Assembly: GCA_046726375.1 (NCBI GenBank)
Contig: JBKPAJ010000007.1
Coordinates: 6,488 to 70,487, forward strand
Length of the DNA: 64,000 nt
Direction: 5' to 3'
From: Acidobacteriota bacterium
GTDB lineage: Bacteria; Acidobacteriota; Vicinamibacteria; Vicinamibacterales; UBA2999
In this document: piece by piece, positions 1-64,000 of the stretch
Position numbering within the stretch: position 1 is the first letter of the stretch
How the letters are laid out: every line of letters begins with the position of its first letter
Position numbers and translations under genes: made by a program
The notes under the pieces: model-generated
What the model was told of the DNA's origin: nothing
The model's input: only the letters and a program-made list of their open reading frames with translations
Databases searched by the model: none

Positions 1-1242
1 CGCCTGCGCGGTCTCCCACAGAATCAGATCGATGGTGCGCGTGCCGCCGCCAAGCGTCGGCAGCTGCGCATCGGACGATTCTGCCATCCGCCGCGCTTCC
101 GCCGACGCCCGGTCGATGCTCAAGTAGTAAACTTCGGCCCCTTTCATTCCGGGACGCACTGTCGCGTTGGCGTGAATGCTGACAAAGACGTCCGCCTTCT
201 GGCTGTTGGCGTAGGCGGAGCGATCATCGAGCGACATCGTCTGGTCGCCGTCGCGGGTGAGAAAGACCCGCAGCCCGAGCCGACTCTCGATCAAACTCCG
301 CAGGCGCCGGGCTACCGACAGCGTCATATCTTTTTCGACGGTGCCGCGACCGCCTTGAGCACCGATTTCCTCGCCGCCGTGACCTGGGTCGATCACGACC
401 GTGCGTACGCCGGTCGAAGGCACCGGAATCGGATTCGGGACGTCCACGGGAGGGCCGGGCAACGCCGGCAGCGTCGGTGAGGCGGCTTCCGTGGTAGACG
501 GCAGCAACTCGATCACTGCGCGTGAGCTGCTCGCATCGGGTTGCGTAGTCGTCAACCGGTGCATCCCGAATCTCGGTCCGGTCACGAGCCTTACAGCTGT
601 CGGCGTATCGCCCGGTTGTATCGCCTGCAGAAAATCCTGCGGCTGCAGCGATGGCAACACAAGGTCGACGGCATCGGCGTCGAATGCCACGAGGAGACGC
701 CCCGGTTCGGTCGACAATCGCACCGTGCCTGGCGGCGTGATGTCGAACGTGACCGACGTGCTCCCCGTTCCCGCTTCCACTCGCGCCACGACACGCGGCA
801 CGCGAAGGTCCCCGACGATAACAAGGCGGGCGTTGCGGCGCAGTTCGATGCGCGTGTCGAGCGCGAGGCCGAGCGCGCGCGGCAGAAAGTCCAGCGGGAT
901 GAGCCAGCGTGCGCCCTGGCGCGTCGGTGCGGCGGTAAGCGAGACGAGGCGACCGGCCACCGACACGACCGACTGATCGGCCGTAAGAATAATCGTGCGG
1001 CCACGCGCGGAAATGGTCATGGCGCCGGCGAGCGGATCCTCCTTGAAGGTCAGGCCGAACGCCGCGGCGAGATCGTCGAGCGTGACGTATTCCTGGTTGT
1101 TTTGAGTGACGGTGGACAGCGAGCGCACGCCCTCGCGCGTCAACAGGCGGAGGGCCGGCGAAGGCGTCTGCGCGGTGGACCAGTGCAGGCCGCCAAGCGC
1201 GGCGCCGAGCGCGGTCAGCAGAAGAAAACGTTTACCGTGCAA
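1..1242 (-). CDS. N-acetylmuramoyl-L-alanine amidase (AMIN-like N-terminal region plus Amidase_3 domain); C-terminus lies beyond base 1
   Basis: Absent from the ORF track because it is open at the window edge. My reverse-strand translation from TTG (1240-1242) reads HGKRFLLLTALGAALGG (signal peptide) ... VVIDPGHGGEEIGAQGGRGTVEKDMTLSVARRLRSLIESRLGLRVFLTRDGDQ ... VFVSIHANA (Amidase_3 signature). There is no stop down to base 1. Confidence 0.8.
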   Translation of the reverse strand, partial: MHGKRFLLLTALGAALGGLHWSTAQTPSPALRLLTREGVRSLSTVTQNNQEYVTLDDLAAAFGLTFKEDPLAGAMTISARGRTIILTADQSVVSVAGRLVSLTAAPTRQGARWLIPLDFLPRALGLALDTRIELRRNARLVIVGDLRVPRVVARVEAGTGSTSVTFDITPPGTVRLSTEPGRLLVAFDADAVDLVLPSLQPQDFLQAIQPGDTPTAVRLVTGPRFGMHRLTTTQPDASSSRAVIELLPSTTEAASPTLPALPGPPVDVPNPIPVPSTGVRTVVIDPGHGGEEIGAQGGRGTVEKDMTLSVARRLRSLIESRLGLRVFLTRDGDQTMSLDDRSAYANSQKADVFVSIHANATVRPGMKGAEVYYLSIDRASAEARRMAESSDAQLPTLGGGTRTIDLILWETAQA

Positions 1243-1254
1243 TTCCGTTCCATT

Positions 1255-1611
1255 TTAACGAGTCCGCTGGCGCCGCGCCGACGGCTTGGCGGCGTGTTGC
1301 TCGGTCGGTACTTTTGCCGGCGGGTCCCACATCATGCGCCAATGTGAGGTGACCGGCCATTCGCCACGAGCCAGCCGCTCGACGAGCGGCCCGAGGATCT
1401 CCTGATCTCTTTTCGGCAGATGGGTGACGTACACATTAATGGCCTGGTCGACGATCTGCCACATCGGCGTCGCGAGCAGGAGGCTCAAGGTATTGAGCTT
1501 GGCTCGCGTTTCGAGCGGCAGGCGGATCGTCATTTGGGGATAGCTGCTGACTTTTTCGCCGCGCGGTCCGGCCGGCGGGCGGCCGCGCTTGCGTTTGGTC
1601 TGAGACGGCAT
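1255..1611 (-). CDS. small basic protein with probable ribbon-helix-helix DNA-binding core
   Basis: 118-aa ORF. Basic KRKRGRPP tail, then MTIRLPLETRAKLNTLSLLLATPMWQIVDQAINVYV (strand-helix-helix pattern). Assigned by pattern only. Confidence 0.5.
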   Translation of the reverse strand: MPSQTKRKRGRPPAGPRGEKVSSYPQMTIRLPLETRAKLNTLSLLLATPMWQIVDQAINVYVTHLPKRDQEILGPLVERLARGEWPVTSHWRMMWDPPAKVPTEQHAAKPSARRQRTR

Positions 1612-1638
1612 GTTGGCAGAATATGTGAATTATTGTTT

Positions 1639-1649
1639 TGTTGACAACA
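1639..1649. promoter_or_regulatory. perfect palindrome TGTTGACAACA (contains TTGACA) in the AT-rich divergent spacer 1612-1676
   Basis: Lies between the divergent starts at 1611 (-) and 1677 (+). Candidate operator or -35 region. Confidence 0.3.
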
Positions 1650-1676
1650 TAAAATCGCGCAGCCTACGATGCCGTC

Positions 1677-2219
1677 ATGAAGCGTGCGCGTGCGGACTGG
1701 TGGCGGCTGCAGCATTTGCGCGAGATGGCGGCGGAGTTCTCGCCAGAGCAGCTTGCATTCGTGTTTTCGGGCAAGCGATATCTGCTCGCACGCTTTGTCG
1801 CGTTCGCAGTTTGGGGCGTCTGGTGTGTCCTGCGCATCCGTGCGGACGCGTTCGCAATCTCACTCCCGATCGTCCTCACCGGTGCCGTCTTGTTTGCGGC
1901 AGGCTTCGCCGTACGGCGCTGGTCAAAGCGAATCATGGGCGAGCGCTTTCGTTTCTACGAGGTGCGTCGCGACGATCGCGGACTCGAGACGCGCGGACCG
2001 TACGCAGTCGTCCGACATCCCGCCTACCTTGGTCTCGTCCTGATGGACATCGGACTGCCGCTGCTGCTTGGCATTCCCTGGGGGTTGTTGCTGTCGGTGA
2101 TCCTCGTCGCGCTCGTGATCCATCGCATCGCGATCGAAGACAAGCTGCTTCGTCGCACCTACGAGGAATATGGCGCATATGCGTCGGCGCGCAAGCGCCT
2201 GATTCCTGGCGTCTGGTGA
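1677..2219 (+). CDS. isoprenylcysteine carboxyl methyltransferase / phospholipid methyltransferase family membrane protein
   Basis: 180 aa, multi-TM. C-terminal motif GPYAVVRHPAYLGLVL ... IEDKLLRRTYEEYGAY is typical of the ICMT/PEMT family. Confidence 0.75.
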   Translation: MKRARADWWRLQHLREMAAEFSPEQLAFVFSGKRYLLARFVAFAVWGVWCVLRIRADAFAISLPIVLTGAVLFAAGFAVRRWSKRIMGERFRFYEVRRDDRGLETRGPYAVVRHPAYLGLVLMDIGLPLLLGIPWGLLLSVILVALVIHRIAIEDKLLRRTYEEYGAYASARKRLIPGVW

Positions 2220-2687
2220 TTACAGGTCCAGTCCCATGAAGCGCGTGCCGGCTATGGGCGAGTTGTAGTACGGCTCGATGTCGCGAAACCCAAACTCCTC
2301 GTACAGCCGTTGCGCCGATTGCATCACCGGAAGCGTGTCCAACACGATCGCCTTGTAGCCGCACGCGCGGGCGGCAGCGATGACGCGCTCGATCAGTTGA
2401 CGTCCAAGGCCGGAGCCCCGAGCCGCAGGGCGCACGTACAAACGCTTCATTTCGCCGCGGTCATCGTCCCGTCCGCGCAACGCCACCATACCGATGGGCT
2501 CACCGTGCCGATGCGCAATATATAGGGCACCGCGGGGCGGGGCGTAGTCGCCAGGGAGCTCCGCCATTTCGCGCGTAAACCCTTGAAAACAAAGGTCTAC
2601 TTTCAGCCAGTCGGCGTATTCGCGGAACATCGTGCGAATGGCGCCGAGATCGGCGGAGCCGGCCTCGCGAATTTCCACGAAGCCCAT
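2220..2687 (-). CDS. GNAT family N-acetyltransferase
   Basis: C-terminal 155 aa of track ORF 2220..3473, from ATG 2687: MGFVEIREAG ... LYVRPAARGSGLGRQLIERVI ... LYEEFGF (acetyl-CoA motif A). The upstream part of that ORF is antisense to the sigma-factor gene. Confidence 0.85.
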   Translation of the reverse strand: MGFVEIREAGSADLGAIRTMFREYADWLKVDLCFQGFTREMAELPGDYAPPRGALYIAHRHGEPIGMVALRGRDDDRGEMKRLYVRPAARGSGLGRQLIERVIAAARACGYKAIVLDTLPVMQSAQRLYEEFGFRDIEPYYNSPIAGTRFMGLDL

Positions 2688-2728
2688 TATGTCGCGGCGG
2701 ACCTTTGGCTCCGCCTTGCGACGAAAAT

Positions 2729-2756
2729 CCAACCGGTGTCTGACCATCCTCGTCTG
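2729..2756 (+). promoter_or_regulatory. candidate ECF-type promoter (AAC-N17-CGTC)
   Basis: ccAACCggtgtctgaccatcctCGTCTga lies just upstream of the sigma-factor ORF and matches the loose ECF -35/-10 pattern. Confidence 0.3.
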
Positions 2757-2762
2757 ATCACC

Positions 2763-3416
2763 GTGACAGTGGCGGAGTTCACTCTGCTGGGCCGGCCGGG
2801 CGTGGCGTCGATCGCGGATGGATCGCGCGACACGAGCTTCGATCTGGAGACGACGCGGCTGGCTGCGCAGGCGATCGATGGCGATGCCGACGCCTTCGGC
2901 GCGCTCGTGAATCTTCATCACCGCGCCGCGCGACGTGTGGCGCTCGCCGCGCTCGGCAATCTCGCGGATGCCGATGAGGCGGTGCAGGAAGCGTGTCTCA
3001 CCGCATGGCGCCGCATCGATCGGCTGGAAGATCCGGCTGCGTTTCGCGCGTGGCTGCTGCGCATCACATGGCGCAAGGCGATCGATCGCCGCCGTTCGCT
3101 CGCAGGGTGGCTCAAACGGCTTCGACGTGAGCATCCGGATCAACCTGATCTGCTCGACACGGTCCCCGTCACGGGCGAAGCGCCGGATACAGCGTTTCTT
3201 GCGCGCGAGCGCGATCGCATCGTCGCGCAACTGATTCGCTCGCTCCCGGCGCGCTTGCGCGATCCCTTTCTGCTGGCCGCGAGCGGTGAGCATCGCTACG
3301 AAGACATCGCGGCGCTGCTCGGCATCCCGCTTGGCACCGTCAAGTGGCGCATGGTCGAAGCGCGGCGCGTGTTGAAGGACAAGCTGAAGCGGCTTGGGTT
3401 TGGAGAAGACGTATGA
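2763..3416 (+). CDS. ECF (sigma-70 family group IV) RNA polymerase sigma factor
   Basis: Region 2: DEAVQEACLTAWRRIDRLEDPAAFRAWLLRITWRKAIDRRR. Region 4: YEDIAALLGIPLGTVKWRMVEARRVL. Start uncertain (GTG 2763 or GTG 2802); the track ORF begins at 2583. Confidence 0.8.
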   Translation: MTVAEFTLLGRPGVASIADGSRDTSFDLETTRLAAQAIDGDADAFGALVNLHHRAARRVALAALGNLADADEAVQEACLTAWRRIDRLEDPAAFRAWLLRITWRKAIDRRRSLAGWLKRLRREHPDQPDLLDTVPVTGEAPDTAFLARERDRIVAQLIRSLPARLRDPFLLAASGEHRYEDIAALLGIPLGTVKWRMVEARRVLKDKLKRLGFGEDV

Positions 3417-3952
3417 CGCCGCAGGGTGAACATCTCGACGAGACAATCGATCGCGTTGCAGCCGCGCTGACAATGGTGCCGGCCGATCCGGCGCTTGCGG
3501 AACGGATTGCGCAGCGGTTGCAGACCGAGAGCGCAGCGCCTGCGCTTGCCTGGGGTCAGTTGGCGTTCGGCGCGGTTGCGCTGACTGCGGCCGTGCTGAT
3601 TGCGATCGCCCTCGATCGCGATCCTGAGATCACGTCACTTGCACCGATTCGTGTTGCGCAACAGCCCGCCCCGCTGGTGACGCCGGTAGAGCCAAAAGCG
3701 CGCGCGCCGCAGCCTCGGATTGCGAGTCAAATCGCGGCCACGCCAAGGCAGGCTCGGCGCATCGCAGGTACGCATCAGGCGTTTATCGCCAACGGTGATG
3801 CTCCGAAGCTCGACACCTTGTCAGCCCCAAAGCTCCTGGAGGTTGATTCGCTGACCAACGATCCGCTGACGATCTCGCCCGTCGACGTCGCTCCGCTGGA
3901 TCTCGCCACGCTCACGATCAGCGACGTCGGGCGCGATACCCCGAAGGAGTAA
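3413..3952 (+). CDS. single-pass membrane protein, possible anti-sigma factor
   Basis: ATG 3413 overlaps the sigma-factor stop (ATGA). One TM (LAFGAVALTAAVLIAIAL). No recognisable zinc-finger anti-sigma motif, so the role is inferred from position only. Confidence 0.45.
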   Translation: MTPQGEHLDETIDRVAAALTMVPADPALAERIAQRLQTESAAPALAWGQLAFGAVALTAAVLIAIALDRDPEITSLAPIRVAQQPAPLVTPVEPKARAPQPRIASQIAATPRQARRIAGTHQAFIANGDAPKLDTLSAPKLLEVDSLTNDPLTISPVDVAPLDLATLTISDVGRDTPKE

Positions 3953-3955
3953 CTC

Positions 3956-4549
3956 ATGCTTCGTCGTTCTGCAGTCTTGATCTTCGTTCTGGCCATCGCG
4001 GCGCCACCGGCTGTCGCCGCTCAGACGCAGGAACGCACGCCACAGGCGCCCAAGCCCGCTCCGCCGACACCGGCACCGACGCCAGCGCCGCAGGCCGCCC
4101 CGGTGCCTCCGCCCCCCGATCAGCGACGCGTGCGCCCGCTTCCGCGAGATCTCAACGTGCACGTAGAATTGACGATCTCCGATCAACAGGGATCGGCACC
4201 GCCCGAGAAGAAGGTGGTGTCGCTGCTGGCCGCGGATCAGACGATGGGGCAGGTGCGCGCGAATGCCCGGGCTAACCGTCCCCCCGTGGGATTTGTCGGC
4301 GCCGGTCTCAACGTGGATGCGAGACCCGTCGTCCTGGAAGGCGATCGCATCATGCTCGAGTTGAAGCTGGAGTACATGCCGTTCCTGCCGACAAAGGGCC
4401 CAAGCGAGCCAGCACAGGAACCAACGAATCTGAACGAGAGCATCAGCGTGATTCTGCAGAACGGCAAGCCGCTCACCATCTCGCAAGCCGCCGATCCGAT
4501 CAGCGATCGGCGGATGACGGTGGAAGTCAAGGCGACGATCGTCCGGTAA
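3956..4549 (+). CDS. secreted protein with Pro-rich linker, unknown function
   Basis: Signal peptide MLRRSAVLIFVLAIAAPPAVAAQ, then PKPAPPTPAPTPAPQAAPVPPPP. Starts 4 nt after the previous gene. Confidence 0.6.
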   Translation: MLRRSAVLIFVLAIAAPPAVAAQTQERTPQAPKPAPPTPAPTPAPQAAPVPPPPDQRRVRPLPRDLNVHVELTISDQQGSAPPEKKVVSLLAADQTMGQVRANARANRPPVGFVGAGLNVDARPVVLEGDRIMLELKLEYMPFLPTKGPSEPAQEPTNLNESISVILQNGKPLTISQAADPISDRRMTVEVKATIVR

Positions 4550-4672
4550 CCCGCATCGGTAGCTACCGAAGGACGGAAGCACGGAGGCACCGAGCCGACG
4601 TTCGGCAGACGCGGCCGAAGGCCGTGCGCCCGGCAGTTGCCGGGCGGTCTGCCGAGCGCTGATCAATGGAGA

Positions 4673-6166
4673 TCAATCACCGGGTTGTTCCGGGATTCCG
4701 TGATTCCGTGGCCTGACAAGGCGCCGCAGCCGGCGCCAGCCGGGTAATAACGTGGTTGCGCTGAGCACGATGCCGCCACCGCTCAGCGCGATCATGACGA
4801 TGTCCCACAACGGCCTGCGGTAATACAAGAACGGAAAATCCAGACTGTGTAAGCCGTGATAGAGCCAGCGTTCCACGCGGCTCAATCGCTCTTCCTTGCG
4901 GACGATCACGCCACGCCGCGGGTCGAGGTACAACCAGGTGCGATTGGCATCTGCGTAGCGGACGCGAAGTACGGGCAGTGCGAGGTGATCATCGCGCGCG
5001 TAGTAGTAGTTGTCGTAGGTGTTCAGCCACGTCATGTCGTCAACCGCGACACCGGGCATGGCCATGTGCGCCGCGCGTTCGATCGCCTCACGCGGAAACT
5101 GTTGGAAGGCGACGCGTTCAGAGGGCACCGCGGGCACCAGCGTTCCACTGGCGGCGAGGTAGAGCGCTCCATCGAACTGAACCAGCTCAATCTCTTTGAT
5201 CGCCACATCTTCAGCCGTTGCCGCGAGCCTCGTTGCGGCGCCGCGGACGTTATCGGCTGTCAACGACGTCAGCGGCAGCGGTCCACCGGCGATGCGCTCC
5301 CGCTGCACGCGTGTTGGCGCGTTTCCAGGACTCCAACCCCAGGGACCCATTGAAAGGAGCCCGCTGAAAACCCAGGTGAGGCTCGCAGCGCCGAAGATCA
5401 ATCCGGAGTAGTGATGCCACTTCATGAGCCCGCTATAGGGCGAGCGTCTTGCGACGGTCAGACCCCACACCAGGCCCGTGATGCACATGAGGCAGCCCGC
5501 GACAGACACCCAGATGATCGTCTGCGTCCACAGCGCCGCCTGACGTCGGAACGGCGCGAAATACAACCAGTGAAGGACCGCGCCCGGGTAGGCCCATCGT
5601 CGTTCGGCCGCGGTGGTTCGCATTACGATCTCGCCGCTGCGCTGCGCCACATAGTAGTAGCTGCCGCCAGCGTCGCCGACCGCGACGCGATGCACCGGCA
5701 TCTGCGCGCGCACGCCCATCGTCCACTGGTCGGCATCCATCAACAACGCATCGTGCCGAATCGTGCCGACATGCTCAGGGATCAACGCACGCACGACAGC
5801 CACGGCGTCGTCTGCCGTCAACTCCTCGAGTAGCCGCCCGCTTTCGGCAAGCACTGAGGTCGACACACGGCCCAAAGTCAGGCGGTAGACCACGCGATCG
5901 CCGAAGGTCGTCACGCGGATGCGATCGGTGACGCGTCCGGAGGCCCGCAGGGCATCGGCGGGAGACGTTCTGATCTGGGCGATGTCGATCGGCTGCAATC
6001 GCCGCGACAACTCTTCGGCCGGGAGCGCCGGCATGCGCGCGTACATCATCACGATGCCGGAGACGAACCATGCGACGAACAGCAGGCCGGCGGCGATGCC
6101 GAGCCAACGGTGCGTGTAAACCACCGCCCGCCGCCAATCGAGCCGCGCGCGCGTTAAAACTGACAT
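4673..6166 (-). CDS. PepSY-associated TM helix domain protein
   Basis: 497 aa. N-terminus RRAVVYTHRWLGIAAGLLFVAWFVSGIVMMY and the repeated TM-plus-periplasmic-loop layout are typical of the PepSY_TM family. Confidence 0.8.
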   Translation of the reverse strand: MSVLTRARLDWRRAVVYTHRWLGIAAGLLFVAWFVSGIVMMYARMPALPAEELSRRLQPIDIAQIRTSPADALRASGRVTDRIRVTTFGDRVVYRLTLGRVSTSVLAESGRLLEELTADDAVAVVRALIPEHVGTIRHDALLMDADQWTMGVRAQMPVHRVAVGDAGGSYYYVAQRSGEIVMRTTAAERRWAYPGAVLHWLYFAPFRRQAALWTQTIIWVSVAGCLMCITGLVWGLTVARRSPYSGLMKWHHYSGLIFGAASLTWVFSGLLSMGPWGWSPGNAPTRVQRERIAGGPLPLTSLTADNVRGAATRLAATAEDVAIKEIELVQFDGALYLAASGTLVPAVPSERVAFQQFPREAIERAAHMAMPGVAVDDMTWLNTYDNYYYARDDHLALPVLRVRYADANRTWLYLDPRRGVIVRKEERLSRVERWLYHGLHSLDFPFLYYRRPLWDIVMIALSGGGIVLSATTLLPGWRRLRRLVRPRNHGIPEQPGD

Positions 6167-6220
6167 TGCAGGAATGACGGTGCCCCGAGTAGGATGCGCT
6201 GACGAAGGATACCCCGGCGA

Positions 6221-6691
6221 ATGGAATGGCTTGCGGCGATTGAGCAGAGCGCCGTTGCAACGTGGGTGCGCGAATCGGGCTCAATCTGGGCGTATCCCAC
6301 CATTCTCACGCTTCACACCCTGGGCCTGGGCATCCTCGTCGGCGCCAACGCCGCGCTCGATTTGCGGCTGCTCGGCTGGGGTCGCCGCATCCCGCTTGCG
6401 GATCTCGAAGGCCTGTTCAGAGCGATGTGGGCCGGCTTCGCCGTGAACGCGATCACGGGCGTGCTGCTGTTCGCGGCCGACGCCACGACGAAGAGCGTGC
6501 AATGGATTTTTTACGTCAAGCTCGCCTGCATCGTGCTCGCGGTCATCACCATGACACGGCTCAAAGCCGTCGTCTTCGGACCAGGTCCGGAGCACGGCGC
6601 CATCACGCCACGCAGCACGCGTCTCGCGCTGGCATCGCTCGTGTTGTGGACGGCAGCGATCACCGCCGGACGCTTCATGGCGTATCTATGA
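6221..6691 (+). CDS. uncharacterised 4-TM membrane protein (paralog 1)
   Basis: 156 aa. Shares LTLHTLGLGILVGANAALDLRLLG with the next gene. Confidence 0.65.
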   Translation: MEWLAAIEQSAVATWVRESGSIWAYPTILTLHTLGLGILVGANAALDLRLLGWGRRIPLADLEGLFRAMWAGFAVNAITGVLLFAADATTKSVQWIFYVKLACIVLAVITMTRLKAVVFGPGPEHGAITPRSTRLALASLVLWTAAITAGRFMAYL

Positions 6692-6701
6692 GGCGCCGCC
6701 G

Positions 6702-7190
6702 ATGATGTCGTTTGCCATGTGGCTCCGCAGCACCTACGTCTCGGAGCTGATTCGCTATTACCCGTGGCTGTGGCCGGTGTGCGAAACGATTCACTTCATC
6801 GGCCTCGCGCTCGTCATCGGGATCGCGGGCATGTTCGACCTGCGGCTCATGGGGTTTCTGTCGCGAATCTCGGTGTCGGCGGTGAAAGATCTCATGCCGT
6901 GGGCGGTTGCGGGTTTTGCCATGAACCTGGCGACGGGCACGGTCTTCTTTATTGGCGCGCCCGACCAATACGTGAACAACCCGGCGTGGTGGGCCAAGGT
7001 GTTTTTCATCGCGCTCGCCGGCCTCAACGCGATGGTGTTCGAGACCACCCTCGGTGCCCGTGTTCTGACGCTCGGTCCCGGTGAGAAAACGCCGGCGTCG
7101 TTCAAGATCATCGGCGCCCTGTCGCTGTTCTCGTGGTTGAGCGTGTTGTACTGGGGCCGGATGCTGCCATTCATCGGTGGCGCGTTCTAG
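6702..7190 (+). CDS. uncharacterised 4-TM membrane protein (paralog 2)
   Basis: 162 aa. CETIHFIGLALVIGIAGMFDLRLMG aligns with paralog 1 and the TM layout is the same. Confidence 0.65.
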   Translation: MMSFAMWLRSTYVSELIRYYPWLWPVCETIHFIGLALVIGIAGMFDLRLMGFLSRISVSAVKDLMPWAVAGFAMNLATGTVFFIGAPDQYVNNPAWWAKVFFIALAGLNAMVFETTLGARVLTLGPGEKTPASFKIIGALSLFSWLSVLYWGRMLPFIGGAF

Positions 7191-7192
7191 AG

Positions 7193-7675
7193 AACAGGGA
7201 GATCGGGGAGATCAGGGAGATCGGGATAACAGGGAGGTCGGAGAGATCGGGGAGAAAATCCTTCTTCCTGATCGCTCTGTCCTCCCTGTCCATCAACTCC
7301 CTGATCTCCCCGGTCTCCCTGTTCATTTGATCGGGGGGAGGGGATCACAGGGAGGTCGGAGAGATCGGGGAGAAAATTCTTGTCCCTGATCGCTCTGTCC
7401 TCCCTGTCCATCAACTCCCTGATCTCCCCGGTCTCCCTGATCATTTGATCGGGGGAGGGGATCATAGGGAGATTGGGGAGATCGAGGAGAAAATTCTTGT
7501 CCCTGATCTCTCCGTCCTCCCTGTCCATCAACTCCCTGATCTCCCCGGTCTCCCTGTTCATTGATCGAAAAGAATTCTCGAGCTCGCTGATCTCCTTGAT
7601 CTCCCTGTTATTTACCTCCTTGATCTCCCTGTTATGTTTATCACCCTGAGCGGGCCTGTTATCTCCCTCCCCGGA
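7193..7675. repeat. GGGAGATC-word repeat block: about three tandem units of 117-118 bp, each self-complementary
   Basis: Units start at about 7229, 7347 and 7464 (ACAGGGAGGTCGGAGAGATCGGGGAGAAAAT ... CCTGATCGCTCTGTCCTCCCTG ... CTCCCTGATCTCCCCGGTCTCCCTG). AGGGAGATC and GATCTCCCT words alternate. Confidence 0.9.
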
Positions 7676-7741
7676 CTCCTTAACTGGCATTCCAGAAATG
7701 CTTTCGGTACAATCGCGAATGGTCCCAGGAGGATGGTTGTC

Positions 7742-8119
7742 ATGAAGCGCACGTTCGCTGTCCTGCTCGCCGCCGGCGTGATTGTGCTCGGGTCGGGTGC
7801 GACCTTCGCCCATCACTCGTTCTCGGCGACGTACTTCGAGGACAAAGAGCAGACGATCGAAGGGGAGATGGTGCAGTTCATGTACCGCAACCCGCACTCG
7901 TTTGTGCACGTCATGGACAAGGAGAATGTCCGCTGGGCGATCGAGTGGGGCGGCGGCGGGCAGTTGAGCCGGCAAGGCGTGACGCGCGAAACGTTGAAGT
8001 ACGGCGACCACGTGATCATCACGGGTGCGCCGGCTCGCAATCCCGACGATCACCGCCTGCGCATGAAAACGATTTTCCGCCCGAAGGATGGCTGGAAGTG
8101 GGGCGGCGTCGTCGAATAA
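7742..8119 (+). CDS. small secreted protein, mature N-terminus His-His (unknown family)
   Basis: AGGAGG at 7727-7732, then ATG 7742. Signal peptide MKRTFAVLLAAGVIVLGSGATFA, then HHSFSATYFED... I cannot verify a DUF assignment. Confidence 0.7.
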   Translation: MKRTFAVLLAAGVIVLGSGATFAHHSFSATYFEDKEQTIEGEMVQFMYRNPHSFVHVMDKENVRWAIEWGGGGQLSRQGVTRETLKYGDHVIITGAPARNPDDHRLRMKTIFRPKDGWKWGGVVE

Positions 8120-10292
8120 CGCCGCAAGCGTTAGAGTAATTCTTCTTCTCGTCTGGCTGATCGCAAGCGGAGCTGTGTACGCACAGCCCACCGCCGGTTC
8201 CTTCATCGTCAAGGTTGCCGATCAAACCGACGCGGCGCTGCCTGGCGTCGACGTCGAACTGCAGATTGAGGGACAGCCGCCGCGAACCGGCGTGACCAAT
8301 CCTCAAGGTGAGTTTGCGTTTACGAACCTTCCGCCCGGTCGCGCCGAGCTCGTTTGCAAACTGATCAACTTTGCCACGGTGCGCCGCGACGTGGCCGTCA
8401 CGCCCGGGCCGATGGCACGCATCACCGTCGTGATGCACCTGTCGCTCAACGCCGACGTCATCGTGACCGGGCAAAGCACCTTCCGCAACATCGCCGATCT
8501 CGACAACCCGGCAGAAAATCTCGTGGGAGTTGAATCTGCGGCAAGCCAGGGCGCAATCACGGCCAGACAGCTCGAAGCGCGACCCATCATGCGGCCGGGC
8601 GAGGTCCTCGAGACCGTCCCGGGCCTGATCGTCAGTCAGCACAGCGGGGAGGGAAAGCAAATCAGTATTACCTCCGCGGCTTCAATCTCGATCACGGGAT
8701 CGACTTCGCGACGACGATCGCAGGCACGCCGATCAATATGCCGTCGCATGGGCATTTTCACGGCTATTCGGATACGAATTCGTTGATACCCGAGCTCGTG
8801 AGCGGCGTGCAATTCAAGAAGGGCCCGTATTTCGCGGAGACGGCGATTTCTCCGCCGCCGGATCCGCGAACATCAACTACGTCAATCAGCTCGCACGGCC
8901 GATCGTGAATCTCAGCGCGGGCGCTGAGGAATGGGGTCGCGTCTTTGCCGCTGCATCGCCGCGCGTGAGCAACGGGTTCTTGCTGGGCGCGATCGAGCTC
9001 AATCACAACGACGGGCCGTGGAATCGGCCGGACGATTACCGCAAAGCGAACGGCCTGCTGCGTTATACGCAAGGCGATGCGCGCAAACGGGGACGGGGCG
9101 GCGATCGTTACGAACCTCTGCGTACCTCATTGGCTACGGCCTCAATCTCTTTTCGAACTTCACCTATTTCCTGGACGATCCGGTCAACGGCGATCAGTTC
9201 GAGCAGGCGGACCGTCGGCTCACGTCGGGCGGCCGTATCACTTACAAGATGCTCGGGCGCGTGAACGGCCGCAACGTGGAAAGCCCCTTTGGTGCGCAGG
9301 TGCGTCACGACGGCATCGGCACCATCGGGCTCTACAAGACGATCAAGCGGCAGCGCCTCGCCACGACACGCGACGACGCCGTGGACCAGACAGCGCTGGC
9401 CATGTTCGGTCAGAGCGAAATCGAGTGGAGCTCGCGTCTCAGGATGACGGCTGGTCTTCGCGCCGATCTCTACCGCTTCGACGTGACGGCGAGCGACCCG
9501 GTGAATTCGGGGCGCGATGTCGAGGGTCTGGTCAGTCCGAAGTTCGGCATGGTGCTCGGGCCCTGGGCCAGCACCGAGTTTTACCTGAACGCCGGCTTTG
9601 GATTTCACAGCAACGACGCACGCGGCGCGACGATCACGCGCGACCCGCTCACCGGTGAACCTGCCGCGCGGGTGACGCCGCTGGCGCGCGCGCGCGGAGC
9701 GGAAGTGGGTTTCCGCACGGTGCGATTGCGCGGCCTGCAAACGACGCTGTCGTTGTGGCGGCTCGATCTCGACTCGGAGTTGCTGTACGTGGGCGACATC
9801 GGAACGACAACCGCGACGCCGCCAACCTCGCGTTACGGCGTCGAGTTGGCGAACTATGCGCGTCTGAATAGATGGCTCACGCTCGATGCCGACATCTCGT
9901 TTTCACGCGCGCGCTTCACCGGCGGCGAAGTGGAAGGAGGTTATGCGCCCGGCGCGGTGGATCGCGTAATTTCCGCTGGGATCACCGCTGAACCGGTCCA
10001 TCGTTGGTTCGGCAGCATGCGCCTGCGGCACTTTGGTCCACGTGCGCTCGTGGAAGACGGCAGCGTGCGATCGGACCAGACCACGATCGTGAACGGCGAA
10101 GTCGGACTTCGGCTCTGGCCGCGGGCGCGGGTGACGGTGGAAGGGTTCAACCTGTTCGACGCGAAGGTGAGCGACATCGATTATTTCTACACGTCGCGAT
10201 TGCCCGGTGAGCCGGCCGAAGGCGTGGACGACATTCACACGCACCCGGCCCTGCCGCGTACGGCGAGAGTGGCGTTGCAGCTGACGTTTTGA
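8088..10292 (+). pseudogene. TonB-dependent receptor (CarboxypepD_reg N-domain + plug + barrel) disrupted by at least three frame changes
   Basis: Track pieces 8088-8786, 8905-9264 and 8931-10292, plus an unlisted frame segment, read as one receptor: ...GEVLETVPGLIVSQHSGEGK | ANQYYLRGFNLDHGIDFATTIAGTPINMPSHGHFHGYSD...KKGPYFAE | GDFSAAGSANINYVNQLARPIVNLSAGAEEW...LLRYTQGDAR | AYLIGYGLNLFSNFTYFLDDPVNGDQFEQ ... RVALQLTF. Frame changes lie near 8655-8658, 8840-8842 and within 9085-9122. Confidence 0.75.
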
Positions 10293-10302
10293 CGGCAGAA
10301 CT

Positions 10303-10395
10303 CTTCCAAGTCGTTCCTTGAGTTCAAAGTTCAAAGTTATTGGCAAAGTGTGTGAGTTAACTTTGAACTTGGAACTTGGAACTTGTAACTTTCGG
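10303..10395. repeat. GTTCAAAGTTC / GAACTTGGAAC word hairpin at a convergent gene junction
   Basis: Left arm cttccaagtcgttccttgagttcaaagttcaaagtt. Right arm aactttgaacttggaacttggaacttgtaac. The right arm overlaps the last codons of the MFS gene. Confidence 0.8.
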
Positions 10396-11712
10396 ATCCA
10401 TTGTCCAGCGCAGCGAGAACATCACGATTGCAGAGATCGCCGCGGGAACGGCGGCGGAATAAAACAGATCCTGCATCGACCATTGACGGCGAATGAGTTC
10501 GCCGGCGAGCACGGGGCCGACGATCGCGCCAAGGCGGCCGATGCCCAGGCCCCATCCGATGCCCGTCGATCGCAAGTAAGTGGGATAAAACGTGCCCGCC
10601 AGCGCGTTTACCGTCGGCTGACTTCCGACCACGCAGGATCCCGCGATAAAGACCACGACATACAACACCGCGAGCGCGATGCCTGGCTGTCCGATCGCGG
10701 CAATCGTGATCGCCGCAACCGCAAACGCCGTCGTGAGCACAGGAATGAATCCGAGGCGCCCGATCAACCACGCCAGCCAGAACGTGCCGAGCGTCCCGCC
10801 CACCTGCAGAGTCGTTCCGACGAGCACCGCCGTGGACGTTGGATATCCCAGCCCGCGGACGACAGTGGGCAGCCAGTTCGAGAGGAAGTACAGGTTATAA
10901 AGATTCATGAAGCAGACGATCCACAGAAGGATCGTGCCGGCCGCGCGCCCTTCACGAAACAGATGCACCACCGGCACGCCGCCGCGATTTTCTTCATGTA
11001 CGAGGAATTTCGTGTCAGGTCCAACTGACACTGTTGGATCGATACGCTGCAACCACTTTTCAACGCCGCGGCGATTCCGACTGCGCAGCACGAGGAATTG
11101 GAGCGACTCCGGCAGCCACACCCACATCAAGAGGGCAATCACCAGCGGCACAGCGCCACCGAAGTAAAACACCGAACGCCAGCCGAAATTCGGAATCAAC
11201 CATGCCGCGATGAACCCGCCGATCGCGGCGCCGGCGGTAAAGCCCACGGAGATTGTCGCCATGAGCGACACGCGCGAGCGCTTCGGACTGTATTCCCCGA
11301 TCAGTGCCGTTGCATTCGGGATGATCGATCCCAATCCGATGCCCGCGATGAATCGCACGATCAGCAGTTGCTGCACGTTGCTGGCTTGCGCCGTCACCAG
11401 CGTCATCAGCGAAAAGAACAGCGTCGCGCCAATCAGAATCGGGCGGCGTCCCAACTTGTCGCCGAGCATCGTGAACACGAGCGAGCCCACGAGCACGCCG
11501 AAGTTGCCGGCGCCGAAGACCGGACCGAGCGCTGCTTGCGGAATTCCCCACTCCTGGATGATGGCGGGCGCGGTGTATCCCACGGCCTGCACGTCGAAGC
11601 CGTCCATGATCAGACAGAGCGCGCACAGCACGAACAGCCCGATCTGCAGCGTTCCGATCCGGCTTCGGTCAACGATGTCGGCGATATTCAGCGTCGGCAC
11701 GGCGCACACCAT
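10357..11712 (-). CDS. MFS transporter, aromatic acid:H+ symporter-like
   Basis: Last 451 aa of track ORF 10357..12537, from ATG 11712. Twelve-TM pattern with LMDGFDVQAVGYTAPAI, GDKLGRRP and similar motifs, resembling the 4-hydroxybenzoate/gentisate transporter subfamily. Confidence 0.8.
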   Translation of the reverse strand: MVCAVPTLNIADIVDRSRIGTLQIGLFVLCALCLIMDGFDVQAVGYTAPAIIQEWGIPQAALGPVFGAGNFGVLVGSLVFTMLGDKLGRRPILIGATLFFSLMTLVTAQASNVQQLLIVRFIAGIGLGSIIPNATALIGEYSPKRSRVSLMATISVGFTAGAAIGGFIAAWLIPNFGWRSVFYFGGAVPLVIALLMWVWLPESLQFLVLRSRNRRGVEKWLQRIDPTVSVGPDTKFLVHEENRGGVPVVHLFREGRAAGTILLWIVCFMNLYNLYFLSNWLPTVVRGLGYPTSTAVLVGTTLQVGGTLGTFWLAWLIGRLGFIPVLTTAFAVAAITIAAIGQPGIALAVLYVVVFIAGSCVVGSQPTVNALAGTFYPTYLRSTGIGWGLGIGRLGAIVGPVLAGELIRRQWSMQDLFYSAAVPAAISAIVMFSLRWTMDPKVTSSKFQVQS

Positions 11713-11823
11713 AGCACGTGAGACGCTCCACTGTGCGATATCAGTGTTGACATCAGCCGGGCGCGGGAATAACGTAGCCGGGCCACTTGTCTGAACAACG
11801 TCGACCCCGCTTAGGAGGGTTTG

Positions 11824-14800
11824 ATGAGGCGCATCCTGAAGGTCCTGTCCCTGACAATTTCTCTGTGGGTCTTCGCGACCGGCGCGGCGTGGGCGCAGGC
11901 GACTGCGCAAATCAGCGGGGTGGTGCGAGATCAACAGGGTGGTGTGCTGCCGGGCGCTGATGTCACGGCCACGCAAACCGACACCGGCGCAAAACGCAGC
12001 GCCATGACCGACGTCGCAGGGTTCTACACCTTGCCCAACCTGCCCGTCGGCCCCTATCGGATTGACGTCACGCTGCAGGGATTCAAAGCCTTCTCGCAAA
12101 CCGGCATCGTCTTGCAGGTCAACGCCAGCCCGGTAATCAACGTGTCTCTGTCGATCGGCGAGCTGGCCGAAACCGTGTCGGTGCAGGGCGAATCGCCGCT
12201 GGTCGACACCTCGCGCGCCGGCATCGGGGAAGTGATTGAGAACGCGCGCATCATGGAGTTGCCACTCAACGGGCGCAACCCCACCGACTTGATCGAGCTG
12301 GCGGGCGCCGCGGTGAACGTGCCGGGGCAGGGCGCCTCCACCCGCAGCTTTCAGGGAAGCTCCGGCGGGCAGGGCATTTCCGTCGCCGGGGGCCAGACGT
12401 TCGGCACCGCGTACGTGCTCGACGGCGCGATGCACAACAACCCGTACGACAACTTGAATCTGCCGCTGCCGTTCCCCGATGCGTTGCAGGAGTTCCGCGT
12501 CGAAACCGGCGCCAGCGCCGCATCGAACGGCGTGCACTCGGGCGCATCGGTGAGCGCCGTCACCAAATCAGGGACCAACGTGTTCCACGGCGACGTCTTT
12601 GAGTTCTGGCGCAATCACGAGTTCAATGCCACCAACCCCTTCGCGCTCACCGGGCCCGACGGAAAACGCCGCGATGACGGCCTCAATCGTCATCAGTTCG
12701 GCGGCGTCATCGGCGGACCGCTCGTCAAGAACAGGTTGCATTTCTTCGCCGGCTATCAGGGAACGAAGATCGACCAGACGCCGACCGACAACATTGCCTT
12801 TGTGCCGACACCGGCGATGCTCAACGGAGATTTCTCGGCCATCACCTCGCCGGCATGCAATGCCGGACGTCAGATCACGTTGAACGCCCCCTTTGCGGGC
12901 AACCGGATCGATCCCGCGCGCTTCAGCCCTGCGGCGCTCAACCTCGCGCGTCGCTTGCCCTCGACAACCGATCCATGCGGACGCGTCGTGTTTGGCACTG
13001 CCGCCAATCGCGACGAAGGGCAGGTGGTGACGCGCGTCGACTATCAGTGGAAGCACAATCACACGATCTTTGGACGCTACATCGGCACCTCGTACAACAC
13101 TCCGCCGGCGCTGTCGATTACGCCGGACAATCTGTTGACGTCGCCCTTCGGTGGGTTCGACAACTTCGGTCACACGCTGACGGTGGGCGAGACGTGGGTG
13201 GTGAACTCGACGATGGTCAACTCCGTGCGATTCGCGTGGAACAACACCGATGTGCATCGCTATCACGAGGGCTACTTCAACGCCAACGATCTCGGCATCA
13301 ATATGTACAGCTACCTGGACGACTACTTCATCGCGAGCATCACGGGTGGCTTCAACGTCGGGAGCGGCGTCAACAACGAGGCGCGGTTCAAGACCACCAC
13401 GTATCAATTCAGCGATGACTTGACCTGGATCAGGGGCTCGCATCAAATCGGCTTCGGGATCAACGCCGCGCGCTGGGATTCCCTCTCGCTGGCGCACGTG
13501 CGCTCGCCCGGCACGTTCAACTTCAACGGCAACGTGACCGGTCTCGGCCTTGCGGACTTCCTGGTTGGAGTCTCGAGCCAGTTCCTGCAGGCGGCGCCGA
13601 ATACGCTCGACATGTATCAGTACTATTTCGCGCTGTACGGCGCCGACACCTGGCGCGTGAGCCCCAAGCTGACGCTGAACTACGGCTTGCGATGGGAGCC
13701 GTTCCTGCCGCAGCAGATTCCGAACGGCTACATCTATAATTTCGATCTCGATCGCTTCCGCCAGGGCGTCCACAGTCAGGTGTTCCCGCTCGCGCCGGCC
13801 GGATTCGTGTATCCCGGCGATCCTGAATTCGTGGGCGGTTATTCCGGGATGAACAAGCGGTGGACCAACTTCGCGCCCCGCGTCGCCGCGGCCTTTGATC
13901 CGAGCGGCGACGGTCGCACGACAATTCGCGCGGGCTACTCGCTCGGCTACGACTTCGTCAACGGCCAATATCACTTGAACACGTCGGTCGCGCCGCCGTG
14001 GGGCGCCGAGGTGCGGTTGACAAACGTGCCGCTCGATAGTCCGTTTGCCACGTTCCCGGGCGGCAATCCGTTTCCACGCGTCTTCAGCACGTCAACCACG
14101 TTCCCTGCGTTCGGGTCCTTTCTCGCCGTCGATCCGGATACCGACAACACGCGCCAGCACTCGTGGAACCTCGTGTATCAGCGCCAGCTTGGCAGCAACA
14201 TGCTGGTGTCGGCGAGCTACATCGGCAGCCACACGTCGAACCTGTGGAACATGAAAGCGCTCAATCCGGGCGTGTTCCTCGGCACCGGCCCGTGCACGCT
14301 GCCGCTCGCGACCCCGCCCAATCAGGCCGTCTGCTCGACCGACGCGAACTTGAACGCGCGCCGCGCGTTGAGCCTCGAGAACCCGAGCGAAGCACGTTTC
14401 ATCGGTCACCTCGATCAACACGATCCGAGCGGCCGCGCCAACTACAACGGCCTGCTCCTTTCCTTTTCGCGGCGTCAGGTGCGCGGTATCGGCTACAGCG
14501 GCAACTACACGCTGTCGAAATGCGACAGCCACCCGACGCAGTCGCTGCCGAACGTCGGCACCGGCTGGGCCGATCCGAACAATCCGGATTACGACTACGG
14601 CCCATGTGAGTCGGATCGGCGTCATATCGTGAACGCAACCGTTGGCTACGATCTGCCCGAGTTCTCCAACGCCGCGCTGCGGGCGATCGCATCCGATTGG
14701 CGCGTAAACGGCATTTTCCGCGCGCAGTCGGGTGGGCCGCTTACGATCACGTCCGGTCTCGATCGCTCGATGACGGGGGTCACCACCAATCAGCGGGCGG

Positions 14801-15171
14801 ATCTCGTCGGCGGCGATGGCTACGGCGACAAGTCGTTGAACCAGTGGCTTGATCGCGCCGACTTCGCGCAACCCGCGCTGGGCACGCTCGGCAATTCCGA
14901 ACGCGGGGGCTGGCGCGGTCCGTCGCGCTGGACGATCGACATGGTCGTCGCGCGCATGTTCCGCCTCGGTGGAACGCACGAAGTTGAACTGCGCCTGGAA
15001 ACGTTCAACCTCACCAACCATTTCAACTGGGGCAATCCGGTGACGAACCTGGCGAACCAGAACTTCGGTCGAATTCTCGGCGGCAACGGCGGGGGGGCCG
15101 GCAGTGCGGCGGAACAGGCCGCAGGCACGAGCCCGCGTGTGTTGCAATTCGGCATCAAGTACAACTTCTGA
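11824..15171 (+). CDS. TonB-dependent receptor with N-terminal carboxypeptidase-regulatory-like domain
   Basis: 1115 aa. AGGAGGG precedes the start. Signal peptide, ISGVVRDQQGGVLPGADVTATQTDTGAKRSAMTDVAGFYTLPNLPVGPY (CarboxypepD_reg), plug, long barrel, terminal ...LQFGIKYNF. Confidence 0.9.
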   Translation: MRRILKVLSLTISLWVFATGAAWAQATAQISGVVRDQQGGVLPGADVTATQTDTGAKRSAMTDVAGFYTLPNLPVGPYRIDVTLQGFKAFSQTGIVLQVNASPVINVSLSIGELAETVSVQGESPLVDTSRAGIGEVIENARIMELPLNGRNPTDLIELAGAAVNVPGQGASTRSFQGSSGGQGISVAGGQTFGTAYVLDGAMHNNPYDNLNLPLPFPDALQEFRVETGASAASNGVHSGASVSAVTKSGTNVFHGDVFEFWRNHEFNATNPFALTGPDGKRRDDGLNRHQFGGVIGGPLVKNRLHFFAGYQGTKIDQTPTDNIAFVPTPAMLNGDFSAITSPACNAGRQITLNAPFAGNRIDPARFSPAALNLARRLPSTTDPCGRVVFGTAANRDEGQVVTRVDYQWKHNHTIFGRYIGTSYNTPPALSITPDNLLTSPFGGFDNFGHTLTVGETWVVNSTMVNSVRFAWNNTDVHRYHEGYFNANDLGINMYSYLDDYFIASITGGFNVGSGVNNEARFKTTTYQFSDDLTWIRGSHQIGFGINAARWDSLSLAHVRSPGTFNFNGNVTGLGLADFLVGVSSQFLQAAPNTLDMYQYYFALYGADTWRVSPKLTLNYGLRWEPFLPQQIPNGYIYNFDLDRFRQGVHSQVFPLAPAGFVYPGDPEFVGGYSGMNKRWTNFAPRVAAAFDPSGDGRTTIRAGYSLGYDFVNGQYHLNTSVAPPWGAEVRLTNVPLDSPFATFPGGNPFPRVFSTSTTFPAFGSFLAVDPDTDNTRQHSWNLVYQRQLGSNMLVSASYIGSHTSNLWNMKALNPGVFLGTGPCTLPLATPPNQAVCSTDANLNARRALSLENPSEARFIGHLDQHDPSGRANYNGLLLSFSRRQVRGIGYSGNYTLSKCDSHPTQSLPNVGTGWADPNNPDYDYGPCESDRRHIVNATVGYDLPEFSNAALRAIASDWRVNGIFRAQSGGPLTITSGLDRSMTGVTTNQRADLVGGDGYGDKSLNQWLDRADFAQPALGTLGNSERGGWRGPSRWTIDMVVARMFRLGGTHEVELRLETFNLTNHFNWGNPVTNLANQNFGRILGGNGGGAGSAAEQAAGTSPRVLQFGIKYNF

Positions 15172-15180
15172 GGTCGGGCA

Positions 15181-16047
15181 ATGAAAGTTCTTATCTTTGT
15201 GGGAGCGCTGCTGGTGAGCGTCCCCGCATTCGCTCAAGTCGATCTCTCCGGCGAATGGACACCCGTCCGCGAGGAAGACAACACCGGCAATACCGAGCTC
15301 GGCGACTGGGGCGGCATCCCGATGAACCAGGCGGCGCGCGAACGCGCCATGGCCTGGATGGCGTCGATCCAAACGTTGCCCGAATGGCAATGCCGTCCAC
15401 ACGCGGCGACCTACATCTCGCGCGGGCCCTCGCAGCTGCGCATCTGGAAGGAAGTGGACCCGGTGTCACGCGAGGTGACGGCGTGGCATATGGAGTGGCT
15501 GCGCTCGGTGGAAAAAGCCGTCTACATGGACGGCCGCGCGCGGCCCTCAGCGAACGCGCCGCACACATGGGGCGGTTTCTCACTCGGCGAGTGGCAAGGC
15601 GACATCCTCAAGTTCACTACGACGCACATCAAAGAAGAGTATTTGAAGCGCAACGGCGTGTTCCACAGCGATCGCGCCACCGTGACCAATTACTTGATTC
15701 GGCGCGGCAACTATCTGACGTGGTTGATGGTGGAATACGACCCGGCGTACTTGACCGAGCCACTGATCCGCAGCACCGAATATCAGATCGATCAGCATCA
15801 GAACATGCCGCCTTACCCGTGCAACGTCGTCGAGGAAGTCGATCGGCCGAAAGGGATCGTGCCGCACCACCTGCCGAGCAGCCGCTCGTATCTGCAGGAA
15901 GTTCAGTACTTCGCGGATAAGTACGGCATTCCGTTCGAGGCCGTGCAATCGGGCGCCGAGACGATGTACCCGGAGATCGTGCAGAAGATCGAGAAGTACC
16001 GCAAAGCGGCGCCGGCTAACACTCCGCGACGCCAGCAAGAGAAGTAG
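15181..16047 (+). CDS. secreted protein of unrecognised family (type A, 'EWQCRPH' motif)
   Basis: Signal peptide MKVLIFVGALLVSVPAFAQ. Motifs DLSGEW, LPEWQCRPH, YLKRNGVFHSDRATVTNY, DPAYLTEP, PYPCNVVEE. A paralog forms the N-terminal half of 20774..22432. Confidence 0.75.
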   Translation: MKVLIFVGALLVSVPAFAQVDLSGEWTPVREEDNTGNTELGDWGGIPMNQAARERAMAWMASIQTLPEWQCRPHAATYISRGPSQLRIWKEVDPVSREVTAWHMEWLRSVEKAVYMDGRARPSANAPHTWGGFSLGEWQGDILKFTTTHIKEEYLKRNGVFHSDRATVTNYLIRRGNYLTWLMVEYDPAYLTEPLIRSTEYQIDQHQNMPPYPCNVVEEVDRPKGIVPHHLPSSRSYLQEVQYFADKYGIPFEAVQSGAETMYPEIVQKIEKYRKAAPANTPRRQQEK

Positions 16048-16049
16048 CC

Positions 16050-17162
16050 ATGAGATCGCATTCGTTCACGTTTATCGCCGCGCTGTGCGCCGCGGCCGTC
16101 GTCGGTGCTCAAACGCCAACTCAGAAGGCGGCGGACACCGAGCTCGAAGCGCTGCACGTCAAGGGCAACATCTACACCATCTTCGGCGCGGGTGGGAACG
16201 TCACGGTGTCGGTCGGCAAAGACGGTGTGTTGGTGGTCGACACCGGGTTGCCGCAGAACGCCGACAAACTGCTTGCGACCATTCAGCGTTTGCAGCGCGA
16301 GGCGCAGGCGAAGGAAGCGCCACCCTCGCTCGGGTGGGGCGCGGAAACCCGCGGCACGCTGCAGATGTCGCTCAATGGCGTTGCGCCGCCGAAACCGATC
16401 CGCTACATCGTCAACACGCACGTGCATCCGGATCATGTCGGCGGCAACGAAACGCTGCGCGCGTCGGGAAAGACGTTCACGGGCGGCAACGTCGCCGGCG
16501 ATATTTCCGACGCGACCGAAGGGGCAATGATCCTCTCGCATGAGAATGTGCTCAATCGGCTCGGGACGCCGCCGGCGGGTCAGACGCCGGCGCCCGAAGG
16601 CGCGCTGCCGACCGACACGTATTACGGCGATGCGATGAAGCTGAGTCACTTCTTCAACGGTGAAGGCGTGCAGCTGTTTCATCCGAAGAACGCCCACACG
16701 GATGGCGATACGTTCGTCTTTTTCCGCGGCTCCGACGTGATCGTCGGTGGCGATTTGTTTGTGATGACGACCTACCCATTCATCGACATCGAGCGGGGAG
16801 GCCACATCAACGGGATTATCGATGCCGTGAACCACATGCTCGATCTCACGGTGCCGGAGTTCCGCCTCGAGGGCGGCACGATGGTGGTGCCCGGACACGG
16901 CCGGCTGTCCGATTCGGGCGATCTCGCGTACTACCGCGACATGCTCACGATCATTCGCGATCGCGTGCAGGACCTGGTCAAGAAAGGGATGACGCTCGAG
17001 CAGGTCAAGGCCGCGCGCCCCACCAAGGATTACGACCCGCGCTGGGGTGCGACGAGCGGTTTCTGGACGACCGATCAATTCGTCGACGCGATCTACAAGA
17101 ACTTGTCCCCGAAGCCAGCGGCGAAGCCGACGCCAAAACCGTCGAAAGGCAGCGCACGTTGA
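16050..17162 (+). CDS. secreted MBL-fold metallo-hydrolase
   Basis: Signal peptide, then YIVNTHVHPDHVGGN (HxHxDH motif) and later HTDGD, PGHG. Confidence 0.85.
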   Translation: MRSHSFTFIAALCAAAVVGAQTPTQKAADTELEALHVKGNIYTIFGAGGNVTVSVGKDGVLVVDTGLPQNADKLLATIQRLQREAQAKEAPPSLGWGAETRGTLQMSLNGVAPPKPIRYIVNTHVHPDHVGGNETLRASGKTFTGGNVAGDISDATEGAMILSHENVLNRLGTPPAGQTPAPEGALPTDTYYGDAMKLSHFFNGEGVQLFHPKNAHTDGDTFVFFRGSDVIVGGDLFVMTTYPFIDIERGGHINGIIDAVNHMLDLTVPEFRLEGGTMVVPGHGRLSDSGDLAYYRDMLTIIRDRVQDLVKKGMTLEQVKAARPTKDYDPRWGATSGFWTTDQFVDAIYKNLSPKPAAKPTPKPSKGSAR

Positions 17163-17977
17163 TGGTGCGCGTCGCGACGATTCTCGGCTGCACGCTCGCG
17201 GCGTGCGTGGCAGTGGCCGCGCAGCAATACCCCGGCGCGCCGCCGGCCGCACCGGCTGGGCAAGCGCCGGTCGCAAATCCACGTGCGGCGGCGCCGATCG
17301 ATCTCACCGGCTATTGGGTGTCGATGTTGACCGAAGACTGGCGCTGGCGTGTCGTCACTCCGCCGAAAGGCGACGTCCTCTATCTGCCGGTGAACGCGGA
17401 GGGACGGAAGCTCGCGGAGGCGTGGGACCCGGCCCAGGACGAAGCCGCGGGTGAGCAGTGCAAGCCGTTCGGCGCTGGTGGTGTGATGCGCTTGCCAGGG
17501 CGGCTGCACATCACGTGGGAAAGCGATCAGGTGCTGCGCCTCGATACCGACGCTGGGACGCAGACGCGGCGCTTCTACTTCGGTCAGGCCCCGGCGGCGA
17601 CTGAGCCAACGTGGCAGGGCCGATCAGTTGCGAACTGGCAGTTTTATGGACCGGCACGCGGCCGCGGACGCGGCGCGATGCAGGGATTGGAGCTGCCGAC
17701 GGGCACCGCCAGCCCAGCGCGACGCGGTGAGCTTCGTGTGGTCACGCGTGATCTGCGGCCCGGCTATTTGCGGCGCAACGGGGTGCCGTACAGCGAGAAC
17801 ACAGCGATCACCGAGCACTTCACGACGATCAAGGAGGACAACGGCGACGAGTACCTCGTGGTGACGACGATCCTCGAAGACCCGAAGTATCTGGCGGCGC
17901 CGTACGTGCGCAGCTATCAGTTCAAGAAGCAGCCGGATAGCAAGGGTTGGAACCCGACGCCGTGTTCGGTGAAATAA
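17162..17977 (+). CDS. secreted protein of unrecognised family (type B, 'TEDWRWR' motif)
   Basis: ATG 17162 overlaps the MBL stop (TGATG). Motifs DLTGYWVSMLTEDWRWRVVTPPKGD, EQCKPFGAGG, YLRRNGVPYSENTAITEHF, DPKYLAAPY, PTPCSVK. A paralog forms the C-terminal half of 20774..22432. Confidence 0.75.
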   Translation: MVRVATILGCTLAACVAVAAQQYPGAPPAAPAGQAPVANPRAAAPIDLTGYWVSMLTEDWRWRVVTPPKGDVLYLPVNAEGRKLAEAWDPAQDEAAGEQCKPFGAGGVMRLPGRLHITWESDQVLRLDTDAGTQTRRFYFGQAPAATEPTWQGRSVANWQFYGPARGRGRGAMQGLELPTGTASPARRGELRVVTRDLRPGYLRRNGVPYSENTAITEHFTTIKEDNGDEYLVVTTILEDPKYLAAPYVRSYQFKKQPDSKGWNPTPCSVK

Positions 17978-17992
17978 ACATCGTACGCAGGA

Positions 17993-18112
17993 GCGAACCC
18001 TTAGGTTCGCCTAGCAATCGCGGACCTGAAGGGCCGCGCTACATGAAATCGCATGCGGGCGCGGACCTTTAGGTCAGCTTCATGCGCAGCCGCGGACCTT
18101 GAGGTGCGCCCA
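17993..18112. repeat. array of four REP-like stem-loops GCG(G/A)ACC-N4-GGTNCGC
   Basis: gcgaacc-ctta-ggttcgc (17993), gcggacc-tgaa-gggccgc (18020), gcggacc-ttta-ggtcagc (18061), gcggacc-ttga-ggtgcgc (18092). Confidence 0.7.
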
Positions 18113-18128
18113 GAATCCGAGGTTTTCA

Positions 18129-19154
18129 TTGCTTCTTCCCACTACTTTGGTCGGCAGCTTCCCGCAACCGGACTGGCTGATCGATCGCAAGAAACTCGCC
18201 GGACGCTTCCCCCCGCGTACGCGAGCCAAAGAACTCTGGCGCATCCCGGAACCATGGCTGGCCGAAGCGCAGAACGATGCGACGCTCATCGCGATTCGCG
18301 CGCAGGAAGACGCCGGCCTCGACATCGTGAGCGACGGCGAGATTCGGCGCGAGAGCTACTCCAACCGGTTTGCGACGGCGCTCGACGGCGTCGATCTCGA
18401 CAATCCAGGCACGGCGCTCGATCGCTCTGGACATCCCAATCCTGTACCGCGCATCGTCGGCAAGATCCGGCGGCGTCATCCGGTCGAAGTGGAGGATGTG
18501 CACTTTCTCCGTCGACACGCGAAGAAGCAAATCAAGATCACCGTTCCTGGCCCCTTCACAATGTCGCAACAGGCGCAGAATGACTTCTACGCGAGCGAAG
18601 AAGAAGCGGCAATGGACTACGCGGCGGCCGTCAACGAAGAGATCCGCGATCTGTTTGCCGCCGGCGCAGACGTCGTCCAGGTGGACGAGCCGTATATGCA
18701 GGCGCGTCCGGAGAAGGCGCGTCAGTACGGGTTGCGCGCGCTGAACCGCGCGCTCGAAGGCGTCACCGGCACGACGGCGGTGCACATCTGTTTCGGGTAT
18801 GCCGCCATCATTCACGACCGTCCGTCGGGCTACTCATTTTTGCCCGAGCTAGCCGACTGCAGTTGCAAGCAGGTGTCGATCGAAACGGCGCAGTCGAATC
18901 TCGATTGCTCCGCGCTCAAACCGCTGAGCGGTAAGCAGATTCTTCTTGGCGTGATCGATTTGTCGGACATGAACGTCGAGGCGCCGGAAACCGTCGCCAA
19001 TCGCATCCGCCGGGCGCTGCCGTATGTGGATGCGAGGAACATCATTGCTTCGACGGACTGCGGCATGAAGTACCTGCCTCGCGACGTCGCCGCTGGCAAG
19101 CTGCGCGCGCTGGTCGAAGGCGCCGGGCTCGTGCGCCGCGAATTGGAGTCGTAG
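18129..19154 (+). CDS. cobalamin-independent methionine synthase (MetE C-terminal domain)-like protein
   Basis: LLPTTLVGSFPQPDWL ... DIVSDGEIRRESY ... VQVDEPY ... HICFGY ... STDCGM. I prefer TTG 18129 (GAGG 6 nt upstream) because the track start 18099 lies inside the last REP-like hairpin. Confidence 0.8.
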   Translation: MLLPTTLVGSFPQPDWLIDRKKLAGRFPPRTRAKELWRIPEPWLAEAQNDATLIAIRAQEDAGLDIVSDGEIRRESYSNRFATALDGVDLDNPGTALDRSGHPNPVPRIVGKIRRRHPVEVEDVHFLRRHAKKQIKITVPGPFTMSQQAQNDFYASEEEAAMDYAAAVNEEIRDLFAAGADVVQVDEPYMQARPEKARQYGLRALNRALEGVTGTTAVHICFGYAAIIHDRPSGYSFLPELADCSCKQVSIETAQSNLDCSALKPLSGKQILLGVIDLSDMNVEAPETVANRIRRALPYVDARNIIASTDCGMKYLPRDVAAGKLRALVEGAGLVRRELES

Positions 19155-19156
19155 AC

Positions 19157-20020
19157 ATGCGGTTGTGCCGATTTGGGGACTCCCGCCTCGGTCTCGTGGA
19201 CGGCACGACGCTGCGCGACGTCACGGCAGCGCTCGACGTGCTGCCGGCGTATCACTATCCGTTGCCGACCTACGACGTCATGATCGCGAATCTCGACAAG
19301 GTCAAGGAGCGTGCCGGCGCACTCTCGAAGTCGGCGCCGGAGTTGCCGCTGTCGAGTGTGAAGCTGCTCAGTCCGGTTGCGAATCCAGGCAAGGTGGTCG
19401 GCGCGCCGTTGAATTACAAGAAGCACATGGACGAAGTGCGCGAGCAGGCGCAACTGCATCACGGCAACGAAGGCCACACGGCGCCGATTCATTCCGCGGG
19501 TGTCTTCCTGAAGGCGTCCAGCTCGGTTGTCGGTCCGAGTGAAGGCATTGCCGTGCGTAAGCTCGATCGCCGCAACGATCATGAAGTGGAGCTTGGATTT
19601 GTGATCGGCAAGGAAGCCAGCAACGTGCCGGCGGGCGATGCGCTGAAGTACGTCGCCGGCTACTTCATTGGTCTCGATATCACGATTCGCGGGCCCGAAG
19701 AGCGAAGCCTCCGGAAATCCGTTGATTCCTATACGGTGGTAGGGCCGTGGCTCGTCACCGCGGACGAGATCCCGAATCCTGGCGAGCTCGATTTGCAAAT
19801 CGCCGTGAACGGCGAGATGCGTCAACGCTCGAATACGAAGCACCTGATCCTCGGCGTGCCCGAGTTGATCGAGTACGCGACATCGTTCTACACGCTCTAT
19901 CCGGGCGACATCGTCATCACCGGCACGCCCGAAGGGGTGAGCCCGATTCAGCCGGGCGACACCATCGTGGCGACGATCGAGAAGATCGGGACGATGCAGG
20001 TTGATGTCCGCGAGGCCTAA
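19157..20020 (+). CDS. fumarylacetoacetate hydrolase (FAH) family hydrolase
   Basis: 287 aa. NYKKH ... HEVELGFVIGK ... FIGLDIT ... GDIVITGTPEGV is the classic FAH-fold pattern. Confidence 0.85.
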   Translation: MRLCRFGDSRLGLVDGTTLRDVTAALDVLPAYHYPLPTYDVMIANLDKVKERAGALSKSAPELPLSSVKLLSPVANPGKVVGAPLNYKKHMDEVREQAQLHHGNEGHTAPIHSAGVFLKASSSVVGPSEGIAVRKLDRRNDHEVELGFVIGKEASNVPAGDALKYVAGYFIGLDITIRGPEERSLRKSVDSYTVVGPWLVTADEIPNPGELDLQIAVNGEMRQRSNTKHLILGVPELIEYATSFYTLYPGDIVITGTPEGVSPIQPGDTIVATIEKIGTMQVDVREA

Positions 20021-20777
20021 GGTGAGTTCGCGCGTTTATCGCATTGGACAAATCGTGCCGAGCTCGAACACCACGATGGAGACGGAGATTCCGGCGATGC
20101 TTCGCGCGCGCGAAGCCGTGGAGCCGGAGCGATTCACCTTCCATTCGAGCCGCATGCGCATGAAGACAGTCACTAAAGAAGAGCTCGCGGCGATGGATGC
20201 AGAATCCGATCGCTGTGCCGCGGAGCTCGCCGATGCGCGCGTGGACGTCATCGGCTACGCGTGTCTGGTGGCGATCATGAGCATGGGGAAGGGTTATCAC
20301 TGCCAATCGCAGTCGCGATTGCAATCCGTGGCGGCGCGCGAGGGGCACCCGATTGCGGTCGTGACGAGCGCAGGTGCGCTGGTTGACGGTGTCAAGCGGC
20401 TTGGTGCGAAACGCGTGGCGATGGTGTCGCCCTACCTCAAACCCCTCACCGCACTCGTGTGCGACTACATCCAAGCGGAGGGAGTCGAGGTGGCCGACCG
20501 CGTGTCGCTCGAGATTGCCGACAACGTCGAAGTTGGACGGCAACACCCGATGGCGCTTCTCGACATCTACAAACGGCTGGACCTCACGGGCGTCGATGCA
20601 CTGGTTTTGTCATCGTGCGTGCAAATGCCATCACTAGCCGCAATCCCCGCAGTGGAGAAGGAAACCGGCTTGCCGGTGGTGTCGGCGGCGGTATGCACGA
20701 CGTACGCGATGCTCGACCAATTGGGACTCAAACGCCACGTTCCGAACGCAGGGACATTGTTGGCGGGTGATTTATGA
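20004..20777 (+). CDS. maleate cis-trans isomerase / Asp-Glu racemase superfamily protein
   Basis: YRIGQIVPSSNTTMETEIPAML ... IGYACLVAIM ... LSSCVQMPS, with two catalytic-type Cys contexts. The start may instead be GTG 20022 (GAGG upstream). Confidence 0.8.
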   Translation: MSARPKVSSRVYRIGQIVPSSNTTMETEIPAMLRAREAVEPERFTFHSSRMRMKTVTKEELAAMDAESDRCAAELADARVDVIGYACLVAIMSMGKGYHCQSQSRLQSVAAREGHPIAVVTSAGALVDGVKRLGAKRVAMVSPYLKPLTALVCDYIQAEGVEVADRVSLEIADNVEVGRQHPMALLDIYKRLDLTGVDALVLSSCVQMPSLAAIPAVEKETGLPVVSAAVCTTYAMLDQLGLKRHVPNAGTLLAGDL

Positions 20778-22432
20778 AGCGGCTGATCGCGGACCTAAGG
20801 GTGCGCGCTACATCTGTGTTGTGGGCTACATGTGCGTCGCGGGCTACATTTGTGTCATGGGCGTCTTTTTCGTGGGCGACCCGGCCGTCATCTTCTTCAT
20901 TTGCAGCGCGGCCGTCATTTTCTTCTGTAGCGCCCACTTTTGGGTCCGCGGTGCTTGTCCTCGCGCTCGCGACACCGGCCTATTCGCAGATCGATCTGAG
21001 CGGCGAATGGGCGCCGCGCTTTTACGAGGATCAACCGGAACGCGTCCCGGGGCCCGATCTCGGCGATTACCTTGGCATTCCCATCAGCGACGCCGCGCGC
21101 TGGCGGGCTGAAGCATGGAGCGCCTCGATCATGACGCTGCCGGAATGGCAGTGCCGCCCGCACTCTGCCGACTACATCTGGCGCGGCCCGTCGCCGGTGG
21201 TCATCTCGAAGGAAGTCGATCCCGTGTCGCGCGAGATCACGAGCTTCAAACTCGAATGGCTACGATCGGTCGAGCGGGCCATCTATCTCGATGGCCGAAA
21301 TCCGCCGTCTGAAAACGCGCCTCACACGTGGGCCGGCTTTTCCGTCGGCCGGTGGACCGGCGACATCCTCACGGTTACAACCACGCACCTGAAAGAAGGC
21401 TACGTTCGTCGCAACGGCTTGCCCAGGAGCGATCAGGCGACGCTCACCGAGCATTTCATCCGCAACGGCGACGTGCTGACCGTTGTGACGATCGTGACCG
21501 ATCCGGTGTACCTCACTGAACCGTTCATCCGCACCACCGACTACGAGCTCGATCTCAAGCAGCAAAACCCTCCCTATCCGTGTCACGTTGTCGAAGAAAT
21601 CGATCGGCCGAAAGGGATGGTGCCGCACATTGCACCGGGCACGAATCAGTCGGTGCAGGAGTTTGCCACGAAGCACAACGTGCCCGCCGAGGCTGCGCGC
21701 GGTGGCGCGGCGACGATGTATCCGGTGCGCGTGACGGCCGGCAAGACGAGCGCCGAAACGCGGACGCCTCTAGGTGCCGGTGTTCCGGTGGACTTGACGG
21801 GGCAATGGGTTTCGGTCGTAACCGAAGATTGGCGCTGGCGTATGGTGACGCCACCGAAAGGCGATTACGCGAGCGTCCCGCTCAATCCAGAGGGCGTGAA
21901 GATCGTCAACGCCTGGGATCCGGCGAAAGACGAAGCGGCCGGGCAGCAATGTCGCGCCTACGGAGCAGGTGGCATCATGCGCATGCCCGGTCAGATTCGC
22001 ATCGCCTGGCAAGACGATCGAACACTCAAAGTAGACACAGAAGCCGGATCGCAAACACGCGTGTTCCACTTTGGCGGTGCTGCGCTTGGCGACACGCAGG
22101 CGGGTTGGCAGGGTGTATCGAGTGCACAGTGGCAGTATGCGGGTCGGCCCGCTCGCAGTGGCGGAGCACGTCCCGCTGGCGGCTCGTTGCGCGTCACCAC
22201 TACCCGCTTGTTGCCAGGCTACCTGAGAAAGAACGGCGTGCCGTACGGCGCTAACGCGCGCGTGACCGAATACTTGAATCGCGTGGACGAACCCAATGGC
22301 GATTCGTGGTTGATCGTCACGACGCTGGTCGAGGATCCGCAATACCTCGCGCAACGATTTGTCACGAGCTCGCATTTCAAGAAGGTCGCGGACGGATCGC
22401 CGTGGAATCCAATGCCATGTTCGGCGAAGTGA
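20774..22432 (+). CDS. secreted fusion of the type A and type B unknown domains (A-B protein), with an in-frame element in its signal-peptide region
   Basis: ATGA overlap with the previous gene. Residues ~75-330 align with 15181..16047 (LPEWQCRPH, PYPCHVVEE). Residues ~345-552 align with 17162..17977 (TEDWRWRMVTPPKGD, QQCRAYGAGG, NPMPCSAK). Confidence 0.75.
   Translation: MKRLIADLRVRATSVLWATCASRATFVSWASFSWATRPSSSSFAARPSFSSVAPTFGSAVLVLALATPAYSQIDLSGEWAPRFYEDQPERVPGPDLGDYLGIPISDAARWRAEAWSASIMTLPEWQCRPHSADYIWRGPSPVVISKEVDPVSREITSFKLEWLRSVERAIYLDGRNPPSENAPHTWAGFSVGRWTGDILTVTTTHLKEGYVRRNGLPRSDQATLTEHFIRNGDVLTVVTIVTDPVYLTEPFIRTTDYELDLKQQNPPYPCHVVEEIDRPKGMVPHIAPGTNQSVQEFATKHNVPAEAARGGAATMYPVRVTAGKTSAETRTPLGAGVPVDLTGQWVSVVTEDWRWRMVTPPKGDYASVPLNPEGVKIVNAWDPAKDEAAGQQCRAYGAGGIMRMPGQIRIAWQDDRTLKVDTEAGSQTRVFHFGGAALGDTQAGWQGVSSAQWQYAGRPARSGGARPAGGSLRVTTTRLLPGYLRKNGVPYGANARVTEYLNRVDEPNGDSWLIVTTLVEDPQYLAQRFVTSSHFKKVADGSPWNPMPCSAK
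20789..20950. mobile_element. 162-bp palindromic (MITE/REP-like) element inserted in frame in the coding region
   Basis: Terminal inverted repeats GCGGACCTAAGGGTGCGCGCTACA ... TGTAGCGCCCACTTTTGGGTCCGCG. Internal tandem words. Excising it restores a canonical signal peptide (see findings). Confidence 0.6.
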
Positions 22433-22439
22433 GGAAACC

Positions 22440-23510
22440 ATGAATTACCCAACGACAACGTTCGTTGAAAAACCCGGATTGACTGCGGAACGGCAGGAAT
22501 TCTATGGCCGTCTCGATACGAAAAACACTGCCCCGTTGTGGGAAGTGCTCAATCGCCTGGTCACACCGGAACCACAGCCGACGACAGTTCCTGCGCACTG
22601 GCGCTGGTCCGATATGCGGCCGCTGCTGCTCGAGGCCGGGCGCCTCATCACTGCGAAGGAAGCCGAGCGGCGCGTGCTCGTTCTCGAGAATCCGGGACTG
22701 CGACAACATCCAGCGTTCAAGTCGCAGATTACGCAGAGCCTCTATGCCGGATTGCAATGCATCATGCCCGATGAAGTGGCGCCAAGCCATCGCCACGTGG
22801 CCTCCGCACTTCGTTTCGTCATCGAAGGCGAAGGCGCGTACACCGCCGTGGAAGGCGAGCGCACGAGGATGCGGCCGGGCGATTTCATTCTGACGCCGTC
22901 GTGGACGTTTCACGATCACGGCAATCCCGCCAGCAACCCGGTGATTTGGCTCGACGGCCTCGACGTTCCGATCGTCAACTCGTTCGACACGAGCTTTGCC
23001 GAGCATCATCCGATGGAGACGCAGCCAGTGAGTCGCGAGGAAGGCGACGCCCTAGCGCGCTATGGCGCCAACCTTCTGCCGCTCGAGTACAAGCCATCGC
23101 GACTCTCGGCGCCGGTTTTTACGTATCCGTACGAACGAAGCCGCGAAACGCTTGCACGGCTGCAGCGCACGAGCGAGGTCGATGCGTGTCACGGCATCAA
23201 GCTGCAGTACATCAATCCAGCGACGGGCGGTTATCCGATGCCGACGATTGGCGCCTTTCTGCAGGTACTGCCGAAAGGATTCGACGGTGCGTCGTACCGC
23301 TCGACCGACGCGACGATCGTCTGCGTCGTCGAAGGGCATGGGCGGTCCCGGATTGCGGATGCGACGTTTTCGTGGGAGCCGCACGACGTGTTTGTCGTGC
23401 CGTCGTGGGCGCCGGTGTCTCATTCCGCGCACGACGAGTGTGTGCTCTTCAGCTTTTCCGATCGGCCGGCGCAAAAGGCGCTTGGCCTTTGGCGCGAGCA
23501 ACAGGGCTAA
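22440..23510 (+). CDS. gentisate 1,2-dioxygenase (bicupin)
   Basis: GAGG then ATG 22440. [17 protein letters not shown] ... [39 protein letters not shown] ... [11 protein letters not shown] is very characteristic of gentisate dioxygenases. Confidence 0.85.
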
Positions 23511-23512
23511 CC

Positions 23513-25156
23513 ATGATCAATCGACGCGTATTCCTGGGATCCAGTGCGGCCGCCGCTGCCGCGTTGATGTTCGAGGGTGGGCTGGCACGCGCGTTCGCGC
23601 AGGCTGCGCAAGCAACGCCTGGTGCGACGGTGGAGACGACGGCAGGCAAGATCCGCGGCCTTATACTCGATCCGAAAGTGCATGCGTTCAAGGGCGTGCC
23701 CTACGGCGCGTCAACGGCAGGCCGACGTTTTCTTCCGCCGGTGAAGCCGGCGCCCTGGACAGGAGTACGTGATGCGTTCGCGATCGGCCACCGTTCACCG
23801 CTCGTCGATTCCGTGATCGTGCCCGAGTTCGCTCCGCTCAATCGCAAAGAGACGATGGGCGAAGACTGCCTCGTGCTCAACGTGTGGACGCCGAATGTGG
23901 ATAAACAGAGGCGGCCAGTGATGGTATGGCTGCATGGCGGCGGCTACAACGCGGGATCGGCCGGCTGGATCTGCTACGACGGCGGCGAGCTTGCGCGTAA
24001 ACACGACGTCGTGGTCGTAGGCGTCAACCATCGCCTGAATGCGTTTGGCTTCATGTATCTCGCGGAGCTCGGCGGAGAGAAGTACGCCGAGGCGAGCAAT
24101 CAGGGACTGCGCGACATCATTCTGTCGCTCGAGTGGATTCGCGACAACGCGGCCGCCTTCGGCGGTGACCCGAGCAACGTCACGATCTTCGGCCAGTCCG
24201 GCGGCGCCGGCAAGGTCAGCACGCTGCTCGGCATGCCTGCAGCGCAAGGGCTGTTTCAGCGTGTGATCGTGCAGAGCGGATCATCGATTACCAGTCAGCC
24301 GCGAGCGGCCGCGACGAAAGCTGCTGAAGCGTTCATGCTGCGCGTTGGTCTCAAACCGAATCAAGTCGAGGAGATGGCGCAGTTGCCGATGGAGCAGCTC
24401 GTGACGGCGCTGCAAGCCCGAGCCGGCGGCGGCGAGCGCGGGGGCCCGGGAGGCGGTGGTTTCCAGGCCGGACCTGTCGTCGACGGCAAATCGCTGCCCG
24501 TGAACTGCTTCGATCCGACCGCGACGACGATCTCTGCGAACGTGCCGATGTTGATCGGTTCGACGGAAACAGAAGTGACGTGGAATGTCAACACCAGCTA
24601 CGACGCGCCCGACGAAGCGGGCCTGCGCGCGCGTGTTGCGAAGACGCTCGGTATCGATGAAAGCGCCGCGGACCATGTTGTCGCGGTGTATCGCAAGGGC
24701 CGGCCCAAGGCCAGTAACCTCGATCTCGCGTTGATCATCGAAACAGACAGTTCGAACTTCCGCACAGGAACCGATCTGCAGGCAGAGCGGAAGGCCGCGC
24801 TCGAGAAGGCGCGGGTTTACATGTATCGCTTCCAGTGGTACACGCCGGTGACGGACGGACGGCTGCGCGCGATGCACTGTCTCGACATTCCGTTTGTTTT
24901 CGACAATGTGGAAGCGTGCAAAACGATCACCGGAACCGGTCCCGATCGACAACTATTGGCAGACAGGATGAGCGCGGCGTGGGTGGCGTTCGCGCGCAGC
25001 GGCAATCCGAATCACAAGGGGATTCCGAAGTGGGAGCCGTTTACGGCGAGCGCACGCAACACGATGATCTTCAACACCGAGTGCCGCGCCGTGGTCGATC
25101 CGTATCGCGAGGAGCGGTTACTCACGACGGCTCGAAGGATGCGTGAATCCTTGTAA
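23513..25156 (+). CDS. Tat-exported type-B carboxylesterase/lipase family protein
   Basis: From ATG 23513: [20 protein letters not shown] (twin-arginine), [33 protein letters not shown] (GxSxG). Confidence 0.85.
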
Positions 25157-25170
25157 GCTACGGCATAAAC

Positions 25171-25251
25171 GGGCGCGGCACCATCCGCGCCCCGGAGTCA
25201 TCGTGTAGTGGCGCGGCTTCAGCCGCGCCCGGCTTGCGGCTTCAGCCGTGC
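25171..25251. repeat. three consecutive GC-rich stem-loops after the esterase stop
   Basis: gggcgcgg-caccat-ccgcgccc (25171-25192), gcgcggc-ttca-gccgcgc (25211-25228), gcggc-ttca-gccgtgc (25236-25251). The second is preceded by TGTAGTGGCGCGG, which is related to the 20789 element ends. Confidence 0.55.
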
Positions 25252-25286
25252 CGGAGCGCGGTGGGATCGCGCCGGGGGGCGACCGA

Positions 25287-26006
25287 ATGAGGGACTCTGG
25301 AGAAGCCGCAAGTCTCGCGGCAGAAGCGTACAGTGTCGTTCGGCGGCGAATACTCCGAGGTGAACTGGTGATGGGCCAGGTCATTTCGCGCCGCAAGCTC
25401 GCCGCAGAACTCGGGATGAGCTTTCTCCCCGTGTCCGAAGCGCTCCTTCGGCTCGAGTTCGAGGGTCTGCTCGAAAGCCGCCCGCGCGCCGGCACGCGCA
25501 TCCGCATCCCCTCGCGCGAAGACGTCAAGGGACATTACGTGGTGCGCGAAGCGCTCGAGACGCAGGCCGCGACGCTCTTCGCCGAGCGCGCGACGGCGGA
25601 CGAGCGCGCGGAGATCAAGAAGCTGGCGTCGCGCGTCGACGCCGGCTCCATTCATGCCGATCCGACGATGTACCCACGGCTGCATCACAAGCTGCATCAG
25701 CGCATCGCCGAGTGTACGCGCTGCCCGGCCCTGATGGCGGCGATTGAAAAGACCAACGCGCTCGCGTCGATCTGGTTCTGCGCGCATCGCGAACCCGACG
25801 TCGACAATCCTTCGCACCGCCATCAGGACTTGGCACAGATTCTGTGCGACGGCGATGCGGAGAAAGCGGCCGACGCGATGCGCGATCACCTGAAGGTCAG
25901 TCTCGAACACACGATGGAGCGGCTGAAGCCGTACTTCCGACTGCGGAAGGCGAGCGGGCAGACGTTCGTGCGCAGTGAGAAACGCCGCGTGAGGCTGGTC
26001 GGGTAA
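25287..26006 (+). CDS. GntR family (FadR/FCD-type) transcriptional regulator
   Basis: ISRRKLAAELGMSFLPVSEALLRLEFEGLLESRPRAGTRI (winged HTH), then a helical FCD-like C-domain. ATG 25287 preferred over the track start GTG 25248. Confidence 0.8.
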   Translation: MRDSGEAASLAAEAYSVVRRRILRGELVMGQVISRRKLAAELGMSFLPVSEALLRLEFEGLLESRPRAGTRIRIPSREDVKGHYVVREALETQAATLFAERATADERAEIKKLASRVDAGSIHADPTMYPRLHHKLHQRIAECTRCPALMAAIEKTNALASIWFCAHREPDVDNPSHRHQDLAQILCDGDAEKAADAMRDHLKVSLEHTMERLKPYFRLRKASGQTFVRSEKRRVRLVG

Positions 26007-26015
26007 AGCGCGTCA

Positions 26016-26222
26016 TCTGGCGATGTCGCGACGTGGTGATGTGGCGATGTGATGTATCGATGGGGTGAGGTGGTGGGGTGTCTGTCGATGTTGCGATGTA
26101 ATGTGTCGATGTAATCACATCACCACATCGTCAGATAACATCATTCCATCGATAGACACATCGCGACATCGACACATCTCAACATCACATCGCCACATCA
26201 CCAGCTCGCCACATCGACACTT
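26016..26222. repeat. GATGTGGCGATGT-word long hairpin at a convergent junction
   Basis: 21-bp perfect inverted repeat: ggtgatgtggcgatgtgatgt (26035-26055) and acatcacatcgccacatcacc (26182-26202). The arms are built from GATGT/CGATG words. Confidence 0.85.
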
Positions 26223-26224
26223 GC

Positions 26225-26683
26225 CTAAGGGCTGTCCAACGCTGCCAACAGATACTTGCGGTGACAATTCGTGCACGCCTGGTAAATCTGATCGCCGGCC
26301 TGCAGCACTTCGTCCACGTTCTTATTGAGCGCCGCTCGTTCGGCCGCGCGCGCCGCGGCATTCAGATCGTGCGCATAGCGCCGCCAGTCGCCCCAATCCT
26401 TTGCACGCCCCGGCATCAGCAGCAGGTTTGACACTTCGGCCAGGGTGATGGCGCCGTGCTCGACGACTTCCCAGTCCGCGTCCGTCTTGGGCAGATTCAC
26501 CGGCTCCCCGTTGATCCACACCGCCGCGTCGAACACCGCGTTCGACGCCGGTGTAACGGTCGCTTCCATCAACTGCTCGAGACTTGCGGTCTGCCGGTAC
26601 TGAGACCATTCGGCGAAGAGCACCGCTGCGCCGCCAAGCACAAAAGCCGTCACGACCGCAAGCGGCCACGCAACCTTGCGCAT
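26225..26683 (-). CDS. class II c-type cytochrome (cytochrome c'/c556-like)
   Basis: 152 aa with N-terminal TM/signal, helical body and a single CTNCH heme motif close to the C-terminus, which is the class II arrangement. Confidence 0.65.
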   Translation of the reverse strand: MRKVAWPLAVVTAFVLGGAAVLFAEWSQYRQTASLEQLMEATVTPASNAVFDAAVWINGEPVNLPKTDADWEVVEHGAITLAEVSNLLLMPGRAKDWGDWRRYAHDLNAAARAAERAALNKNVDEVLQAGDQIYQACTNCHRKYLLAALDSP

Positions 26684-27007
26684 CCGGGTAGCTTACTTCA
26701 GTGGCAACCGACGCAGCGCCGCAGTGATTCGGCCGGCGCATGCTCGAGTCACGCGTTTGCGTATGCCCCACCTCCCGAAGTCGTCGCGTCGGCGATGAGC
26801 CGCGTGAAGTGGCATGTGGCTTTGTCGTTACTGTGCAGCGCGGCCGGTCCCATTGCGATTTCAGGGTGCAATCTCTCGATCGTCGCGCGGCGGCGGTTGT
26901 TGACAGGTTCGTTCGGCGAAGCCGAAAGTTGGACCTTAGTCTTGGTCTAAAGCGCAGCGGATGTCGTTGCAGTTGCCGGCGCGACGCCGGCAGGCAGGAG
27001 GTAGCCG

Positions 27008-27502
27008 ATGCCCAAGACCGCGGTATATGTTCCGTTCACTGAAGATGCGAAACTCCTAAGACAGGGGGCGGCCATCGCCTCCGAGCAGGCGCCGGGATCC
27101 GGATGCCTGTCGCCCGCCTCAGATCTGAAAGACGTTGCGAAGCTGATCATCGTCGCGCATTCGGCAGCGAAAACAGGTCTTCTCTTTGACTCGGGTACAG
27201 GATCGATGGACGCGCAAGCGTTGGCCAGGAAGCTCGTGAAGCAGGGGCTGGGTGCGGTCTGCACCAAAATCGAAGTTTTCGCCTGCGAAGCCGGACGCGC
27301 GGCGCACGACCAACGTTCATTTGACCAACAGCTCGCCCAATACCTTGCGCAAGAGGGACTCGCAGGAATCGAAGTGTCGGCGTTCGGAACCACTGTCGGA
27401 AGTGACCAGGCGGGCCGACAGTATGTCCGCCCTGACGGGTACACCCCGTCAGCTTCAGGGTCACATCGAAAGGCGACGATCGATCCGCGAAGGAAGTTTT
27501 AG
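27008..27502 (+). CDS. hypothetical protein with caspase-fold-like His/Cys dyad (peptidase C80/CPD-like?)
   Basis: Strong RBS AGGAGG 6 nt before the ATG. KLIIVAHSAAKTG ... (about 40 aa) ... KIEVFACEAGRAA ... SFDQQLAQYLAQEGLAGIEVSAFGTTV. Confidence 0.6.
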   Translation: MPKTAVYVPFTEDAKLLRQGAAIASEQAPGSGCLSPASDLKDVAKLIIVAHSAAKTGLLFDSGTGSMDAQALARKLVKQGLGAVCTKIEVFACEAGRAAHDQRSFDQQLAQYLAQEGLAGIEVSAFGTTVGSDQAGRQYVRPDGYTPSASGSHRKATIDPRRKF

Positions 27503-27534
27503 CAGTGATGTGAGCGACGCTGCTGTCGCCTCGG

Positions 27535-30192
27535 TCACTCGCAACGGAGCGCGGTCAACGGATCGATGCGCGTCGCGCGAAACGCCGGAACCATTGCGGC
27601 GACGACGGTCAGCACCAACAACACGCCCGCGGCGAAGAACAGCGTGTCCGGATCGTGAGGCGCGACGCCAAACAGGAGATTGCCGGCGAGGCGGCCCGCG
27701 CCGAGCGCGGTGAGCAGGCCCATGGCAGACCCGATGACAACCGAGATCAACGGCCGGCGGAGCATGTTCCACACCACGTCCGCCGGTCGGGCACCAAGAG
27801 CCAGGCGAACGGCGATTTCAGGCGTGCGTTCCGTCACCCAGAAGGCGACGAGGCCGTAGAGGCCCACGCACAGCAGCATCACAGCGACGAATGCGAACGC
27901 CGAGCTCAGCGCGACGAGCAACTCTTCCTGATCGACACTGGCGGAGACGAGCTTGTCGAGGGTGGCGACCTGCAGGGGAACGGAACCGTCGACGCCGCGA
28001 ATCGCGGCGGCGATCCTCGCGGACGCCGCCGATGATTGCCGACCGCGCGTTCGGGCCACGAAGGTCATGCTGCCGCGACGAGCGGTCGTGTAGGGTACGA
28101 ACATCGCGGCGACCGGTCGATCGCGTAGCGTGTTGTATCGCGCATCGTACACGACGCCGACGACGGTGAGCGGCTTCGATGCGGAAGAATCTCCAAACAG
28201 CGTCTGACCAACGGCAGATTGGCTTCCGAAGTAGCGGCGTGCCGCCGTCTCGTTCAGTGCGATGGAGGAACCACCCGACAAATCGTGCTCGGTAAAGTCG
28301 CGGCCTGCGACGAGCGGCATGCGCAGCGTCGAGAAGAACTGAGGGCCGACCTGATACACCTGCACCCAACGCTCGTCTTCGGTGCTCGGTGTAAATCCCG
28401 GCGCCGAAAGCGTTCCGGTCGTGCGCGCGTCGGTCATCAAGTTGAACTGCATCAGCGTCACGGCTTCAACTTCGGCCACTGCGCGCAGACGCTCGAGCAC
28501 GGCGCGATAGTACGCCGACCGTCTGACTTCGTCGTATCCGCGCGTCCCGGGATTGACGGTGGCGAGCACCACGCCCTCGGCGTCGAAGCCAGGTGAGACG
28601 GTAGTCAAGGCGATGAGGGTGCGCGTGAGCAGCGTCGCGGCGGCGACGAGCGCCATCGACAGTGCTACCTGCGCCGCAATGAAGCCGAGGCCGGCGCGGC
28701 CCGATCCGGCGCTGCTGGCGGCGACATACCCGCGGCAACGCACTGCGACGGCGGCGTCTTGCCGCAGCGTTCGCCAGGCAGGGACGACACCGGCGATCAG
28801 GGCGGCCACGGATGCCGCGGTCACCGCGAAAAGGACCACCCGAAGATCGATGTCGAGGTCGAGTGCGATTGGTCGGGGCTGGACCGGCAGCCAGGCGACG
28901 AGAATCTGGGCGCTCCAGGCGGCGAAAACCAGTGCAAGCGCGCCCGCGGCAGCTACGAGCACGCCGGTTTCGATCGCGAGCTGCCGCACGAGACGCGCGC
29001 GTGCGGCGCCCAGCGCCCCGCGCAGCAGCATCTCCTGCCTCCTCGCCGCCACGCGCGCCAGGGTCATTGTCGCGACGTTGGCGGAGGCGATGCAGAGCAG
29101 CAGGGCGACCATCACCAGCAACACCGCCAACGGGCGGGCGAAAGCGGCGCGAATGTCCGACAAACCGTCCGCTGGCGGGCGCAGTTCGATGGCCGGCGGC
29201 GGTTGGATTGAGCGAACGTCCCCCTCCGCGCGGCGAAGCAACGTGAGCCGTTCCGCCGCAACACGATCACTTGTGTCACCTGCTAAGCGGCCCACGATGT
29301 GGATGTTCCAGTTGCGCGGATCGGCCAAGGCCGCAACGCTCGGTTGGGCAACGGCAAAGGCATCCAGCGACAAATAGAGGTCGGGCACCTCGCCCAGGGT
29401 GAGGCCGAAGAAGCCTCTAGGTGCAACGCCCGCGATCGTGAACGGCGCACCGTTGATGGTGATGGGCTCGCCGGCAATCGAGGGATCCGCGTTGAATTCC
29501 CGTCGCCAGAAGGCGTCGCCGAGCAGGATAGCGGAGGCGTCGCGGAAACCGGCGTTCACGCCCAGGGCCGAAAAGTAGTTGTCCGAGACGAAGGCGAGGC
29601 CTCTCGAAGCCCTCAACTCACGTCCGTTGGCGCTCACCTCCGCGTCGCTCGCCGTTGCAAACGCCAGAACGTCCGAAAATACATCCGAGGACGCGCGCAG
29701 ATCTCGGAACCACTGGTAGGGAAGATTGTTGCTGGCCTTGAGTTCACGGCCGCCGGCATGAACCACTTGCCACACGACGCGGAGTTCGTCCGGACGCTCC
29801 ACCGGCAGCGGTTTCAGCAAGAGACGATCGGCCAACATGAAGATCGTAGTGGCGGCGCCGATGCCGATGGTGAGCGAGGCGACAGCGGTTGTTGCGAACG
29901 CGGGATTGCGCCGCAGTAATCGGACGGCGTACGCGAGATCGCGCGCCGCATCTTCAATCCAGCCGACATCGCGCCGGTCGCGACACTCTTCCTTGCGCTG
30001 CTCGACTCCGCCAAACGCACGTACCGCCGCATCGCGCGCAGCGTCCGGTGTCATGCCGCGCGCCTCGAACTCGCGCGCGCGTTCCTCGAGGTGAAACGAG
30101 ATCTCTGCGGCGAGATCGTCTTCGACGCGATCGCGGCGGAACACCGATCGTAGACGGAGGCGGACGACGCGATACCAACGGTCGAACGACAT
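27535..30192 (-). CDS. ADOP-family duplicated FtsX/MacB-type permease
   Basis: From ATG 30192: MSFDRWYRVVRLRLRSVFRRDRVEDDLAAEISFHLEERAREFEARGMTPDAARDAAVRAFGGVEQRKEECRD, then two MacB_PCD/FtsX halves. Confidence 0.85.
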   Translation of the reverse strand: MSFDRWYRVVRLRLRSVFRRDRVEDDLAAEISFHLEERAREFEARGMTPDAARDAAVRAFGGVEQRKEECRDRRDVGWIEDAARDLAYAVRLLRRNPAFATTAVASLTIGIGAATTIFMLADRLLLKPLPVERPDELRVVWQVVHAGGRELKASNNLPYQWFRDLRASSDVFSDVLAFATASDAEVSANGRELRASRGLAFVSDNYFSALGVNAGFRDASAILLGDAFWRREFNADPSIAGEPITINGAPFTIAGVAPRGFFGLTLGEVPDLYLSLDAFAVAQPSVAALADPRNWNIHIVGRLAGDTSDRVAAERLTLLRRAEGDVRSIQPPPAIELRPPADGLSDIRAAFARPLAVLLVMVALLLCIASANVATMTLARVAARRQEMLLRGALGAARARLVRQLAIETGVLVAAAGALALVFAAWSAQILVAWLPVQPRPIALDLDIDLRVVLFAVTAASVAALIAGVVPAWRTLRQDAAVAVRCRGYVAASSAGSGRAGLGFIAAQVALSMALVAAATLLTRTLIALTTVSPGFDAEGVVLATVNPGTRGYDEVRRSAYYRAVLERLRAVAEVEAVTLMQFNLMTDARTTGTLSAPGFTPSTEDERWVQVYQVGPQFFSTLRMPLVAGRDFTEHDLSGGSSIALNETAARRYFGSQSAVGQTLFGDSSASKPLTVVGVVYDARYNTLRDRPVAAMFVPYTTARRGSMTFVARTRGRQSSAASARIAAAIRGVDGSVPLQVATLDKLVSASVDQEELLVALSSAFAFVAVMLLCVGLYGLVAFWVTERTPEIAVRLALGARPADVVWNMLRRPLISVVIGSAMGLLTALGAGRLAGNLLFGVAPHDPDTLFFAAGVLLVLTVVAAMVPAFRATRIDPLTALRCE

Positions 30193-30193
30193 C

Positions 30194-32977
30194 TCAATCG
30201 TTCCGCAGAGCGATCGCCGGATCGATTTCGGTGGCAAGATGTGCGGGAATCAGTGCCGCAGCCGTAGTCACCGCCACGAGAATCGCCGTCGCGGCGGCAA
30301 GCGTTGGTCCATCAGATGGGCTGATGCCGTACAGCCGCGCCGCGATCGCGCGGCCGCCGACAAACGCCGTCAAGAGGCCGACCGTGGCGCCGACGCCGAC
30401 GGTTTGCAAGCTTTCGCGCAGGAACGATGCGAGCACGACTTTTCGACTCGCGCCAAGTGCGATGCGGATTCCGATCTCGTTCGTCCGCCGCGTGACGGCG
30501 TAGGCCGCCGTGCCGTAAAGACCGACACATGCCACCAGCAGCGCAATCACGCCAAACACGCTGCTCAAGATGGCAAACGTGCGCTCCGTCGCGAGCGTCT
30601 GGTCGATCGCCTGGGCCTGCGAGCGGACGCCGGTCATCGGCACGCGGCCGTCGATCTGCTGCAGCTCGCGCCTGATGAGCGGCACGATGGTCGAGGAATC
30701 GGCCGTCGTTCGAACGATGAACGTCACCGCATTCGACGGTCCAAATGCCTGCTCGTGCGGCATGTACACCGTTGGTGGAACATCGGCTTGAATGCGGCTG
30801 TACTTGACGTCGCCAACGACGCCGATGATTTCGAACGTGAGTGGTTGCGCGGGGCTACCAAAGTCGATGTAGTGACCGACAGGATTGTCCGTTCCGAAGA
30901 ATTTCCTGACGACCGTCTGGTTCACAACCAGCACGCGAGCGCTCGCGGCCGTGTCGCGTTGATCGATAGCGCGGCCGGCGACGAGCGAGATACCCAAAGT
31001 GGCAAAGTACGCCGTTCCGATTTCGTGACGATAAAATTCCACGCTCTCATCCGGCGGCGTGTAGCCGATGATGCGGCCAGTGGATCGACCCGCTCCGCCA
31101 CCAATCGGAGGCCGGTGAGCGAGCGTGACCGACACGACCCCAGGTAACGATCTCACATGCTGCTGCACCGCCGTGTAGTACGCAGAGAGACGCGACTGCG
31201 CGTAGCCGTTCGAGGCGGGCGAAACGGAGAACAGCACGAGATGGTTGCGATCAAAGCCCAACTCGGCGCCATAAAGGCGCTGCAGTGTGCGTACGAACAA
31301 ACCGGCGGCAATCAATAACACGAGACAGACCGCCACTTGCAGCGCCAAGAGGAGTCGGCCCGCCGCGAACGCGTTTCGATGTCCGCCTTCGCTCTGGGAT
31401 CGCTGCTTGAGGGCGCCGGCGAGATTCAGCGAGCTTGCGCGCCATGCCGGTGCAAGCCCGAACGTCATGCCGGCAGCGAAGGACGCCAATACCCCGAACG
31501 CGAAGACACGGACGTCTATGGCAAAAGCAAGGTGCGGCGCCAGACGTTCACTCACCAACAGCCGCATCAGCATCGGGTACGTCCAGCTTGCGACCAGAAA
31601 GGCCGCGATGCCGCCGAGCATTGCGAGCGCCACGCTCTCCGTGAGCAGCTGTCGGAGAAGCCGCGCGCGGCTCACGCCGAGGCTGAGACGAACGGCGATT
31701 TCCCGCTCACGGGCGCGGGCGCGTTCGAGCAGCAGACTGGCGAGGTTGGCGCAGGCGATGAGGAGCACCAGACCGACAATCGCCATCAGTAACAGTAGCG
31801 ACCGAGAGAACGATTGCTGCAGCGTTTCCACTCCGTGCGCCAGCGACATGGTTCCGAGACGTGGAACCACAGGCGCCGCGGGCTGTTCCGGCCGTCCGAT
31901 ACTGCGCTCGAAGATCACCGTGGTCGCCGCGAGAGCGGCTGCGGGCGCCGCGCCCGGCTTCAGACGCGCGCCAATTCGCAGCCACCAGGTCTTGTCATCG
32001 TCGACAAGCGGTAGCGATACCCCGCCGGAGCTCGGGGTCACGCGACTGACGTTGCGATTCGCCGGGTGTCGAGCGTACACGTTGAGGGGGACCCAGAAAT
32101 CCGGTGTCGCGCCGGGCTCCAGGCCAAAGAAGAACGGTGGCGCAACGCCGACGATGGTGACCGGGTCGCCGTTCACCAGGATGGCGCGACCGATCACGCC
32201 GGGATTGCCGCCAAGCTTCGATTGCCAGAACGCGTGCGACGTCACCGCAACCAGTGGTGCGTCGTGGCTATCGTCGGATGGAACGAGCGTGCGGCCGATC
32301 AGGGCGGCGACGCCGAGCGCGTCGAAATAGTTGCCGGATACGCCGAGGACGTCTGCTGAATCCGCGCCGTGATCGAGGCCGACGTTGACGCGGTCGATGT
32401 TGCCAGTGAAGGCGAACACGGACGCGAATGCTTCGTTTGCGTCGTTCAATTCGCGGAACGTGCGATAGGAAAAAACGTCCGTGCCTATTTCGTTGGCATA
32501 GCGCCCGCCGCGGATGCTCTCGACAAACGCCTCTGGATACGAGGCGGCCGTCCAGCGCAGGCCGACGAGCTCATTGGGACGTGGAACTGGCAGCGTGCGC
32601 AGCATGATGAAGTCGATTGCCGTAAAGACCGCGGTGTTTGCGCCGAGGCCCAGGGCGAGCGAAATCACGGCGACGGCCGTGAAGCCCGGGCTGCGTCGCA
32701 TCATCCGCGCCGCGTAGCGCGTGTCGCGTGCGAGATCTTCGAGCCAGCCGACACGGCGCTGGTCGCGGCACTCTTCCTTGCGCTGCTCGACGCCGCCGAA
32801 CGCGCGCCGCGCCGCATCGCGGGCGGCTTCCGGGTTCATGCCGCCTGCGACGAATTCACACGCGCGTTGCTCGAGATGGAACTGGATCTCCGCGGCAAGA
32901 TCGTCTTCCACCCGGTTGCGCCGGAGGATGGTGCGCAGGCGAAGACGCACGACGGTGAGCAGACGGCGGAGCGGCAT
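30194..32977 (-). CDS. ADOP-family duplicated FtsX/MacB-type permease (paralog)
   Basis: From ATG 32977: MPLRRLLTVVRLRLRTILRRNRVEDDLAAEIQFHLEQRACEFVAGGMNPEAARDAARRAFGGVEQRKEECRD. Its stop is 1 nt before the next start. Confidence 0.85.
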   Translation of the reverse strand: MPLRRLLTVVRLRLRTILRRNRVEDDLAAEIQFHLEQRACEFVAGGMNPEAARDAARRAFGGVEQRKEECRDQRRVGWLEDLARDTRYAARMMRRSPGFTAVAVISLALGLGANTAVFTAIDFIMLRTLPVPRPNELVGLRWTAASYPEAFVESIRGGRYANEIGTDVFSYRTFRELNDANEAFASVFAFTGNIDRVNVGLDHGADSADVLGVSGNYFDALGVAALIGRTLVPSDDSHDAPLVAVTSHAFWQSKLGGNPGVIGRAILVNGDPVTIVGVAPPFFFGLEPGATPDFWVPLNVYARHPANRNVSRVTPSSGGVSLPLVDDDKTWWLRIGARLKPGAAPAAALAATTVIFERSIGRPEQPAAPVVPRLGTMSLAHGVETLQQSFSRSLLLLMAIVGLVLLIACANLASLLLERARAREREIAVRLSLGVSRARLLRQLLTESVALAMLGGIAAFLVASWTYPMLMRLLVSERLAPHLAFAIDVRVFAFGVLASFAAGMTFGLAPAWRASSLNLAGALKQRSQSEGGHRNAFAAGRLLLALQVAVCLVLLIAAGLFVRTLQRLYGAELGFDRNHLVLFSVSPASNGYAQSRLSAYYTAVQQHVRSLPGVVSVTLAHRPPIGGGAGRSTGRIIGYTPPDESVEFYRHEIGTAYFATLGISLVAGRAIDQRDTAASARVLVVNQTVVRKFFGTDNPVGHYIDFGSPAQPLTFEIIGVVGDVKYSRIQADVPPTVYMPHEQAFGPSNAVTFIVRTTADSSTIVPLIRRELQQIDGRVPMTGVRSQAQAIDQTLATERTFAILSSVFGVIALLVACVGLYGTAAYAVTRRTNEIGIRIALGASRKVVLASFLRESLQTVGVGATVGLLTAFVGGRAIAARLYGISPSDGPTLAAATAILVAVTTAAALIPAHLATEIDPAIALRND

Positions 32978-32978
32978 C

Positions 32979-33314
32979 TCAGGCTTCCTTGAGCTTGATG
33001 AGCGTGGTAATGGCAGTCGAGAGACGTTCCCAATTGGCTGATTCGCGTTCCAACTGTCGCCGGCCGGCACGTGTCAGCGAATAAAACTTTGCGCGACGAT
33101 TGTTCTCGGTCTGCTTCCACTCGGCGGTTATCCAGCCCTCCTGCTCGAGCTTGTGGAGCGCGGGATAGAGCGAGCCATCGCTGACCTGCAACACTTCCGA
33201 CGACACCTGACGCAGGCGCTGGCTGATGGCGAAGCCATTGAGCGGCTCCAATGCCAGTATTTTCAGAATCAGCAGATCCAGCGTTCCTTGGACGAGGTCG
33301 GACGGTTTGCTCAT
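32979..33314 (-). CDS. PadR family transcriptional regulator
   Basis: 111 aa from ATG 33314: LVQGTLDLLILKILALEPLNGFAISQRLRQVS ... GSLYPALHKLEQEGWI ... RRAKFYSLT. Confidence 0.9.
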   Translation of the reverse strand: MSKPSDLVQGTLDLLILKILALEPLNGFAISQRLRQVSSEVLQVSDGSLYPALHKLEQEGWITAEWKQTENNRRAKFYSLTRAGRRQLERESANWERLSTAITTLIKLKEA

Positions 33315-33323
33315 GTCTCGGTT

Positions 33324-33355
33324 ACCGAGTGGAGAGTACGCCGATTCCACTCGGT
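33324..33355. promoter_or_regulatory. 10-bp perfect inverted repeat ACCGAGTGGA-N12-TCCACTCGGT directly upstream of padR
   Basis: Ends 9 nt from the padR ATG, inside the padR / M28 divergent spacer. Candidate PadR operator or leader hairpin. Confidence 0.45.
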
Positions 33356-33465
33356 TATCAAGGGGAATAATTGCGGGAGAGAAGGAGATCCGCGGATGCG
33401 GCGGATGCATGCTCCGCATAATTGCCTGCGCGTAAGTGCCTGCGAAGCCGTGTAAAATCCGCGCG

Positions 33466-34905
33466 ATGAAGCATCCGGCTCGTGCATTGGCGATCATCTT
33501 TCTCCTCGCGTCGCCAGCCGTCGCGCAGGAACGTGTGGACGAAGCGATGATCGCCAGGATTCGCGCCGAGGGACTCGATCGTTCATACGCGCTCGAGACC
33601 TTTACCCAGCTCACGACCGTCATCGGTCCCCGCCTCACCAATTCGCCGGCGCACCGCCGCGCGATCGAGTGGACGCAACAGCAGCTTCGCTCGTACGGTC
33701 TCGCCAACGTGCACCTGGAACCTTGGGAATTCGGTCGCGGATGGCAGCTGGAGCGGTTCTCGATCGAGATGCTGGAGCCGCGCTACCTGCCGTTGATCGG
33801 ATTTCCGCGCGCCTGGTCGCCGTCGACGCAAGGAAAGATCGTCGGCGCGCCTGTGTGGCAACCCGATCCGCGAGTGGAGACGCTGGCCAAGTCAGGCGCG
33901 CAGTTGCGCGGCGCGATCGTGATGACCAGTCAACCGCAGGAATACTTCATTCGCGCGGACCGTCCGCCGGCGTCGGGTGATCTGGTCAGCGATCGTCCAC
34001 CGGGACCGCGGCTCACGCGCGACGAGCAGACGGCGCTCGCTCAGGCGCTGAGAGAAACCGGGCTGGGCGTCACACTCGAACCGAACATCGGCGAGCACGG
34101 GACAATATTCGTCACCGGTCGCGATGCCGGTCCCAGCGCCGTGCCGGCCGTCGTCCTCGCCTCCGAGCACTACAACCTGATCGCGCGTTTGCTGCAAGCC
34201 GGCGTCCCGGTCCAGCTCGCCATTGACGTTCAGACACGTTTCTTCGATGACGATTTGAATACGGCGAATGTCATCGCGGAGATTCCGGGGACCGATCCGG
34301 TTCTCGGCAGCGAAGTGGTGATGGTTGGCGCGCATCTCGACTCGTGGCACTCGGCGGCGGGTGCGACAGACAATGCCGACGGCGTCACCACGGTAATGGA
34401 AGCGTTCCGCATCCTGCAGGCGGTTGGCGTCAAGCCGCGCCGGACCATCCGTCTCGCGCTCTGGGCCGGTGAGGAGCAAGGTCTGCTCGGCTCGCGCGCG
34501 TACGTCCAGAAGCACCTTGCCGGCGACGCCAATCAGACCGCGCGCGACAAGTTCTCCGTATACTTCAACCTCGATAACGGAACGGTGCCAATCTCCGGTT
34601 TCTATCTCGAAGGCAACGAGCCGATGGCTCGCATCATGGCGGCGTGGTTGAAGCCGTTGGCCGATCTCGGTGCCACGATCGCGACCACGAAAGGCATCGG
34701 CGCGACCGATCATCTGTCGTTCAAGGCTGTCGGCCTGCCGGGATTTCAAGCGGTGCAGGATTATCGCAATTACGATGTGCGGACGCACCACACAAACATG
34801 GATACTGACGAGCGTGTTGCAAAGGATGCGCTGAAACAAGCCGCCATAGTGATGGCGTCGGTCCTGTATCACGCGGCGAATCGGGACGCGAAGGTGCCCC
34901 GGTGA
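33466..34905 (+). CDS. M28 family metallopeptidase (aminopeptidase)
   Basis: Signal peptide MKHPARALAIIFLLASPAVAQ, then MVGAHLDSWHSAAGATDNADGV ... LWAGEEQGLLGSRAY ... THHTNMDT. Confidence 0.85.
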   Translation: MKHPARALAIIFLLASPAVAQERVDEAMIARIRAEGLDRSYALETFTQLTTVIGPRLTNSPAHRRAIEWTQQQLRSYGLANVHLEPWEFGRGWQLERFSIEMLEPRYLPLIGFPRAWSPSTQGKIVGAPVWQPDPRVETLAKSGAQLRGAIVMTSQPQEYFIRADRPPASGDLVSDRPPGPRLTRDEQTALAQALRETGLGVTLEPNIGEHGTIFVTGRDAGPSAVPAVVLASEHYNLIARLLQAGVPVQLAIDVQTRFFDDDLNTANVIAEIPGTDPVLGSEVVMVGAHLDSWHSAAGATDNADGVTTVMEAFRILQAVGVKPRRTIRLALWAGEEQGLLGSRAYVQKHLAGDANQTARDKFSVYFNLDNGTVPISGFYLEGNEPMARIMAAWLKPLADLGATIATTKGIGATDHLSFKAVGLPGFQAVQDYRNYDVRTHHTNMDTDERVAKDALKQAAIVMASVLYHAANRDAKVPR

Positions 34906-35366
34906 AAGTGGTCGTTACAAGTTCAAAGTTCAACAGTTGCGCGCTGCTCGCCTCCGTCTTGTTGCTCGCGTCGGTTTCGGCGCTCGCGCAAGGTGCGAAG
35001 ACATACAAGGCGCGGCTGTCCCTGGTGCCCATCGATGTCGCCATGCAATCGACGATTGCCGGGAAAGGCGCGGTGACCGCGACGCTCAACGGCAATACGC
35101 TGACGATCACCGGAACGTTCGAGGGACTGCGCTCGCCGGCGACAGTGGCACGGCTTCATCGCGGGTATCGCGGAGTGCGGGGGCCGTCGTTCGCCGATCT
35201 CAAGGTGACCAACGGGACCTCGGGTACCATCAGCGGAACCGTCGAGCTCACGTCGTCACAGGCAGGCGAGCTCGCGAAAAGCCTTTTCTACGTTCAACTG
35301 CACAGCGAGAAGGCGCCGGACGGAAATCTTTGGGGATGGCTTCTGCCGACCGACGGCAAGCGCTGA
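34902..35366 (+). CDS. CHRD domain-containing secreted protein
   Basis: GTGA overlap with the M28 stop. AGKGAVTATLNGNTLTITGTFEGLRSPATVARLHRG ... LFYVQLHSEKAPDGNLWGWL matches the CHRD pattern. Confidence 0.7.
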   Translation: MKVVVTSSKFNSCALLASVLLLASVSALAQGAKTYKARLSLVPIDVAMQSTIAGKGAVTATLNGNTLTITGTFEGLRSPATVARLHRGYRGVRGPSFADLKVTNGTSGTISGTVELTSSQAGELAKSLFYVQLHSEKAPDGNLWGWLLPTDGKR

Positions 35367-35437
35367 GCGGAACCAAGAGAAGTAAGAAGTAAAGAAGTAA
35401 AGACCCCTGACTGGCGACGGCGGCCGAGGAGCGAAGA

Positions 35438-37618
35438 ATGGAGCACCACGGGCAAAAGAGTCGAACGTTGTTGTTCTTCGTTCTTGATTTCCGCCTCCGC
35501 TCGACGCGAATTCGGCGAGCGACGGCGAGGCGAGCTTTATTCTTAGTTCCGTTTGCTGCGAGCACTGTGCTCGCCGGGCAGCAGGGTGCGACATCCTACA
35601 CGCCCGAACAAGCCGCCGCCGGACGCACGGTGTACGTGACGAACTGCGCCAGCTGCCACCTTCCGGATCTCGGCGGTCGCAACGAAGCGCCGCAACTCGC
35701 CGGCGTCAATTTTCGCAATCAGTGGGGTAATCGGCCGGCGGCGCAGCTTCAGGATTTCATCGCCAAGACGATGCCTCCCGGCGGCCCACAACTGAGTTCG
35801 GCGGAGGCGACTAGCGTCACCGCCTTCATTCTTCAGGCCAACGGCGCCATTGCCGGCGCACCCGGCGGCGCTGCTCCTGGCGCCGACACGCCTCGCGGTG
35901 TACGCGGCGGAGGCGGTGCGGATTCACTGCCATCAGCCGCGCCGGCCATTGGCAGCCCTCCGCGTGGCATCACCGTTGCTGGCGAAGTCAAGAACTTGGT
36001 GCCTGTGACCGACGAGATGTTGCGCAATCCGCCGCCCGGCGACTGGTTGATGGCACGCAGAAACTATCAGGCGTGGAGCTACAGCCCGCTCAGCGACATC
36101 AATCGCAAGAACGTGAAGGACCTCAGACTGGCGTGGGTCTGGTCGATGAGCGATGCCGGCGCGAACCAGAACATGCCGCTCGTGCATGACGGCGTGATGT
36201 ATCTGGTGAACGCGTTCAATACCGTGCAGGCGCTCGACGCGGCGACGGGTGAGCTGATCTGGGAGAACAACGTCGGACCAAATCAGGCCATCGGCTTTGG
36301 TTCGATGCGCAATGTCGCGATCTACGGCGACAGGATCTTCCTTGCCACAACCGATGCCCGGCTCGTTGCGCTCGAAGCGCGCACTGGCAACGTCGTGTGG
36401 ACGACCACGATTGCAGATCGCGCGCAGGGTTTCTCCAATACGAGCGGACCGATTGTGATCAAGGGCGGCAAGGTCGTGCAGGGCCTGCAAGGCTGCGATC
36501 GATATCGGGAAGAACGCTGCTTCATCAGCGCCTACGAGGCCAGCACGGGAAAGCAGTTGTGGAAGTTCCACACGATCGCGCGTGAGGGCGAGCCGGGCGG
36601 CGATTCCTGGAGCAAGCTGCCCGACATGATGCGCGCCGGCGGCGAGACATGGATTGCCGGCAGCTACGATCCGGATCTCGACCTCACCTATTGGGGCATC
36701 GCTCAAGCCAAGCCGTGGATGCCGGCCAGCCGCGGCACGAAGATCACCGACGCGGCACTCTACTCGGCGTCAACGGTGGCGCTACGCGGGGAGGATGGAT
36801 CGCTGGCTTGGTACTTCCAACACATCCCAGGTGAATCGCTCGATCTCGATGAAGTGTTCGAGCGTGTGCTCGTAGATATCGGTGCGGACAAATTCGTCTT
36901 CAACATCGGCAAAAGCGGCATCCTCTGGAAGCTCGATCGCAAAACGGGGAAGTTCGTCGACTACAAGGAAGCGGTGTTTCAGAACGTTTACGATTCGATT
37001 AACCCGAAGACCGGCGCTCCAACATATCGCAAAGACATTCTCGAGCAGAAAGTCGGCGAGTGGCTGCAGTCGTGCCCAAGCACGGAGGGCGGCCATAACT
37101 GGCAGGCGATGAGTTATCACCCAGGCACTGGCGTGCTCGTGATTCCTCTCAGTCAGTCGTGCATGGAAATCTCGGCGAGGAAAGTTGCGCTCGAGGCCGG
37201 ATCGGGCGGCACCGCGGCCGATCGCCGCTTCTTCGAAATGCCCGGCAGCGACGGCAACGTCGGCAAGCTCGCCGCCTACGACGTGCGGACGATGAACGAA
37301 GTGTGGAACCGCCAACAACGCGCCGCGTTTTTGACTGCGGCGCTCACGACCGGCGGCGACATCGGCTTCATCGGCGATCTGAATCGCTACTTCCGCGCCT
37401 TCGACGTGAAGACCGGCGACACCCTGTGGGAGACGCGCCTCGGCACGTCCGTTCAAGGCTTTCCCGTGACGTTCACTGCCGGCGGAAAACAGTACGTCGC
37501 CGTCACCACGGGGCTGGGCGGAGGCAGCCCTCGTTTGGTGCCGCGCACGATCTCGCCGGACGTTCGTCATCCGGCGAACGGGAATGCGATTTACGTGTTT
37601 GCGTTACCGGACAAATAA
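35438..37618 (+). CDS. PQQ-dependent dehydrogenase with N-terminal cytochrome c domain (quinohemoprotein)
   Basis: GAGGAG 6 nt before the ATG. CASCH heme motif at residues ~70-74, then repeated W-motif propeller blades ([32 protein letters not shown] ...). Confidence 0.85.
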
Positions 37619-37671
37619 GCCGCTATACTAGCGACCCTACAATTGACCTTTATTTGAACGAGAGACAAAAA

Positions 37672-38118
37672 ATGCGCCTATTTCCTCTGTCGTATGCGGT
37701 ATGCGTGTTCGTGCTCACTGCCGGCTCGGTTGTTGCGGCTGCCAATTCACCCGCCGCGCAGTTGGCCCCCGATGCGCCGAAACCGAATCCTGAGGCACGC
37801 AAACTGAAGAACCCGGTCGCGGCTACCCCGGCGTCCGTCGCCGCCGGTCAACAACTGTACAGAAAGTACTGTCAGTTCTGCCACGGCGTGAGCGGCAAGG
37901 GCGATGGTCCCGCCATCCCGAAAGGGGTGACGCCGTCGGATCTGAGCGACAAAGTTTGGGATCGCGGCGACAGCGACGGCGAGATCTTTCACGTGATTCA
38001 GGTCGGCGCCGGCCCGAAGTTCCAGATGAAGGGCCTCAAAGGCAAAATCACCGAGCAGGACACCTGGAACATCGTCAACTACGTGCGCACGCTCGGCGCT
38101 CCCGCGAAATCGCACTGA
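37672..38118 (+). CDS. monoheme c-type cytochrome
   Basis: Signal peptide, then GQQLYRKYCQFCHGVSGKGDG ... a Met-containing distal region. Confidence 0.8.
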   Translation: MRLFPLSYAVCVFVLTAGSVVAAANSPAAQLAPDAPKPNPEARKLKNPVAATPASVAAGQQLYRKYCQFCHGVSGKGDGPAIPKGVTPSDLSDKVWDRGDSDGEIFHVIQVGAGPKFQMKGLKGKITEQDTWNIVNYVRTLGAPAKSH

Positions 38119-38125
38119 GCTGAGA

Positions 38126-38746
38126 ATGCTCGCCTCGCGCATCTGGCCGCTGGTGCTCGCCCTGGCAGCGATACAGGGCGCGCTCGCTTGCGGTCTGATC
38201 GATCGGAACCCGCCCCCGGCCGCGCCCTCGACACCGGGCGCCGCGCGGTGGGGCACGTCACCGGTGTTTTCGCGCGCACACGAGACCACGGCCGAGGCCG
38301 TGCGCCATCACTTCGGCATGCGGCCCGATCCGCAACAGCCATTTCCATTTCCACACAACGTGCACGCGGAGAAGCAGCTTGGATGTACGGAGTACTGTCA
38401 TGAAGGCGTAACGACTGGGCCGGTGGCCGGCATCCCAAGCGTCAAGGCGTGCATGATTTGTCACGCCGCGATCGCGAGTGATCGTCCGTTGATCAAATCG
38501 CTTGCCGACTTCGAGCAGCGCGGCATCGACATCGCCTGGCAGCGCGTCTACGGCTACACGGACGAAGCCCACGTCCGATTCAATCACGCGCCGCACATCC
38601 GCGCGAAAGTCGAATGCTCGACCTGTCACGGCGACGTCGCGCGGCAAACGGTCGCGGAACGGCAAGTCGACATGACGATGTCGTTCTGTGTCAATTGCCA
38701 CAAGTCGCGGCAAGCGTCAGCCGATTGTCTGGTCTGTCACTACTGA
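38126..38746 (+). CDS. actA: pentaheme cytochrome c, ActA/QrcA-like
   Basis: Five CxxCH motifs: CTEYCH, CMICH, CSTCH, CVNCH, CLVCH. N-terminal membrane anchor. Starts 8 nt after the monoheme gene. Confidence 0.7.
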   Translation: MLASRIWPLVLALAAIQGALACGLIDRNPPPAAPSTPGAARWGTSPVFSRAHETTAEAVRHHFGMRPDPQQPFPFPHNVHAEKQLGCTEYCHEGVTTGPVAGIPSVKACMICHAAIASDRPLIKSLADFEQRGIDIAWQRVYGYTDEAHVRFNHAPHIRAKVECSTCHGDVARQTVAERQVDMTMSFCVNCHKSRQASADCLVCHY

Positions 38747-38751
38747 CATCC

Positions 38752-40866
38752 ATGGACCGCCGCAACTTCATCAAGCTCACTGCGATCACCGGCACCAGCG
38801 CCGCGCTGGCGCGCTGCGGCAGTCCCGAAAACCAGATCATCCGATTCATTCCCGACGACGATTTCGTGCCTGGCGTCGCCGTCTGGAAGCCGAGCATTTG
38901 CCCCCTTTGTCCGGCCGGATGCGGCGTGATCGTCCGCGTCATGGACGGCGATGTGGAAGTCGTCCGCAACGGACAAGCCGGTGTGATGCAGATGGCACTG
39001 GCGAAGAAGCTCGAAGGCAATCCCGACGATCCAATCAGTCAGGGCAAGCTGTGTGCGCGCGGACAAGCGGCGATTCAACTCACCTATCACCCGGATCGCA
39101 TTTCGCACCCGCTCAAGCGAACGGGTGCGCGCGGCAGCGGATCGTTTCAGGAGGTGAGTTGGGACGACGCGATCGCCGAGCTCGTTTCGCGTCTCGATGC
39201 ACTCTCGGCAGGCGGTAAGCAGGCGGCACTCGCGTTTCTGATGCCGCCGCGAGCCAGCCGCCAGACCGAGCTTGTGGCCGAGTTCCTCGCGCGCTACGGC
39301 GCACCCGCGCCGATCACGTTCGAGATCTTCAGCGACGACGTGCTGCGGCGCGCCAATCGAGTCAGCTTCGGCCGCGAACAGCTGCCCACGTTCGATCTCG
39401 GCAATTCGCGCTACGTCGTGTCATTCGGGGCCGATTTCCTTGGCACCTGGAACTCGCCCGTGGCACACACCATCGCGTACGGGCTCATGCGGCAGGGCCG
39501 GCCGGGGATGCGCGGGAAATTCGTGCAGTTCGAGCCGCGTCTCTCGCAAACCGGCGCGAACGCGGATGAGTGGGTGCCCGTAAAGCCTGGCACCGAAGGG
39601 GTCGTGGCCCTGGGCCTTGCTCACGCGCTGATCGCGTCGGGAGCGCGCAAAGGTGATGCATCGGCGTTTGCCAGCTACAGACCCGATCACGTGGAGCAGC
39701 GCACTGGAGTCCGCGCGGGTATGCTGACGCGAATCGCTCGCGAGATGGCCGAGCACGGACCGGCGGTCGCGATGATCGGGGGCGCGCCGCTCGCACATAC
39801 CAACGGGTTGCCTCAGGCGCTCGCGGTCAACACGCTCAATGCAGTGCTGGGCAGCGTCGACCAACCGGGTGGAGTCCGTTTCACGCCGCAAGTGCCGATC
39901 GCGAACAACGCGCGTCGGCCGTTCGCGGAGCTGCTTGCGAGCGATCGAACGCCCGAGCTGTTGCTCATCGACGAGGCGAACCCGGTCTATGCGGCGCCTG
40001 CGGCATGGCGCGTCGCGGAGGCGCTGCAGAAGATTCCCTTTATCGCCAGCTTCGGCAGCTTTCTCGACGAGACCAGTGCGCTGGCTGATCTCATCCTGCC
40101 GGATCACACGTTTCTCGAATCGCACGTGGATCGTATTTCGGAATCGGGCTCGCTCACAGCGGTGGCTGCGACCGCACCACCCGTAATGCGACCGCTGCAC
40201 CTCACGCGCGCGATGCCGGACGTGCTGGTGGAGGTATCGTCGCGCCTCTCTCGCGCAATCAGTCCGCCGCTGCAGCGATACGAGGAGAGATTGCAGCCAG
40301 GCGAAGCAGCGCCTGCGGCCTCACGAGCTCCCGCTCCTGCGGCAGCAGCCGGCGCGCCGCCGCTGCCGCCTGCCGAGGCGCAGTTCGACGGTGATCCTGG
40401 CGAGTATCCTTTTCACTGGCTGCCGTACCCGTCAGTCGGATTGCTCGATGGATCGGTTGCACATCTCCCGTGGCTGCAGGAGCTGCCGGATCCCATGACG
40501 TCGGCCATGTGGAGCAGTTGGGTGGAAATCAATCCGCAGACGGCGGAGCGCCTGCGCATCGGCCAGGGCGACGTGGTTGAGATCGCATCGCCGCATGGAA
40601 CGCTCCGCACCGCCGCGCTCCTCTCACCGGGCGTGGCGCCCGACGTGCTGGCCATGCCGACGGGACAGGGACATCAGACCTTCACACGGTACGCGAGCGG
40701 GCACGGGGCGAATCCGATGACCATCGTCGCGCCGCTGGTCGAGAAGGAAACCGGCGCGCTCGCGTGGGCCGCGACGCGAGTGAAGATTTCAAGGGTCAGT
40801 GGACCGGATGGAAAGCTCACGTTGTTTGCGGGCGCCACACGGGAACGCCCGTTCGAGGGTAGGTGA
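38752..40866 (+). CDS. Tat-exported molybdopterin-oxidoreductase-like subunit (ActB1/QrcB-like)
   Basis: MDRRNFIKLTAITGTSAALARCGS (twin-arginine), CPLCPAGCG...C FS0-type cysteine cluster, about 700 aa CISM catalytic-subunit fold. Confidence 0.8.
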   Translation: MDRRNFIKLTAITGTSAALARCGSPENQIIRFIPDDDFVPGVAVWKPSICPLCPAGCGVIVRVMDGDVEVVRNGQAGVMQMALAKKLEGNPDDPISQGKLCARGQAAIQLTYHPDRISHPLKRTGARGSGSFQEVSWDDAIAELVSRLDALSAGGKQAALAFLMPPRASRQTELVAEFLARYGAPAPITFEIFSDDVLRRANRVSFGREQLPTFDLGNSRYVVSFGADFLGTWNSPVAHTIAYGLMRQGRPGMRGKFVQFEPRLSQTGANADEWVPVKPGTEGVVALGLAHALIASGARKGDASAFASYRPDHVEQRTGVRAGMLTRIAREMAEHGPAVAMIGGAPLAHTNGLPQALAVNTLNAVLGSVDQPGGVRFTPQVPIANNARRPFAELLASDRTPELLLIDEANPVYAAPAAWRVAEALQKIPFIASFGSFLDETSALADLILPDHTFLESHVDRISESGSLTAVAATAPPVMRPLHLTRAMPDVLVEVSSRLSRAISPPLQRYEERLQPGEAAPAASRAPAPAAAAGAPPLPPAEAQFDGDPGEYPFHWLPYPSVGLLDGSVAHLPWLQELPDPMTSAMWSSWVEINPQTAERLRIGQGDVVEIASPHGTLRTAALLSPGVAPDVLAMPTGQGHQTFTRYASGHGANPMTIVAPLVEKETGALAWAATRVKISRVSGPDGKLTLFAGATRERPFEGR

Positions 40867-41573
40867 TGCCACATCGCTGGGGAATGGTCGTCGATCTGGA
40901 TCGCTGCACGGGATGCGGGGCGTGTGTGACCGCGTGTCACGCCGAAAACAACATTCCAACAGTCGGCCCCGATCAAGCGGCGCGCGGCCGCGCCATGCAT
41001 TGGCTGCGCATCGAGCGCTATTGGGAAGGCGAGTTCCCCGACGCGCGCGTGAAGTTCCGTCCCGTGTTGTGTCAGCAGTGTGATGCCGCGCCGTGCGAGC
41101 CCGTGTGTCCCACCTACGCGAGTCATCACAACGAAGATGGCCTCAACGCGCAGGTCTACAACCGCTGCATCGGTACTCGCTACTGCGGCAACGCGTGCCC
41201 GTACAGCGTGCGCTTCTTCAATTTCTTCAATCCCACCTGGGACAAGCCGCTGCAGCTGCAGCTCAATCCCGATGTCTCGGTGCGCGAAGTCGGGGTCATG
41301 GAGAAATGCACCTTCTGTATTCAGCGCATCAGCGCCGCCAAGACACAGGCGAAAGCGGAGAACCGGGCAATCAAAGACGGCGAGCTGCAGACTGCATGCG
41401 CGCAAGCGTGCCCGGCGTCCGCGATTGTGTTCGGCGATCTGAACGATCCGGACAGCCGCGTGTCGCGGCTGTCGCACTCGTCACGCGGCTCGCGCCTGCT
41501 CGAGGATCTAGGCGCTAAACCCAAGATCACCTATCTGCAGCGGCAGTCCTGGGATGAATCGTCCAGTCGATAA
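40863..41573 (+). CDS. 4Fe-4S ferredoxin-type subunit (ActB2/QrcC/PsrB-like)
   Basis: WGMVVDLDRCTGCGACVTAC ... CQQCDAAPCEPVCP ... CIGTRYCGNACPY ... CTFC. Overlaps the previous stop (TGATG). Confidence 0.85.
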   Translation: MMPHRWGMVVDLDRCTGCGACVTACHAENNIPTVGPDQAARGRAMHWLRIERYWEGEFPDARVKFRPVLCQQCDAAPCEPVCPTYASHHNEDGLNAQVYNRCIGTRYCGNACPYSVRFFNFFNPTWDKPLQLQLNPDVSVREVGVMEKCTFCIQRISAAKTQAKAENRAIKDGELQTACAQACPASAIVFGDLNDPDSRVSRLSHSSRGSRLLEDLGAKPKITYLQRQSWDESSSR

Positions 41574-42912
41574 GCGCACGGTCGACGATCTGCTGCGGCC
41601 GCTGTTCCACACCTCGGCACGCTTCTATGTGCTTGTCGGCGTGCTCGCGACAGTGCTGATCGCCGCGGCGGGCGCGTGGGGGTATCAGCTGAGTCGCGGA
41701 TTCGGCGTCACGGGGATTCGCTGGCCGGTGTTTTGGGGGTTTTATCTCACCAACTTCGTGTTCTGGATCGGCATCAGTCACGCCGGCACGCTGATCTCTG
41801 CCATTCTGCGCCTTGTCAACGCGAGATGGCGACGCCCGGTCACACGGTGCGCAGAGGTGATCACAGTGTTCGCGCTCATGATCGGCGCGATGTTTCCGAT
41901 CATTCACCTCGGGCGCCCGTGGCTGGCGTTCTGGCTGATTCCGTATCCAAGCGAGCGCGCGATCTGGCCCAATTTCCGATCGCCGCTGGTGTGGGACTTC
42001 TTCGCGATCAACACCTATTTGATCGGCAGCGTGCTGTTCCTCGTGCTGCCGATGATTCCCGACTTGGCCTTGGTGCGAGATCGAGCGACGGGCTGGCGGC
42101 GGCGCATCTACGGCACGCTCGCGCTCGGATGGCAGGGCACGACCAAGCAATGGCATCGGCTCGAGTCGGCGATGCAGATCATGGCGATTGCCATCCTGCC
42201 CGTTGCCGTGTCGGTTCACACCATCGTCTCGTTCGACTTCTCGATGGCGGTTGTGCCGATGTGGCACTCGACCATCTTCGGTCCGTACTTTGTGACAGGC
42301 GCGATTTTCAGCGGTATCGCGGCCCTGATCGTCGCGATGGCGCTTGTGCGCCGCTTTCTCCATCTCGAGGCGTATCTCGAGCCGGTGCACTTCGAGAACC
42401 TCGGTAAGCTGATGCTCATGATGAGCCTCTTGTGGACGTACTTCGTCTTCAACGAGCGGCTCACTGTGTGGTACGGCAACGAACCGTCGGAGATGGCGGT
42501 GTTCTGGGCCACGCAGCGGGGGCGTTTCGCACCGCTCTACTGGACGATGGTCGTCTGTAACTTTGTGATTCCGTTTGTGATCCTGTCGCTCCGGAAGCTG
42601 CGCACGATCACCGGCTGCGTCATTGCGTCGGCCGGCGTGCTCATCGGCATGTGGCTCGAGCGCTTTTTGATCATCGTGCCATCGCTGTCGCACAAGTCGC
42701 TGCCTTACAGCTGGGGAACCTACTCCCCGCAGCCCGTAGAGATCATCATCACGTGCGCAACGTTTGCCGCGATGGGCCTGCTCTATACGCTGTTCTCCAA
42801 GTTCGTGCCGATCATCTCAATCTGGGAGTTGAAGGTCGGCGCGCATCCGCGGCCGGCGCTGACGGCCGAGGAGGATAAAGAGGGGCAGAGATTGTGGAGG
42901 GTCCAGCCGTGA
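41554..42912 (+). CDS. actC: NrfD/PsrC-type quinone-interacting membrane subunit (ActC/QrcD-like)
   Basis: 452 aa, about 10 TM helices, typical NrfD-family N-terminus. Overlaps its neighbours on both sides. Confidence 0.85.
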   Translation: MNRPVDKRTVDDLLRPLFHTSARFYVLVGVLATVLIAAAGAWGYQLSRGFGVTGIRWPVFWGFYLTNFVFWIGISHAGTLISAILRLVNARWRRPVTRCAEVITVFALMIGAMFPIIHLGRPWLAFWLIPYPSERAIWPNFRSPLVWDFFAINTYLIGSVLFLVLPMIPDLALVRDRATGWRRRIYGTLALGWQGTTKQWHRLESAMQIMAIAILPVAVSVHTIVSFDFSMAVVPMWHSTIFGPYFVTGAIFSGIAALIVAMALVRRFLHLEAYLEPVHFENLGKLMLMMSLLWTYFVFNERLTVWYGNEPSEMAVFWATQRGRFAPLYWTMVVCNFVIPFVILSLRKLRTITGCVIASAGVLIGMWLERFLIIVPSLSHKSLPYSWGTYSPQPVEIIITCATFAAMGLLYTLFSKFVPIISIWELKVGAHPRPALTAEEDKEGQRLWRVQP

Positions 42913-43433
42913 ACCGGCATCCGTCCGTGATCTACGGGCTGTATCCAACTCCAGATTCGGCCCAGCATGCGTGTGACCGGCTCCGTGCCGCCGGCATTGC
43001 CGACGAACTGATCACCGTGATTTCGTCGGAGCCGTTCGAGGAATACGATTTCAGCGATCGGCACAAAGCGACGTGGCTCTACTGGATCGCCGGCCTCGGC
43101 GGATTGATCGGACTCACGCTCGGCTTCGGCATCACGTATGGCACGTCGCGCGCGTGGCCGATCGAAACCGGCGGCATGCCGATCGTGGCACTGTGGCCGA
43201 ATACGATCATCATGTTCGAATGCACGATGCTCGCCGCGATCCTTGCCACGGTGATCACGTTGTTCCTCACGGCAAAGCTCCCGTCGCGCGAGCCGAGGCT
43301 CTACGATCCGGAAGTATCGTACGGTGCGGTGCTGGTCGGCATCGAGGATCCGCCGCTGGATCTGCTCCGCACCATCGAGCAAACGCTTCGCGCGACTGGC
43401 GGGCACGTGAAGACGGATTTGCTCACGGCGTAA
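42894..43433 (+). CDS. actD: DUF3341/ActD-like membrane subunit
   Basis: 179 aa. Soluble N-domain (VIYGLYPTPDSAQHACDRLRAAGI), then two TM helices, as in ACIII ActD. Confidence 0.65.
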   Translation: MEGPAVNRHPSVIYGLYPTPDSAQHACDRLRAAGIADELITVISSEPFEEYDFSDRHKATWLYWIAGLGGLIGLTLGFGITYGTSRAWPIETGGMPIVALWPNTIIMFECTMLAAILATVITLFLTAKLPSREPRLYDPEVSYGAVLVGIEDPPLDLLRTIEQTLRATGGHVKTDLLTA

Positions 43434-43954
43434 TGGCTTCGCCGCTCGCCAACGTCGGCTGGGACCGCATCACGCGGGTGCGTCTACGTATGCTCTCCTC
43501 TTCCGAGGTCCGGCGGGCGTTCGAGGACCTCGATTCCGACCTGCGCGCTCGCTGCCTGGCGTTGCTCTGCGAGCCAGGTCTTTCTCACCTGCGCCGCTAC
43601 TTCGCCGATGCTGCCAACACGACGTATCTGGATTCCGTCGTTGGTCTGCGGCACGTCGTCGACGTCGAGCTTGCGGTCCGCGCGCTTGCGGCTATTCGCT
43701 CAGCTGGCGGCATTCCGTCATCGTCCGTACTCGATTCCTTGCTGGCGGATTACCAGGAGCCGATGGCCGCGCATCAAGATGACGACTCTCGGATTACGGA
43801 TTCTCGCGCCGAGTACGCGTACCTTTCGATCTACAACCTCGTGCGGAGTTCTAGAAACCCGACGACGTGGAACTTGCATGGCTTGTCGTACGCCAGGCAC
43901 TCTCGGTGGTGGGTCCGGAGGAGCCGGCGGCGAGAGATGTCGATAAACTTCTGA
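43433..43954 (+). CDS. hypothetical cytoplasmic protein, no recognisable domain
   Basis: ATG overlaps the ActD stop (TAATG). 173 aa with no TM, no heme motif and weaker third-position GC bias than its neighbours. Confidence 0.45.
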   Translation: MASPLANVGWDRITRVRLRMLSSSEVRRAFEDLDSDLRARCLALLCEPGLSHLRRYFADAANTTYLDSVVGLRHVVDVELAVRALAAIRSAGGIPSSSVLDSLLADYQEPMAAHQDDDSRITDSRAEYAYLSIYNLVRSSRNPTTWNLHGLSYARHSRWWVRRSRRREMSINF

Positions 43955-44009
43955 ATCAGTGGATGGCCAGGTGGACGACAGCTTAGCTTAAGCGGGAGAG
44001 GGCGCGCTG

Positions 44010-44351
44010 GTGTACGAACATCGCACGCATCGCCTCCTGTCGTGGCCGGCTTTCCTGCGCCGCGCTGGCAACCATGCCCTTATCGCGTTCCTCGTCCTGT
44101 TTGCCGGCGTTGGCATCGGTACGGCAGGCTATAAAGTGTTCGCCGGTTTGACCTGGGTCGATGCGTTTCTCAACGCGTCGATGATCTCGAGTGGTATGGG
44201 TCCGGTCGATCGGCTCATCACCACGCCCGCGAAGGTGTTTGCCGCGCTCTATGCTTTGTTCAGCGGACTCGTCTTCATTGGCGTGGTCGGTGTCGCGCTT
44301 GCACCGTGGGTGCATCGCCTGTTCCACCGGATCCATTTGGATGAGGAGTGA
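44010..44351 (+). CDS. small 2-TM protein with ion-channel pore-like loop
   Basis: TM1, then TWVDAFLNASMISSGMGPVD, then TM2. Resembles the K-channel pore helix and filter (xxDAxxxSxxTxTTVGYGD) but carries SSGMGP. Confidence 0.45.
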   Translation: MYEHRTHRLLSWPAFLRRAGNHALIAFLVLFAGVGIGTAGYKVFAGLTWVDAFLNASMISSGMGPVDRLITTPAKVFAALYALFSGLVFIGVVGVALAPWVHRLFHRIHLDEE

Positions 44352-44353
44352 AC

Positions 44354-44818
44354 ATGGAACATCAGCAAGTAGTGTCGTTGTACGAGCGCCTCCTTGACGC
44401 GTGGAACCAGCGCAATGCGAATCAATTCGCCGCGGCGTTTGCCGACGACGGCACCGCGGTCGGATTTGACGGCTCGCAGATGAGCAGTCGGGTCGAAATC
44501 GAGTCTTCGCTGCGCGCTATCTTCGGTGATCACCAGACCGCCACTTATGTCGCGAAGATACGCGAAGTGCGTGAGCTGGCGCCCGGCGTCGCCCTCCTCC
44601 GATCGGTCGTCGGCATGGTGCCGCCCGGCACCGCGGAGATCAATCCGGGCACGAACGCAATTCAGAGCGTTGTGGCGATTAACTGCGGCAACGAGGTGAA
44701 GATTGCGTTGCTTCAGAACACGCCGGCGGCCTTTCACGGCCGTCCGGAATTGGCGGAACAGCTGACGAAGGAACTTACCGAGGTTTTAGCTAAACGCCGA
44801 ACCGTGGTAGCGGGCTGA
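44354..44818 (+). CDS. SgcJ/EcaC-type NTF2-like (DUF4440-like) protein
   Basis: VVSLYERLLDAWNQRNANQFAAAFADDGTAVGFDGS is the typical start of this family. Confidence 0.65.
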   Translation: MEHQQVVSLYERLLDAWNQRNANQFAAAFADDGTAVGFDGSQMSSRVEIESSLRAIFGDHQTATYVAKIREVRELAPGVALLRSVVGMVPPGTAEINPGTNAIQSVVAINCGNEVKIALLQNTPAAFHGRPELAEQLTKELTEVLAKRRTVVAG

Positions 44819-44855
44819 CTGCTCCGCCGCCGTCTCGCGCGATTGACATGCAGAC

Positions 44856-45254
44856 ATGACAAACAAACCTGAAGCCGCTATCGTCCTTGCGAAGCGCGTC
44901 TTTCTGATCGCCGCCATCTACGGTTTTATTGTTCTGATTCCGCAATACTTTCTGGAGGCCAGGACGGGCCGCGACTTTCCGCCGGCGATCACGCACCCGG
45001 AATACTTCTATGGCTTTATTGGCGTGGCAGTGGCATGGCAGATCGCGTTCCTGGTCATTTCGCGGGATCCTGCTCGATATCGCGCGCTGATGATTCCATC
45101 GATCATCGAGAAAGCAGGCTTTGGACTGCCCGCGGTGGCTCTGTTCCTGCTCGGACGGCTGCACGCGCAGATGCTCGTGGCAGCCCTGCTCGACGTGAGC
45201 CTCGGCGTCCTCTTCGTTGTCGCGTATGTGCGTACGGCGCCGAGGACCGTGTGA
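44856..45254 (+). CDS. hypothetical 4-TM membrane protein
   Basis: 132 aa, hydrophobic, no motif recognised. Confidence 0.55.
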   Translation: MTNKPEAAIVLAKRVFLIAAIYGFIVLIPQYFLEARTGRDFPPAITHPEYFYGFIGVAVAWQIAFLVISRDPARYRALMIPSIIEKAGFGLPAVALFLLGRLHAQMLVAALLDVSLGVLFVVAYVRTAPRTV

Positions 45255-45778
45255 GCGCGTTCAAAATCGAGCGATTGTCGCCGCCGGTGAACGATTCCGA
45301 CGTCCGGGCGCTCGCGCAGCTACTGGTCGACGCGGTGCAATCGGGTGCCGCCGTGAGTTTCGTGACGCCGCTCACGCTTGCAGAGGCCGAAGCGTGGTGG
45401 CGCAAGATCATTGCGAGCGCTGCCTCCCGCGCGATCTTCGCCGTCGCGCGCGGCGAGGCCGGCCGGATTATCGGCACCGTGCAACTGCACCCGGCATGGG
45501 CACCCAACCAGCCGCATCGCGCGGACGTCGTCAAGTTGCTCGTCGATCAGCGCAATCGTCGCAGCGGCCTCGGTAGCCAGTTGATGCAGACCATCGAGGA
45601 TGAGGCACGAGGCGCCGGCTTCAGGCTTCTGACACTCGACGCCAAGGCCGGGTCCGCGGCGGATCGTCTGTATCGACGCCTCGGCTGGATCGCGCTCGGC
45701 ACGATTCCGCGTTATGCCGTCGACGCCGACGGCGTCACACCGCATGCTGCCGTGATGTTTTATAAGGAACTGGCTTGA
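45251..45778 (+). CDS. GNAT family N-acetyltransferase
   Basis: GTG 45251 overlaps the previous stop (GTGA). VDQRNRRSGLGSQLMQTIEDEAR ... LYRRLGW. Confidence 0.85.
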   Translation: MSAFKIERLSPPVNDSDVRALAQLLVDAVQSGAAVSFVTPLTLAEAEAWWRKIIASAASRAIFAVARGEAGRIIGTVQLHPAWAPNQPHRADVVKLLVDQRNRRSGLGSQLMQTIEDEARGAGFRLLTLDAKAGSAADRLYRRLGWIALGTIPRYAVDADGVTPHAAVMFYKELA

Positions 45779-45785
45779 TTAAGCG

Positions 45786-46003
45786 GGTGTGATGTAGCGA
45801 TGTGGTGACCTGGCGATGTGGCGATGTGAGGCATTGTAGGTGCCGATGTTGCGGTGTGTCTGTCGATGTGGCGATGGGTCGCGCTACATCTCCACATCTC
45901 CACATCACCACATCACATCATTACATCGCCAGACACATCGCTACATCTTTCCATCAGCACATGACATCGCCACATCACCACGTCGCGACATCGCCACATC
46001 GAA
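45786..46003. repeat. second copy of the GATGTGGCGATGT-word long hairpin, again at a convergent junction
   Basis: gatgtggcgatgt (45815-45827) pairs with acatcgccacatc (45988-46000). The left arm is G/T words, the right arm C/A words, and the centre is ...GGTCGCGCTACATCTCC... Confidence 0.85.
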
Positions 46004-46010
46004 GTGGTCT

Positions 46011-48077
46011 CTATAAACCCGTGCGCGTCGTCGTTGGCGGGTCGGGCAGCTTGAACACAATCAACTCAGCCGGGAAGTTGGGCCCCGCGATCGCCACTGC
46101 GATGTACTGCTTGCCGTTGACCATATAGGTCATCGGCGAACCCGTTTGCGGCCCGGGCATCGCCACCGCACCCGCGTCCGCACCGGTCGCCTTGTCGTAG
46201 GCGCGCAGCAACGCGCCGCGTTGTCCGTTCGCCAGCGTGTTGAACCCGCCTTCGCCGGCGATCAGCAACGTTTTCGTGACCAGCGTGCCGATGCGGCCCG
46301 TACGGCCGGTGCGTGCAATGTTCAGCCCCTTGAGCGCCGGATGGTTCCTGATCGCATCCGGCGTATCGCCATGTGCGATCTGCCACACCAGATCGCCTTT
46401 GTTGAGATCGAAGGCGGTGATGCGGCCATACGGCGGCTTCACGAGCGGAAGGCCTTGCACGTTCAACGCAGCAGCGCCGCCGCCGCCACCTCCGCCGCCT
46501 GCTCCGCCGCGGCCGCCACCAGCGGGCGCGGGCGCTGGCGCCGGCTTGGCGTTCGGATCCCGCGCGCGGCCCGAGATGAAGTTCATATCGGAGCGCTCCG
46601 CATCGTTCACCAAACCGAGCGCGCTGATGTTCGTGTTCGAGAACACGTAGAGCATCTTCGTTTCGGGATCGAGCGACCCGCCTTGCCAGTTGGCACCGCC
46701 AGTGTTGCTCGGCAGCATGAGCGTGGCAAGCGGACCTTCCCACTTGCTTACGACCGGCGGCGTAAACAACGGACCAAGCTTGTAGCGCGACACCAACTTC
46801 ACGGCTTCGGCGCGCAACTCCGGTGTGAAGTCGATCAGATCGTCGATCGAAACGCCTTGCCGATCGAACGGTGGCGGCTTGGTGACAAACGGCTGTGTCG
46901 GTGCGTACCATTCACCAGGCACATCGCCCTTGGGAACGGGGCGTTCTTCGATCGGCCACACCGGCTGACCCGTGACGCGATCCAGCACGTAGATCCAGCC
47001 CTGCTTCGTGGGCTGCGCGAGCGCTTTGATCGCCTTGCCATTGACCGTAATGTCGGTGAGGATCGGCGCGCACGGAATATCCCAGTCCCAGATGCCGTGA
47101 TGAACGGTCTGGTAGTGCCACTTCCGCTTGCCGGTTTTCAGATCGAGCGCGACGATGCTCTCGCCGAAAAGTCCGTCACCCGGTCGATGGCCTCCGTAGT
47201 AATCGCCGGTCGGCAGCTCGACACCCAAATACACGGTGTTGAGCTCCTCGTCCACGCTCATCTGCGCCCATACGCCGGTGTTGCCGGTGTTCGACCACGA
47301 GTCCTCTTGCCATGTGTCGTTGCCGAATTCTCCCGGCCGCGGCACGGTGTGGAAAATCCAGAGCCGCTTGCCCGTTCGTACGTCCAAGCCGCGCACATAT
47401 CCCATCGCGGCGCGGCGGCTCTTCGGGGCCGATCCTTCGATGTGCGCCGCGCCAACGAGAATGACATCCTTCGAAATGATCGGCGCCGCGTGGAGACCGA
47501 TTTCCCCGTTTTCGGCATCGATCACTTGATCGTTATCGAGCTTCAAATCGACGATGCCGTTCTTTCCAAAGGTCGGCACTCTGTCGCCGGTCTTCGCGTC
47601 GAGCGCGATGAGCTGATAACCGGGCGTCACATAAACCACGCGCGCCTCTTTGCCGTCGCTCCAGTAGGCAAGGCCGCGGCCGGATAACTGCCGCGGTGCG
47701 GCTTCGCCGCGCTTGCCCTCATTGAGGCTGTGCATCCAAAGCATCTCGCCCGTGGTCGCATCGAGCGCGACGACGGCGCGTCGACTCCCGGCCGTCAGAT
47801 AGAGCACGCCGTTCACCATCAGCGGCGTGGTTTGAAAATTGAACTCCGGCCGTGGACCGAGCGACTCGGTCCTGAACCTGAACGCCACTTCCAGTTGGTC
47901 GAAATTCTGCGCGCTGATTTGATCGAGCGGTGAGTAGCGCGTATTCGCAAGGTCGGCGCCGTACATGCGCCACTCGCCAACAGGTGCGCCCGTCTGTCCG
48001 TCGGCGGCGACGGTGCAGCAGACGAGCGCCACTACCCAGAGTCCCAGATGCCGGATTGAACGAGGAGTGTGTTTCAT
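46011..48077 (-). CDS. soluble PQQ-dependent dehydrogenase (8-bladed propeller)
   Basis: From ATG 48077: MKHTPRSIRHLGLWVVALVCCTVAADG (signal peptide), WRMYGADLANTRYSPLDQI, TPLMVNGVLYL, ALDATTGEMLW ... Confidence 0.85.
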   Translation of the reverse strand: MKHTPRSIRHLGLWVVALVCCTVAADGQTGAPVGEWRMYGADLANTRYSPLDQISAQNFDQLEVAFRFRTESLGPRPEFNFQTTPLMVNGVLYLTAGSRRAVVALDATTGEMLWMHSLNEGKRGEAAPRQLSGRGLAYWSDGKEARVVYVTPGYQLIALDAKTGDRVPTFGKNGIVDLKLDNDQVIDAENGEIGLHAAPIISKDVILVGAAHIEGSAPKSRRAAMGYVRGLDVRTGKRLWIFHTVPRPGEFGNDTWQEDSWSNTGNTGVWAQMSVDEELNTVYLGVELPTGDYYGGHRPGDGLFGESIVALDLKTGKRKWHYQTVHHGIWDWDIPCAPILTDITVNGKAIKALAQPTKQGWIYVLDRVTGQPVWPIEERPVPKGDVPGEWYAPTQPFVTKPPPFDRQGVSIDDLIDFTPELRAEAVKLVSRYKLGPLFTPPVVSKWEGPLATLMLPSNTGGANWQGGSLDPETKMLYVFSNTNISALGLVNDAERSDMNFISGRARDPNAKPAPAPAPAGGGRGGAGGGGGGGGAAALNVQGLPLVKPPYGRITAFDLNKGDLVWQIAHGDTPDAIRNHPALKGLNIARTGRTGRIGTLVTKTLLIAGEGGFNTLANGQRGALLRAYDKATGADAGAVAMPGPQTGSPMTYMVNGKQYIAVAIAGPNFPAELIVFKLPDPPTTTRTGL

Positions 48078-48122
48078 AGGCTCAGCCCGCGTCAGCCTAC
48101 TATAATTTGGGCCGCCATTCAG

Positions 48123-49163
48123 ATGCATCCCGACCTGCAGGAGGCGATCGACTTCCATATCGCCGTCCTGGCCGAAGGCAGTAAAGCACTCGTCGGTTAC
48201 GACACGGCCAAAGCGATCGCCAACGTCGTGCTGCTCTCCGAGATTCCGACGACTTACGACAAACGCGATGAGCGTCAGGTGAACGCCGGCAATCTGCTGC
48301 TGCGCGGCGTCCCTGGCGTCGGCAAGACCTTTTTCGGCGTGATTCTCGCCGCCATCAGCGACGCGAAGTTCGCCCGCCTGCAGGGCCGGGCCGACCTCCA
48401 GCCGACGGAAGTCGTCGGCTTCCAGATGATTAATCCCGCCACTGGCGAGCTCGTCACGGAGTTCGGGCCGTTGGCCTCGGCCGAAGTGATCCTGCTCGAC
48501 GAGATCAATCGCATTCCGCTCAAGTCGCAGAGCGCGTTTCTCGAAGGGTTGCAGGATCGAACCGTCACTGTCGGCTCGACGACCTACGATTTGCCGGCAT
48601 TCAGCTTTGCGATTGCCACGATGAATCCCGTCGAGCTCGGCCAGGGCACGTTTCCGCTCTCCGAAGCCGCAACCGATCGGTTTGCGGCAATCGTGAACAT
48701 CGGCTACCTGCCGGCCGAGGAAGAAGAAAAGCTCGTCGCCTTCGATTTCAAGCGAGTTCGCCTCAAACCGCTGCTGGCCAAGCAGCGCATCATTCAGCTA
48801 CGCGGCGCGATCTCCGAGCACGTATTTCTTCACGAGCGACTCGGCCGCTATATTCAGCGGCTCGTCGCGGCGACGCGTCCCTACAATCCTGAGACCGACT
48901 GGAACCAGCACTCGCCATCGGCGCTGGTTGAACGCGGCGTCGATCTCGGCGCCTCCCCGCGCGCGATCATCGTGTGGAGCCGGTTGGCAAAAGTATGGGC
49001 CTTGCTCCAGCATCGGCGCGCCGAGGTGTACCCGGAAGATATTCAGGATCTCGCGCCGTTCGTGCTGAGTCACCGGATCTGGCTGGGACCGCATGCGGCA
49101 AGTCACGGGTTGACGACGGAAGCGGTGATCCGTGATGTGATCGACGAGGTGGCGATACCGTGA
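48123..49163 (+). CDS. moxR: MoxR-type AAA+ ATPase
   Basis: From ATG 48123. LLRGVPGVGKT (Walker A), VILLDEINR (Walker B), ATMNPVE, SPRA. Confidence 0.9.
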   Translation: MHPDLQEAIDFHIAVLAEGSKALVGYDTAKAIANVVLLSEIPTTYDKRDERQVNAGNLLLRGVPGVGKTFFGVILAAISDAKFARLQGRADLQPTEVVGFQMINPATGELVTEFGPLASAEVILLDEINRIPLKSQSAFLEGLQDRTVTVGSTTYDLPAFSFAIATMNPVELGQGTFPLSEAATDRFAAIVNIGYLPAEEEEKLVAFDFKRVRLKPLLAKQRIIQLRGAISEHVFLHERLGRYIQRLVAATRPYNPETDWNQHSPSALVERGVDLGASPRAIIVWSRLAKVWALLQHRRAEVYPEDIQDLAPFVLSHRIWLGPHAASHGLTTEAVIRDVIDEVAIP

Positions 49164-49173
49164 ATACGCGCGA

Positions 49174-49275
49174 GAATTCAAAATGGGAAATGCAAAATGC
49201 CAAAAGACTCAAAGCATAGGCGCACCATGGCGCGTTCGTTTGTTTTGAATGTTGCATTTGTCATTTTGCATTGCG
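49174..49275. repeat. AT-rich word inverted repeats straddling the next gene start
   Basis: aatgcaaaatg (49189-49199, contains ATG 49197) pairs with cattttgcatt (49262-49272). ttcaaaa (49177-49183) pairs with ttttgaa (49243-49249). Confidence 0.6.
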
Positions 49276-50384
49276 TTGCTGCGAGCTCGGCTGCGCAGCC
49301 GGCGCGCGAGCAGGAGATTGATCCTCTCCGCTGCTGGTGGCGGACATCCGAAGGCGCCATTACCGTCGGCCAGCCATTTTCGGCGACGCTGACGTGCGCC
49401 GTGCTTGACACAGCGAACGTCCGCGTTGTCCCCGATGAAACGCAGCTGGCAGCCGAGACGATTCAGCTGGCGCCTTTCGAGCTGATTGGCGGTGATCATC
49501 CCGCGGAGCTGAGGAGCGGCGTGCGGCGGTTCTTCCAATACGAGTACCGGCTGCGCCTCATCGATCCGGCGGCGATTGGCAAGGATGTGCCGCTACCGCG
49601 GCTCGTCATCCACTATCGCGTCGAAAGCCGCGTACAGTCGCAGGCGTCCGAAGGACGCGATCTGACGTACGTGATGCCGCTTGTCGCCGTGCGCGTGATG
49701 TCGCTCGTTCCGACGGATGCCTCCGACATCCGCGACGCGTCACACGAACCGTTCGGGGCGATTGAGGCGTTGCGCTTTCGCGCGCGTATGCTCGAGATCG
49801 CGGCGCTGACGCTTGGCATTCTCGGCGGCGTGATTCTCGCCGCCGCGATCGTGCGCGCGTTAGTCGCGCCGCGCCGCCGCACAACGGGCGCCGTCGTGCG
49901 GCTGTCGGATGGCGCGATCTTGCGCGCGGTGGCGTCGGAACTGGCCGCGGTGCAGAGCGAAAGCCGCGGCGGGTGGAATCCGTCGCTGCTGAATCGCGCG
50001 CTTGCCGCCTTGCGCGTGGCCGCCGCCTACGCGCTCGGGCGGCACGTGCCGCATCGCACTCTTGCGGCTGGCGCCGAAACGCCCGAAGGCCGCTTCGTTG
50101 TCGCGCGCGGCCTGATTAGAAAGCGCCGATCCACCGTGACGAGCCCGATTACAGCTGCCGACGTCAAACGTGAGCTCGATCAATTACCGCTGACGGCGTC
50201 TCACGAGCGCCGCACACGCCTCGAAACGCTGCACACGTCGCTGCAGACGCTGACGCACGCGCAGTACTCGGCCAAGCCGGCAGAACCCGCGGACGAGGCT
50301 GTGACATCGGCGCTGCAGGTCGTCCATCAGCTGCGTCGCGAACGCCGCTGGTTTACCTGGCTGACGCCGTCGCCATCCCGATGA
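49197..50384 (+). CDS. membrane-anchored hypothetical protein (weakly BatD-like), occupies the slot where DUF58 normally follows MoxR
   Basis: Signal peptide (the start could be ATG 49227, MARSFVLNVAFVILHCVAASSAAQ), beta-rich periplasmic part, one TM (IAALTLGILGGVILAAAIV), helical cytoplasmic tail. ATGA overlap with the next gene. Confidence 0.6.
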   Translation: MPKDSKHRRTMARSFVLNVAFVILHCVAASSAAQPAREQEIDPLRCWWRTSEGAITVGQPFSATLTCAVLDTANVRVVPDETQLAAETIQLAPFELIGGDHPAELRSGVRRFFQYEYRLRLIDPAAIGKDVPLPRLVIHYRVESRVQSQASEGRDLTYVMPLVAVRVMSLVPTDASDIRDASHEPFGAIEALRFRARMLEIAALTLGILGGVILAAAIVRALVAPRRRTTGAVVRLSDGAILRAVASELAAVQSESRGGWNPSLLNRALAALRVAAAYALGRHVPHRTLAAGAETPEGRFVVARGLIRKRRSTVTSPITAADVKRELDQLPLTASHERRTRLETLHTSLQTLTHAQYSAKPAEPADEAVTSALQVVHQLRRERRWFTWLTPSPSR

Positions 50385-51481
50385 CCTTCATCGCGCGACT
50401 CGAGCAGCTGCTGCGGCAACAGGCGGCAGACTGGGATAACGTGAGCATCGCCGCGCTGCGTTACTGGCACCGCGATGAAGCGCGTCTCTTCCTCACGGCA
50501 GTCATTGGCACGCTCCTGTTGCTCCTGACCATCCGCCTGTTGCTGTCGCGCCGGCGCGGTCGCGGGGCCGGCCTACCCGCGCTCCTGCGGCAATCGGAGT
50601 CGCCTCGGCTTGCGTGGCTTCGTCACCTCCCGCTGGGGCTGTTTGTCGCCGGTCTGCCGTTTGCGCTCCTGGCGATTGCCGATCCGTACGCGGCGCTTGT
50701 ACAGGAGGACACCACGTTTCCCGGACGTCGCATCAGTCTAATGATCGACGCGTCCACCAGCATGTCCACGTCGTTCAAGACCGACACGCTCAAGACGCGC
50801 TCTCCGAACGGACCCGCCTTCTACACCACGGTCGCTGCGGCCGAACAGTTCGTGCAGTTGCGCCGCAAGGGCCGCCACCAGGACTTGATTGCGCTCGTCG
50901 AGTTCGGCAACCAGGCGTACGTGATCACGCCGTTCACCAACGACTACGACAACATTCTGTTGAGCATCAATCTGATCAGCGATCCGGTGGAGTTCTCGCT
51001 CTTTCCCGATCGCGGGACGATCATCGCGCACGCCGTGGAGCAGAGCATCGGGTTGTTCAAGGCGTTTGATTTTCTGGAGGCCTCCGGCAACCTCATGGTG
51101 ATCTTCACCGACGGTGAAGACACGCGTGCGGAGTTTCAGGGCGTCAGCCTCGACGAGATCCTTCAGAGCGCGGTGGACAACAGGATTCCGTTGTACTTCG
51201 TGCGGACCAACTACGACAAGGCGCTCGGCGACATCATCCCCGACGCGCTCTGGAAAAACGCGGTCGAAAAAACCGGCGGCAAGTTCTATGCGGCAAGCGA
51301 CGAGGCGAGCTTGATGCGCGCGATTCGCGACATCGACCGGCTGGCCGCGGGCACGATCCGCGTCAAGCGGTACGCGACGCAGAAAGCGGAGTTCGCGCCC
51401 TTCGCGCTGATTGCGGCCGCGTTCTGGTGCGGTGCGGCCGGTCTCAAACTGTCGAGCGGCAGATTTCAGACGCTGCCGTAG
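50381..51481 (+). CDS. VWA domain membrane protein (BatA-like)
   Basis: N-terminal TMs, then RRISLMIDASTSMS (MIDAS DxSxS) ... VIFTDGEDT, and a C-terminal TM. Confidence 0.8.
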   Translation: MTFIARLEQLLRQQAADWDNVSIAALRYWHRDEARLFLTAVIGTLLLLLTIRLLLSRRRGRGAGLPALLRQSESPRLAWLRHLPLGLFVAGLPFALLAIADPYAALVQEDTTFPGRRISLMIDASTSMSTSFKTDTLKTRSPNGPAFYTTVAAAEQFVQLRRKGRHQDLIALVEFGNQAYVITPFTNDYDNILLSINLISDPVEFSLFPDRGTIIAHAVEQSIGLFKAFDFLEASGNLMVIFTDGEDTRAEFQGVSLDEILQSAVDNRIPLYFVRTNYDKALGDIIPDALWKNAVEKTGGKFYAASDEASLMRAIRDIDRLAAGTIRVKRYATQKAEFAPFALIAAAFWCGAAGLKLSSGRFQTLP

Positions 51482-52215
51482 AGATAACAGGGAGATCAGC
51501 GAGATCAGGGAGAGCGATAACAGGGAGATCAGGGAGATCAGGGAGCGATAACAGGGAGATCAGGGAGATCAGGGAGATCAGCGAGATCGGGAGAAATAAC
51601 AGGGAGATCAGGGAGGTCAGGGAGAAATATCAGGGAGAAGTAACAGGGAGATCGGGGAGATCAAGGAGCGATAACAGGGAGATCAGGGAGATCAGGGAGA
51701 TCAGCGAGATCGGGAGAAATAACAGGGAGATCAGGGAGGTCAGGGAGAAATATCAGGGAGAAATAACAGGGAGATCGGGGAGATCAGGGAGCGCGCGATA
51801 AGAGGGAGACCAGGGAGATCAGGGAGATCAGCGAGATCGGGAGAAATAACAGGGACATCAGGGAGATCAGGGAGAAATATCAGGGAGAGCAGGGAGAGCA
51901 GGGAGAGCAGGGGAAGATCAGGGCGGAACAATCGGGAGATCGGGGACACCGAGGAGAGATAACAGGTAGGTCGGGTAGATCGCGAGTGATGAGAAGAACT
52001 GTTTTGTTCTCCCTGATCTCCCTGATCTCCCTGTTTTTCTCCCTGGTCTCCCTGATCTCCCTGTTAATTCTCCCTGGTCTCCCTGATCTCCCTGTTAATT
52101 CTCCCGGATCTCCCTGATCTCCCTCCCGGATCTCCCTGATCTCCCTGTTAAATTCTCCCGGATCTCCCTGATCTCCCTGTTAATTCTCCATGATCTCCCT
52201 GATCTCCTTGTGAAC
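51482..52215. repeat. about 0.73-kb GGGAGATC-word element: long G-rich left arm with ~124-bp tandem units, C-rich complementary right arm
   Basis: Left arm ~51482-51990 carries dozens of AGGGAGATC-type words; the unit gcgataacagggagatcagggagatcagggagatcagcgagatcggg... repeats at ~51545 and ~51669. The centre has agaac-tgtttt-gttct near 51995. The right arm ~52005-52215 is GATCTCCCT words. Confidence 0.9.
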
Positions 52216-52231
52216 TTACGAGGATAAATCG

Positions 52232-52861
52232 ATGAAACAACTGACGATTGGCGTGATGGTCGCCCTGGTGTTCTTTGCTGCGTCGGCCTTTGCCTTCAGA
52301 GAGGCGCGGCGCCTGCGCGCAGACGCGGACGGACGCGAGCGCCTGGCCACGCTTCGCCATGTCGGATTGGACAACGCAAAATCCGAATACTGGCGCGGTG
52401 AGTACGACCGCGTCATTTCTGTATCTGCGCCCGCGGATCGCGATCCGGATCTGGAGCGGCTGTTGCTCTCCGCCAACGCCGCGTTCCGAAAGACGCAACG
52501 CGAGGCGCCACCGCGTCAGGCGCAGCTGCAGCAGCTCGATGCGGTACTGCAGTCCTACGCGTCGGTGTTGAAATCGGGACCATTTGTTGCTGACGCCGCT
52601 TACAACTACGAGTTTGTCGCGCGGGTGCGGGAGGCGATCAGCCGCGGGAAACCGCCGGCCTCGTCGGCGGCGCGAGCATCGGGGCCATCCGAGCCGCGTG
52701 CCGTCGATCTTCCGGCCGGACCGACGATCCACGGCCGTCCGGGCGGACCACCGCCGGGCACGAAGGGCGAGGAGTTCGAGGTCATCGCGCCGATGGAGTT
52801 TGGGGATCGTGAGGCGCAGCCTGAACCCAACGCCGGAGGCAAGCCGCTGCGCAAGGGCTGA
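52232..52861 (+). CDS. membrane-anchored hypothetical protein
   Basis: 209 aa. N-terminal TM (IGVMVALVFFAASAFAF), helical middle, Pro/Gly-rich tail. Confidence 0.6.
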   Translation: MKQLTIGVMVALVFFAASAFAFREARRLRADADGRERLATLRHVGLDNAKSEYWRGEYDRVISVSAPADRDPDLERLLLSANAAFRKTQREAPPRQAQLQQLDAVLQSYASVLKSGPFVADAAYNYEFVARVREAISRGKPPASSAARASGPSEPRAVDLPAGPTIHGRPGGPPPGTKGEEFEVIAPMEFGDREAQPEPNAGGKPLRKG

Positions 52862-52866
52862 CGATC

Positions 52867-53955
52867 GTGGTCTTTCGAGAGCCCGACTACCTGTGGTTCG
52901 TGATCGTGCCGCTGCTGCTGGTCGTGCTGTGCGTCTGGCGGTTCGTGCAGCGGCGGCGTGACGTTCGACAGTTGGTCTCGCGGCGCATTGTGCCCTCGCG
53001 ACAGCGCTTCGGCTTCGTTGGCGACCTGCCATTCTGGTTGGCCATTGCCGTCGCCAGTGCGCTATTGATCATCGCGGTCGCTAGACCCGCCGCGCCGACG
53101 AACACATTACGCCGCGCCGGTGTCGACGTCGTCATTCTGCAGGACGCGTCGGCCTCCATGCGCGTGAGCGACGTCGCCGGCGCGCAGGATCGCTGGAGCC
53201 GATCGATGCGGTTTCTGCGCGGTCTCGGCGATGCCTTGAGCTGGCGCGAGGACCGCATTGCCCTGGCGGCTTTCGCGCACATCGCGGCGCCGCAGGTGCG
53301 TCTTACGCGCGATCCGAACACGCTGTTTTTCTTTCTGGATCATCTGGAGCACCAGGCGCCGTTTCGGCTCGAAGACGCGACCACGTGGGACACCAATCTG
53401 GAGCTCGGCGTGTATTGGGGCTTGCGCCTGATCGACAAGGACGAAGAGATTCATGGCCGATCGCCAAACGCCAAGCTGTTCGTGCTGTTGTCGGATGGCG
53501 AGGCATGGAGCGGGGAAGTGGCGAAGTCTGTGGAGCTGGCGAGGGACCGCAGTATCCCTGTGTTCGTGATCGGTGTCGGATCGCTGAGCGGCGGGCGTAT
53601 GCCGGTGGTGCCCGAGCTCGACCAGGAGACCCCGCCCGACGAACGCCCGCCGCTGGTGTCGCGCCTCGATCGGCCGGCGCTGCAGCGGATTGCGTCGGCC
53701 GGTGGCGGCCGCTACTTCGAGCTCGATCGCGTGCCCGATCGCGATATCGCCAACGCCATCGTGGATACGGGGCGCCGCCTCGCGCCCGCCCTCGGGTCGG
53801 TGGAGGTGCACACCGATCTTTACTGGTGGGTCTTGTGCGCCGCCGGTATCGCAGCGGCTGCAGGGTTGCTGTTTATCCGCGAGGCGGCGGCACTCGCTTT
53901 TCTCCTCGCCGGCGCCGGCGCTGCCGCCCTCGTCCTGCAGCGCGCGCTCTGGTAG
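52867..53955 (+). CDS. VWA domain membrane protein (BatB-like)
   Basis: N-terminal TMs, VVILQDASASMRVSD (MIDAS), VLLSDGEAW, C-terminal TMs. Confidence 0.8.
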   Translation: MVFREPDYLWFVIVPLLLVVLCVWRFVQRRRDVRQLVSRRIVPSRQRFGFVGDLPFWLAIAVASALLIIAVARPAAPTNTLRRAGVDVVILQDASASMRVSDVAGAQDRWSRSMRFLRGLGDALSWREDRIALAAFAHIAAPQVRLTRDPNTLFFFLDHLEHQAPFRLEDATTWDTNLELGVYWGLRLIDKDEEIHGRSPNAKLFVLLSDGEAWSGEVAKSVELARDRSIPVFVIGVGSLSGGRMPVVPELDQETPPDERPPLVSRLDRPALQRIASAGGGRYFELDRVPDRDIANAIVDTGRRLAPALGSVEVHTDLYWWVLCAAGIAAAAGLLFIREAAALAFLLAGAGAAALVLQRALW

Positions 53956-54024
53956 CGTCGCCTTCCGGGCGAGCAGTAACGGGGTATTCTTATCGGTCAT
54001 CCAAAGGAAAGCGGAGGTGCGGAC

Positions 54025-54687
54025 ATGAGTTTGAAGATAGGCGACGTTGCGCCGGATTTCGAGGCCGACACAACCGAGGGTCGAATCCGGTTCCACGAAT
54101 GGATCGGCGACGCGTGGGCGGTTTTGTTCTCGCACCCGAAGGATTTCACGCCGGTGTGCACGACCGAGCTGGGATACATGGCGAAGCTCAAGCCTGAATT
54201 CGAGAAGCGCGGGGTCAAGGTCATCGGGTTGAGTGTCGATCCGGTCGACAACCACTCGCGCTGGGCCAACGACATCAAAGAAACCCAGGGGTTTGCGCCC
54301 AACTACCCGATGATTGGCGACACCGAACTCGAGGTGTCGAAGCTGTATGGCATGTTGCCTGCGGATCTCGAGGGAACCTGCGACGGCCGAACGCCGGCCG
54401 ACAATGCCACGGTCCGCACGGTGTTCGTGGTCGGTCCCGACAAGAAGATCAAGCTGCACTTTGCGTATCCGATGACGACCGGGCGGAACTTCGACGAGGT
54501 GCTGCGCGTGATCGACTCGATGCAGTTGACGGCCAAGCACAAAGTGGCGACGCCGGTGAACTGGAAGCAGGGTGAGGATGTGATCATCGCGGGCTCGGTT
54601 TCGGATGACGAGGCAAAGAAGACGTATCCGGAGGGTTGGAAGTCGCCGAAGCCGTATTTGCGGATCGTGCCGCAGCCGCGGGGATAG
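54025..54687 (+). CDS. 1-Cys peroxiredoxin (Prx6 type)
   Basis: GDVAPDFEADTTEGRIRFHEWIGDAWAVLFSHPKDFTPVCTTELG is the canonical peroxidatic Cys context. Confidence 0.9.
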   Translation: MSLKIGDVAPDFEADTTEGRIRFHEWIGDAWAVLFSHPKDFTPVCTTELGYMAKLKPEFEKRGVKVIGLSVDPVDNHSRWANDIKETQGFAPNYPMIGDTELEVSKLYGMLPADLEGTCDGRTPADNATVRTVFVVGPDKKIKLHFAYPMTTGRNFDEVLRVIDSMQLTAKHKVATPVNWKQGEDVIIAGSVSDDEAKKTYPEGWKSPKPYLRIVPQPRG

Positions 54688-54782
54688 GTACGAGTTCTAG
54701 GTTCCTAGGTTCCCAAGTTCATAGGTTCTGGAGCGTCGGAACCATGGAACTTCGGAACCTGGGAACTTCGAAACCTCGAAAC
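54688..54782. repeat. GTTCC(T/C)A(G/A)GTTC-word hairpin filling a convergent junction
   Basis: Left arm gttctaggttcctaggttcccaagttcataggttctgg, loop agcgtcgg, right arm aaccatggaacttcggaacctgggaacttcgaaacctcgaaac. Confidence 0.8.
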
Positions 54783-54790
54783 GCGCTGGC

Positions 54791-55363
54791 TCATCGAGGC
54801 GGATGGCGCCGCAGCAGCGTCTCGGCAAGGCGGCCGAGCGTTCGTGCGGCCTGTCGGCGTGCATCTCCACGGCGTTCGCTACGCTGCGTCTCGCGAGGCG
54901 TCTCAGGCGCGCGATCGTCGTCGCGCGCAATCGTATCGGTGACGCGCCTCGCAAACATGAAGCGCGTGGCCCAATACTCTTCATTCAAGTGGTCGCGGCG
55001 CACGCGCCCATGCCGCTTGCTGGCGTTGACCATCACGCCGCTGCCTTCATAGATGCCGACGTGGGTGACGAACGACCGGCGCGTGTCCGATGAAAAAAAT
55101 ACGAGATCGCCGCGCTGCAGCCGGCGGCCCGTGGGATCGCCGACGTCCGACTGGTTGACAGCCCGGCGCGGCAGATCGATGCCGAACTCGCCGAACACGT
55201 ACTGAGTCAGGCCGGAGCAATCAAAGGAGGTCGGACCTTCGGCGCCCCACACGTAGGGACGTCCGATCAGGCTCGCCGCCAAATCGACAACGTCAGACGC
55301 CGACACGGGAGTGGTGAAGAGAAGGAAAGACAGCAGCAGCGGGCATGCGATTCTCGAGAACAT
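54791..55363 (-). CDS. secreted NlpC/P60 family cell-wall peptidase
   Basis: From ATG 55363: signal peptide, then GRPYVWGAEGPTSFDCSGLTQYVF ... FVTHVGIY (Cys/His catalytic contexts). Confidence 0.85.
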   Translation of the reverse strand: MFSRIACPLLLSFLLFTTPVSASDVVDLAASLIGRPYVWGAEGPTSFDCSGLTQYVFGEFGIDLPRRAVNQSDVGDPTGRRLQRGDLVFFSSDTRRSFVTHVGIYEGSGVMVNASKRHGRVRRDHLNEEYWATRFMFARRVTDTIARDDDRAPETPRETQRSERRGDARRQAARTLGRLAETLLRRHPPR

Positions 55364-55709
55364 GGTCGCTCCGTTCGTCTGGAGCGGCAGGCATGGCGGA
55401 GGATGCGCGGCTGAGGCGCACGCAAGTTGAGCGCCAACATCGTCAACGTGGTTTACGGCGACGATTGCTGCAACGGCGGCGCGTTCGCTGACTCGAACCG
55501 TTCTCGCGCGGAGACATCCAGCGCCCACGACACCCGGCAACTGTCGCGATTCGGCGACGGTCGTCGCCGCGATTTTTTCGTGCAGCTTGCGGATAAACCG
55601 TTCCGAAACGGCTGGCTCGAACCGACCGGCGCAAAACGCATCGCGCCACTATCTGTCCGTGAGCTGTCTCACTAGGTTACCGGCCCACTGGAGTCGCCGA
55701 TTGCGAACG

Positions 55710-55837
55710 GTGAATGTTGAGATTTGGAAATCTCGAGATTTGGAGCAGATCTGGAGATGTGAAAATCTTGAGATTTGACGATCTAGAGATCTCCAAATTC
55801 TCTCCAAATCTCCACATCACCAAATCTCCATATTCAC
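55710..55837. repeat. GAGATTTGGA-word hairpin with terminal inverted repeats GTGAAT(G/A)T(T/G)GAGATTTGG
   Basis: Left end gtgaatgttgagatttggaaatctcgagatttggag. Right end ctccaaatctccacatcaccaaatctccatattcac. Confidence 0.8.
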
Positions 55838-55862
55838 GCGTCACTCGCCCCGATTGCGCGGA

Positions 55863-56762
55863 CTAGCTGATGAACGTGCCTCGACGCAGGTCTTCCATCG
55901 CCTGCCGGATCTCCGCGCGCGTGTTCATCACGATGGGGCCGTGCCATGCAACCGGTTCTTCGATCGGTTTGCCCGACACGAGCAGGAATCTGATGCCTTC
56001 GTCTCCCGCCTGAACAACAACTTCGTCGCCGCGATCGAAGAGCACGAGCGATCGATTGCCCACGTACGCCGCATCGGCAACCGAGTTGTTGCTGACCACC
56101 TCCGTTTTTACCTCACGCGGATCGGACGCGTCGCGAAAGCTTCCCGAGCCGGCGAAGACGTACGCGAAGGCGTGGTTTGTGGTTTCAACCGCGAGCCTCT
56201 TCTTCTTGCCGGGCGGTACGAAGATGTCGAGATAGCGCGGGTTCGCCGCTACCCCTTCGACCGGACCCCTCTTGCCCCAGAACTCTCCCGTGATCACCCG
56301 CGCGATGGTGCCATCGTCATCCGTGACTTCGGGAATGTCGACGCCTTTGATGTCCTGATAACGTGGCGCCGTCATCTTCAACGACGAAGGCAAATTCGCC
56401 CACAACTGAAAGCCGTGCATTCGGCCGCGCTGATTGCCTTTTGGCATCTCCTGATGCAGGATGCCGCGGCCGGCGGTCATCCATTGCACGTCGCCCGGAC
56501 CGAGGCTGCCGCGGTTGCCGAGGCTGTCGCCGTGATCGACGGTGCCGGCGAGCACATAGGTGATGGTCTCGATGCCGCGATGCGGATGCCACGGGAATCC
56601 AGCAAGGTAGTCGGCTGGATTGTCGTTGCGGAAATCGTCGAGCAGGAGAAACGGGTCGTACAAATCGGTATCACCGAAACCGAACGCACGATGCAGCTTC
56701 ACGCCGGCGCCTTCCATGGTGGGCTGCGATTGAATAACGTGCTTGACAGGTCGAATTGACAT
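55863..56762 (-). CDS. pirin family protein
   Basis: 299 aa. GFPWHPHRGIETITYVLAG ... DVQWMTAGRGILHQEMP is the pirin bicupin signature. Confidence 0.9.
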   Translation of the reverse strand: MSIRPVKHVIQSQPTMEGAGVKLHRAFGFGDTDLYDPFLLLDDFRNDNPADYLAGFPWHPHRGIETITYVLAGTVDHGDSLGNRGSLGPGDVQWMTAGRGILHQEMPKGNQRGRMHGFQLWANLPSSLKMTAPRYQDIKGVDIPEVTDDDGTIARVITGEFWGKRGPVEGVAANPRYLDIFVPPGKKKRLAVETTNHAFAYVFAGSGSFRDASDPREVKTEVVSNNSVADAAYVGNRSLVLFDRGDEVVVQAGDEGIRFLLVSGKPIEEPVAWHGPIVMNTRAEIRQAMEDLRRGTFIS

Positions 56763-56930
56763 GGTGGTTAGATGCTCGAGGGCGTTTCGCGATTACGCGC
56801 CGGACTGCCTGACCCGTTACCGCTCCCTCAGTTACGTTACCGGAAAACGCGGCCAGCCCAATCGACCGCGACCTCCCAGTACGTCTTCAGTGGTTAGCCG
56901 ATGTATCTGCGCGCGACATGTCATGGCCGC

Positions 56931-57001
56931 CAAAAGGAAGCGGCAGCGCCGGACGATAATCGGCAGGCCGCTCAAACAACGCGTTGTTCAGCGCCGCTTC
57001 A
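56931..57001 (-). terminator. candidate terminator of the FHA/kinase operon
   Basis: On the minus strand, GAAGCGGC ... GCCGCTTC is followed by CTTTTG. The interior contains the palindrome AACAACGCGTTGTT. The long loop makes this uncertain. Confidence 0.35.
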
Positions 57002-57832
57002 GAGAACTCGAGCAATCGAGGCCCGGTCAATTTTTACTCGCACTCGCGCCTCGCCGAGCGCGATTTCATCGTCCGTGTGTAGCCGAATTCCTCGCGAACC
57101 GGCGGGCACCCCAATCGTTCGGCCGTTGCGCACGACGCCGGTGCCGTGCGCGCTGCCATCGTCGTAGACGCGATATTCATCAGCGGCTTCGAGGTATTCG
57201 ATATGCGCGTGGCGTCGGGACACGCTGTCGTTCACAGCCCCCGCGGCGTCAGCGAAGGCGACATGATTGGTCCGAATCAACCGGTTGCGGTGATCGCGCA
57301 CCTCTGCGCAGCGTCCCAAGTCGATCCGCGCGTGCGCAAATGAATACGCGGTTGCGTCCGCCGTTCCGGTGACGATCGTGAGCTCGAGCCGGGTGTCCGC
57401 AGCGAGGACAGGAACTGCGATCGGACTCCCGGCTGTCACACGTGCAAACTCGATGTGAAAACTCGCATGCTTCCACTCAGGTTGCGGTTGCGAAAAGTAA
57501 TTGACTTTCACCGTCAGGTCGCGCGTGTCGCACGCGGCGGCGTAAAGCCGCTCCACGATTCTGTCGCGCAACGATGGCTCGCCCTCGAGCACCGCTTCGA
57601 GGCGGGCCCGCGTCTCGCGCGACGGCGCCGCCACCGACACTTTCAACCGATTGAATGGGAACACCTGTTTCCCACGACCGGCGGGCTGCACCTCCGCTTC
57701 AACAGCTTCGACGATGGCGTGAATCAGCTCCAGAGGTTCGAGCGGACTCGCATCGGTCATCGCCTGCGCCGCGCCGTTGAGCGTGCGAGCGAGCTTCTCT
57801 TCGAGTTGACGTGCCTTATCGAGAATCTTCAT
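56999..57832 (-). CDS. FhaA-like protein (DUF3662-type N-domain plus C-terminal FHA domain)
   Basis: From ATG 57832 (ATGA overlap with the upstream gene). N-terminus LDKARQLEEKLARTLNGAAQ. C-terminus IDLGRCAEV...SVSRRHAHIEY...YRVYDDGSAHGTGVVRNG...IALGEARV (FHA). Confidence 0.8.
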   Translation of the reverse strand: MKILDKARQLEEKLARTLNGAAQAMTDASPLEPLELIHAIVEAVEAEVQPAGRGKQVFPFNRLKVSVAAPSRETRARLEAVLEGEPSLRDRIVERLYAAACDTRDLTVKVNYFSQPQPEWKHASFHIEFARVTAGSPIAVPVLAADTRLELTIVTGTADATAYSFAHARIDLGRCAEVRDHRNRLIRTNHVAFADAAGAVNDSVSRRHAHIEYLEAADEYRVYDDGSAHGTGVVRNGRTIGVPAGSRGIRLHTDDEIALGEARVRVKIDRASIARVL

Positions 57833-60800
57833 GGTTGCAACAGTCCTGCGGCGGCAGCGGCGTTCACGATCTCGCCGGCAACTGGCGCAGCTGCGCGGCC
57901 GCCGTATCCGGCGTTTTCGATGATCACAGCGAACGCAATCCGCTTCGTCGCGGGCCCATATGGCGCGAACCCGACGAACCACGCATGTGACGGCGCGCCG
58001 GACAGTTCGGCAGTGCCGGTCTTGCCCGCAATGCGCCACGAATTTGCGCGCAGGCTGCGGCCCGTGCCGTTGACCACGACGTCGCGCATGTACCCGGCGA
58101 GAAGATCCGATGCCGCCCGCGCCAGCAACAATTCCGTTTTCGGCCGAGCACCGGGTTCCGCGATCACGCGTACATCGGGCAGCGACCCTCCGCTCGCGAC
58201 GGCCGCAGCCACTCGCGCCATCCGTAGCGGTGTGGTGAGCACCTCGCCCTGCCCGAACCCCGACTCGGGAAGCGTTCGGCGCAGCCGTTGCGCCGAGTTT
58301 CCCGACGTGATCGATATGCCAAGCCGGCGCGCTGTATCGAGGAGCGCTTCCGGGCCGACTCGAAGCGCGAGCTGACCGAAGTACGCATTGCACGACTGGA
58401 CGATGGCATCGTGCATGTCGATCGTGCCGTGCGGATGCCGATCAAGGATGTCGTCGCGCACGGGACGACGCCCGGGAATGCGCGCCCCGGCGCGTCCATC
58501 GGGGAGGAGCGTGCACATGAACGTTTTTTCGCGCAACGCGATATCGCGCCGAAGCGCGGCAATTGCCGTGACGAGTTTGAACGTCGATCCAGGTGTGTAA
58601 AGCCCATACCGAGCGCGATCGAGCAACGCGTCGGGGTTGCCGTTCGTGCCGGCTGCTGGCTGCGTGAGATAGGGCGATGGGTAACTCGCCAACGCAAGAA
58701 TGTCGCCGCTGGCCGCGTCGATCACGATGGCCGCGGCGCGATGGGTCGCCGAGCTATTTGCGTAATTCGACAGAATCACGGCGACCCGGTGCTGGAGGCC
58801 GGCGTCCACCGTCACACCTACGTCATGCGTGCGCGTCAGGAGACGCTTGACGTCAGGATGATCGAAGTCGTGGCGATGGCGCAGCAGCGGAATCAGCTCG
58901 CGGTGATGCTCATAACCGCGCAGCCGATCGTACGCATCGCGCTCGACGTACGAGGTGTTGCTCGCGCCCCAATTCATCCTCGTGGTCGCGTCTCCCAGAA
59001 CATGAAACGCTTCGCCCGCGAGCGGATAGCAGCGTTCGATCGGCTCTGCACAAGTAGCGCCTGGCAACACACCGAGTTTGGCGAATGTCTCGCGCGACTT
59101 GGCGAAGGTCGCGGCATTGGAGGTGGCAAGAGGCAGACCCCGCCGATCGTAAATGGTGCCGCGCGGGATCAGCCGTGCCACGTCGAGCACGCGCGGGTTG
59201 TACTGGTATCTGCGCACACCATCCGCTTGCAGACTGAGATGAGGCTGCACGAGGTAGCGATCGGCGTTCAGCACCTGAACGTCCAGCACTCCGACAACGA
59301 GACCGATCGTTGCCAACGCGAGCACGCCACGCAACCAGCGCATCGGTTTGCGGAACGGTTCGCTCATCTCGCTCCCATCGCGATGCGCCGCAACACCCAT
59401 CAGCATGCCGAGCGCCGCAAAGTTTGCGGCCATGGCCGATCCGCCATAGCTGAGAAACGGCGTGACGACGCCCGTGAGCGGCGTCACCCCGAGAGTGCCG
59501 GCAGCCATGACGATCACCGGCACGATCAAAAAGAGCGTGATGGCAGTTGCGAGGAAGAAGCCGTAATCGCTTCCCGCGCGAAGCGCGATACGGAACCCGC
59601 GCCAGCCGATGACGGCGTAGATCGCGGCGATCGCAATCAAACCGGCGGCGCCCAGTTCTTCCCCGATGGCGGCTAGAACGAGATCGGTGGCGCCTGCCGG
59701 TAGATAACGCGTATCGCCGAGTCCGAGACCGGTACCGAACAGTCCTCCCGTCGAGAGCGCCCACATCGATTGCGCAATCTGATCCCCGCCGCGCACCGCG
59801 TTGTCCCATGGCGACTGCCACATCCGGACGCGATCGGCGAGTGTCGTCGAGATGTTCCAGCGGTAACCAAGGTAGAAGCCTGCCACGAGCACAAGCAGGC
59901 CCGAGAGCGCCATCGTGGCGCGACCTCTCGCGACTGCATAGAGCGCAAGGAACACGCACGACACCAGCAGGGCCGGGCCGAGGTCCTTCTGCAGGAAGAA
60001 AAACGCGAGTGCAGCGGTGACACCTGCGAGCACAGGCAGCACGTAATCCAGGCGCGGCACGTGCAACCAGGCGGGCACGCGGCTATTCCGAATCATGCCG
60101 GTGCGGAGTTGACTGAGCAGCTCCCATCGACGCGCGAAGTAGCCCGCGAGGAACAGCGCCAGGAGCAGCCGAATGGCTTCGATCGGCTGGACGGGACCGA
60201 GATTCACCTTTGCGCTGCTGTTGCCAGGCGCTGTCCCGAGAACCACGAGCACGAGCGACAACCCGAGCGCAGCAACCAGTGGCAGATAGCTGAATCGCAG
60301 AAACACGGCGCGGCGGAAATCGACGAGCGAGACCAGCACCATCGCGCCCAGACCGACAAGCACTCCCTCGGTGTAGCGAATCACGATCATCGTGTCGCGA
60401 AGCGGATCGGGACGCGTCAGCGCAATCGCAAATCCAATAGCCGTGAGCAAATGCGCGGCGGCCAACAGCAGGGGCTCGCCGGACACGCCGCGTAGCCACC
60501 AGAGCAAGAGCACGAGGTAAAACGCCGCGAGGTAGAGCGCCGCGTACGACACAGTCGTTCGCCGAAAGGCATCGTGCGTTCGGACAATGAGCGAAGGCTT
60601 CACTGTCGCGAGCTGATTGGGTGTCAGCACCCGTGCGCTTGCGATCGCGCCGACGTAGGGGATGGCGTGACCGCCGCTGCGGAGCGCAACGACATGCTGA
60701 AACAAAGCGTTCGCCACTGCCCGGCGCTGGGACGCGTCGTCGAAAACCAGTTCGAGCGGACGCTCGAGGTTGGTCGCCTTGGCCACGGTGTTGAGATTGA

Positions 60801-60993
60801 TCACGTGCGCTGCGCGTTGCGGTGCGGCCCACGCGCCCGCTGTCTGCACGCGGCCGTTGTACGCGAGACCGATCGCCAGGATCGCCACGAGCGACGTGAG
60901 CGGCAGCAACACATGCCGTGCATCGAACAAGCGTCCTTCAGCGCTGCTGCACCGAACATCCCGTTCGAGCGCCGTCGTATAGGTCGCACCCAT
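57829..60993 (-). CDS. single-polypeptide fusion of a SEDS glycosyltransferase (FtsW/RodA) and a class B penicillin-binding transpeptidase
   Basis: 1054 aa without interruption. SEDS motifs GGLFGTGLGLG, DLVLAAIGEELG, PFLSYGGSAM. PBP motifs STFK, SCN, KTGTA. Confidence 0.85.
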   Translation of the reverse strand: MGATYTTALERDVRCSSAEGRLFDARHVLLPLTSLVAILAIGLAYNGRVQTAGAWAAPQRAAHVINLNTVAKATNLERPLELVFDDASQRRAVANALFQHVVALRSGGHAIPYVGAIASARVLTPNQLATVKPSLIVRTHDAFRRTTVSYAALYLAAFYLVLLLWWLRGVSGEPLLLAAAHLLTAIGFAIALTRPDPLRDTMIVIRYTEGVLVGLGAMVLVSLVDFRRAVFLRFSYLPLVAALGLSLVLVVLGTAPGNSSAKVNLGPVQPIEAIRLLLALFLAGYFARRWELLSQLRTGMIRNSRVPAWLHVPRLDYVLPVLAGVTAALAFFFLQKDLGPALLVSCVFLALYAVARGRATMALSGLLVLVAGFYLGYRWNISTTLADRVRMWQSPWDNAVRGGDQIAQSMWALSTGGLFGTGLGLGDTRYLPAGATDLVLAAIGEELGAAGLIAIAAIYAVIGWRGFRIALRAGSDYGFFLATAITLFLIVPVIVMAAGTLGVTPLTGVVTPFLSYGGSAMAANFAALGMLMGVAAHRDGSEMSEPFRKPMRWLRGVLALATIGLVVGVLDVQVLNADRYLVQPHLSLQADGVRRYQYNPRVLDVARLIPRGTIYDRRGLPLATSNAATFAKSRETFAKLGVLPGATCAEPIERCYPLAGEAFHVLGDATTRMNWGASNTSYVERDAYDRLRGYEHHRELIPLLRHRHDFDHPDVKRLLTRTHDVGVTVDAGLQHRVAVILSNYANSSATHRAAAIVIDAASGDILALASYPSPYLTQPAAGTNGNPDALLDRARYGLYTPGSTFKLVTAIAALRRDIALREKTFMCTLLPDGRAGARIPGRRPVRDDILDRHPHGTIDMHDAIVQSCNAYFGQLALRVGPEALLDTARRLGISITSGNSAQRLRRTLPESGFGQGEVLTTPLRMARVAAAVASGGSLPDVRVIAEPGARPKTELLLARAASDLLAGYMRDVVVNGTGRSLRANSWRIAGKTGTAELSGAPSHAWFVGFAPYGPATKRIAFAVIIENAGYGGRAAAPVAGEIVNAAAAAGLLQP

Positions 60994-62984
60994 CAGTGCG
61001 GTTCCGGAACTCGCTTGATCGTTGATGGATCCGCGACGACCGTCTCGAGCGCAAACGGTGTCGAACCCTTGGCCGGCGGGCTGTCGAGTTCCCCAATTCG
61101 ATCTTCGATCTGAGCGAGGCGCCGCTGGGCGATGCTGATGTACCTCGGTACGCCGCCGTAATCGCCCGCCTGCCCGTAAAGCGAGAGCGCTTCGCGATAG
61201 GCCTCCGCCGCCCTTGATAAGTAGTCGCGTTCCTGCGAGAGACCTTCGACTTGGCGCGCGCTGCGCGCGAGCGATTCGCCGCGCGCGCGGTAGCCGTCGC
61301 CGAGCTGAACGATCTCACGCGGCGAGGATGTGTATCCGCGCTGCCGTGCCTGGGTCAGCGCATCGGCGCCGCGCTCGACATCCTCGAGTCCGTAAATGAA
61401 CGTGCGCGCGAGACCGAGAAACGGATCCGGCCATTTCGGCCGCAGCTCCGCGGCCTCGCGGAAGGCGGTTACGGCCTCGGTAAACTCCCGGCGTGCCTCC
61501 GCCGGCTGTCTCCGCCCCTTTCGTGCCTCGCCGTTGATGCGGTGGATGTGACCGTCACAGTAGAGTAGCGCCGCTTTGAGCGATCGATCGCCCGGCGTCA
61601 GCGCCAGTGTGCGCGCCAGCGCGTCGCGTGCCATCTGCCACTGCGCTTCTCGAACCGACGGTAGCGGTGAGCGATAGTTCTCAATCACCTTCTCGGCGAG
61701 CGCTACCGATTGATCCTTCAGTGATCGTTTGAGCTTGTCAGTCGCCCAACCGAGATAGCTGCGTCGCTCCAATCGGTCGTATTGCGTCCAGACATCGGCC
61801 AACTCACTGAGTTCGCGCGTCGGGACATACGCCGCGACACGATCCGCAGCCGACGCGACCCACCGTTCATGCGCGGAGAGCACGACATAGAGCATCAGGA
61901 GACCAAGTGCGAAACGCCGGAATCGGCGCGGCTTGCGTGCCGGGACGGCCGCCGGCGCCGGAACCATCGCCGGCGCAGGGATCGGCGGCGGGACTTGGAT
62001 CGGAACCGGCGGTGGAAGCGGCGGTGCGGTGCGACGCGTCGCCTCATCGTCGGCTTCCGCCGGCGGACGCGTGCGGCGCGTCGGCGCCTGGTCCGCGGCC
62101 CGTGCCGGCCATCCCTCCTGTTCCGCGCACGTTTGCGTACGCGTCAACAGACGCTCGAGATCCTCACGAATATGACTCGCACTGTCGTAGCGAGTGAGCG
62201 GGTCTGGTCCGAGCAGCTTGGCCGCAACCGCGTGCACGCCGGCCGGATATGCGCCATCGAGCGACGGCGCCGGCTGACGCGACAGAATGATTTGTTCGAG
62301 CCGTCGGGTGTCCGGCGCCTCAAACGGCGGCCGGCCGCGCAGCATTTCGTGCAGCAACACACCGATCGCCCAGTAGTCGGCATGGCGATCGACTTCGCCC
62401 GATTCGAGCCGCTCCGGCGAGAGATAGGCGACGCTGCCAAAGTCGTTGCGCGTGACCTTGCGGCTCAGCGACAACGCCTTGGCGATGCCGAAATCGAGAA
62501 CCTTCACCTCGCCGGTCGGCGTGATGCGGACGTTGCGAGGTTTGAGGTCGCCGTGCACCAACGATCGCAAGCTTCGATCGCCCATCGTCGCTTCGAATCG
62601 ATGCGCGTCCTCGAGGAAGTGGCACAGCTCGATTGCCGTCGCCGCCGCGCGCTCGACGCTCAAGGGTCCCCGGGTGATCACATCGGAAAGGTTTTCTCCT
62701 TCGAGATACTCCATTGCGACGTAGAAGTATCCCGACTCGATGCCGTGTTCGTATACACGCGGCACATGCGGGCTCTCCTGAGAGAACTGTTTTTGCAGTT
62801 CCGCGCCCCACTGTTCGGCCTCGCGCACTTCACGTGCTTCGCGGTCGCTGCCGTCCGGCACCAGCTTGAGCGCCACGCGAGAACCGAGACGCGTATCGGT
62901 TGCCAGAAAGACGACCGCCATGCCGCCGCGGCCGATTTCGTGGTGAATCTCGAACGGGCCGAGTTGATTGAATACTGTGCCCAT
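60993..62984 (-). CDS. Hanks-type Ser/Thr protein kinase with TM and helical-repeat extracytoplasmic domain
   Basis: GRGGMAVVFLA, VALK, HGDLKPRNV, DFGIA. Pro-rich linker, TM (FALGLLMLYVVLSA), about 290 aa TPR-like C-terminal part. No PASTA repeats. Confidence 0.9.
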   Translation of the reverse strand: MGTVFNQLGPFEIHHEIGRGGMAVVFLATDTRLGSRVALKLVPDGSDREAREVREAEQWGAELQKQFSQESPHVPRVYEHGIESGYFYVAMEYLEGENLSDVITRGPLSVERAAATAIELCHFLEDAHRFEATMGDRSLRSLVHGDLKPRNVRITPTGEVKVLDFGIAKALSLSRKVTRNDFGSVAYLSPERLESGEVDRHADYWAIGVLLHEMLRGRPPFEAPDTRRLEQIILSRQPAPSLDGAYPAGVHAVAAKLLGPDPLTRYDSASHIREDLERLLTRTQTCAEQEGWPARAADQAPTRRTRPPAEADDEATRRTAPPLPPPVPIQVPPPIPAPAMVPAPAAVPARKPRRFRRFALGLLMLYVVLSAHERWVASAADRVAAYVPTRELSELADVWTQYDRLERRSYLGWATDKLKRSLKDQSVALAEKVIENYRSPLPSVREAQWQMARDALARTLALTPGDRSLKAALLYCDGHIHRINGEARKGRRQPAEARREFTEAVTAFREAAELRPKWPDPFLGLARTFIYGLEDVERGADALTQARQRGYTSSPREIVQLGDGYRARGESLARSARQVEGLSQERDYLSRAAEAYREALSLYGQAGDYGGVPRYISIAQRRLAQIEDRIGELDSPPAKGSTPFALETVVADPSTIKRVPEPH

Positions 62985-64000
62985 TACCTGACCCGCCGGC
63001 GGCTCGCGGGGACCGGCGAGCGGCTTTGCTGTGGCGCGACGAAAAACCAGTTGTCTCGCGTCAGCGTCGCGCGCGCAGTGTCGTCGAGACCGGCGAAACC
63101 ATAGGCGGTCATCCCGTGGAACACGTTGCTCACGAACTGCGGCCTGGTATCCGGTTCGACCAGAAGGGCGGCGGCACCAGGTGCCGCTGTGCCGTTACGC
63201 CCGAAGGCATTGTGCGCGATGCGCGGCGATGCACCCGACGCGATCGACAGCGCCGCTCCTGGATTGTCATGCACACTGCTGCCGACCATGCCGGCCGCCG
63301 ACCGATCCGAAAACGCGATCGCGACCCTGGTCGCTCCCGTGATCTCGACATCGACGATGGCAAGCGCTGAATTGCGCACGGACACACCGACACCCAGAGG
63401 TGTTGCGGCATCACCGACGATGCGGAAGCCGGAGAGTTCGGCTGTTGCCAGGCCGTCCGCGACAACGGCGGGCTCGCCGTCCAATGCCGTCGCCGGCAGC
63501 CGAATCGTTGCGCCCCGCGGCACCCGGCTGATGACCCGGACATCGTTCTTGAGATTGAGCTGTTCACGGTATTCGCCCGGCTCCACGATCACCTCGCCGC
63601 CGGCTTTGGCACGCGCAATTGCGTCGCTGATCGACTCGGTGGGCTGCACGATCTGTCGTTGCACGTTTTCCTGGAGAGGGGTGAGCGTCGTCGGCGATCC
63701 GAGTGGGAAGCCGGCGCGCGTGGGTGTGAGCAGGACGCCGAGAAGCACAAGCAATAAGACGGTAAAGACGGTATGCAGGTGCCGTTCGCGTTTGGAGGCC
63801 GGGCCGGGGCGGGTGACAGGGACGCGCGCCCTGGCGAACTGGGCTCCCTCGACGTACACGACCGTGACGTTGTCCTTGCCGCCAGCGTCGTTTGCCGCGT
63901 CAATCAGCGCGTCCACCACAGCCTGCGGTTCCCCGGCGAACCGCTCGACGATCTGCCCGATGGCGGCCGAAGAGACGAGATCGCTGAGTCCATCGCTGCA
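62984..64000 (-). CDS. PP2C-family phosphatase (5' part off-window) fused through a TM to a right-handed beta-helix domain
   Basis: Reverse translation of the window end reads CSDGLSDLVSSAAIGQIVERFAGEPQAVVDALIDAANDAGGKDNVTVVYV (PP2C C-terminal motifs). Then TM LHTVFTVLLLVLLGVLL, then repeats such as FRIVGDAATPLGVGVSVRNSALAIVDVEITG. TAATG overlap with the kinase. Confidence 0.8.
   Translation of the reverse strand, partial: CSDGLSDLVSSAAIGQIVERFAGEPQAVVDALIDAANDAGGKDNVTVVYVEGAQFARARVPVTRPGPASKRERHLHTVFTVLLLVLLGVLLTPTRAGFPLGSPTTLTPLQENVQRQIVQPTESISDAIARAKAGGEVIVEPGEYREQLNLKNDVRVISRVPRGATIRLPATALDGEPAVVADGLATAELSGFRIVGDAATPLGVGVSVRNSALAIVDVEITGATRVAIAFSDRSAAGMVGSSVHDNPGAALSIASGASPRIAHNAFGRNGTAAPGAAALLVEPDTRPQFVSNVFHGMTAYGFAGLDDTARATLTRDNWFFVAPQQSRSPVPASRRRVR

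Follow-up and report, generated by a model that had tools for sequence, protein, structure and literature searches.

Introduction

The closest described analogue of the element reported here is the group of GGGNATC repeats of Xanthomonas and Nostoc (PMC4692102). These repeats are dispersed and mostly intergenic, lie preferentially within 50 bp past a stop codon, the G-rich strand being the sense strand, are rare between divergent genes, are mostly transcribed, and comprise 2–26 units. There are 70–75 inverted GGGNATC array pairs per Xanthomonas genome, capable of forming stem-loops, and a preference for four units, which makes a canonical G-quadruplex (G4) motif; the repeats form G4 in vitro (PMC4692102). 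Structured repeats also occur inside operons: REP325 in the yjdMN operon acts both as a partial terminator and as a stabiliser (bioRxiv 10.64898/2026.03.23.713779), and a protective 3′ structure in malE-malF and other operons blocks 3′–5′ exonucleases (PMC5927463).

We analysed a repeat-filled spacer inside a MoxR/VWA operon, in a 64-kb stretch of Acidobacteriota DNA that we call the window. Very probably the spacer arose by local amplification of one copy of a palindromic repeat that is dispersed and specific to its lineage; it is an uncommon instance of a repeat type already known in bacteria rather than a new kind of regulatory device. A search of the literature on Acidobacteria and Vicinamibacter found nothing specific on this repeat.

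Layout and predicted fold of the spacer

The non-coding spacer occupies 750 nt of the window (51482–52231) between two same-strand genes of the operon. The initial annotation, which had placed the upstream stop at 51481 and the next start at 52232, had these coordinates right. Features of the locus and of the rest of the window are collected in Table 1.

Table 1. Coordinates of the operon genes, the parts of the spacer and the other arrays of the window.
Feature	Position in window	Strand	Evidence or remark
Other-word arrays	4568-4710, 10318-10395, 26018-26220, 45791-46002, 49175-49272, 54693-54785, 55710-55837		
Second family member, nested	7190-7670	.	Word matches, fold z = -10.4, family profile
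Upstream VWA-domain gene, 366 aa	50381-51481	+	Pfam VWA_2/VWA; TAG stop 51479-51481
Left (G-rich) arm array, ~14 tandem units	51484-51958	+	Unit-by-unit decomposition, TRF, profile matches
Higher-order 123-bp tandem duplication, x3.1, 94% identity, left arm only	51504-51888	+	TRF
Centre: degenerate innermost left unit, hairpin tip, innermost right unit	51959-52037	.	Sequence, decomposition, MFE structure
Right (C-rich) arm array, ~6 further units (7 with the innermost)	52038-52214	+	Decomposition, profile, TRF
Short leader of downstream gene	52215-52231	+	Sequence; Shine-Dalgarno GAGGA 52220-52224 just beyond last arm
Downstream 209-aa operon gene, ATG at 52232	52232-52861	+	Gene order conserved in relatives
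Second VWA gene, after the 209-aa gene	52867-53955		Same operon

The first arm unit starts 2 nt past the TAG of the VWA gene. Units of the left array each open with ATAAC and hold one to five words, mostly three, for example ATAAC-AGGGAGATC-AGGGAGATC-AGGGAG-AA/CG; a typical unit is the same as the left half of the family's canonical palindrome, described below. Units of the right array, read on the opposite strand, have the form TTAAC-AGGGAGATC-AGGGAGAYC-MGGGAG-AA. At the tip of the hairpin AGAAC (51996–52000) faces GTTCT (52006–52010) across the loop TGTTT. TRF reported period 9 in 44.6 copies at 51488–51923 for the left half, and period 9 in 19.6 copies together with period 31 in 6.9 copies at 52007–52211 for the right half. 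The 9-nt word of the initial annotation is found as a periodicity, but the actual unit of construction is an arm 31 nt long that contains three words, and the spacer comprises about 14 left and about 7 right arms. The higher-order tandem unit of the left side, first estimated at about 124 bp in about 3.5 copies, is also present, with TRF values of 123 bp and 3.1 copies.

Allowing at most one mismatch, AGGGAGATC occurs 69 times in the 64-kb window against 12.8 ± 3.5 in shuffled sequences, none of 100 shuffles reaching 69; the spacer has 46 copies, 31 forward ones followed by 15 reverse ones, with 17 more at 7196–7668 and 6 scattered. The core partition is strict, with 36 GGGAG and no CTCCC on the left and 19 CTCCC and no GGGAG on the right, just as the initial annotation had described left words followed by complementary words. 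Counted as GGAG, the left arm has 38 cores. GATC occurs at 37 sites in the spacer (49/kb versus 9.7/kb in the rest of the window, an enrichment of about 5-fold), so that the extreme local density that had been noted is there, but in most words and not in every one.

The predicted minimum free energy of the spacer RNA is -412 kcal/mol, compared with -276 ± 8.7 for shuffles (z = -15.8). This in silico fold agrees with the long hairpin that had been proposed, but not with its taking in the whole spacer. The arms are unequal, about 480 nt on the left and about 205 nt on the right, because the 123-bp tandem duplication is confined to the left arm; for that reason the left arm pairs with the right only in part, and about 270 nt of G-rich left-arm RNA have no partner.

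No coding potential was found in the spacer, each of the six frames having 7–15 stops, and a scan of 51482–52231 for promoters and terminators gave no sigma-70-like promoter and no U-tract terminator. Right ends in the family (...CTCCCTGTG(CTC)) have no T-run and so do not qualify as intrinsic (Rho-independent) terminators. The Rfam scan of the whole window returned no match at the gathering threshold. A CRISPR array was considered and rejected: the linkers in the spacer are only 4–5 nt long and near-identical, not unique spacers. The 209-aa downstream product has no Pfam or NCBIfam match; its named homologues are from Vicinamibacterales.

An independent assembly of the locus

The species is represented by a further, independent MAG (GCA_046729875.1), whose flanks are 99.2–99.97% identical to the window and whose flanking proteins are identical. 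It is a short-read MAG in which the locus falls on two contigs, and it matches 51599–52231 with one substitution and two indels, one of 10 nt, or about one word, and one of 22 nt. Contig L001 runs from inside the left arm via the loop and the right arm into the downstream gene; the upstream-side contig, L002, has one 123-bp unit versus three in the window and ends in the right arm. The array therefore exists in the organism, inverted layout included, but how many 123-bp units it has is uncertain and depends on the assembly; short-read assemblies break or collapse at the array.

A dispersed family of palindromes

What the initial annotation had missed is that the spacer belongs to a dispersed family, with a second copy in the window at 7190–7670 and many in related genomes. 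The family unit is a palindrome of about 57 bp that reads (GAG)CAC-AGGGAGATC-RGGGAGATC-RGGGAG, then an A/T-rich tip of 6–10 nt, then the mirror image. Each arm thus consists of three G-rich 9-nt words (the nonamer (C)AGGGAGAT(C)) and a conserved CAC cap; as terminal inverted repeats the family arms measure 27–35 nt. The same palindrome was found in about 20 copies, always with G-rich forward words before reverse words; as a palindrome the element shows this order on either strand. Over 74 ends the consensus reads GRGAKCAC, followed by AGGGAG, with 71–72 of the ends having AC at -2/-1 and no conservation further out; neither GTAG nor CGTC stands at a fixed position in it. An arm profile built without the window recovered 10 left and 7 right (minus-strand) arms in the spacer at E<1e-5, further arms at 7190–7635, and nothing else in the 64 kb.

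We scanned one genome per species, in 8-kb tiles, with the 18-mer AGGGAGATCAGGGAGATC, and the copy numbers per genome are lower bounds. Tiles with the 18-mer numbered at least 18 in MFD02840.bin.1.220, at least 8 in GB_EKS_MAG_00025, at least 4 each in MFD09206.bin.2.2, MFD02242.bin.1.229 and Vicinamibacterales M3-S bin.87, at least 2 in MFD09206.bin.1.2 and at least 1 in MFD09267.bin.2.138. Carriers of the palindrome are at least seven Acidobacteriota genomes of Vicinamibacterales type, a group from soil. Elsewhere AGGGAGATCAGGGAGATC gave single matches in unrelated taxa. The Polyangiaceae match was rejected as a family member, since on inspection it is a coding collagen-like repeat, and the remaining matches outside Acidobacteriota, including that in Streptomyces, are probably coding or due to chance. 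One match of the 26-nt arm in a viral collection was likewise set aside as chance, lying in a coding collagen-like Gly-X-Y repeat.

Gene neighborhoods of the copies were examined with a crude GC3-based gene caller, on which the following counts rest. Copies usually lie 5–30 nt past a stop codon, and in about 30 of 48 clusters a stop codon is within 30 nt of the edge. Convergent gene pairs are enriched around the elements, many with both stops 5–18 nt away, and in 12 of 14 co-directional gaps the element is closer to the upstream stop than to the downstream start. Three species have elements filling successive gaps of one sugar-oxidation gene cluster (GFO/IDH/MocA oxidoreductase, 3-keto-disaccharide hydrolase, TPR protein and GMC oxidoreductase). 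The hydrolase orthologues share 80% amino-acid identity and are 58% identical at four-fold sites; the arms on both sides of them are near consensus, and loops, arm numbers and inserts differ. Such near-consensus arms could reflect either constraint on the words or continuing turnover with homogenisation. No compensatory covariation beyond that expected from column conservation was found in the stem (86.7% of cells paired versus 86.0 ± 0.6 in shuffles), and because there is none within the arms, selection for pairing, as against selection for the words themselves, is unsupported; the outer four flank positions co-vary at the subfamily level only.

Signs of transposition were also sought. For 17 complete elements, offsets 0–13 gave no direct repeat of at least 4 bp in the flanks; a single 3-bp match at one offset is at chance level. 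The ten ORFs flanked by elements include no transposase, being oxidoreductases, a hydrolase and TPR proteins, and in the tiles examined no arm pair 0.4–4 kb apart encloses one. The family has variants: in MFD02840 the arms flank a GC-rich insert of 150–200 bp, and in another species a 47-bp unit, made of a left arm and a 20-nt linker identical in 18 of 18 units, is repeated 18 times over 875 bp between convergent genes.

Other arrays in the window

The second family member in the window is nested: its outer left and outer right arms enclose three 118-bp units, every one a complete hairpin. It starts 5 nt past the TAG stop of ORF 6702–7190, and its predicted RNA fold also departs from shuffles (Table 1). 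The independent MAG described above has as many units at this locus, and 580 aligned columns contain 8 mismatches and 4 gap columns. A Logan contig that encodes the identical 162-aa protein of this locus continues with unrelated sequence and ends 23 nt after a TAA stop, which suggests an element-free allele, on a contig too short to define boundaries.

The window holds at least six more arrays in which forward words are followed by their reverse complements beside a stop codon, with words that differ from those of the family (Table 1). Outside the AGGGAGATC family, 11 inverted short-word array pairs were seen in 375 kb of Acidobacteriota tiles and 5 of the same type in 538 kb from other taxa (Nostoc, Gemmatimonadales, Polyangia and Patescibacteria), a comparison that is only indicative, as the tiles had been chosen for the AGGGAGATC family.

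History of the operon junction

We compared the junction between the first VWA gene and the 209-aa gene among relatives. In one relative, 54% identical, the end of the first gene and the start of the second share the 4 nt ATGA. In 67 distant metagenome relatives, all at most 58% identical in the 209-aa protein, the modal spacer is -4, most spacers do not exceed 20 nt, and word arrays are absent throughout. That relatives' genes overlap by 4 nt or stand about 5–20 nt apart bears out the earlier view of one operon split by the element. A relative at 68% protein identity has a 67-nt spacer with a lone left arm, TGAgtgCACAGGGAGATCGGGGATATCAGGGAGATCC, directly past the stop; those at 85% and 89% carry the element, with contigs that end inside it. 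From gene calls, a 91% relative has only a 24-nt spacer, and the element is therefore dispensable for the operon. The VWA stop codon has the same position with and without the element, which therefore lies immediately 3′ of the native stop. Copy number, which the initial annotation had proposed to compare across strains, varies: besides the 10- and 22-nt indels of the independent MAG, two samples among the 85% and 89% relatives that encode one and the same 212-aa protein differ in the right arm, which measures about 130 nt in one and about 65 nt in the other.

The distant relatives show an ancestral state in which the two genes overlapped or nearly touched. The element was evidently gained in a sub-lineage of this tightly coupled operon, where it has since expanded and contracted and has probably also been lost.

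Probable origin and possible function

We take the following explanation as a whole, identity, origin and function together, to be likely. One copy of the palindrome would have been fixed behind the VWA stop codon and would then have grown by slipped-strand mispairing and unequal recombination between repeats of its 9-, 31- and 123-nt periods, to which insertions nested in the tip of the hairpin may have contributed. Arm junctions are identical within each side, GGGAGAA-A-TAAC on the left and the near mirror GGGAGAA-T-TAAC on the right, which fits tandem duplication of the 31-nt arm on each side, with or without an earlier nested insertion. The 123-bp repeat, found on the left only, reads as a plain tandem duplication. 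The suggestion of an expanding repeat fits the evidence at the level of the family, and at this junction the element differs widely in length between close relatives.

The part of the explanation that concerns function at the RNA level is tentative and is drawn by analogy. In the operon transcript the element would fold into a very long imperfect stem-loop, which might shield the upstream moxR-VWA1 segment from 3′ exonucleases, as REP sequences do in E. coli operons, and might attenuate or process read-through; its near-continuous duplex of about 200 bp may, by our own reasoning, be a substrate of RNase III. The minimum effect would be to abolish the ancestral translational coupling of VWA1 and the 209-aa gene. 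Expression of the 209-aa/VWA2 half would differ as a result, probably by being lower. The 209-aa gene retains its own Shine-Dalgarno sequence. The roles in mRNA stability and insulation that the initial annotation had listed fit the evidence at the level of the family, but for this spacer the function is argued by analogy.

An extension of this explanation, which we consider quite unlikely, is that the words are recognition sites of a conserved ssDNA- or RNA-binding protein that both propagates and reads the elements, so that arm number, changed by slippage over short times, tunes the operon ratio as a general, expandable and heritable “polarity dial” in Vicinamibacterales. Candidate proteins could be a domesticated Y1 transposase or a GGA-motif binder, and other forms may hold in Xanthomonas, Nostoc, Gemmatimonadales and Polyangia. 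If it were true, the six or more other-word arrays of the window would speak of a system and not of one repeat family.

Alternative explanations

That the array or its inversion arose by repeat mis-assembly, or as a fold-back chimera of long reads, is extremely improbable. Fold-back errors are documented for long reads (PMC12870357), the short-read MAG splits the locus over two contigs, one of them ending with a collapsed left arm, and other relatives' contigs also end inside the element; yet L001 reaches from the left arm past the loop and through the right arm into the 209-aa gene and differs from the window by one substitution and two small indels, the flanks are different genes in correct operon order and not one sequence folded back, the second locus is intact in the independent MAG, and the same architecture recurs in many genomes. 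A titration device, with unpaired G-rich words as a sponge for ribosomes (through the anti-SD) or for a CsrA-type GGA binder, or with GATC titrating a Dam-like methylase or SeqA-like protein, would draw on the numerous GGAG cores, the unpaired stretch of the left arm and the enrichment of GATC. The unpaired words considered for sponging are ACAGGGA / UCAGGGA and AGGGAG, and we take ACAGGGA to fit the ACA-R-GGA core of the CsrA SELEX consensus, a point that we count for titration. Typical family members, however, are symmetric, fully paired 57-bp hairpins with nothing to sponge, the words are equally conserved on both arms, the SD-like cores have no start codons after them and AGGGAG is only a moderate SD, the background of GATC is already high, and the closest described analogue (GGGAATC in Xanthomonas) has neither GATC nor SD; titration is a very doubtful reading. 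It is also very unlikely that the functional structure is a G4 on the G-rich strand, in DNA or RNA, instead of the hairpin. The left arm has 41 GGG tracts, and the GGGNATC repeats, which form G4 in vitro, occupy the same post-stop position (PMC4692102), but the arms here typically have three G-tracts, not four, inter-arm linkers exceed 7 nt, the canonical motif (loops of at most 7 nt) occurs once per strand in the 750-nt spacer, and each G-rich arm comes with a C-rich complement, a combination that favours duplex. Nothing that we found supports an anti-SD, methylase-titration or G-quadruplex role.

A purely selfish or neutral repeat that leaves transcription and translation of the operon unchanged shares the origin part of our explanation and differs from it on the consequence only. 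The 91% relative almost without spacer, the free variation of length among close strains and the recurrence of the same words behind many unrelated genes are all as neutrality would have it. We nevertheless hold it to be unlikely: a structure of the predicted stability of this one, in place of a 4-nt overlap, must at least end translational coupling, conservation of the words across species goes well beyond neutral expectation, and elements are retained at orthologous gaps in three species.

Significance

Little-studied G-rich tandem repeats of 6–9 nt, so far known mainly from Xanthomonas and Nostoc, are here extended to another phylum, and the relevant structure in this phylum looks like a hairpin rather than a quadruplex. 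The conservation of the words beyond neutral expectation raises the question of what recognises or propagates them. The operon junction offers a natural series, from genes that overlap by 4 nt, through spacers of 24 nt, of 67 nt with half an element and of 200 nt or more, to the 750 nt of the window, that can be used for testing the effect of post-stop hairpin repeats on operon polarity. On the practical side, short-read assemblies in soil Acidobacteriota break or collapse where such arrays occur, and the arrays can be mistaken for CRISPR-like arrays or coding repeats.

Comparison with known systems

With the GGGNATC repeats the element shares short G-rich tandem words, GGGAATC there versus GGGAGATCA here, and a dispersed, intergenic, post-stop occurrence in inverted pairs of variable unit number. 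Its unit, however, is 9 nt and not a heptamer, and its modal arm has three G-tracts where four are preferred in the GGGNATC repeats. Here the inverted pair is the rule and, with CAC/GTG caps, makes a defined palindrome; there is also hierarchical amplification (31, 47, 118 and 123 nt) to 0.75–0.9 kb, and the phylum differs.

REP, BIME and REPIN sequences (PMC3116915, PMC3733652) are likewise dispersed extragenic palindromes that occur at gene 3′ ends and within operons, alone or clustered in tandem or nested fashion; they too show no target-site duplication and persist in a lineage, and the terminus of the element often abuts or supplies a stop codon. The family differs from REP/REPIN in that the GTAG/CGTC tag is absent from its 74 ends, its arms are internally repetitive, and its clusters are stacks of the form [L]n-loop-[R]m and not alternating REPs; no RAYT is among the ten element-flanked ORFs (8-kb tiles and 64-kb window). 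From a MITE it has the terminal inverted repeats, but not the target-site duplication. BrickBuilt, a MITE of Porphyromonas gingivalis (PMC4596501), resembles it as an intergenic, dispersed, variable-copy tandem minisatellite with inverted-repeat ends, but its core is a 23-nt direct repeat, not mirrored word arrays, and it carries promoters, whereas the spacer has no promoter-like site.

The best architectural analogy for the 750-bp copy, with no homology implied, is with the Foldback (FB) and Galileo elements of Drosophila, in which the long inverted ends consist of short tandem subrepeats and differ widely in length between copies (PMC3573991, PMC4079207); they are, unlike the present element, eukaryotic and of kilobase scale, and some encode a transposase. 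The E. coli intra-operon REPs (malE-malF, and REP325 in yjdMN) are alike in placing a hairpin repeat between co-directional genes directly past the upstream stop, with function demonstrated there and inferred here, and with a structure here 10–20 times longer. The element fits no single named family, and is best read as a REP/REPIN-like palindrome of G-rich 9-nt words.

Variants of the Family in Other Genomes

Elements of the family occupy consecutive intergenic gaps of an orthologous sugar-oxidation gene cluster in three different species (comparison sequences L073 1144-3468, L075/L059, and L112). Variant forms were also found. The composite subfamily has AGGGAGATC arms on either side of a 150-200-bp GC-rich insert, segments of which recur from copy to copy. 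Either a second element has nested in the tip of the hairpin, or this is a longer, MITE-like form. An 875-bp array in the genome MFD02242.bin.1.229 (L078 6224-7098) lies between convergent genes and has 18.4 copies of a 47-bp unit at 94% identity, each unit comprising one left arm and a constant 20-nt linker, with no right arm in the array. Its likeness to CRISPR is superficial, the spacers being identical, and that assignment was rejected. The same nonamer also occurs outside the Acidobacteriota: Scytonema sp. PCC 10023 has (GATGAGGAG)x3 followed by (TCTCCCTGA)x5 (L048 3380-3480), while a single (AGGGAGATC)x3-4 run stands alone in a Verrucomicrobiae MAG (L109 291-320).

Other Foldbacks and Repeats in the Window

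Further foldbacks in the window are built from other words. The two 8-mer arrays are like the 750-nt spacer of the MoxR/VWA operon in foldback layout but unlike it in word; the array at 45791-46002 adjoins the PQQ-dehydrogenase gene, 46011-48158(-), at its stop codon. For the foldback behind the MoxR gene, the right arm apparently extends into the 5′ end of the next ORF. The GAGATTTGG and CCAAATCTC words are a second dispersed word family, because the pair recurs in another Acidobacteriota MAG (L062 2130-2255). Their foldback in the window is ~25 nt from the stop of a pirin-like gene, 55863-56762(-). Another tandem repeat, 3.1 copies of the 18-nt unit GCTACATCTGTGTCGTGG, is found at 20807-20862.

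Table. Foldbacks, composite family copies and the dehydrogenase-operon region.
Feature	Position	Remarks
8-mer foldbacks, GGCGATGT-type array then reverse complement ACATCGCC	window 45791-46002, 26018-26220	
GAGATTTGG words then CCAAATCTC words	window 55710-55837	58-nt arms, 76% complementary
CTAGGTTC/GGAACC foldback	window 54693-54785	directly behind peroxiredoxin stop
AGTTCAA/TTGAACT foldback	window 10318-10395	behind stop at 10290
CGGAAGCA/TTCCGTG foldback	window 4568-4710	on both sides of GC-rich inner hairpin
AAATGCA/TGCATTT foldback	window 49175-49272	between MoxR gene and next gene, same operon
Composite subfamily copies	L075 947-1179, 3025-3264; L059 5186-5384, 7222-7450; L103 3872-4088; L004 6899-7063	
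PQQ-dependent dehydrogenase and operon	window 46011-53955	divergent neighbor of MoxR / 395-aa / VWA / 209-aa / VWA

Polymorphism of Small Hairpins

Another small hairpin element shows presence/absence polymorphism: the same-species MAG GCA_046729875.1 has a GC-rich palindromic insert of 60 bp, CACGCGCC...GGCGCGTG (L001 3960-4019), that is missing from the window at 55569/55570. A Logan contig from SRR33633148 (L206 1064-1089), coding for a 162-aa protein identical to that of window 6702-7190, is possibly an element-free allele of the second family locus (7190-7670). Its gene ends with TAA and then an unrelated small hairpin, CTCAA-TTCAC-TTGAG, whereas the window counterpart has TAG plus the family element.

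Gene Neighborhood of the Operon

The PQQ-dependent dehydrogenase within 46011-53955 was identified by Pfam (PF01011, E = 3e-185), and its adjacency to the MoxR/VWA operon is kept in a 54%-identical relative (L120). None of the NCBIfam models scored at or above cut-off against the genes of this region. We take their order to be reminiscent of mxaRSACKL, the accessory genes for methanol dehydrogenase.

Follow-up and report, generated by a model that had tools for sequence, protein, structure and literature searches.

Pairs of SEDS proteins and class B PBPs (bPBPs) are core bacterial cell-wall polymerases and antibiotic targets. They are described as two-chain complexes, RodA-PBP2 and FtsW-FtsI (6pl5, 8tj3, 8p1u/8bh1), and in Mycobacterium, Corynebacterium and Streptomyces the two genes are found side by side in the fhaA-fhaB-pstP-rodA-pbpA-pknA-pknB operon of Actinomycetota.

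Natural fusions of the two partners were published in 2025: 'A global view of morphogenetic peptidoglycan synthases across the domain Bacteria' (Microlife 2025, PMC12516126) catalogues 117 SEDS-bPBP chimeras, with examples from Rhodococcus jostii (947 aa), Senegalimassilia faecalis (931 aa) and Pedobacter ginsengisoli (1341 aa). As in the acidobacterial fusion described here, GTase, pedestal and TPase follow each other in one polypeptide; the chimeras likewise coexist with canonical FtsW/FtsI- and RodA/MrdA-type genes, and some have genes for a Ser/Thr kinase and a phosphatase on their flanks (a kinase and a phosphatase flank a third bPBP in Senegalimassilia and a Pedobacter chimera). A fusion alone is therefore not new, and it is less uncommon than the sequence-only reading of this DNA had supposed, given the 117 published chimeras and the minimum of three origins recognized in our SEDS tree. 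The main text of PMC12516126 names no acidobacterial fusion and does not mention an N-terminal module of two TM helices and a ComEA-like ectodomain; the acidobacterial clade that carries this module looks like a new variant among SEDS-bPBP fusions.

Architecture and catalytic residues

In the stretch of DNA from a soil acidobacterium that was analysed (64,000 nucleotides, hereafter the window), one 1054-aa ORF runs from an ATG at 60993 to a stop codon at 57829-57831 with no internal stops (Table 1). It lies on the minus strand, a detail missing from the sequence-only reading, which had otherwise correctly described a single uninterrupted frame with SEDS and transpeptidase domains: Pfam FTSW_RODA_SPOVE (PF01098) matches residues 202-538 (E = 3.6e-51, 174.7 bits versus a cut-off of 26.4) and Transpeptidase (PF00905) residues 754-1043 (E = 1e-38, 133.8 bits versus a cut-off of 22.1). 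With PF01098 and PF00905 in the same polypeptide, the protein is a chimeric SEDS-bPBP, or 'bifunctional bPBP', in the sense of PMC12516126. Both halves match by sequence the two-chain complexes of known structure (E from 1e-16 to 1e-20), whose catalytic residues are conserved in the fusion; only in the fusion, however, are the partners covalently linked. The full-length AF2 model (pLDDT 80.6, pTM 0.71) has a membrane part with 13 long helices.

Table 1. Features of the fusion gene and of its neighbours, in window coordinates unless marked otherwise.
Feature	Residues	Coordinates	Strand	Basis or remarks
Whole ORF (P0001)	1054 aa	57829..60993	-	N-tail, TM, ComEA-like ectodomain, TM, SEDS, linker, TM, pedestal, transpeptidase
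N-terminal tail, predicted cytoplasmic	1-26	60916..60993	-	Consensus of close relatives MGVTYTxAxxRD; hydropathy and AF2 for topology
Extra TM helix A	27-45	60859..60915	-	Hydropathy 1.98; AF2 long helix 25-54, pLDDT ~90
ComEA-type (HhH)2-like domain, predicted periplasmic	58-145	60559..60822	-	Structure search, profile-profile; pLDDT 76-92 in full-length model
Motifs of this domain		INLNT 60787-60801; IPYVGAI 60643-60663; VKPSLIVRT 60577-60603	-	
Extra TM helix B, directly before SEDS TM1	146-168	60490..60558	-	Hydropathy, AF2
SEDS glycosyltransferase core, ten predicted TM helices	172-540	59374..60480	-	Pfam, TIGR models, hydropathy, AF2, structure matches
Short linker, predicted cytoplasmic, SEDS C-terminus to bPBP anchor	541-556	59326..59373	-	Hydropathy, AF2; three-sample contigs without indels
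bPBP membrane anchor helix	557-575	59269..59325	-	Hydropathy 2.31; AF2 helix 545-575
Predicted pedestal (non-penicillin-binding) module with PRGTIYDRRGLPLAT motif	576-750	58744..59268	-	spoVD model 645-1045, AF2, PBP structures
Transpeptidase domain	751-1054	57832..58743	-	STFK 58576-58587, SCN 58387-58395, KTGTA 58009-58023
Upstream gene, Ser/Thr kinase with C-terminal TPR region	663 aa	60993..62984	-	Stop overlaps fusion ATG
Upstream gene, PP2C phosphatase with TM helix and beta-helix ectodomain	536 aa	62984..64000, runs off window	-	
FhaA-like FHA gene		L004 9152-10021		Further upstream of PP2C
Downstream gene, protein with C-terminal FHA domain	277 aa	56999..57832	-	ATG overlaps fusion stop

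In the SEDS half, hydropathy and the AF2 helices are both compatible with ten TM helices in the stretch 174-535. The catalytic D437 (codon 59683-59685, in GATDLVLAAIGEELG), which belongs to the (H)TDF/L motif of the large extracytoplasmic loop region, corresponds in the alignment to D262 of E. coli RodA (8tj3_B), an essential residue. Since the scores against the TIGR ftsW and rodA equivalog models (139-171 bits) are under the cut-offs of ~337, the domain belongs to the family without being an equivalog of either FtsW or RodA. Canonical RodA-like and FtsW-like genes are present separately in the genome, which makes the fusion its third SEDS protein; the domain is divergent, at ~175 bits versus 322-374 bits for the canonical genes.

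The halves are linked, as anticipated, by a TM segment, the hydrophobic anchor at residues 557-575, which is followed by a mixed alpha/beta region of ~175 residues, the predicted pedestal (hydropathy, AF2). PBP structures align to the fusion from about residue 640. PBP_dimer (PF03717) was not detected by Pfam at E = 0.01, so that the pedestal would be atypical or reduced. The class B PBP motifs SxxK, SxN and KTG are found where the earlier reading had seen them (STFK 803-806, SCN 867-869, KTGTA 991-995) and are invariant in the family: D437, S803, K806, S867, N869, K991, T992 and G993 do not vary in 60 fused proteins with 28-54% identity to the 1054-aa protein. In the proposed protein the lipid II glycosyltransferase and the D,D-transpeptidase would be joined through a topology that both partners already have, in which the cytoplasmic SEDS C-terminus would lead via a linker of ~16 residues to the bPBP anchor helix and on to the periplasmic pedestal and transpeptidase.

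Operon, distribution and origin

The fusion lies in an operon with the order FHA, PP2C, Ser/Thr kinase, fusion, FHA, which is kept in all 12 of the 12 acidobacterial loci. The fusion gene is translationally coupled on both sides: the ATG of the fusion overlaps the kinase stop, and its stop the start of the next gene, each as ATGA. One of the FHA proteins has a weak FhaA_N match. The kinase matches TPR models but contains no PASTA domain; with PknB_PASTA it scores 200 bits against a cut-off of 450, over the kinase domain only. Component families are shared with the actinobacterial cluster (FHA, PP2C with a TM helix, SEDS then bPBP, Hanks-type kinase), but its canonical gene order and its PASTA-domain kinase are not found at the acidobacterial locus. 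Here SEDS and PBP are one protein, with an extra N-terminal module; a single kinase, with TPR in place of PASTA, lies upstream and not downstream of the synthase; the second FHA protein is at the 3' end, and the PP2C carries a beta-helix ectodomain.

A sequence search with the fusion gave more than 3000 matches, of which the best 120 are all fused (993-1740 aa); among the best 150 representatives at the 50% identity level, most are fused proteins over 900 aa. The full-length fusion is conserved across thousands of metagenomic proteins and the genomes of 12 acidobacterial species; since fused orthologues occur in only ~7 of the 201 sampled genomes of the phylum, the gene is accessory. The acidobacterial fusions are a single clade of the SEDS tree (100/100), which groups (100/94) with SEDS-then-PBP pairs of Actinomycetota and Chloroflexota, apart from the genome's own RodA and FtsW. 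It can be seen from the same tree that SEDS-bPBP fusion arose at least three times, and that the acidobacterial clade is of single origin, distinct from the Coriobacteriia fusions.

These results are consistent with a scheme in which the SEDS-then-PBP gene pair of an FHA/PP2C/Ser-Thr-kinase cell-wall signalling cluster, known above all from Actinomycetota, would have fused once in Acidobacteriota, the fused gene gaining at its N-terminus two TM helices that would loop a domain of ~100 residues into the periplasm. By analogy with that cluster, activity would probably be turned on and off by reversible Ser/Thr phosphorylation, with the two FHA proteins as readers, and the N-terminal tail (residues 1-26) is a candidate phospho-site or FHA-docking tail; the analogy may be loose, because the kinase is without PASTA and the gene order is different. 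For a fusion with intact catalytic residues, conserved as such and in a conserved operon, we put at about 80% the probability that the ORF is a single-chain bifunctional SEDS-class B PBP peptidoglycan synthase with the origin, N-terminal domain and regulation proposed here.

A more specific role can also be considered, that of a specialised conditional synthase for stress, differentiation or envelope repair, as opposed to housekeeping elongation or division, with kinase, phosphatase and FHA proteins gating it on an external signal via the ectodomains. The homologous actinobacterial RodA-PbpA pair is active in normal growth, which speaks against such a role; it would suit, on the other hand, an accessory gene for a third SEDS protein next to canonical RodA-like and FtsW-like genes, always embedded with a TPR-ectodomain kinase and a PP2C that often has a beta-helix ectodomain. 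The flanking by kinase and phosphatase in Senegalimassilia and Pedobacter, as noted in PMC12516126, points the same way. On balance we consider that the conditional role falls somewhat short of an even chance; it refines the bifunctional-synthase explanation more than it contradicts it.

The N-terminal module

About 172 residues precede SEDS TM1, not the ~150 counted originally, and they include two extra TM helices (27-45 and 146-168 by hydropathy and AF2), one on either side of the HhH-like segment, where a single one had been described. The resemblance of the segment to ComEA-type HhH repeats stands at the level of the whole domain, and fails at that of the Pfam HMM and of the G-h-G hairpins. 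When its profile was aligned with the ComEA HHH_3 profile by hhalign, the probability was 96.6% (P = 5e-10) with a score of 48.2, to be compared with a mean of 9.5 (SD 2.0, maximum 17.3) for permuted profiles and 9.6 for the reversed profile; the alignment is collinear from end to end (68 columns, positions 4-72 of 73). In an unbiased structure search (VIA-align, 48,161 chains) ComEA takes ranks 1 and 2 (2duy_A, Z = 7.5; 8dss_B, Z = 7.2; small helical models often reach Z scores of 7 to 8) and superimposes with an rmsd of 2.4 A over 62-66 residues; other HhH domains come next, with GspK, Tex, Spt6, Pol III alpha, TEFM and PsbU as further top matches. Pfam found no match in residues 1-176 or 46-150 at E up to 10, HHH_3 included, and a genome-wide scan with PF12836 returned two other loci and not the fusion gene. 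Foldseek with the isolated domain model gave no significant match, and the ESM Atlas gave none for the domain; the pLDDT of the isolated model is 61.5, versus 76-92 for the same region in the full-length model.

The domain is homologous to the (HhH)2 domain of the ComEA type but has diverged from it. It shares with ComEA (HHH_3, PF12836; 2duy, 8dss) the fold, homology over the whole-domain profile, the NLNT start and LKPxxxV end motifs and, as predicted, an extracytoplasmic location; on the basis of hydropathy and known SEDS topology it would be periplasmic. While ComEA, a small secreted or anchored protein, has the domain at its C-terminus, in the fusion the domain is placed between two TM helices, is below Pfam detection and has lost both G-I-G hairpins: in the aligned profiles, ComEA's LPGIG and KGIGE lie opposite non-glycine positions, and the sole conserved Gly is offset, in NVGA. 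Close relatives all have K132 and R138, and R138 is nearly invariant even at 30% overall identity; most relatives have an extra insert of ~40 residues.

We infer that the ectodomain, at the outer face of the synthase, has a regulatory or anchoring role in cis and is not a DNA binder. In a more pointed form of this idea, which we regard as unlikely, it would be a built-in SEDS-bPBP regulator that either takes the place of MreC/MreD- or FtsQLB-type activators acting in trans, or ties glycan polymerisation to the ectodomains of the adjacent kinase and phosphatase or to a polyanion in the periplasm. Retention of the ComEA function, namely binding of periplasmic double-stranded DNA that would link the synthase to extracellular DNA or DNA uptake, might be expected from the whole-length homology, from a predicted exposure to the periplasm, where ComEA acts, and from the conserved basic K132 and R138. 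However, it is through its G-I-G hairpins that ComEA contacts the DNA backbone, and at both hairpin positions the fusion family has residues other than glycine; a bona fide ComEA-like gene exists elsewhere in the genome (G000 C152), the operon is devoid of competence genes, and GspK and PsbU, other extracytoplasmic members of the (HhH)2 fold, are not known to bind DNA. DNA binding is thus very unlikely.

Finally, the likeness of residues 58-145 to HhH could be the chance similarity of a small helical bundle in a mere spacer loop, as the ordinary Z scores, the low pLDDT of the isolated model and the absence of Pfam and ESM Atlas matches would allow; this we hold to be highly unlikely, because the profile-profile score is far above the permuted and reversed controls, the alignment is collinear over the entire ComEA domain, sequence and structure searches independently reach the same family, and the domain is conserved across the clade with a near-invariant R138.

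Integrity of the reading frame

Contigs from three samples cross the junction (59269-59388) without gaps, frameshift or indel (stretch covered, 59108-59649). Although in other phyla close relatives hold the two as adjacent, often overlapping genes, and the source genome is a 256-contig draft, the notion that a lost stop or a frameshift introduced in sequencing or assembly has joined neighbouring rodA-like and pbpA-like genes is effectively refuted, and its likelihood negligible, in view of these contigs, of hundreds of independent assemblies (JGI, ENA, NCBI, Logan) encoding the same full-length protein, of a linker and anchor helix conserved among relatives and well modelled by AF2, and of the single frame in all intact acidobacterial loci.

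Implications

As a natural single chain with fixed 1:1 stoichiometry, the fusion is a convenient object for structure and enzymology. The clade offers two testable regulatory handles, the kinase/phosphatase/FHA set of the same operon and a domain predicted to face outward and derived from a DNA-binding fold; if the latter were indeed a built-in regulator, it would represent an undescribed repurposing of that fold for cell-wall control. To our knowledge, almost nothing is known of cell-wall growth in Acidobacteriota, a major and poorly studied phylum in whose soil members this clade is abundant.

Domain architecture and layout of the fusion

The SEDS-bPBP fusion (bPBP, class B PBP) is encoded by one uninterrupted open reading frame of 1054 aa, as had been claimed from the sequence alone. 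It lies on the minus strand, with its ATG at 60993, its stop codon at 57829-57831 and no internal stop. Pfam places FTSW_RODA_SPOVE at residues 202-538 (E = 3.6e-51) and Transpeptidase at residues 754-1043 (E = 9.8e-39); in NCBIfam the two halves go to the FtsW/RodA and PBP2/SpoVD families, with scores under all the equivalog cut-offs. The three transpeptidase motifs named in the sequence-only reading were all found (STFK, 803-806; SCN, 867-869; KTGTA, 991-995), and D437, aligned with D262 of E. coli RodA (8tj3_B), is the catalytic Asp of the SEDS half. Across 60 aligned fused proteins, whose identity to the window protein is only 28-54%, D437 and the motif residues do not vary.

The layout of the protein was taken from the agreement between hydropathy and a full-length AlphaFold2 model (pLDDT 80.6, pTM 0.71). 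It departs from the sequence-only reading in two respects: the SEDS core is preceded by ~172 residues instead of about 150, and by two TM helices (A and B) instead of one. In solved RodA structures TM1 of the SEDS fold begins on the cytoplasmic side; since two helices are added ahead of it, we infer by analogy that the N-terminus of the fusion is inside and that the segment between the helices, referred to here as the N-domain, is outside. This predicted placement fits the occurrence, in the same loop before the SEDS core of two relatives (P0186, 1271 aa; P0259, 1331 aa), of a CarboxypepD_reg-like domain, a type that is usually extracytoplasmic. Ectodomains seem to be exchanged in the loop between the two extra helices.

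Layout of the fusion protein and of the operon that encodes it
Feature	Residues	Window position (strand)	Basis
Predicted cytoplasmic tail	1-26		hydropathy, AlphaFold2 model
TM helix A	27-45		hydropathy, AlphaFold2 model
N-domain (~100 residues)	58-145		hydropathy, AlphaFold2 model
TM helix B	146-168		hydropathy, AlphaFold2 model
SEDS core	TM1 at 175-193, to ~535		hydropathy, AlphaFold2 model
Short linker	541-556		hydropathy, AlphaFold2 model
bPBP anchor	557-575		hydropathy, AlphaFold2 model
Pedestal	576-750		hydropathy, AlphaFold2 model
Transpeptidase	751-1054		hydropathy, AlphaFold2 model
Gene 1, FhaA-like FHA protein		(-)
Gene 2, PP2C, then right-handed beta-helix ectodomain	TM helix 273-291	62984-64000 (-)
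Gene 3, Ser/Thr kinase with TPR region, without PASTA		60993-62984 (-)
Gene 4, fusion		57829-60993 (-)
Gene 5, second FHA protein		(-)

Reality of the fusion

An assembly artefact as the source of the fusion is ruled out, because the junction is free of indels and the top database matches, with most of the best representatives, are themselves fused, independently of this assembly. The junction (SEDS/bPBP linker and anchor region, window 59269-59388), where the sequence-only reading had allowed for a stop or frameshift, is spanned at ~99-100% identity and without inserted or deleted letters by contigs of three samples, all from one study and possibly including the sample of origin. The best 120 of more than 3000 database matches (JGI, ENA, NCBI and Logan assemblies) are all fused, with lengths of 993-1740 aa, and the best 150 among 50%-identity representatives are mostly fused proteins of more than 900 aa with 33-54% identity. 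The fusion is a real feature, and overall it had been read correctly.

The N-domain is a divergent ComEA-type (HhH)2 domain

This assignment, which bears out the HhH-like segment noticed in the sequence, follows from a structural ranking and from a profile-profile score far above its controls. In an exhaustive structural comparison with 48,161 chains, the ComEA-related 2duy_A ranked first (Z = 7.5, rmsd 2.4 Å, 62/65 residues) and ComEA 8dss_B second (Z = 7.2); the following ranks were occupied by GspK, XcpX, the HhH regions of Tex, Spt6 and Pol III alpha, TEFM and several PsbU chains, all of which we take to be helix-hairpin-helix-type folds. N-domain profiles were also compared by hhalign with a profile of ComEA HHH_3 domains built from 30 loci in the genomes of relatives. 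An alignment restricted to close relatives gave a weak match (probability 62.9%, P = 7e-5; none of 150 permutations scored as high), and the diverse alignment of the fused family was needed for a strong one (probability 96.6%, P = 5e-10), in which 68 collinear columns cover the whole ComEA domain. The score of the latter was 48.2, as compared with a mean of 9.5 (SD 2.0, maximum 17.3) for permuted controls and 9.6 for the reversed profile.

Other searches gave no such signal: Pfam returned no match for the N-terminal 176 or 105 residues, even at E = 10, an HHH_3 scan across the genome did not flag the fusion gene, and an ESM Atlas feature search with residues 58-145 yielded no usable match. The isolated model of residues 40-155 was mediocre (pLDDT 61.5), and with it Foldseek retrieved no PDB chain at E = 0.001 or better; ComEA 8dss_B stood at rank 9 (E = 5.3). 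A predicted complex of the N-domain (46-148) with residues 172-1054 scored 0.12 (mark, 0.32) and is counted neither way.

ComEA has two G-I-G hairpins, whereas the N-domain keeps neither; therefore, DNA binding should not be assumed. With residues 40-175 as query (E = 0.001), no copy of the N-module, either standing alone or on an unfused SEDS protein, was found among shorter proteins, and in 80 loci the N-domain HMM matched acidobacterial fusions only. In most relatives the last N-domain helix is separated from the second hairpin region by ~40 extra residues (consensus V..IER.P.L..Y.ERL...RE.A), an insert that is missing from the window protein (residues ~105-110, window 60664-60680) and from a minority of relatives.

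Operon and genome context

The fusion is the fourth gene of a translationally coupled set of five. All 12 acidobacterial loci taken from species genomes (Bryobacterales, Solibacteraceae, Thermoanaerobaculia and unclassified) keep the order FHA, PP2C, kinase, fusion, FHA; in two, frameshifts that are probably sequencing errors break the locus. The fused gene is frameshift-split in two long-read MAGs (L046, Acidobacteriota; L051, Bryobacterales); all cluster genes of L051 are in pieces, which points to sequencing errors rather than pseudogenes. In three sampled loci (one Solibacteraceae, two Bryobacteraceae) the PP2C is short and has no beta-helix part, and the kinase upstream of the fusion has only a weak hydrophobic stretch (~residues 365-382). 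On the opposite strand, ~1.6 kb past the right end of the window (10085-10768 (+) of L004, the locus of this cluster), the cluster is adjoined by a gene for a 227-aa EmbR-like protein (Trans_reg_C winged helix plus FHA), which may be the transcriptional output of the cluster kinase.

Canonical FtsW-like and RodA-like genes are also present in the genome, and the fusion is therefore a third, accessory synthase. Fused orthologues occur in only ~7 of 201 genomes of an even sample of the phylum, a tally that includes three unpublished genomes (G049, G152, G024), on which no individual claim depends.

Evolution of the fusion

The acidobacterial fusions come out as a single clade (100/100) with a long stem in a maximum-likelihood tree built from 75 SEDS domains. 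This clade groups (support 100/94) with SEDS-then-PBP pairs from Actinomycetota, Chloroflexota and Armatimonadota; the RodA and FtsW encoded elsewhere in the genome of the window fall within the PBP-then-SEDS (mrdAB-type) group. The tree requires at least three separate origins of fusion. Single-frame fusions of ~900-965 aa that lack the N-domain are found in Coriobacteriia-like Actinomycetota, one Lachnospiraceae genome and one Limnochordales genome (loci L054, L058, L103, L063, L060); those of the Coriobacteriia-like group still lie between PP2C and kinase genes. Two metagenomic relatives join SEDS and PBP in one frame with a Ser/Thr kinase (P0005, 1740 aa) or with PP2C (P0146, 1389 aa). Each is known from one metagenome contig, and with ATGA overlaps one indel error could create either; if real, they would link the regulators with the synthase as Rosetta-stone fusions.

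Discussion

The five-gene operon corresponds to the actinobacterial fhaA-fhaB-pstP-rodA-pbpA-pknA-pknB cluster; by comparison, the acidobacterial set is rearranged, and the TPR region of its kinase replaces PASTA. A 2025 survey lists 117 proteins that combine a GTase and a TPase domain in a single chain as "bifunctional bPBPs", including a Senegalimassilia protein of 931 aa and a chimera from Pedobacter, both beside Ser/Thr kinase/phosphatase genes (PMC12516126); thus, fusion per se and its link to a kinase and phosphatase were already known. In the literature, including the main text of that survey, neither the acidobacterial clade nor the module of two TM helices and a ComEA-like domain was found to be described: against these sources, the SEDS-bPBP fusion is known and its acidobacterial form with a ComEA-like ectodomain looks new.

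The fusion is most likely active, both polymerising and cross-linking peptidoglycan as a single chain. By analogy, the kinase and phosphatase encoded next to it would probably gate its use, with a readout probably by the FHA proteins, and the N-domain is taken to be a putative cis-acting regulatory or anchoring piece on the outer face of the synthase.
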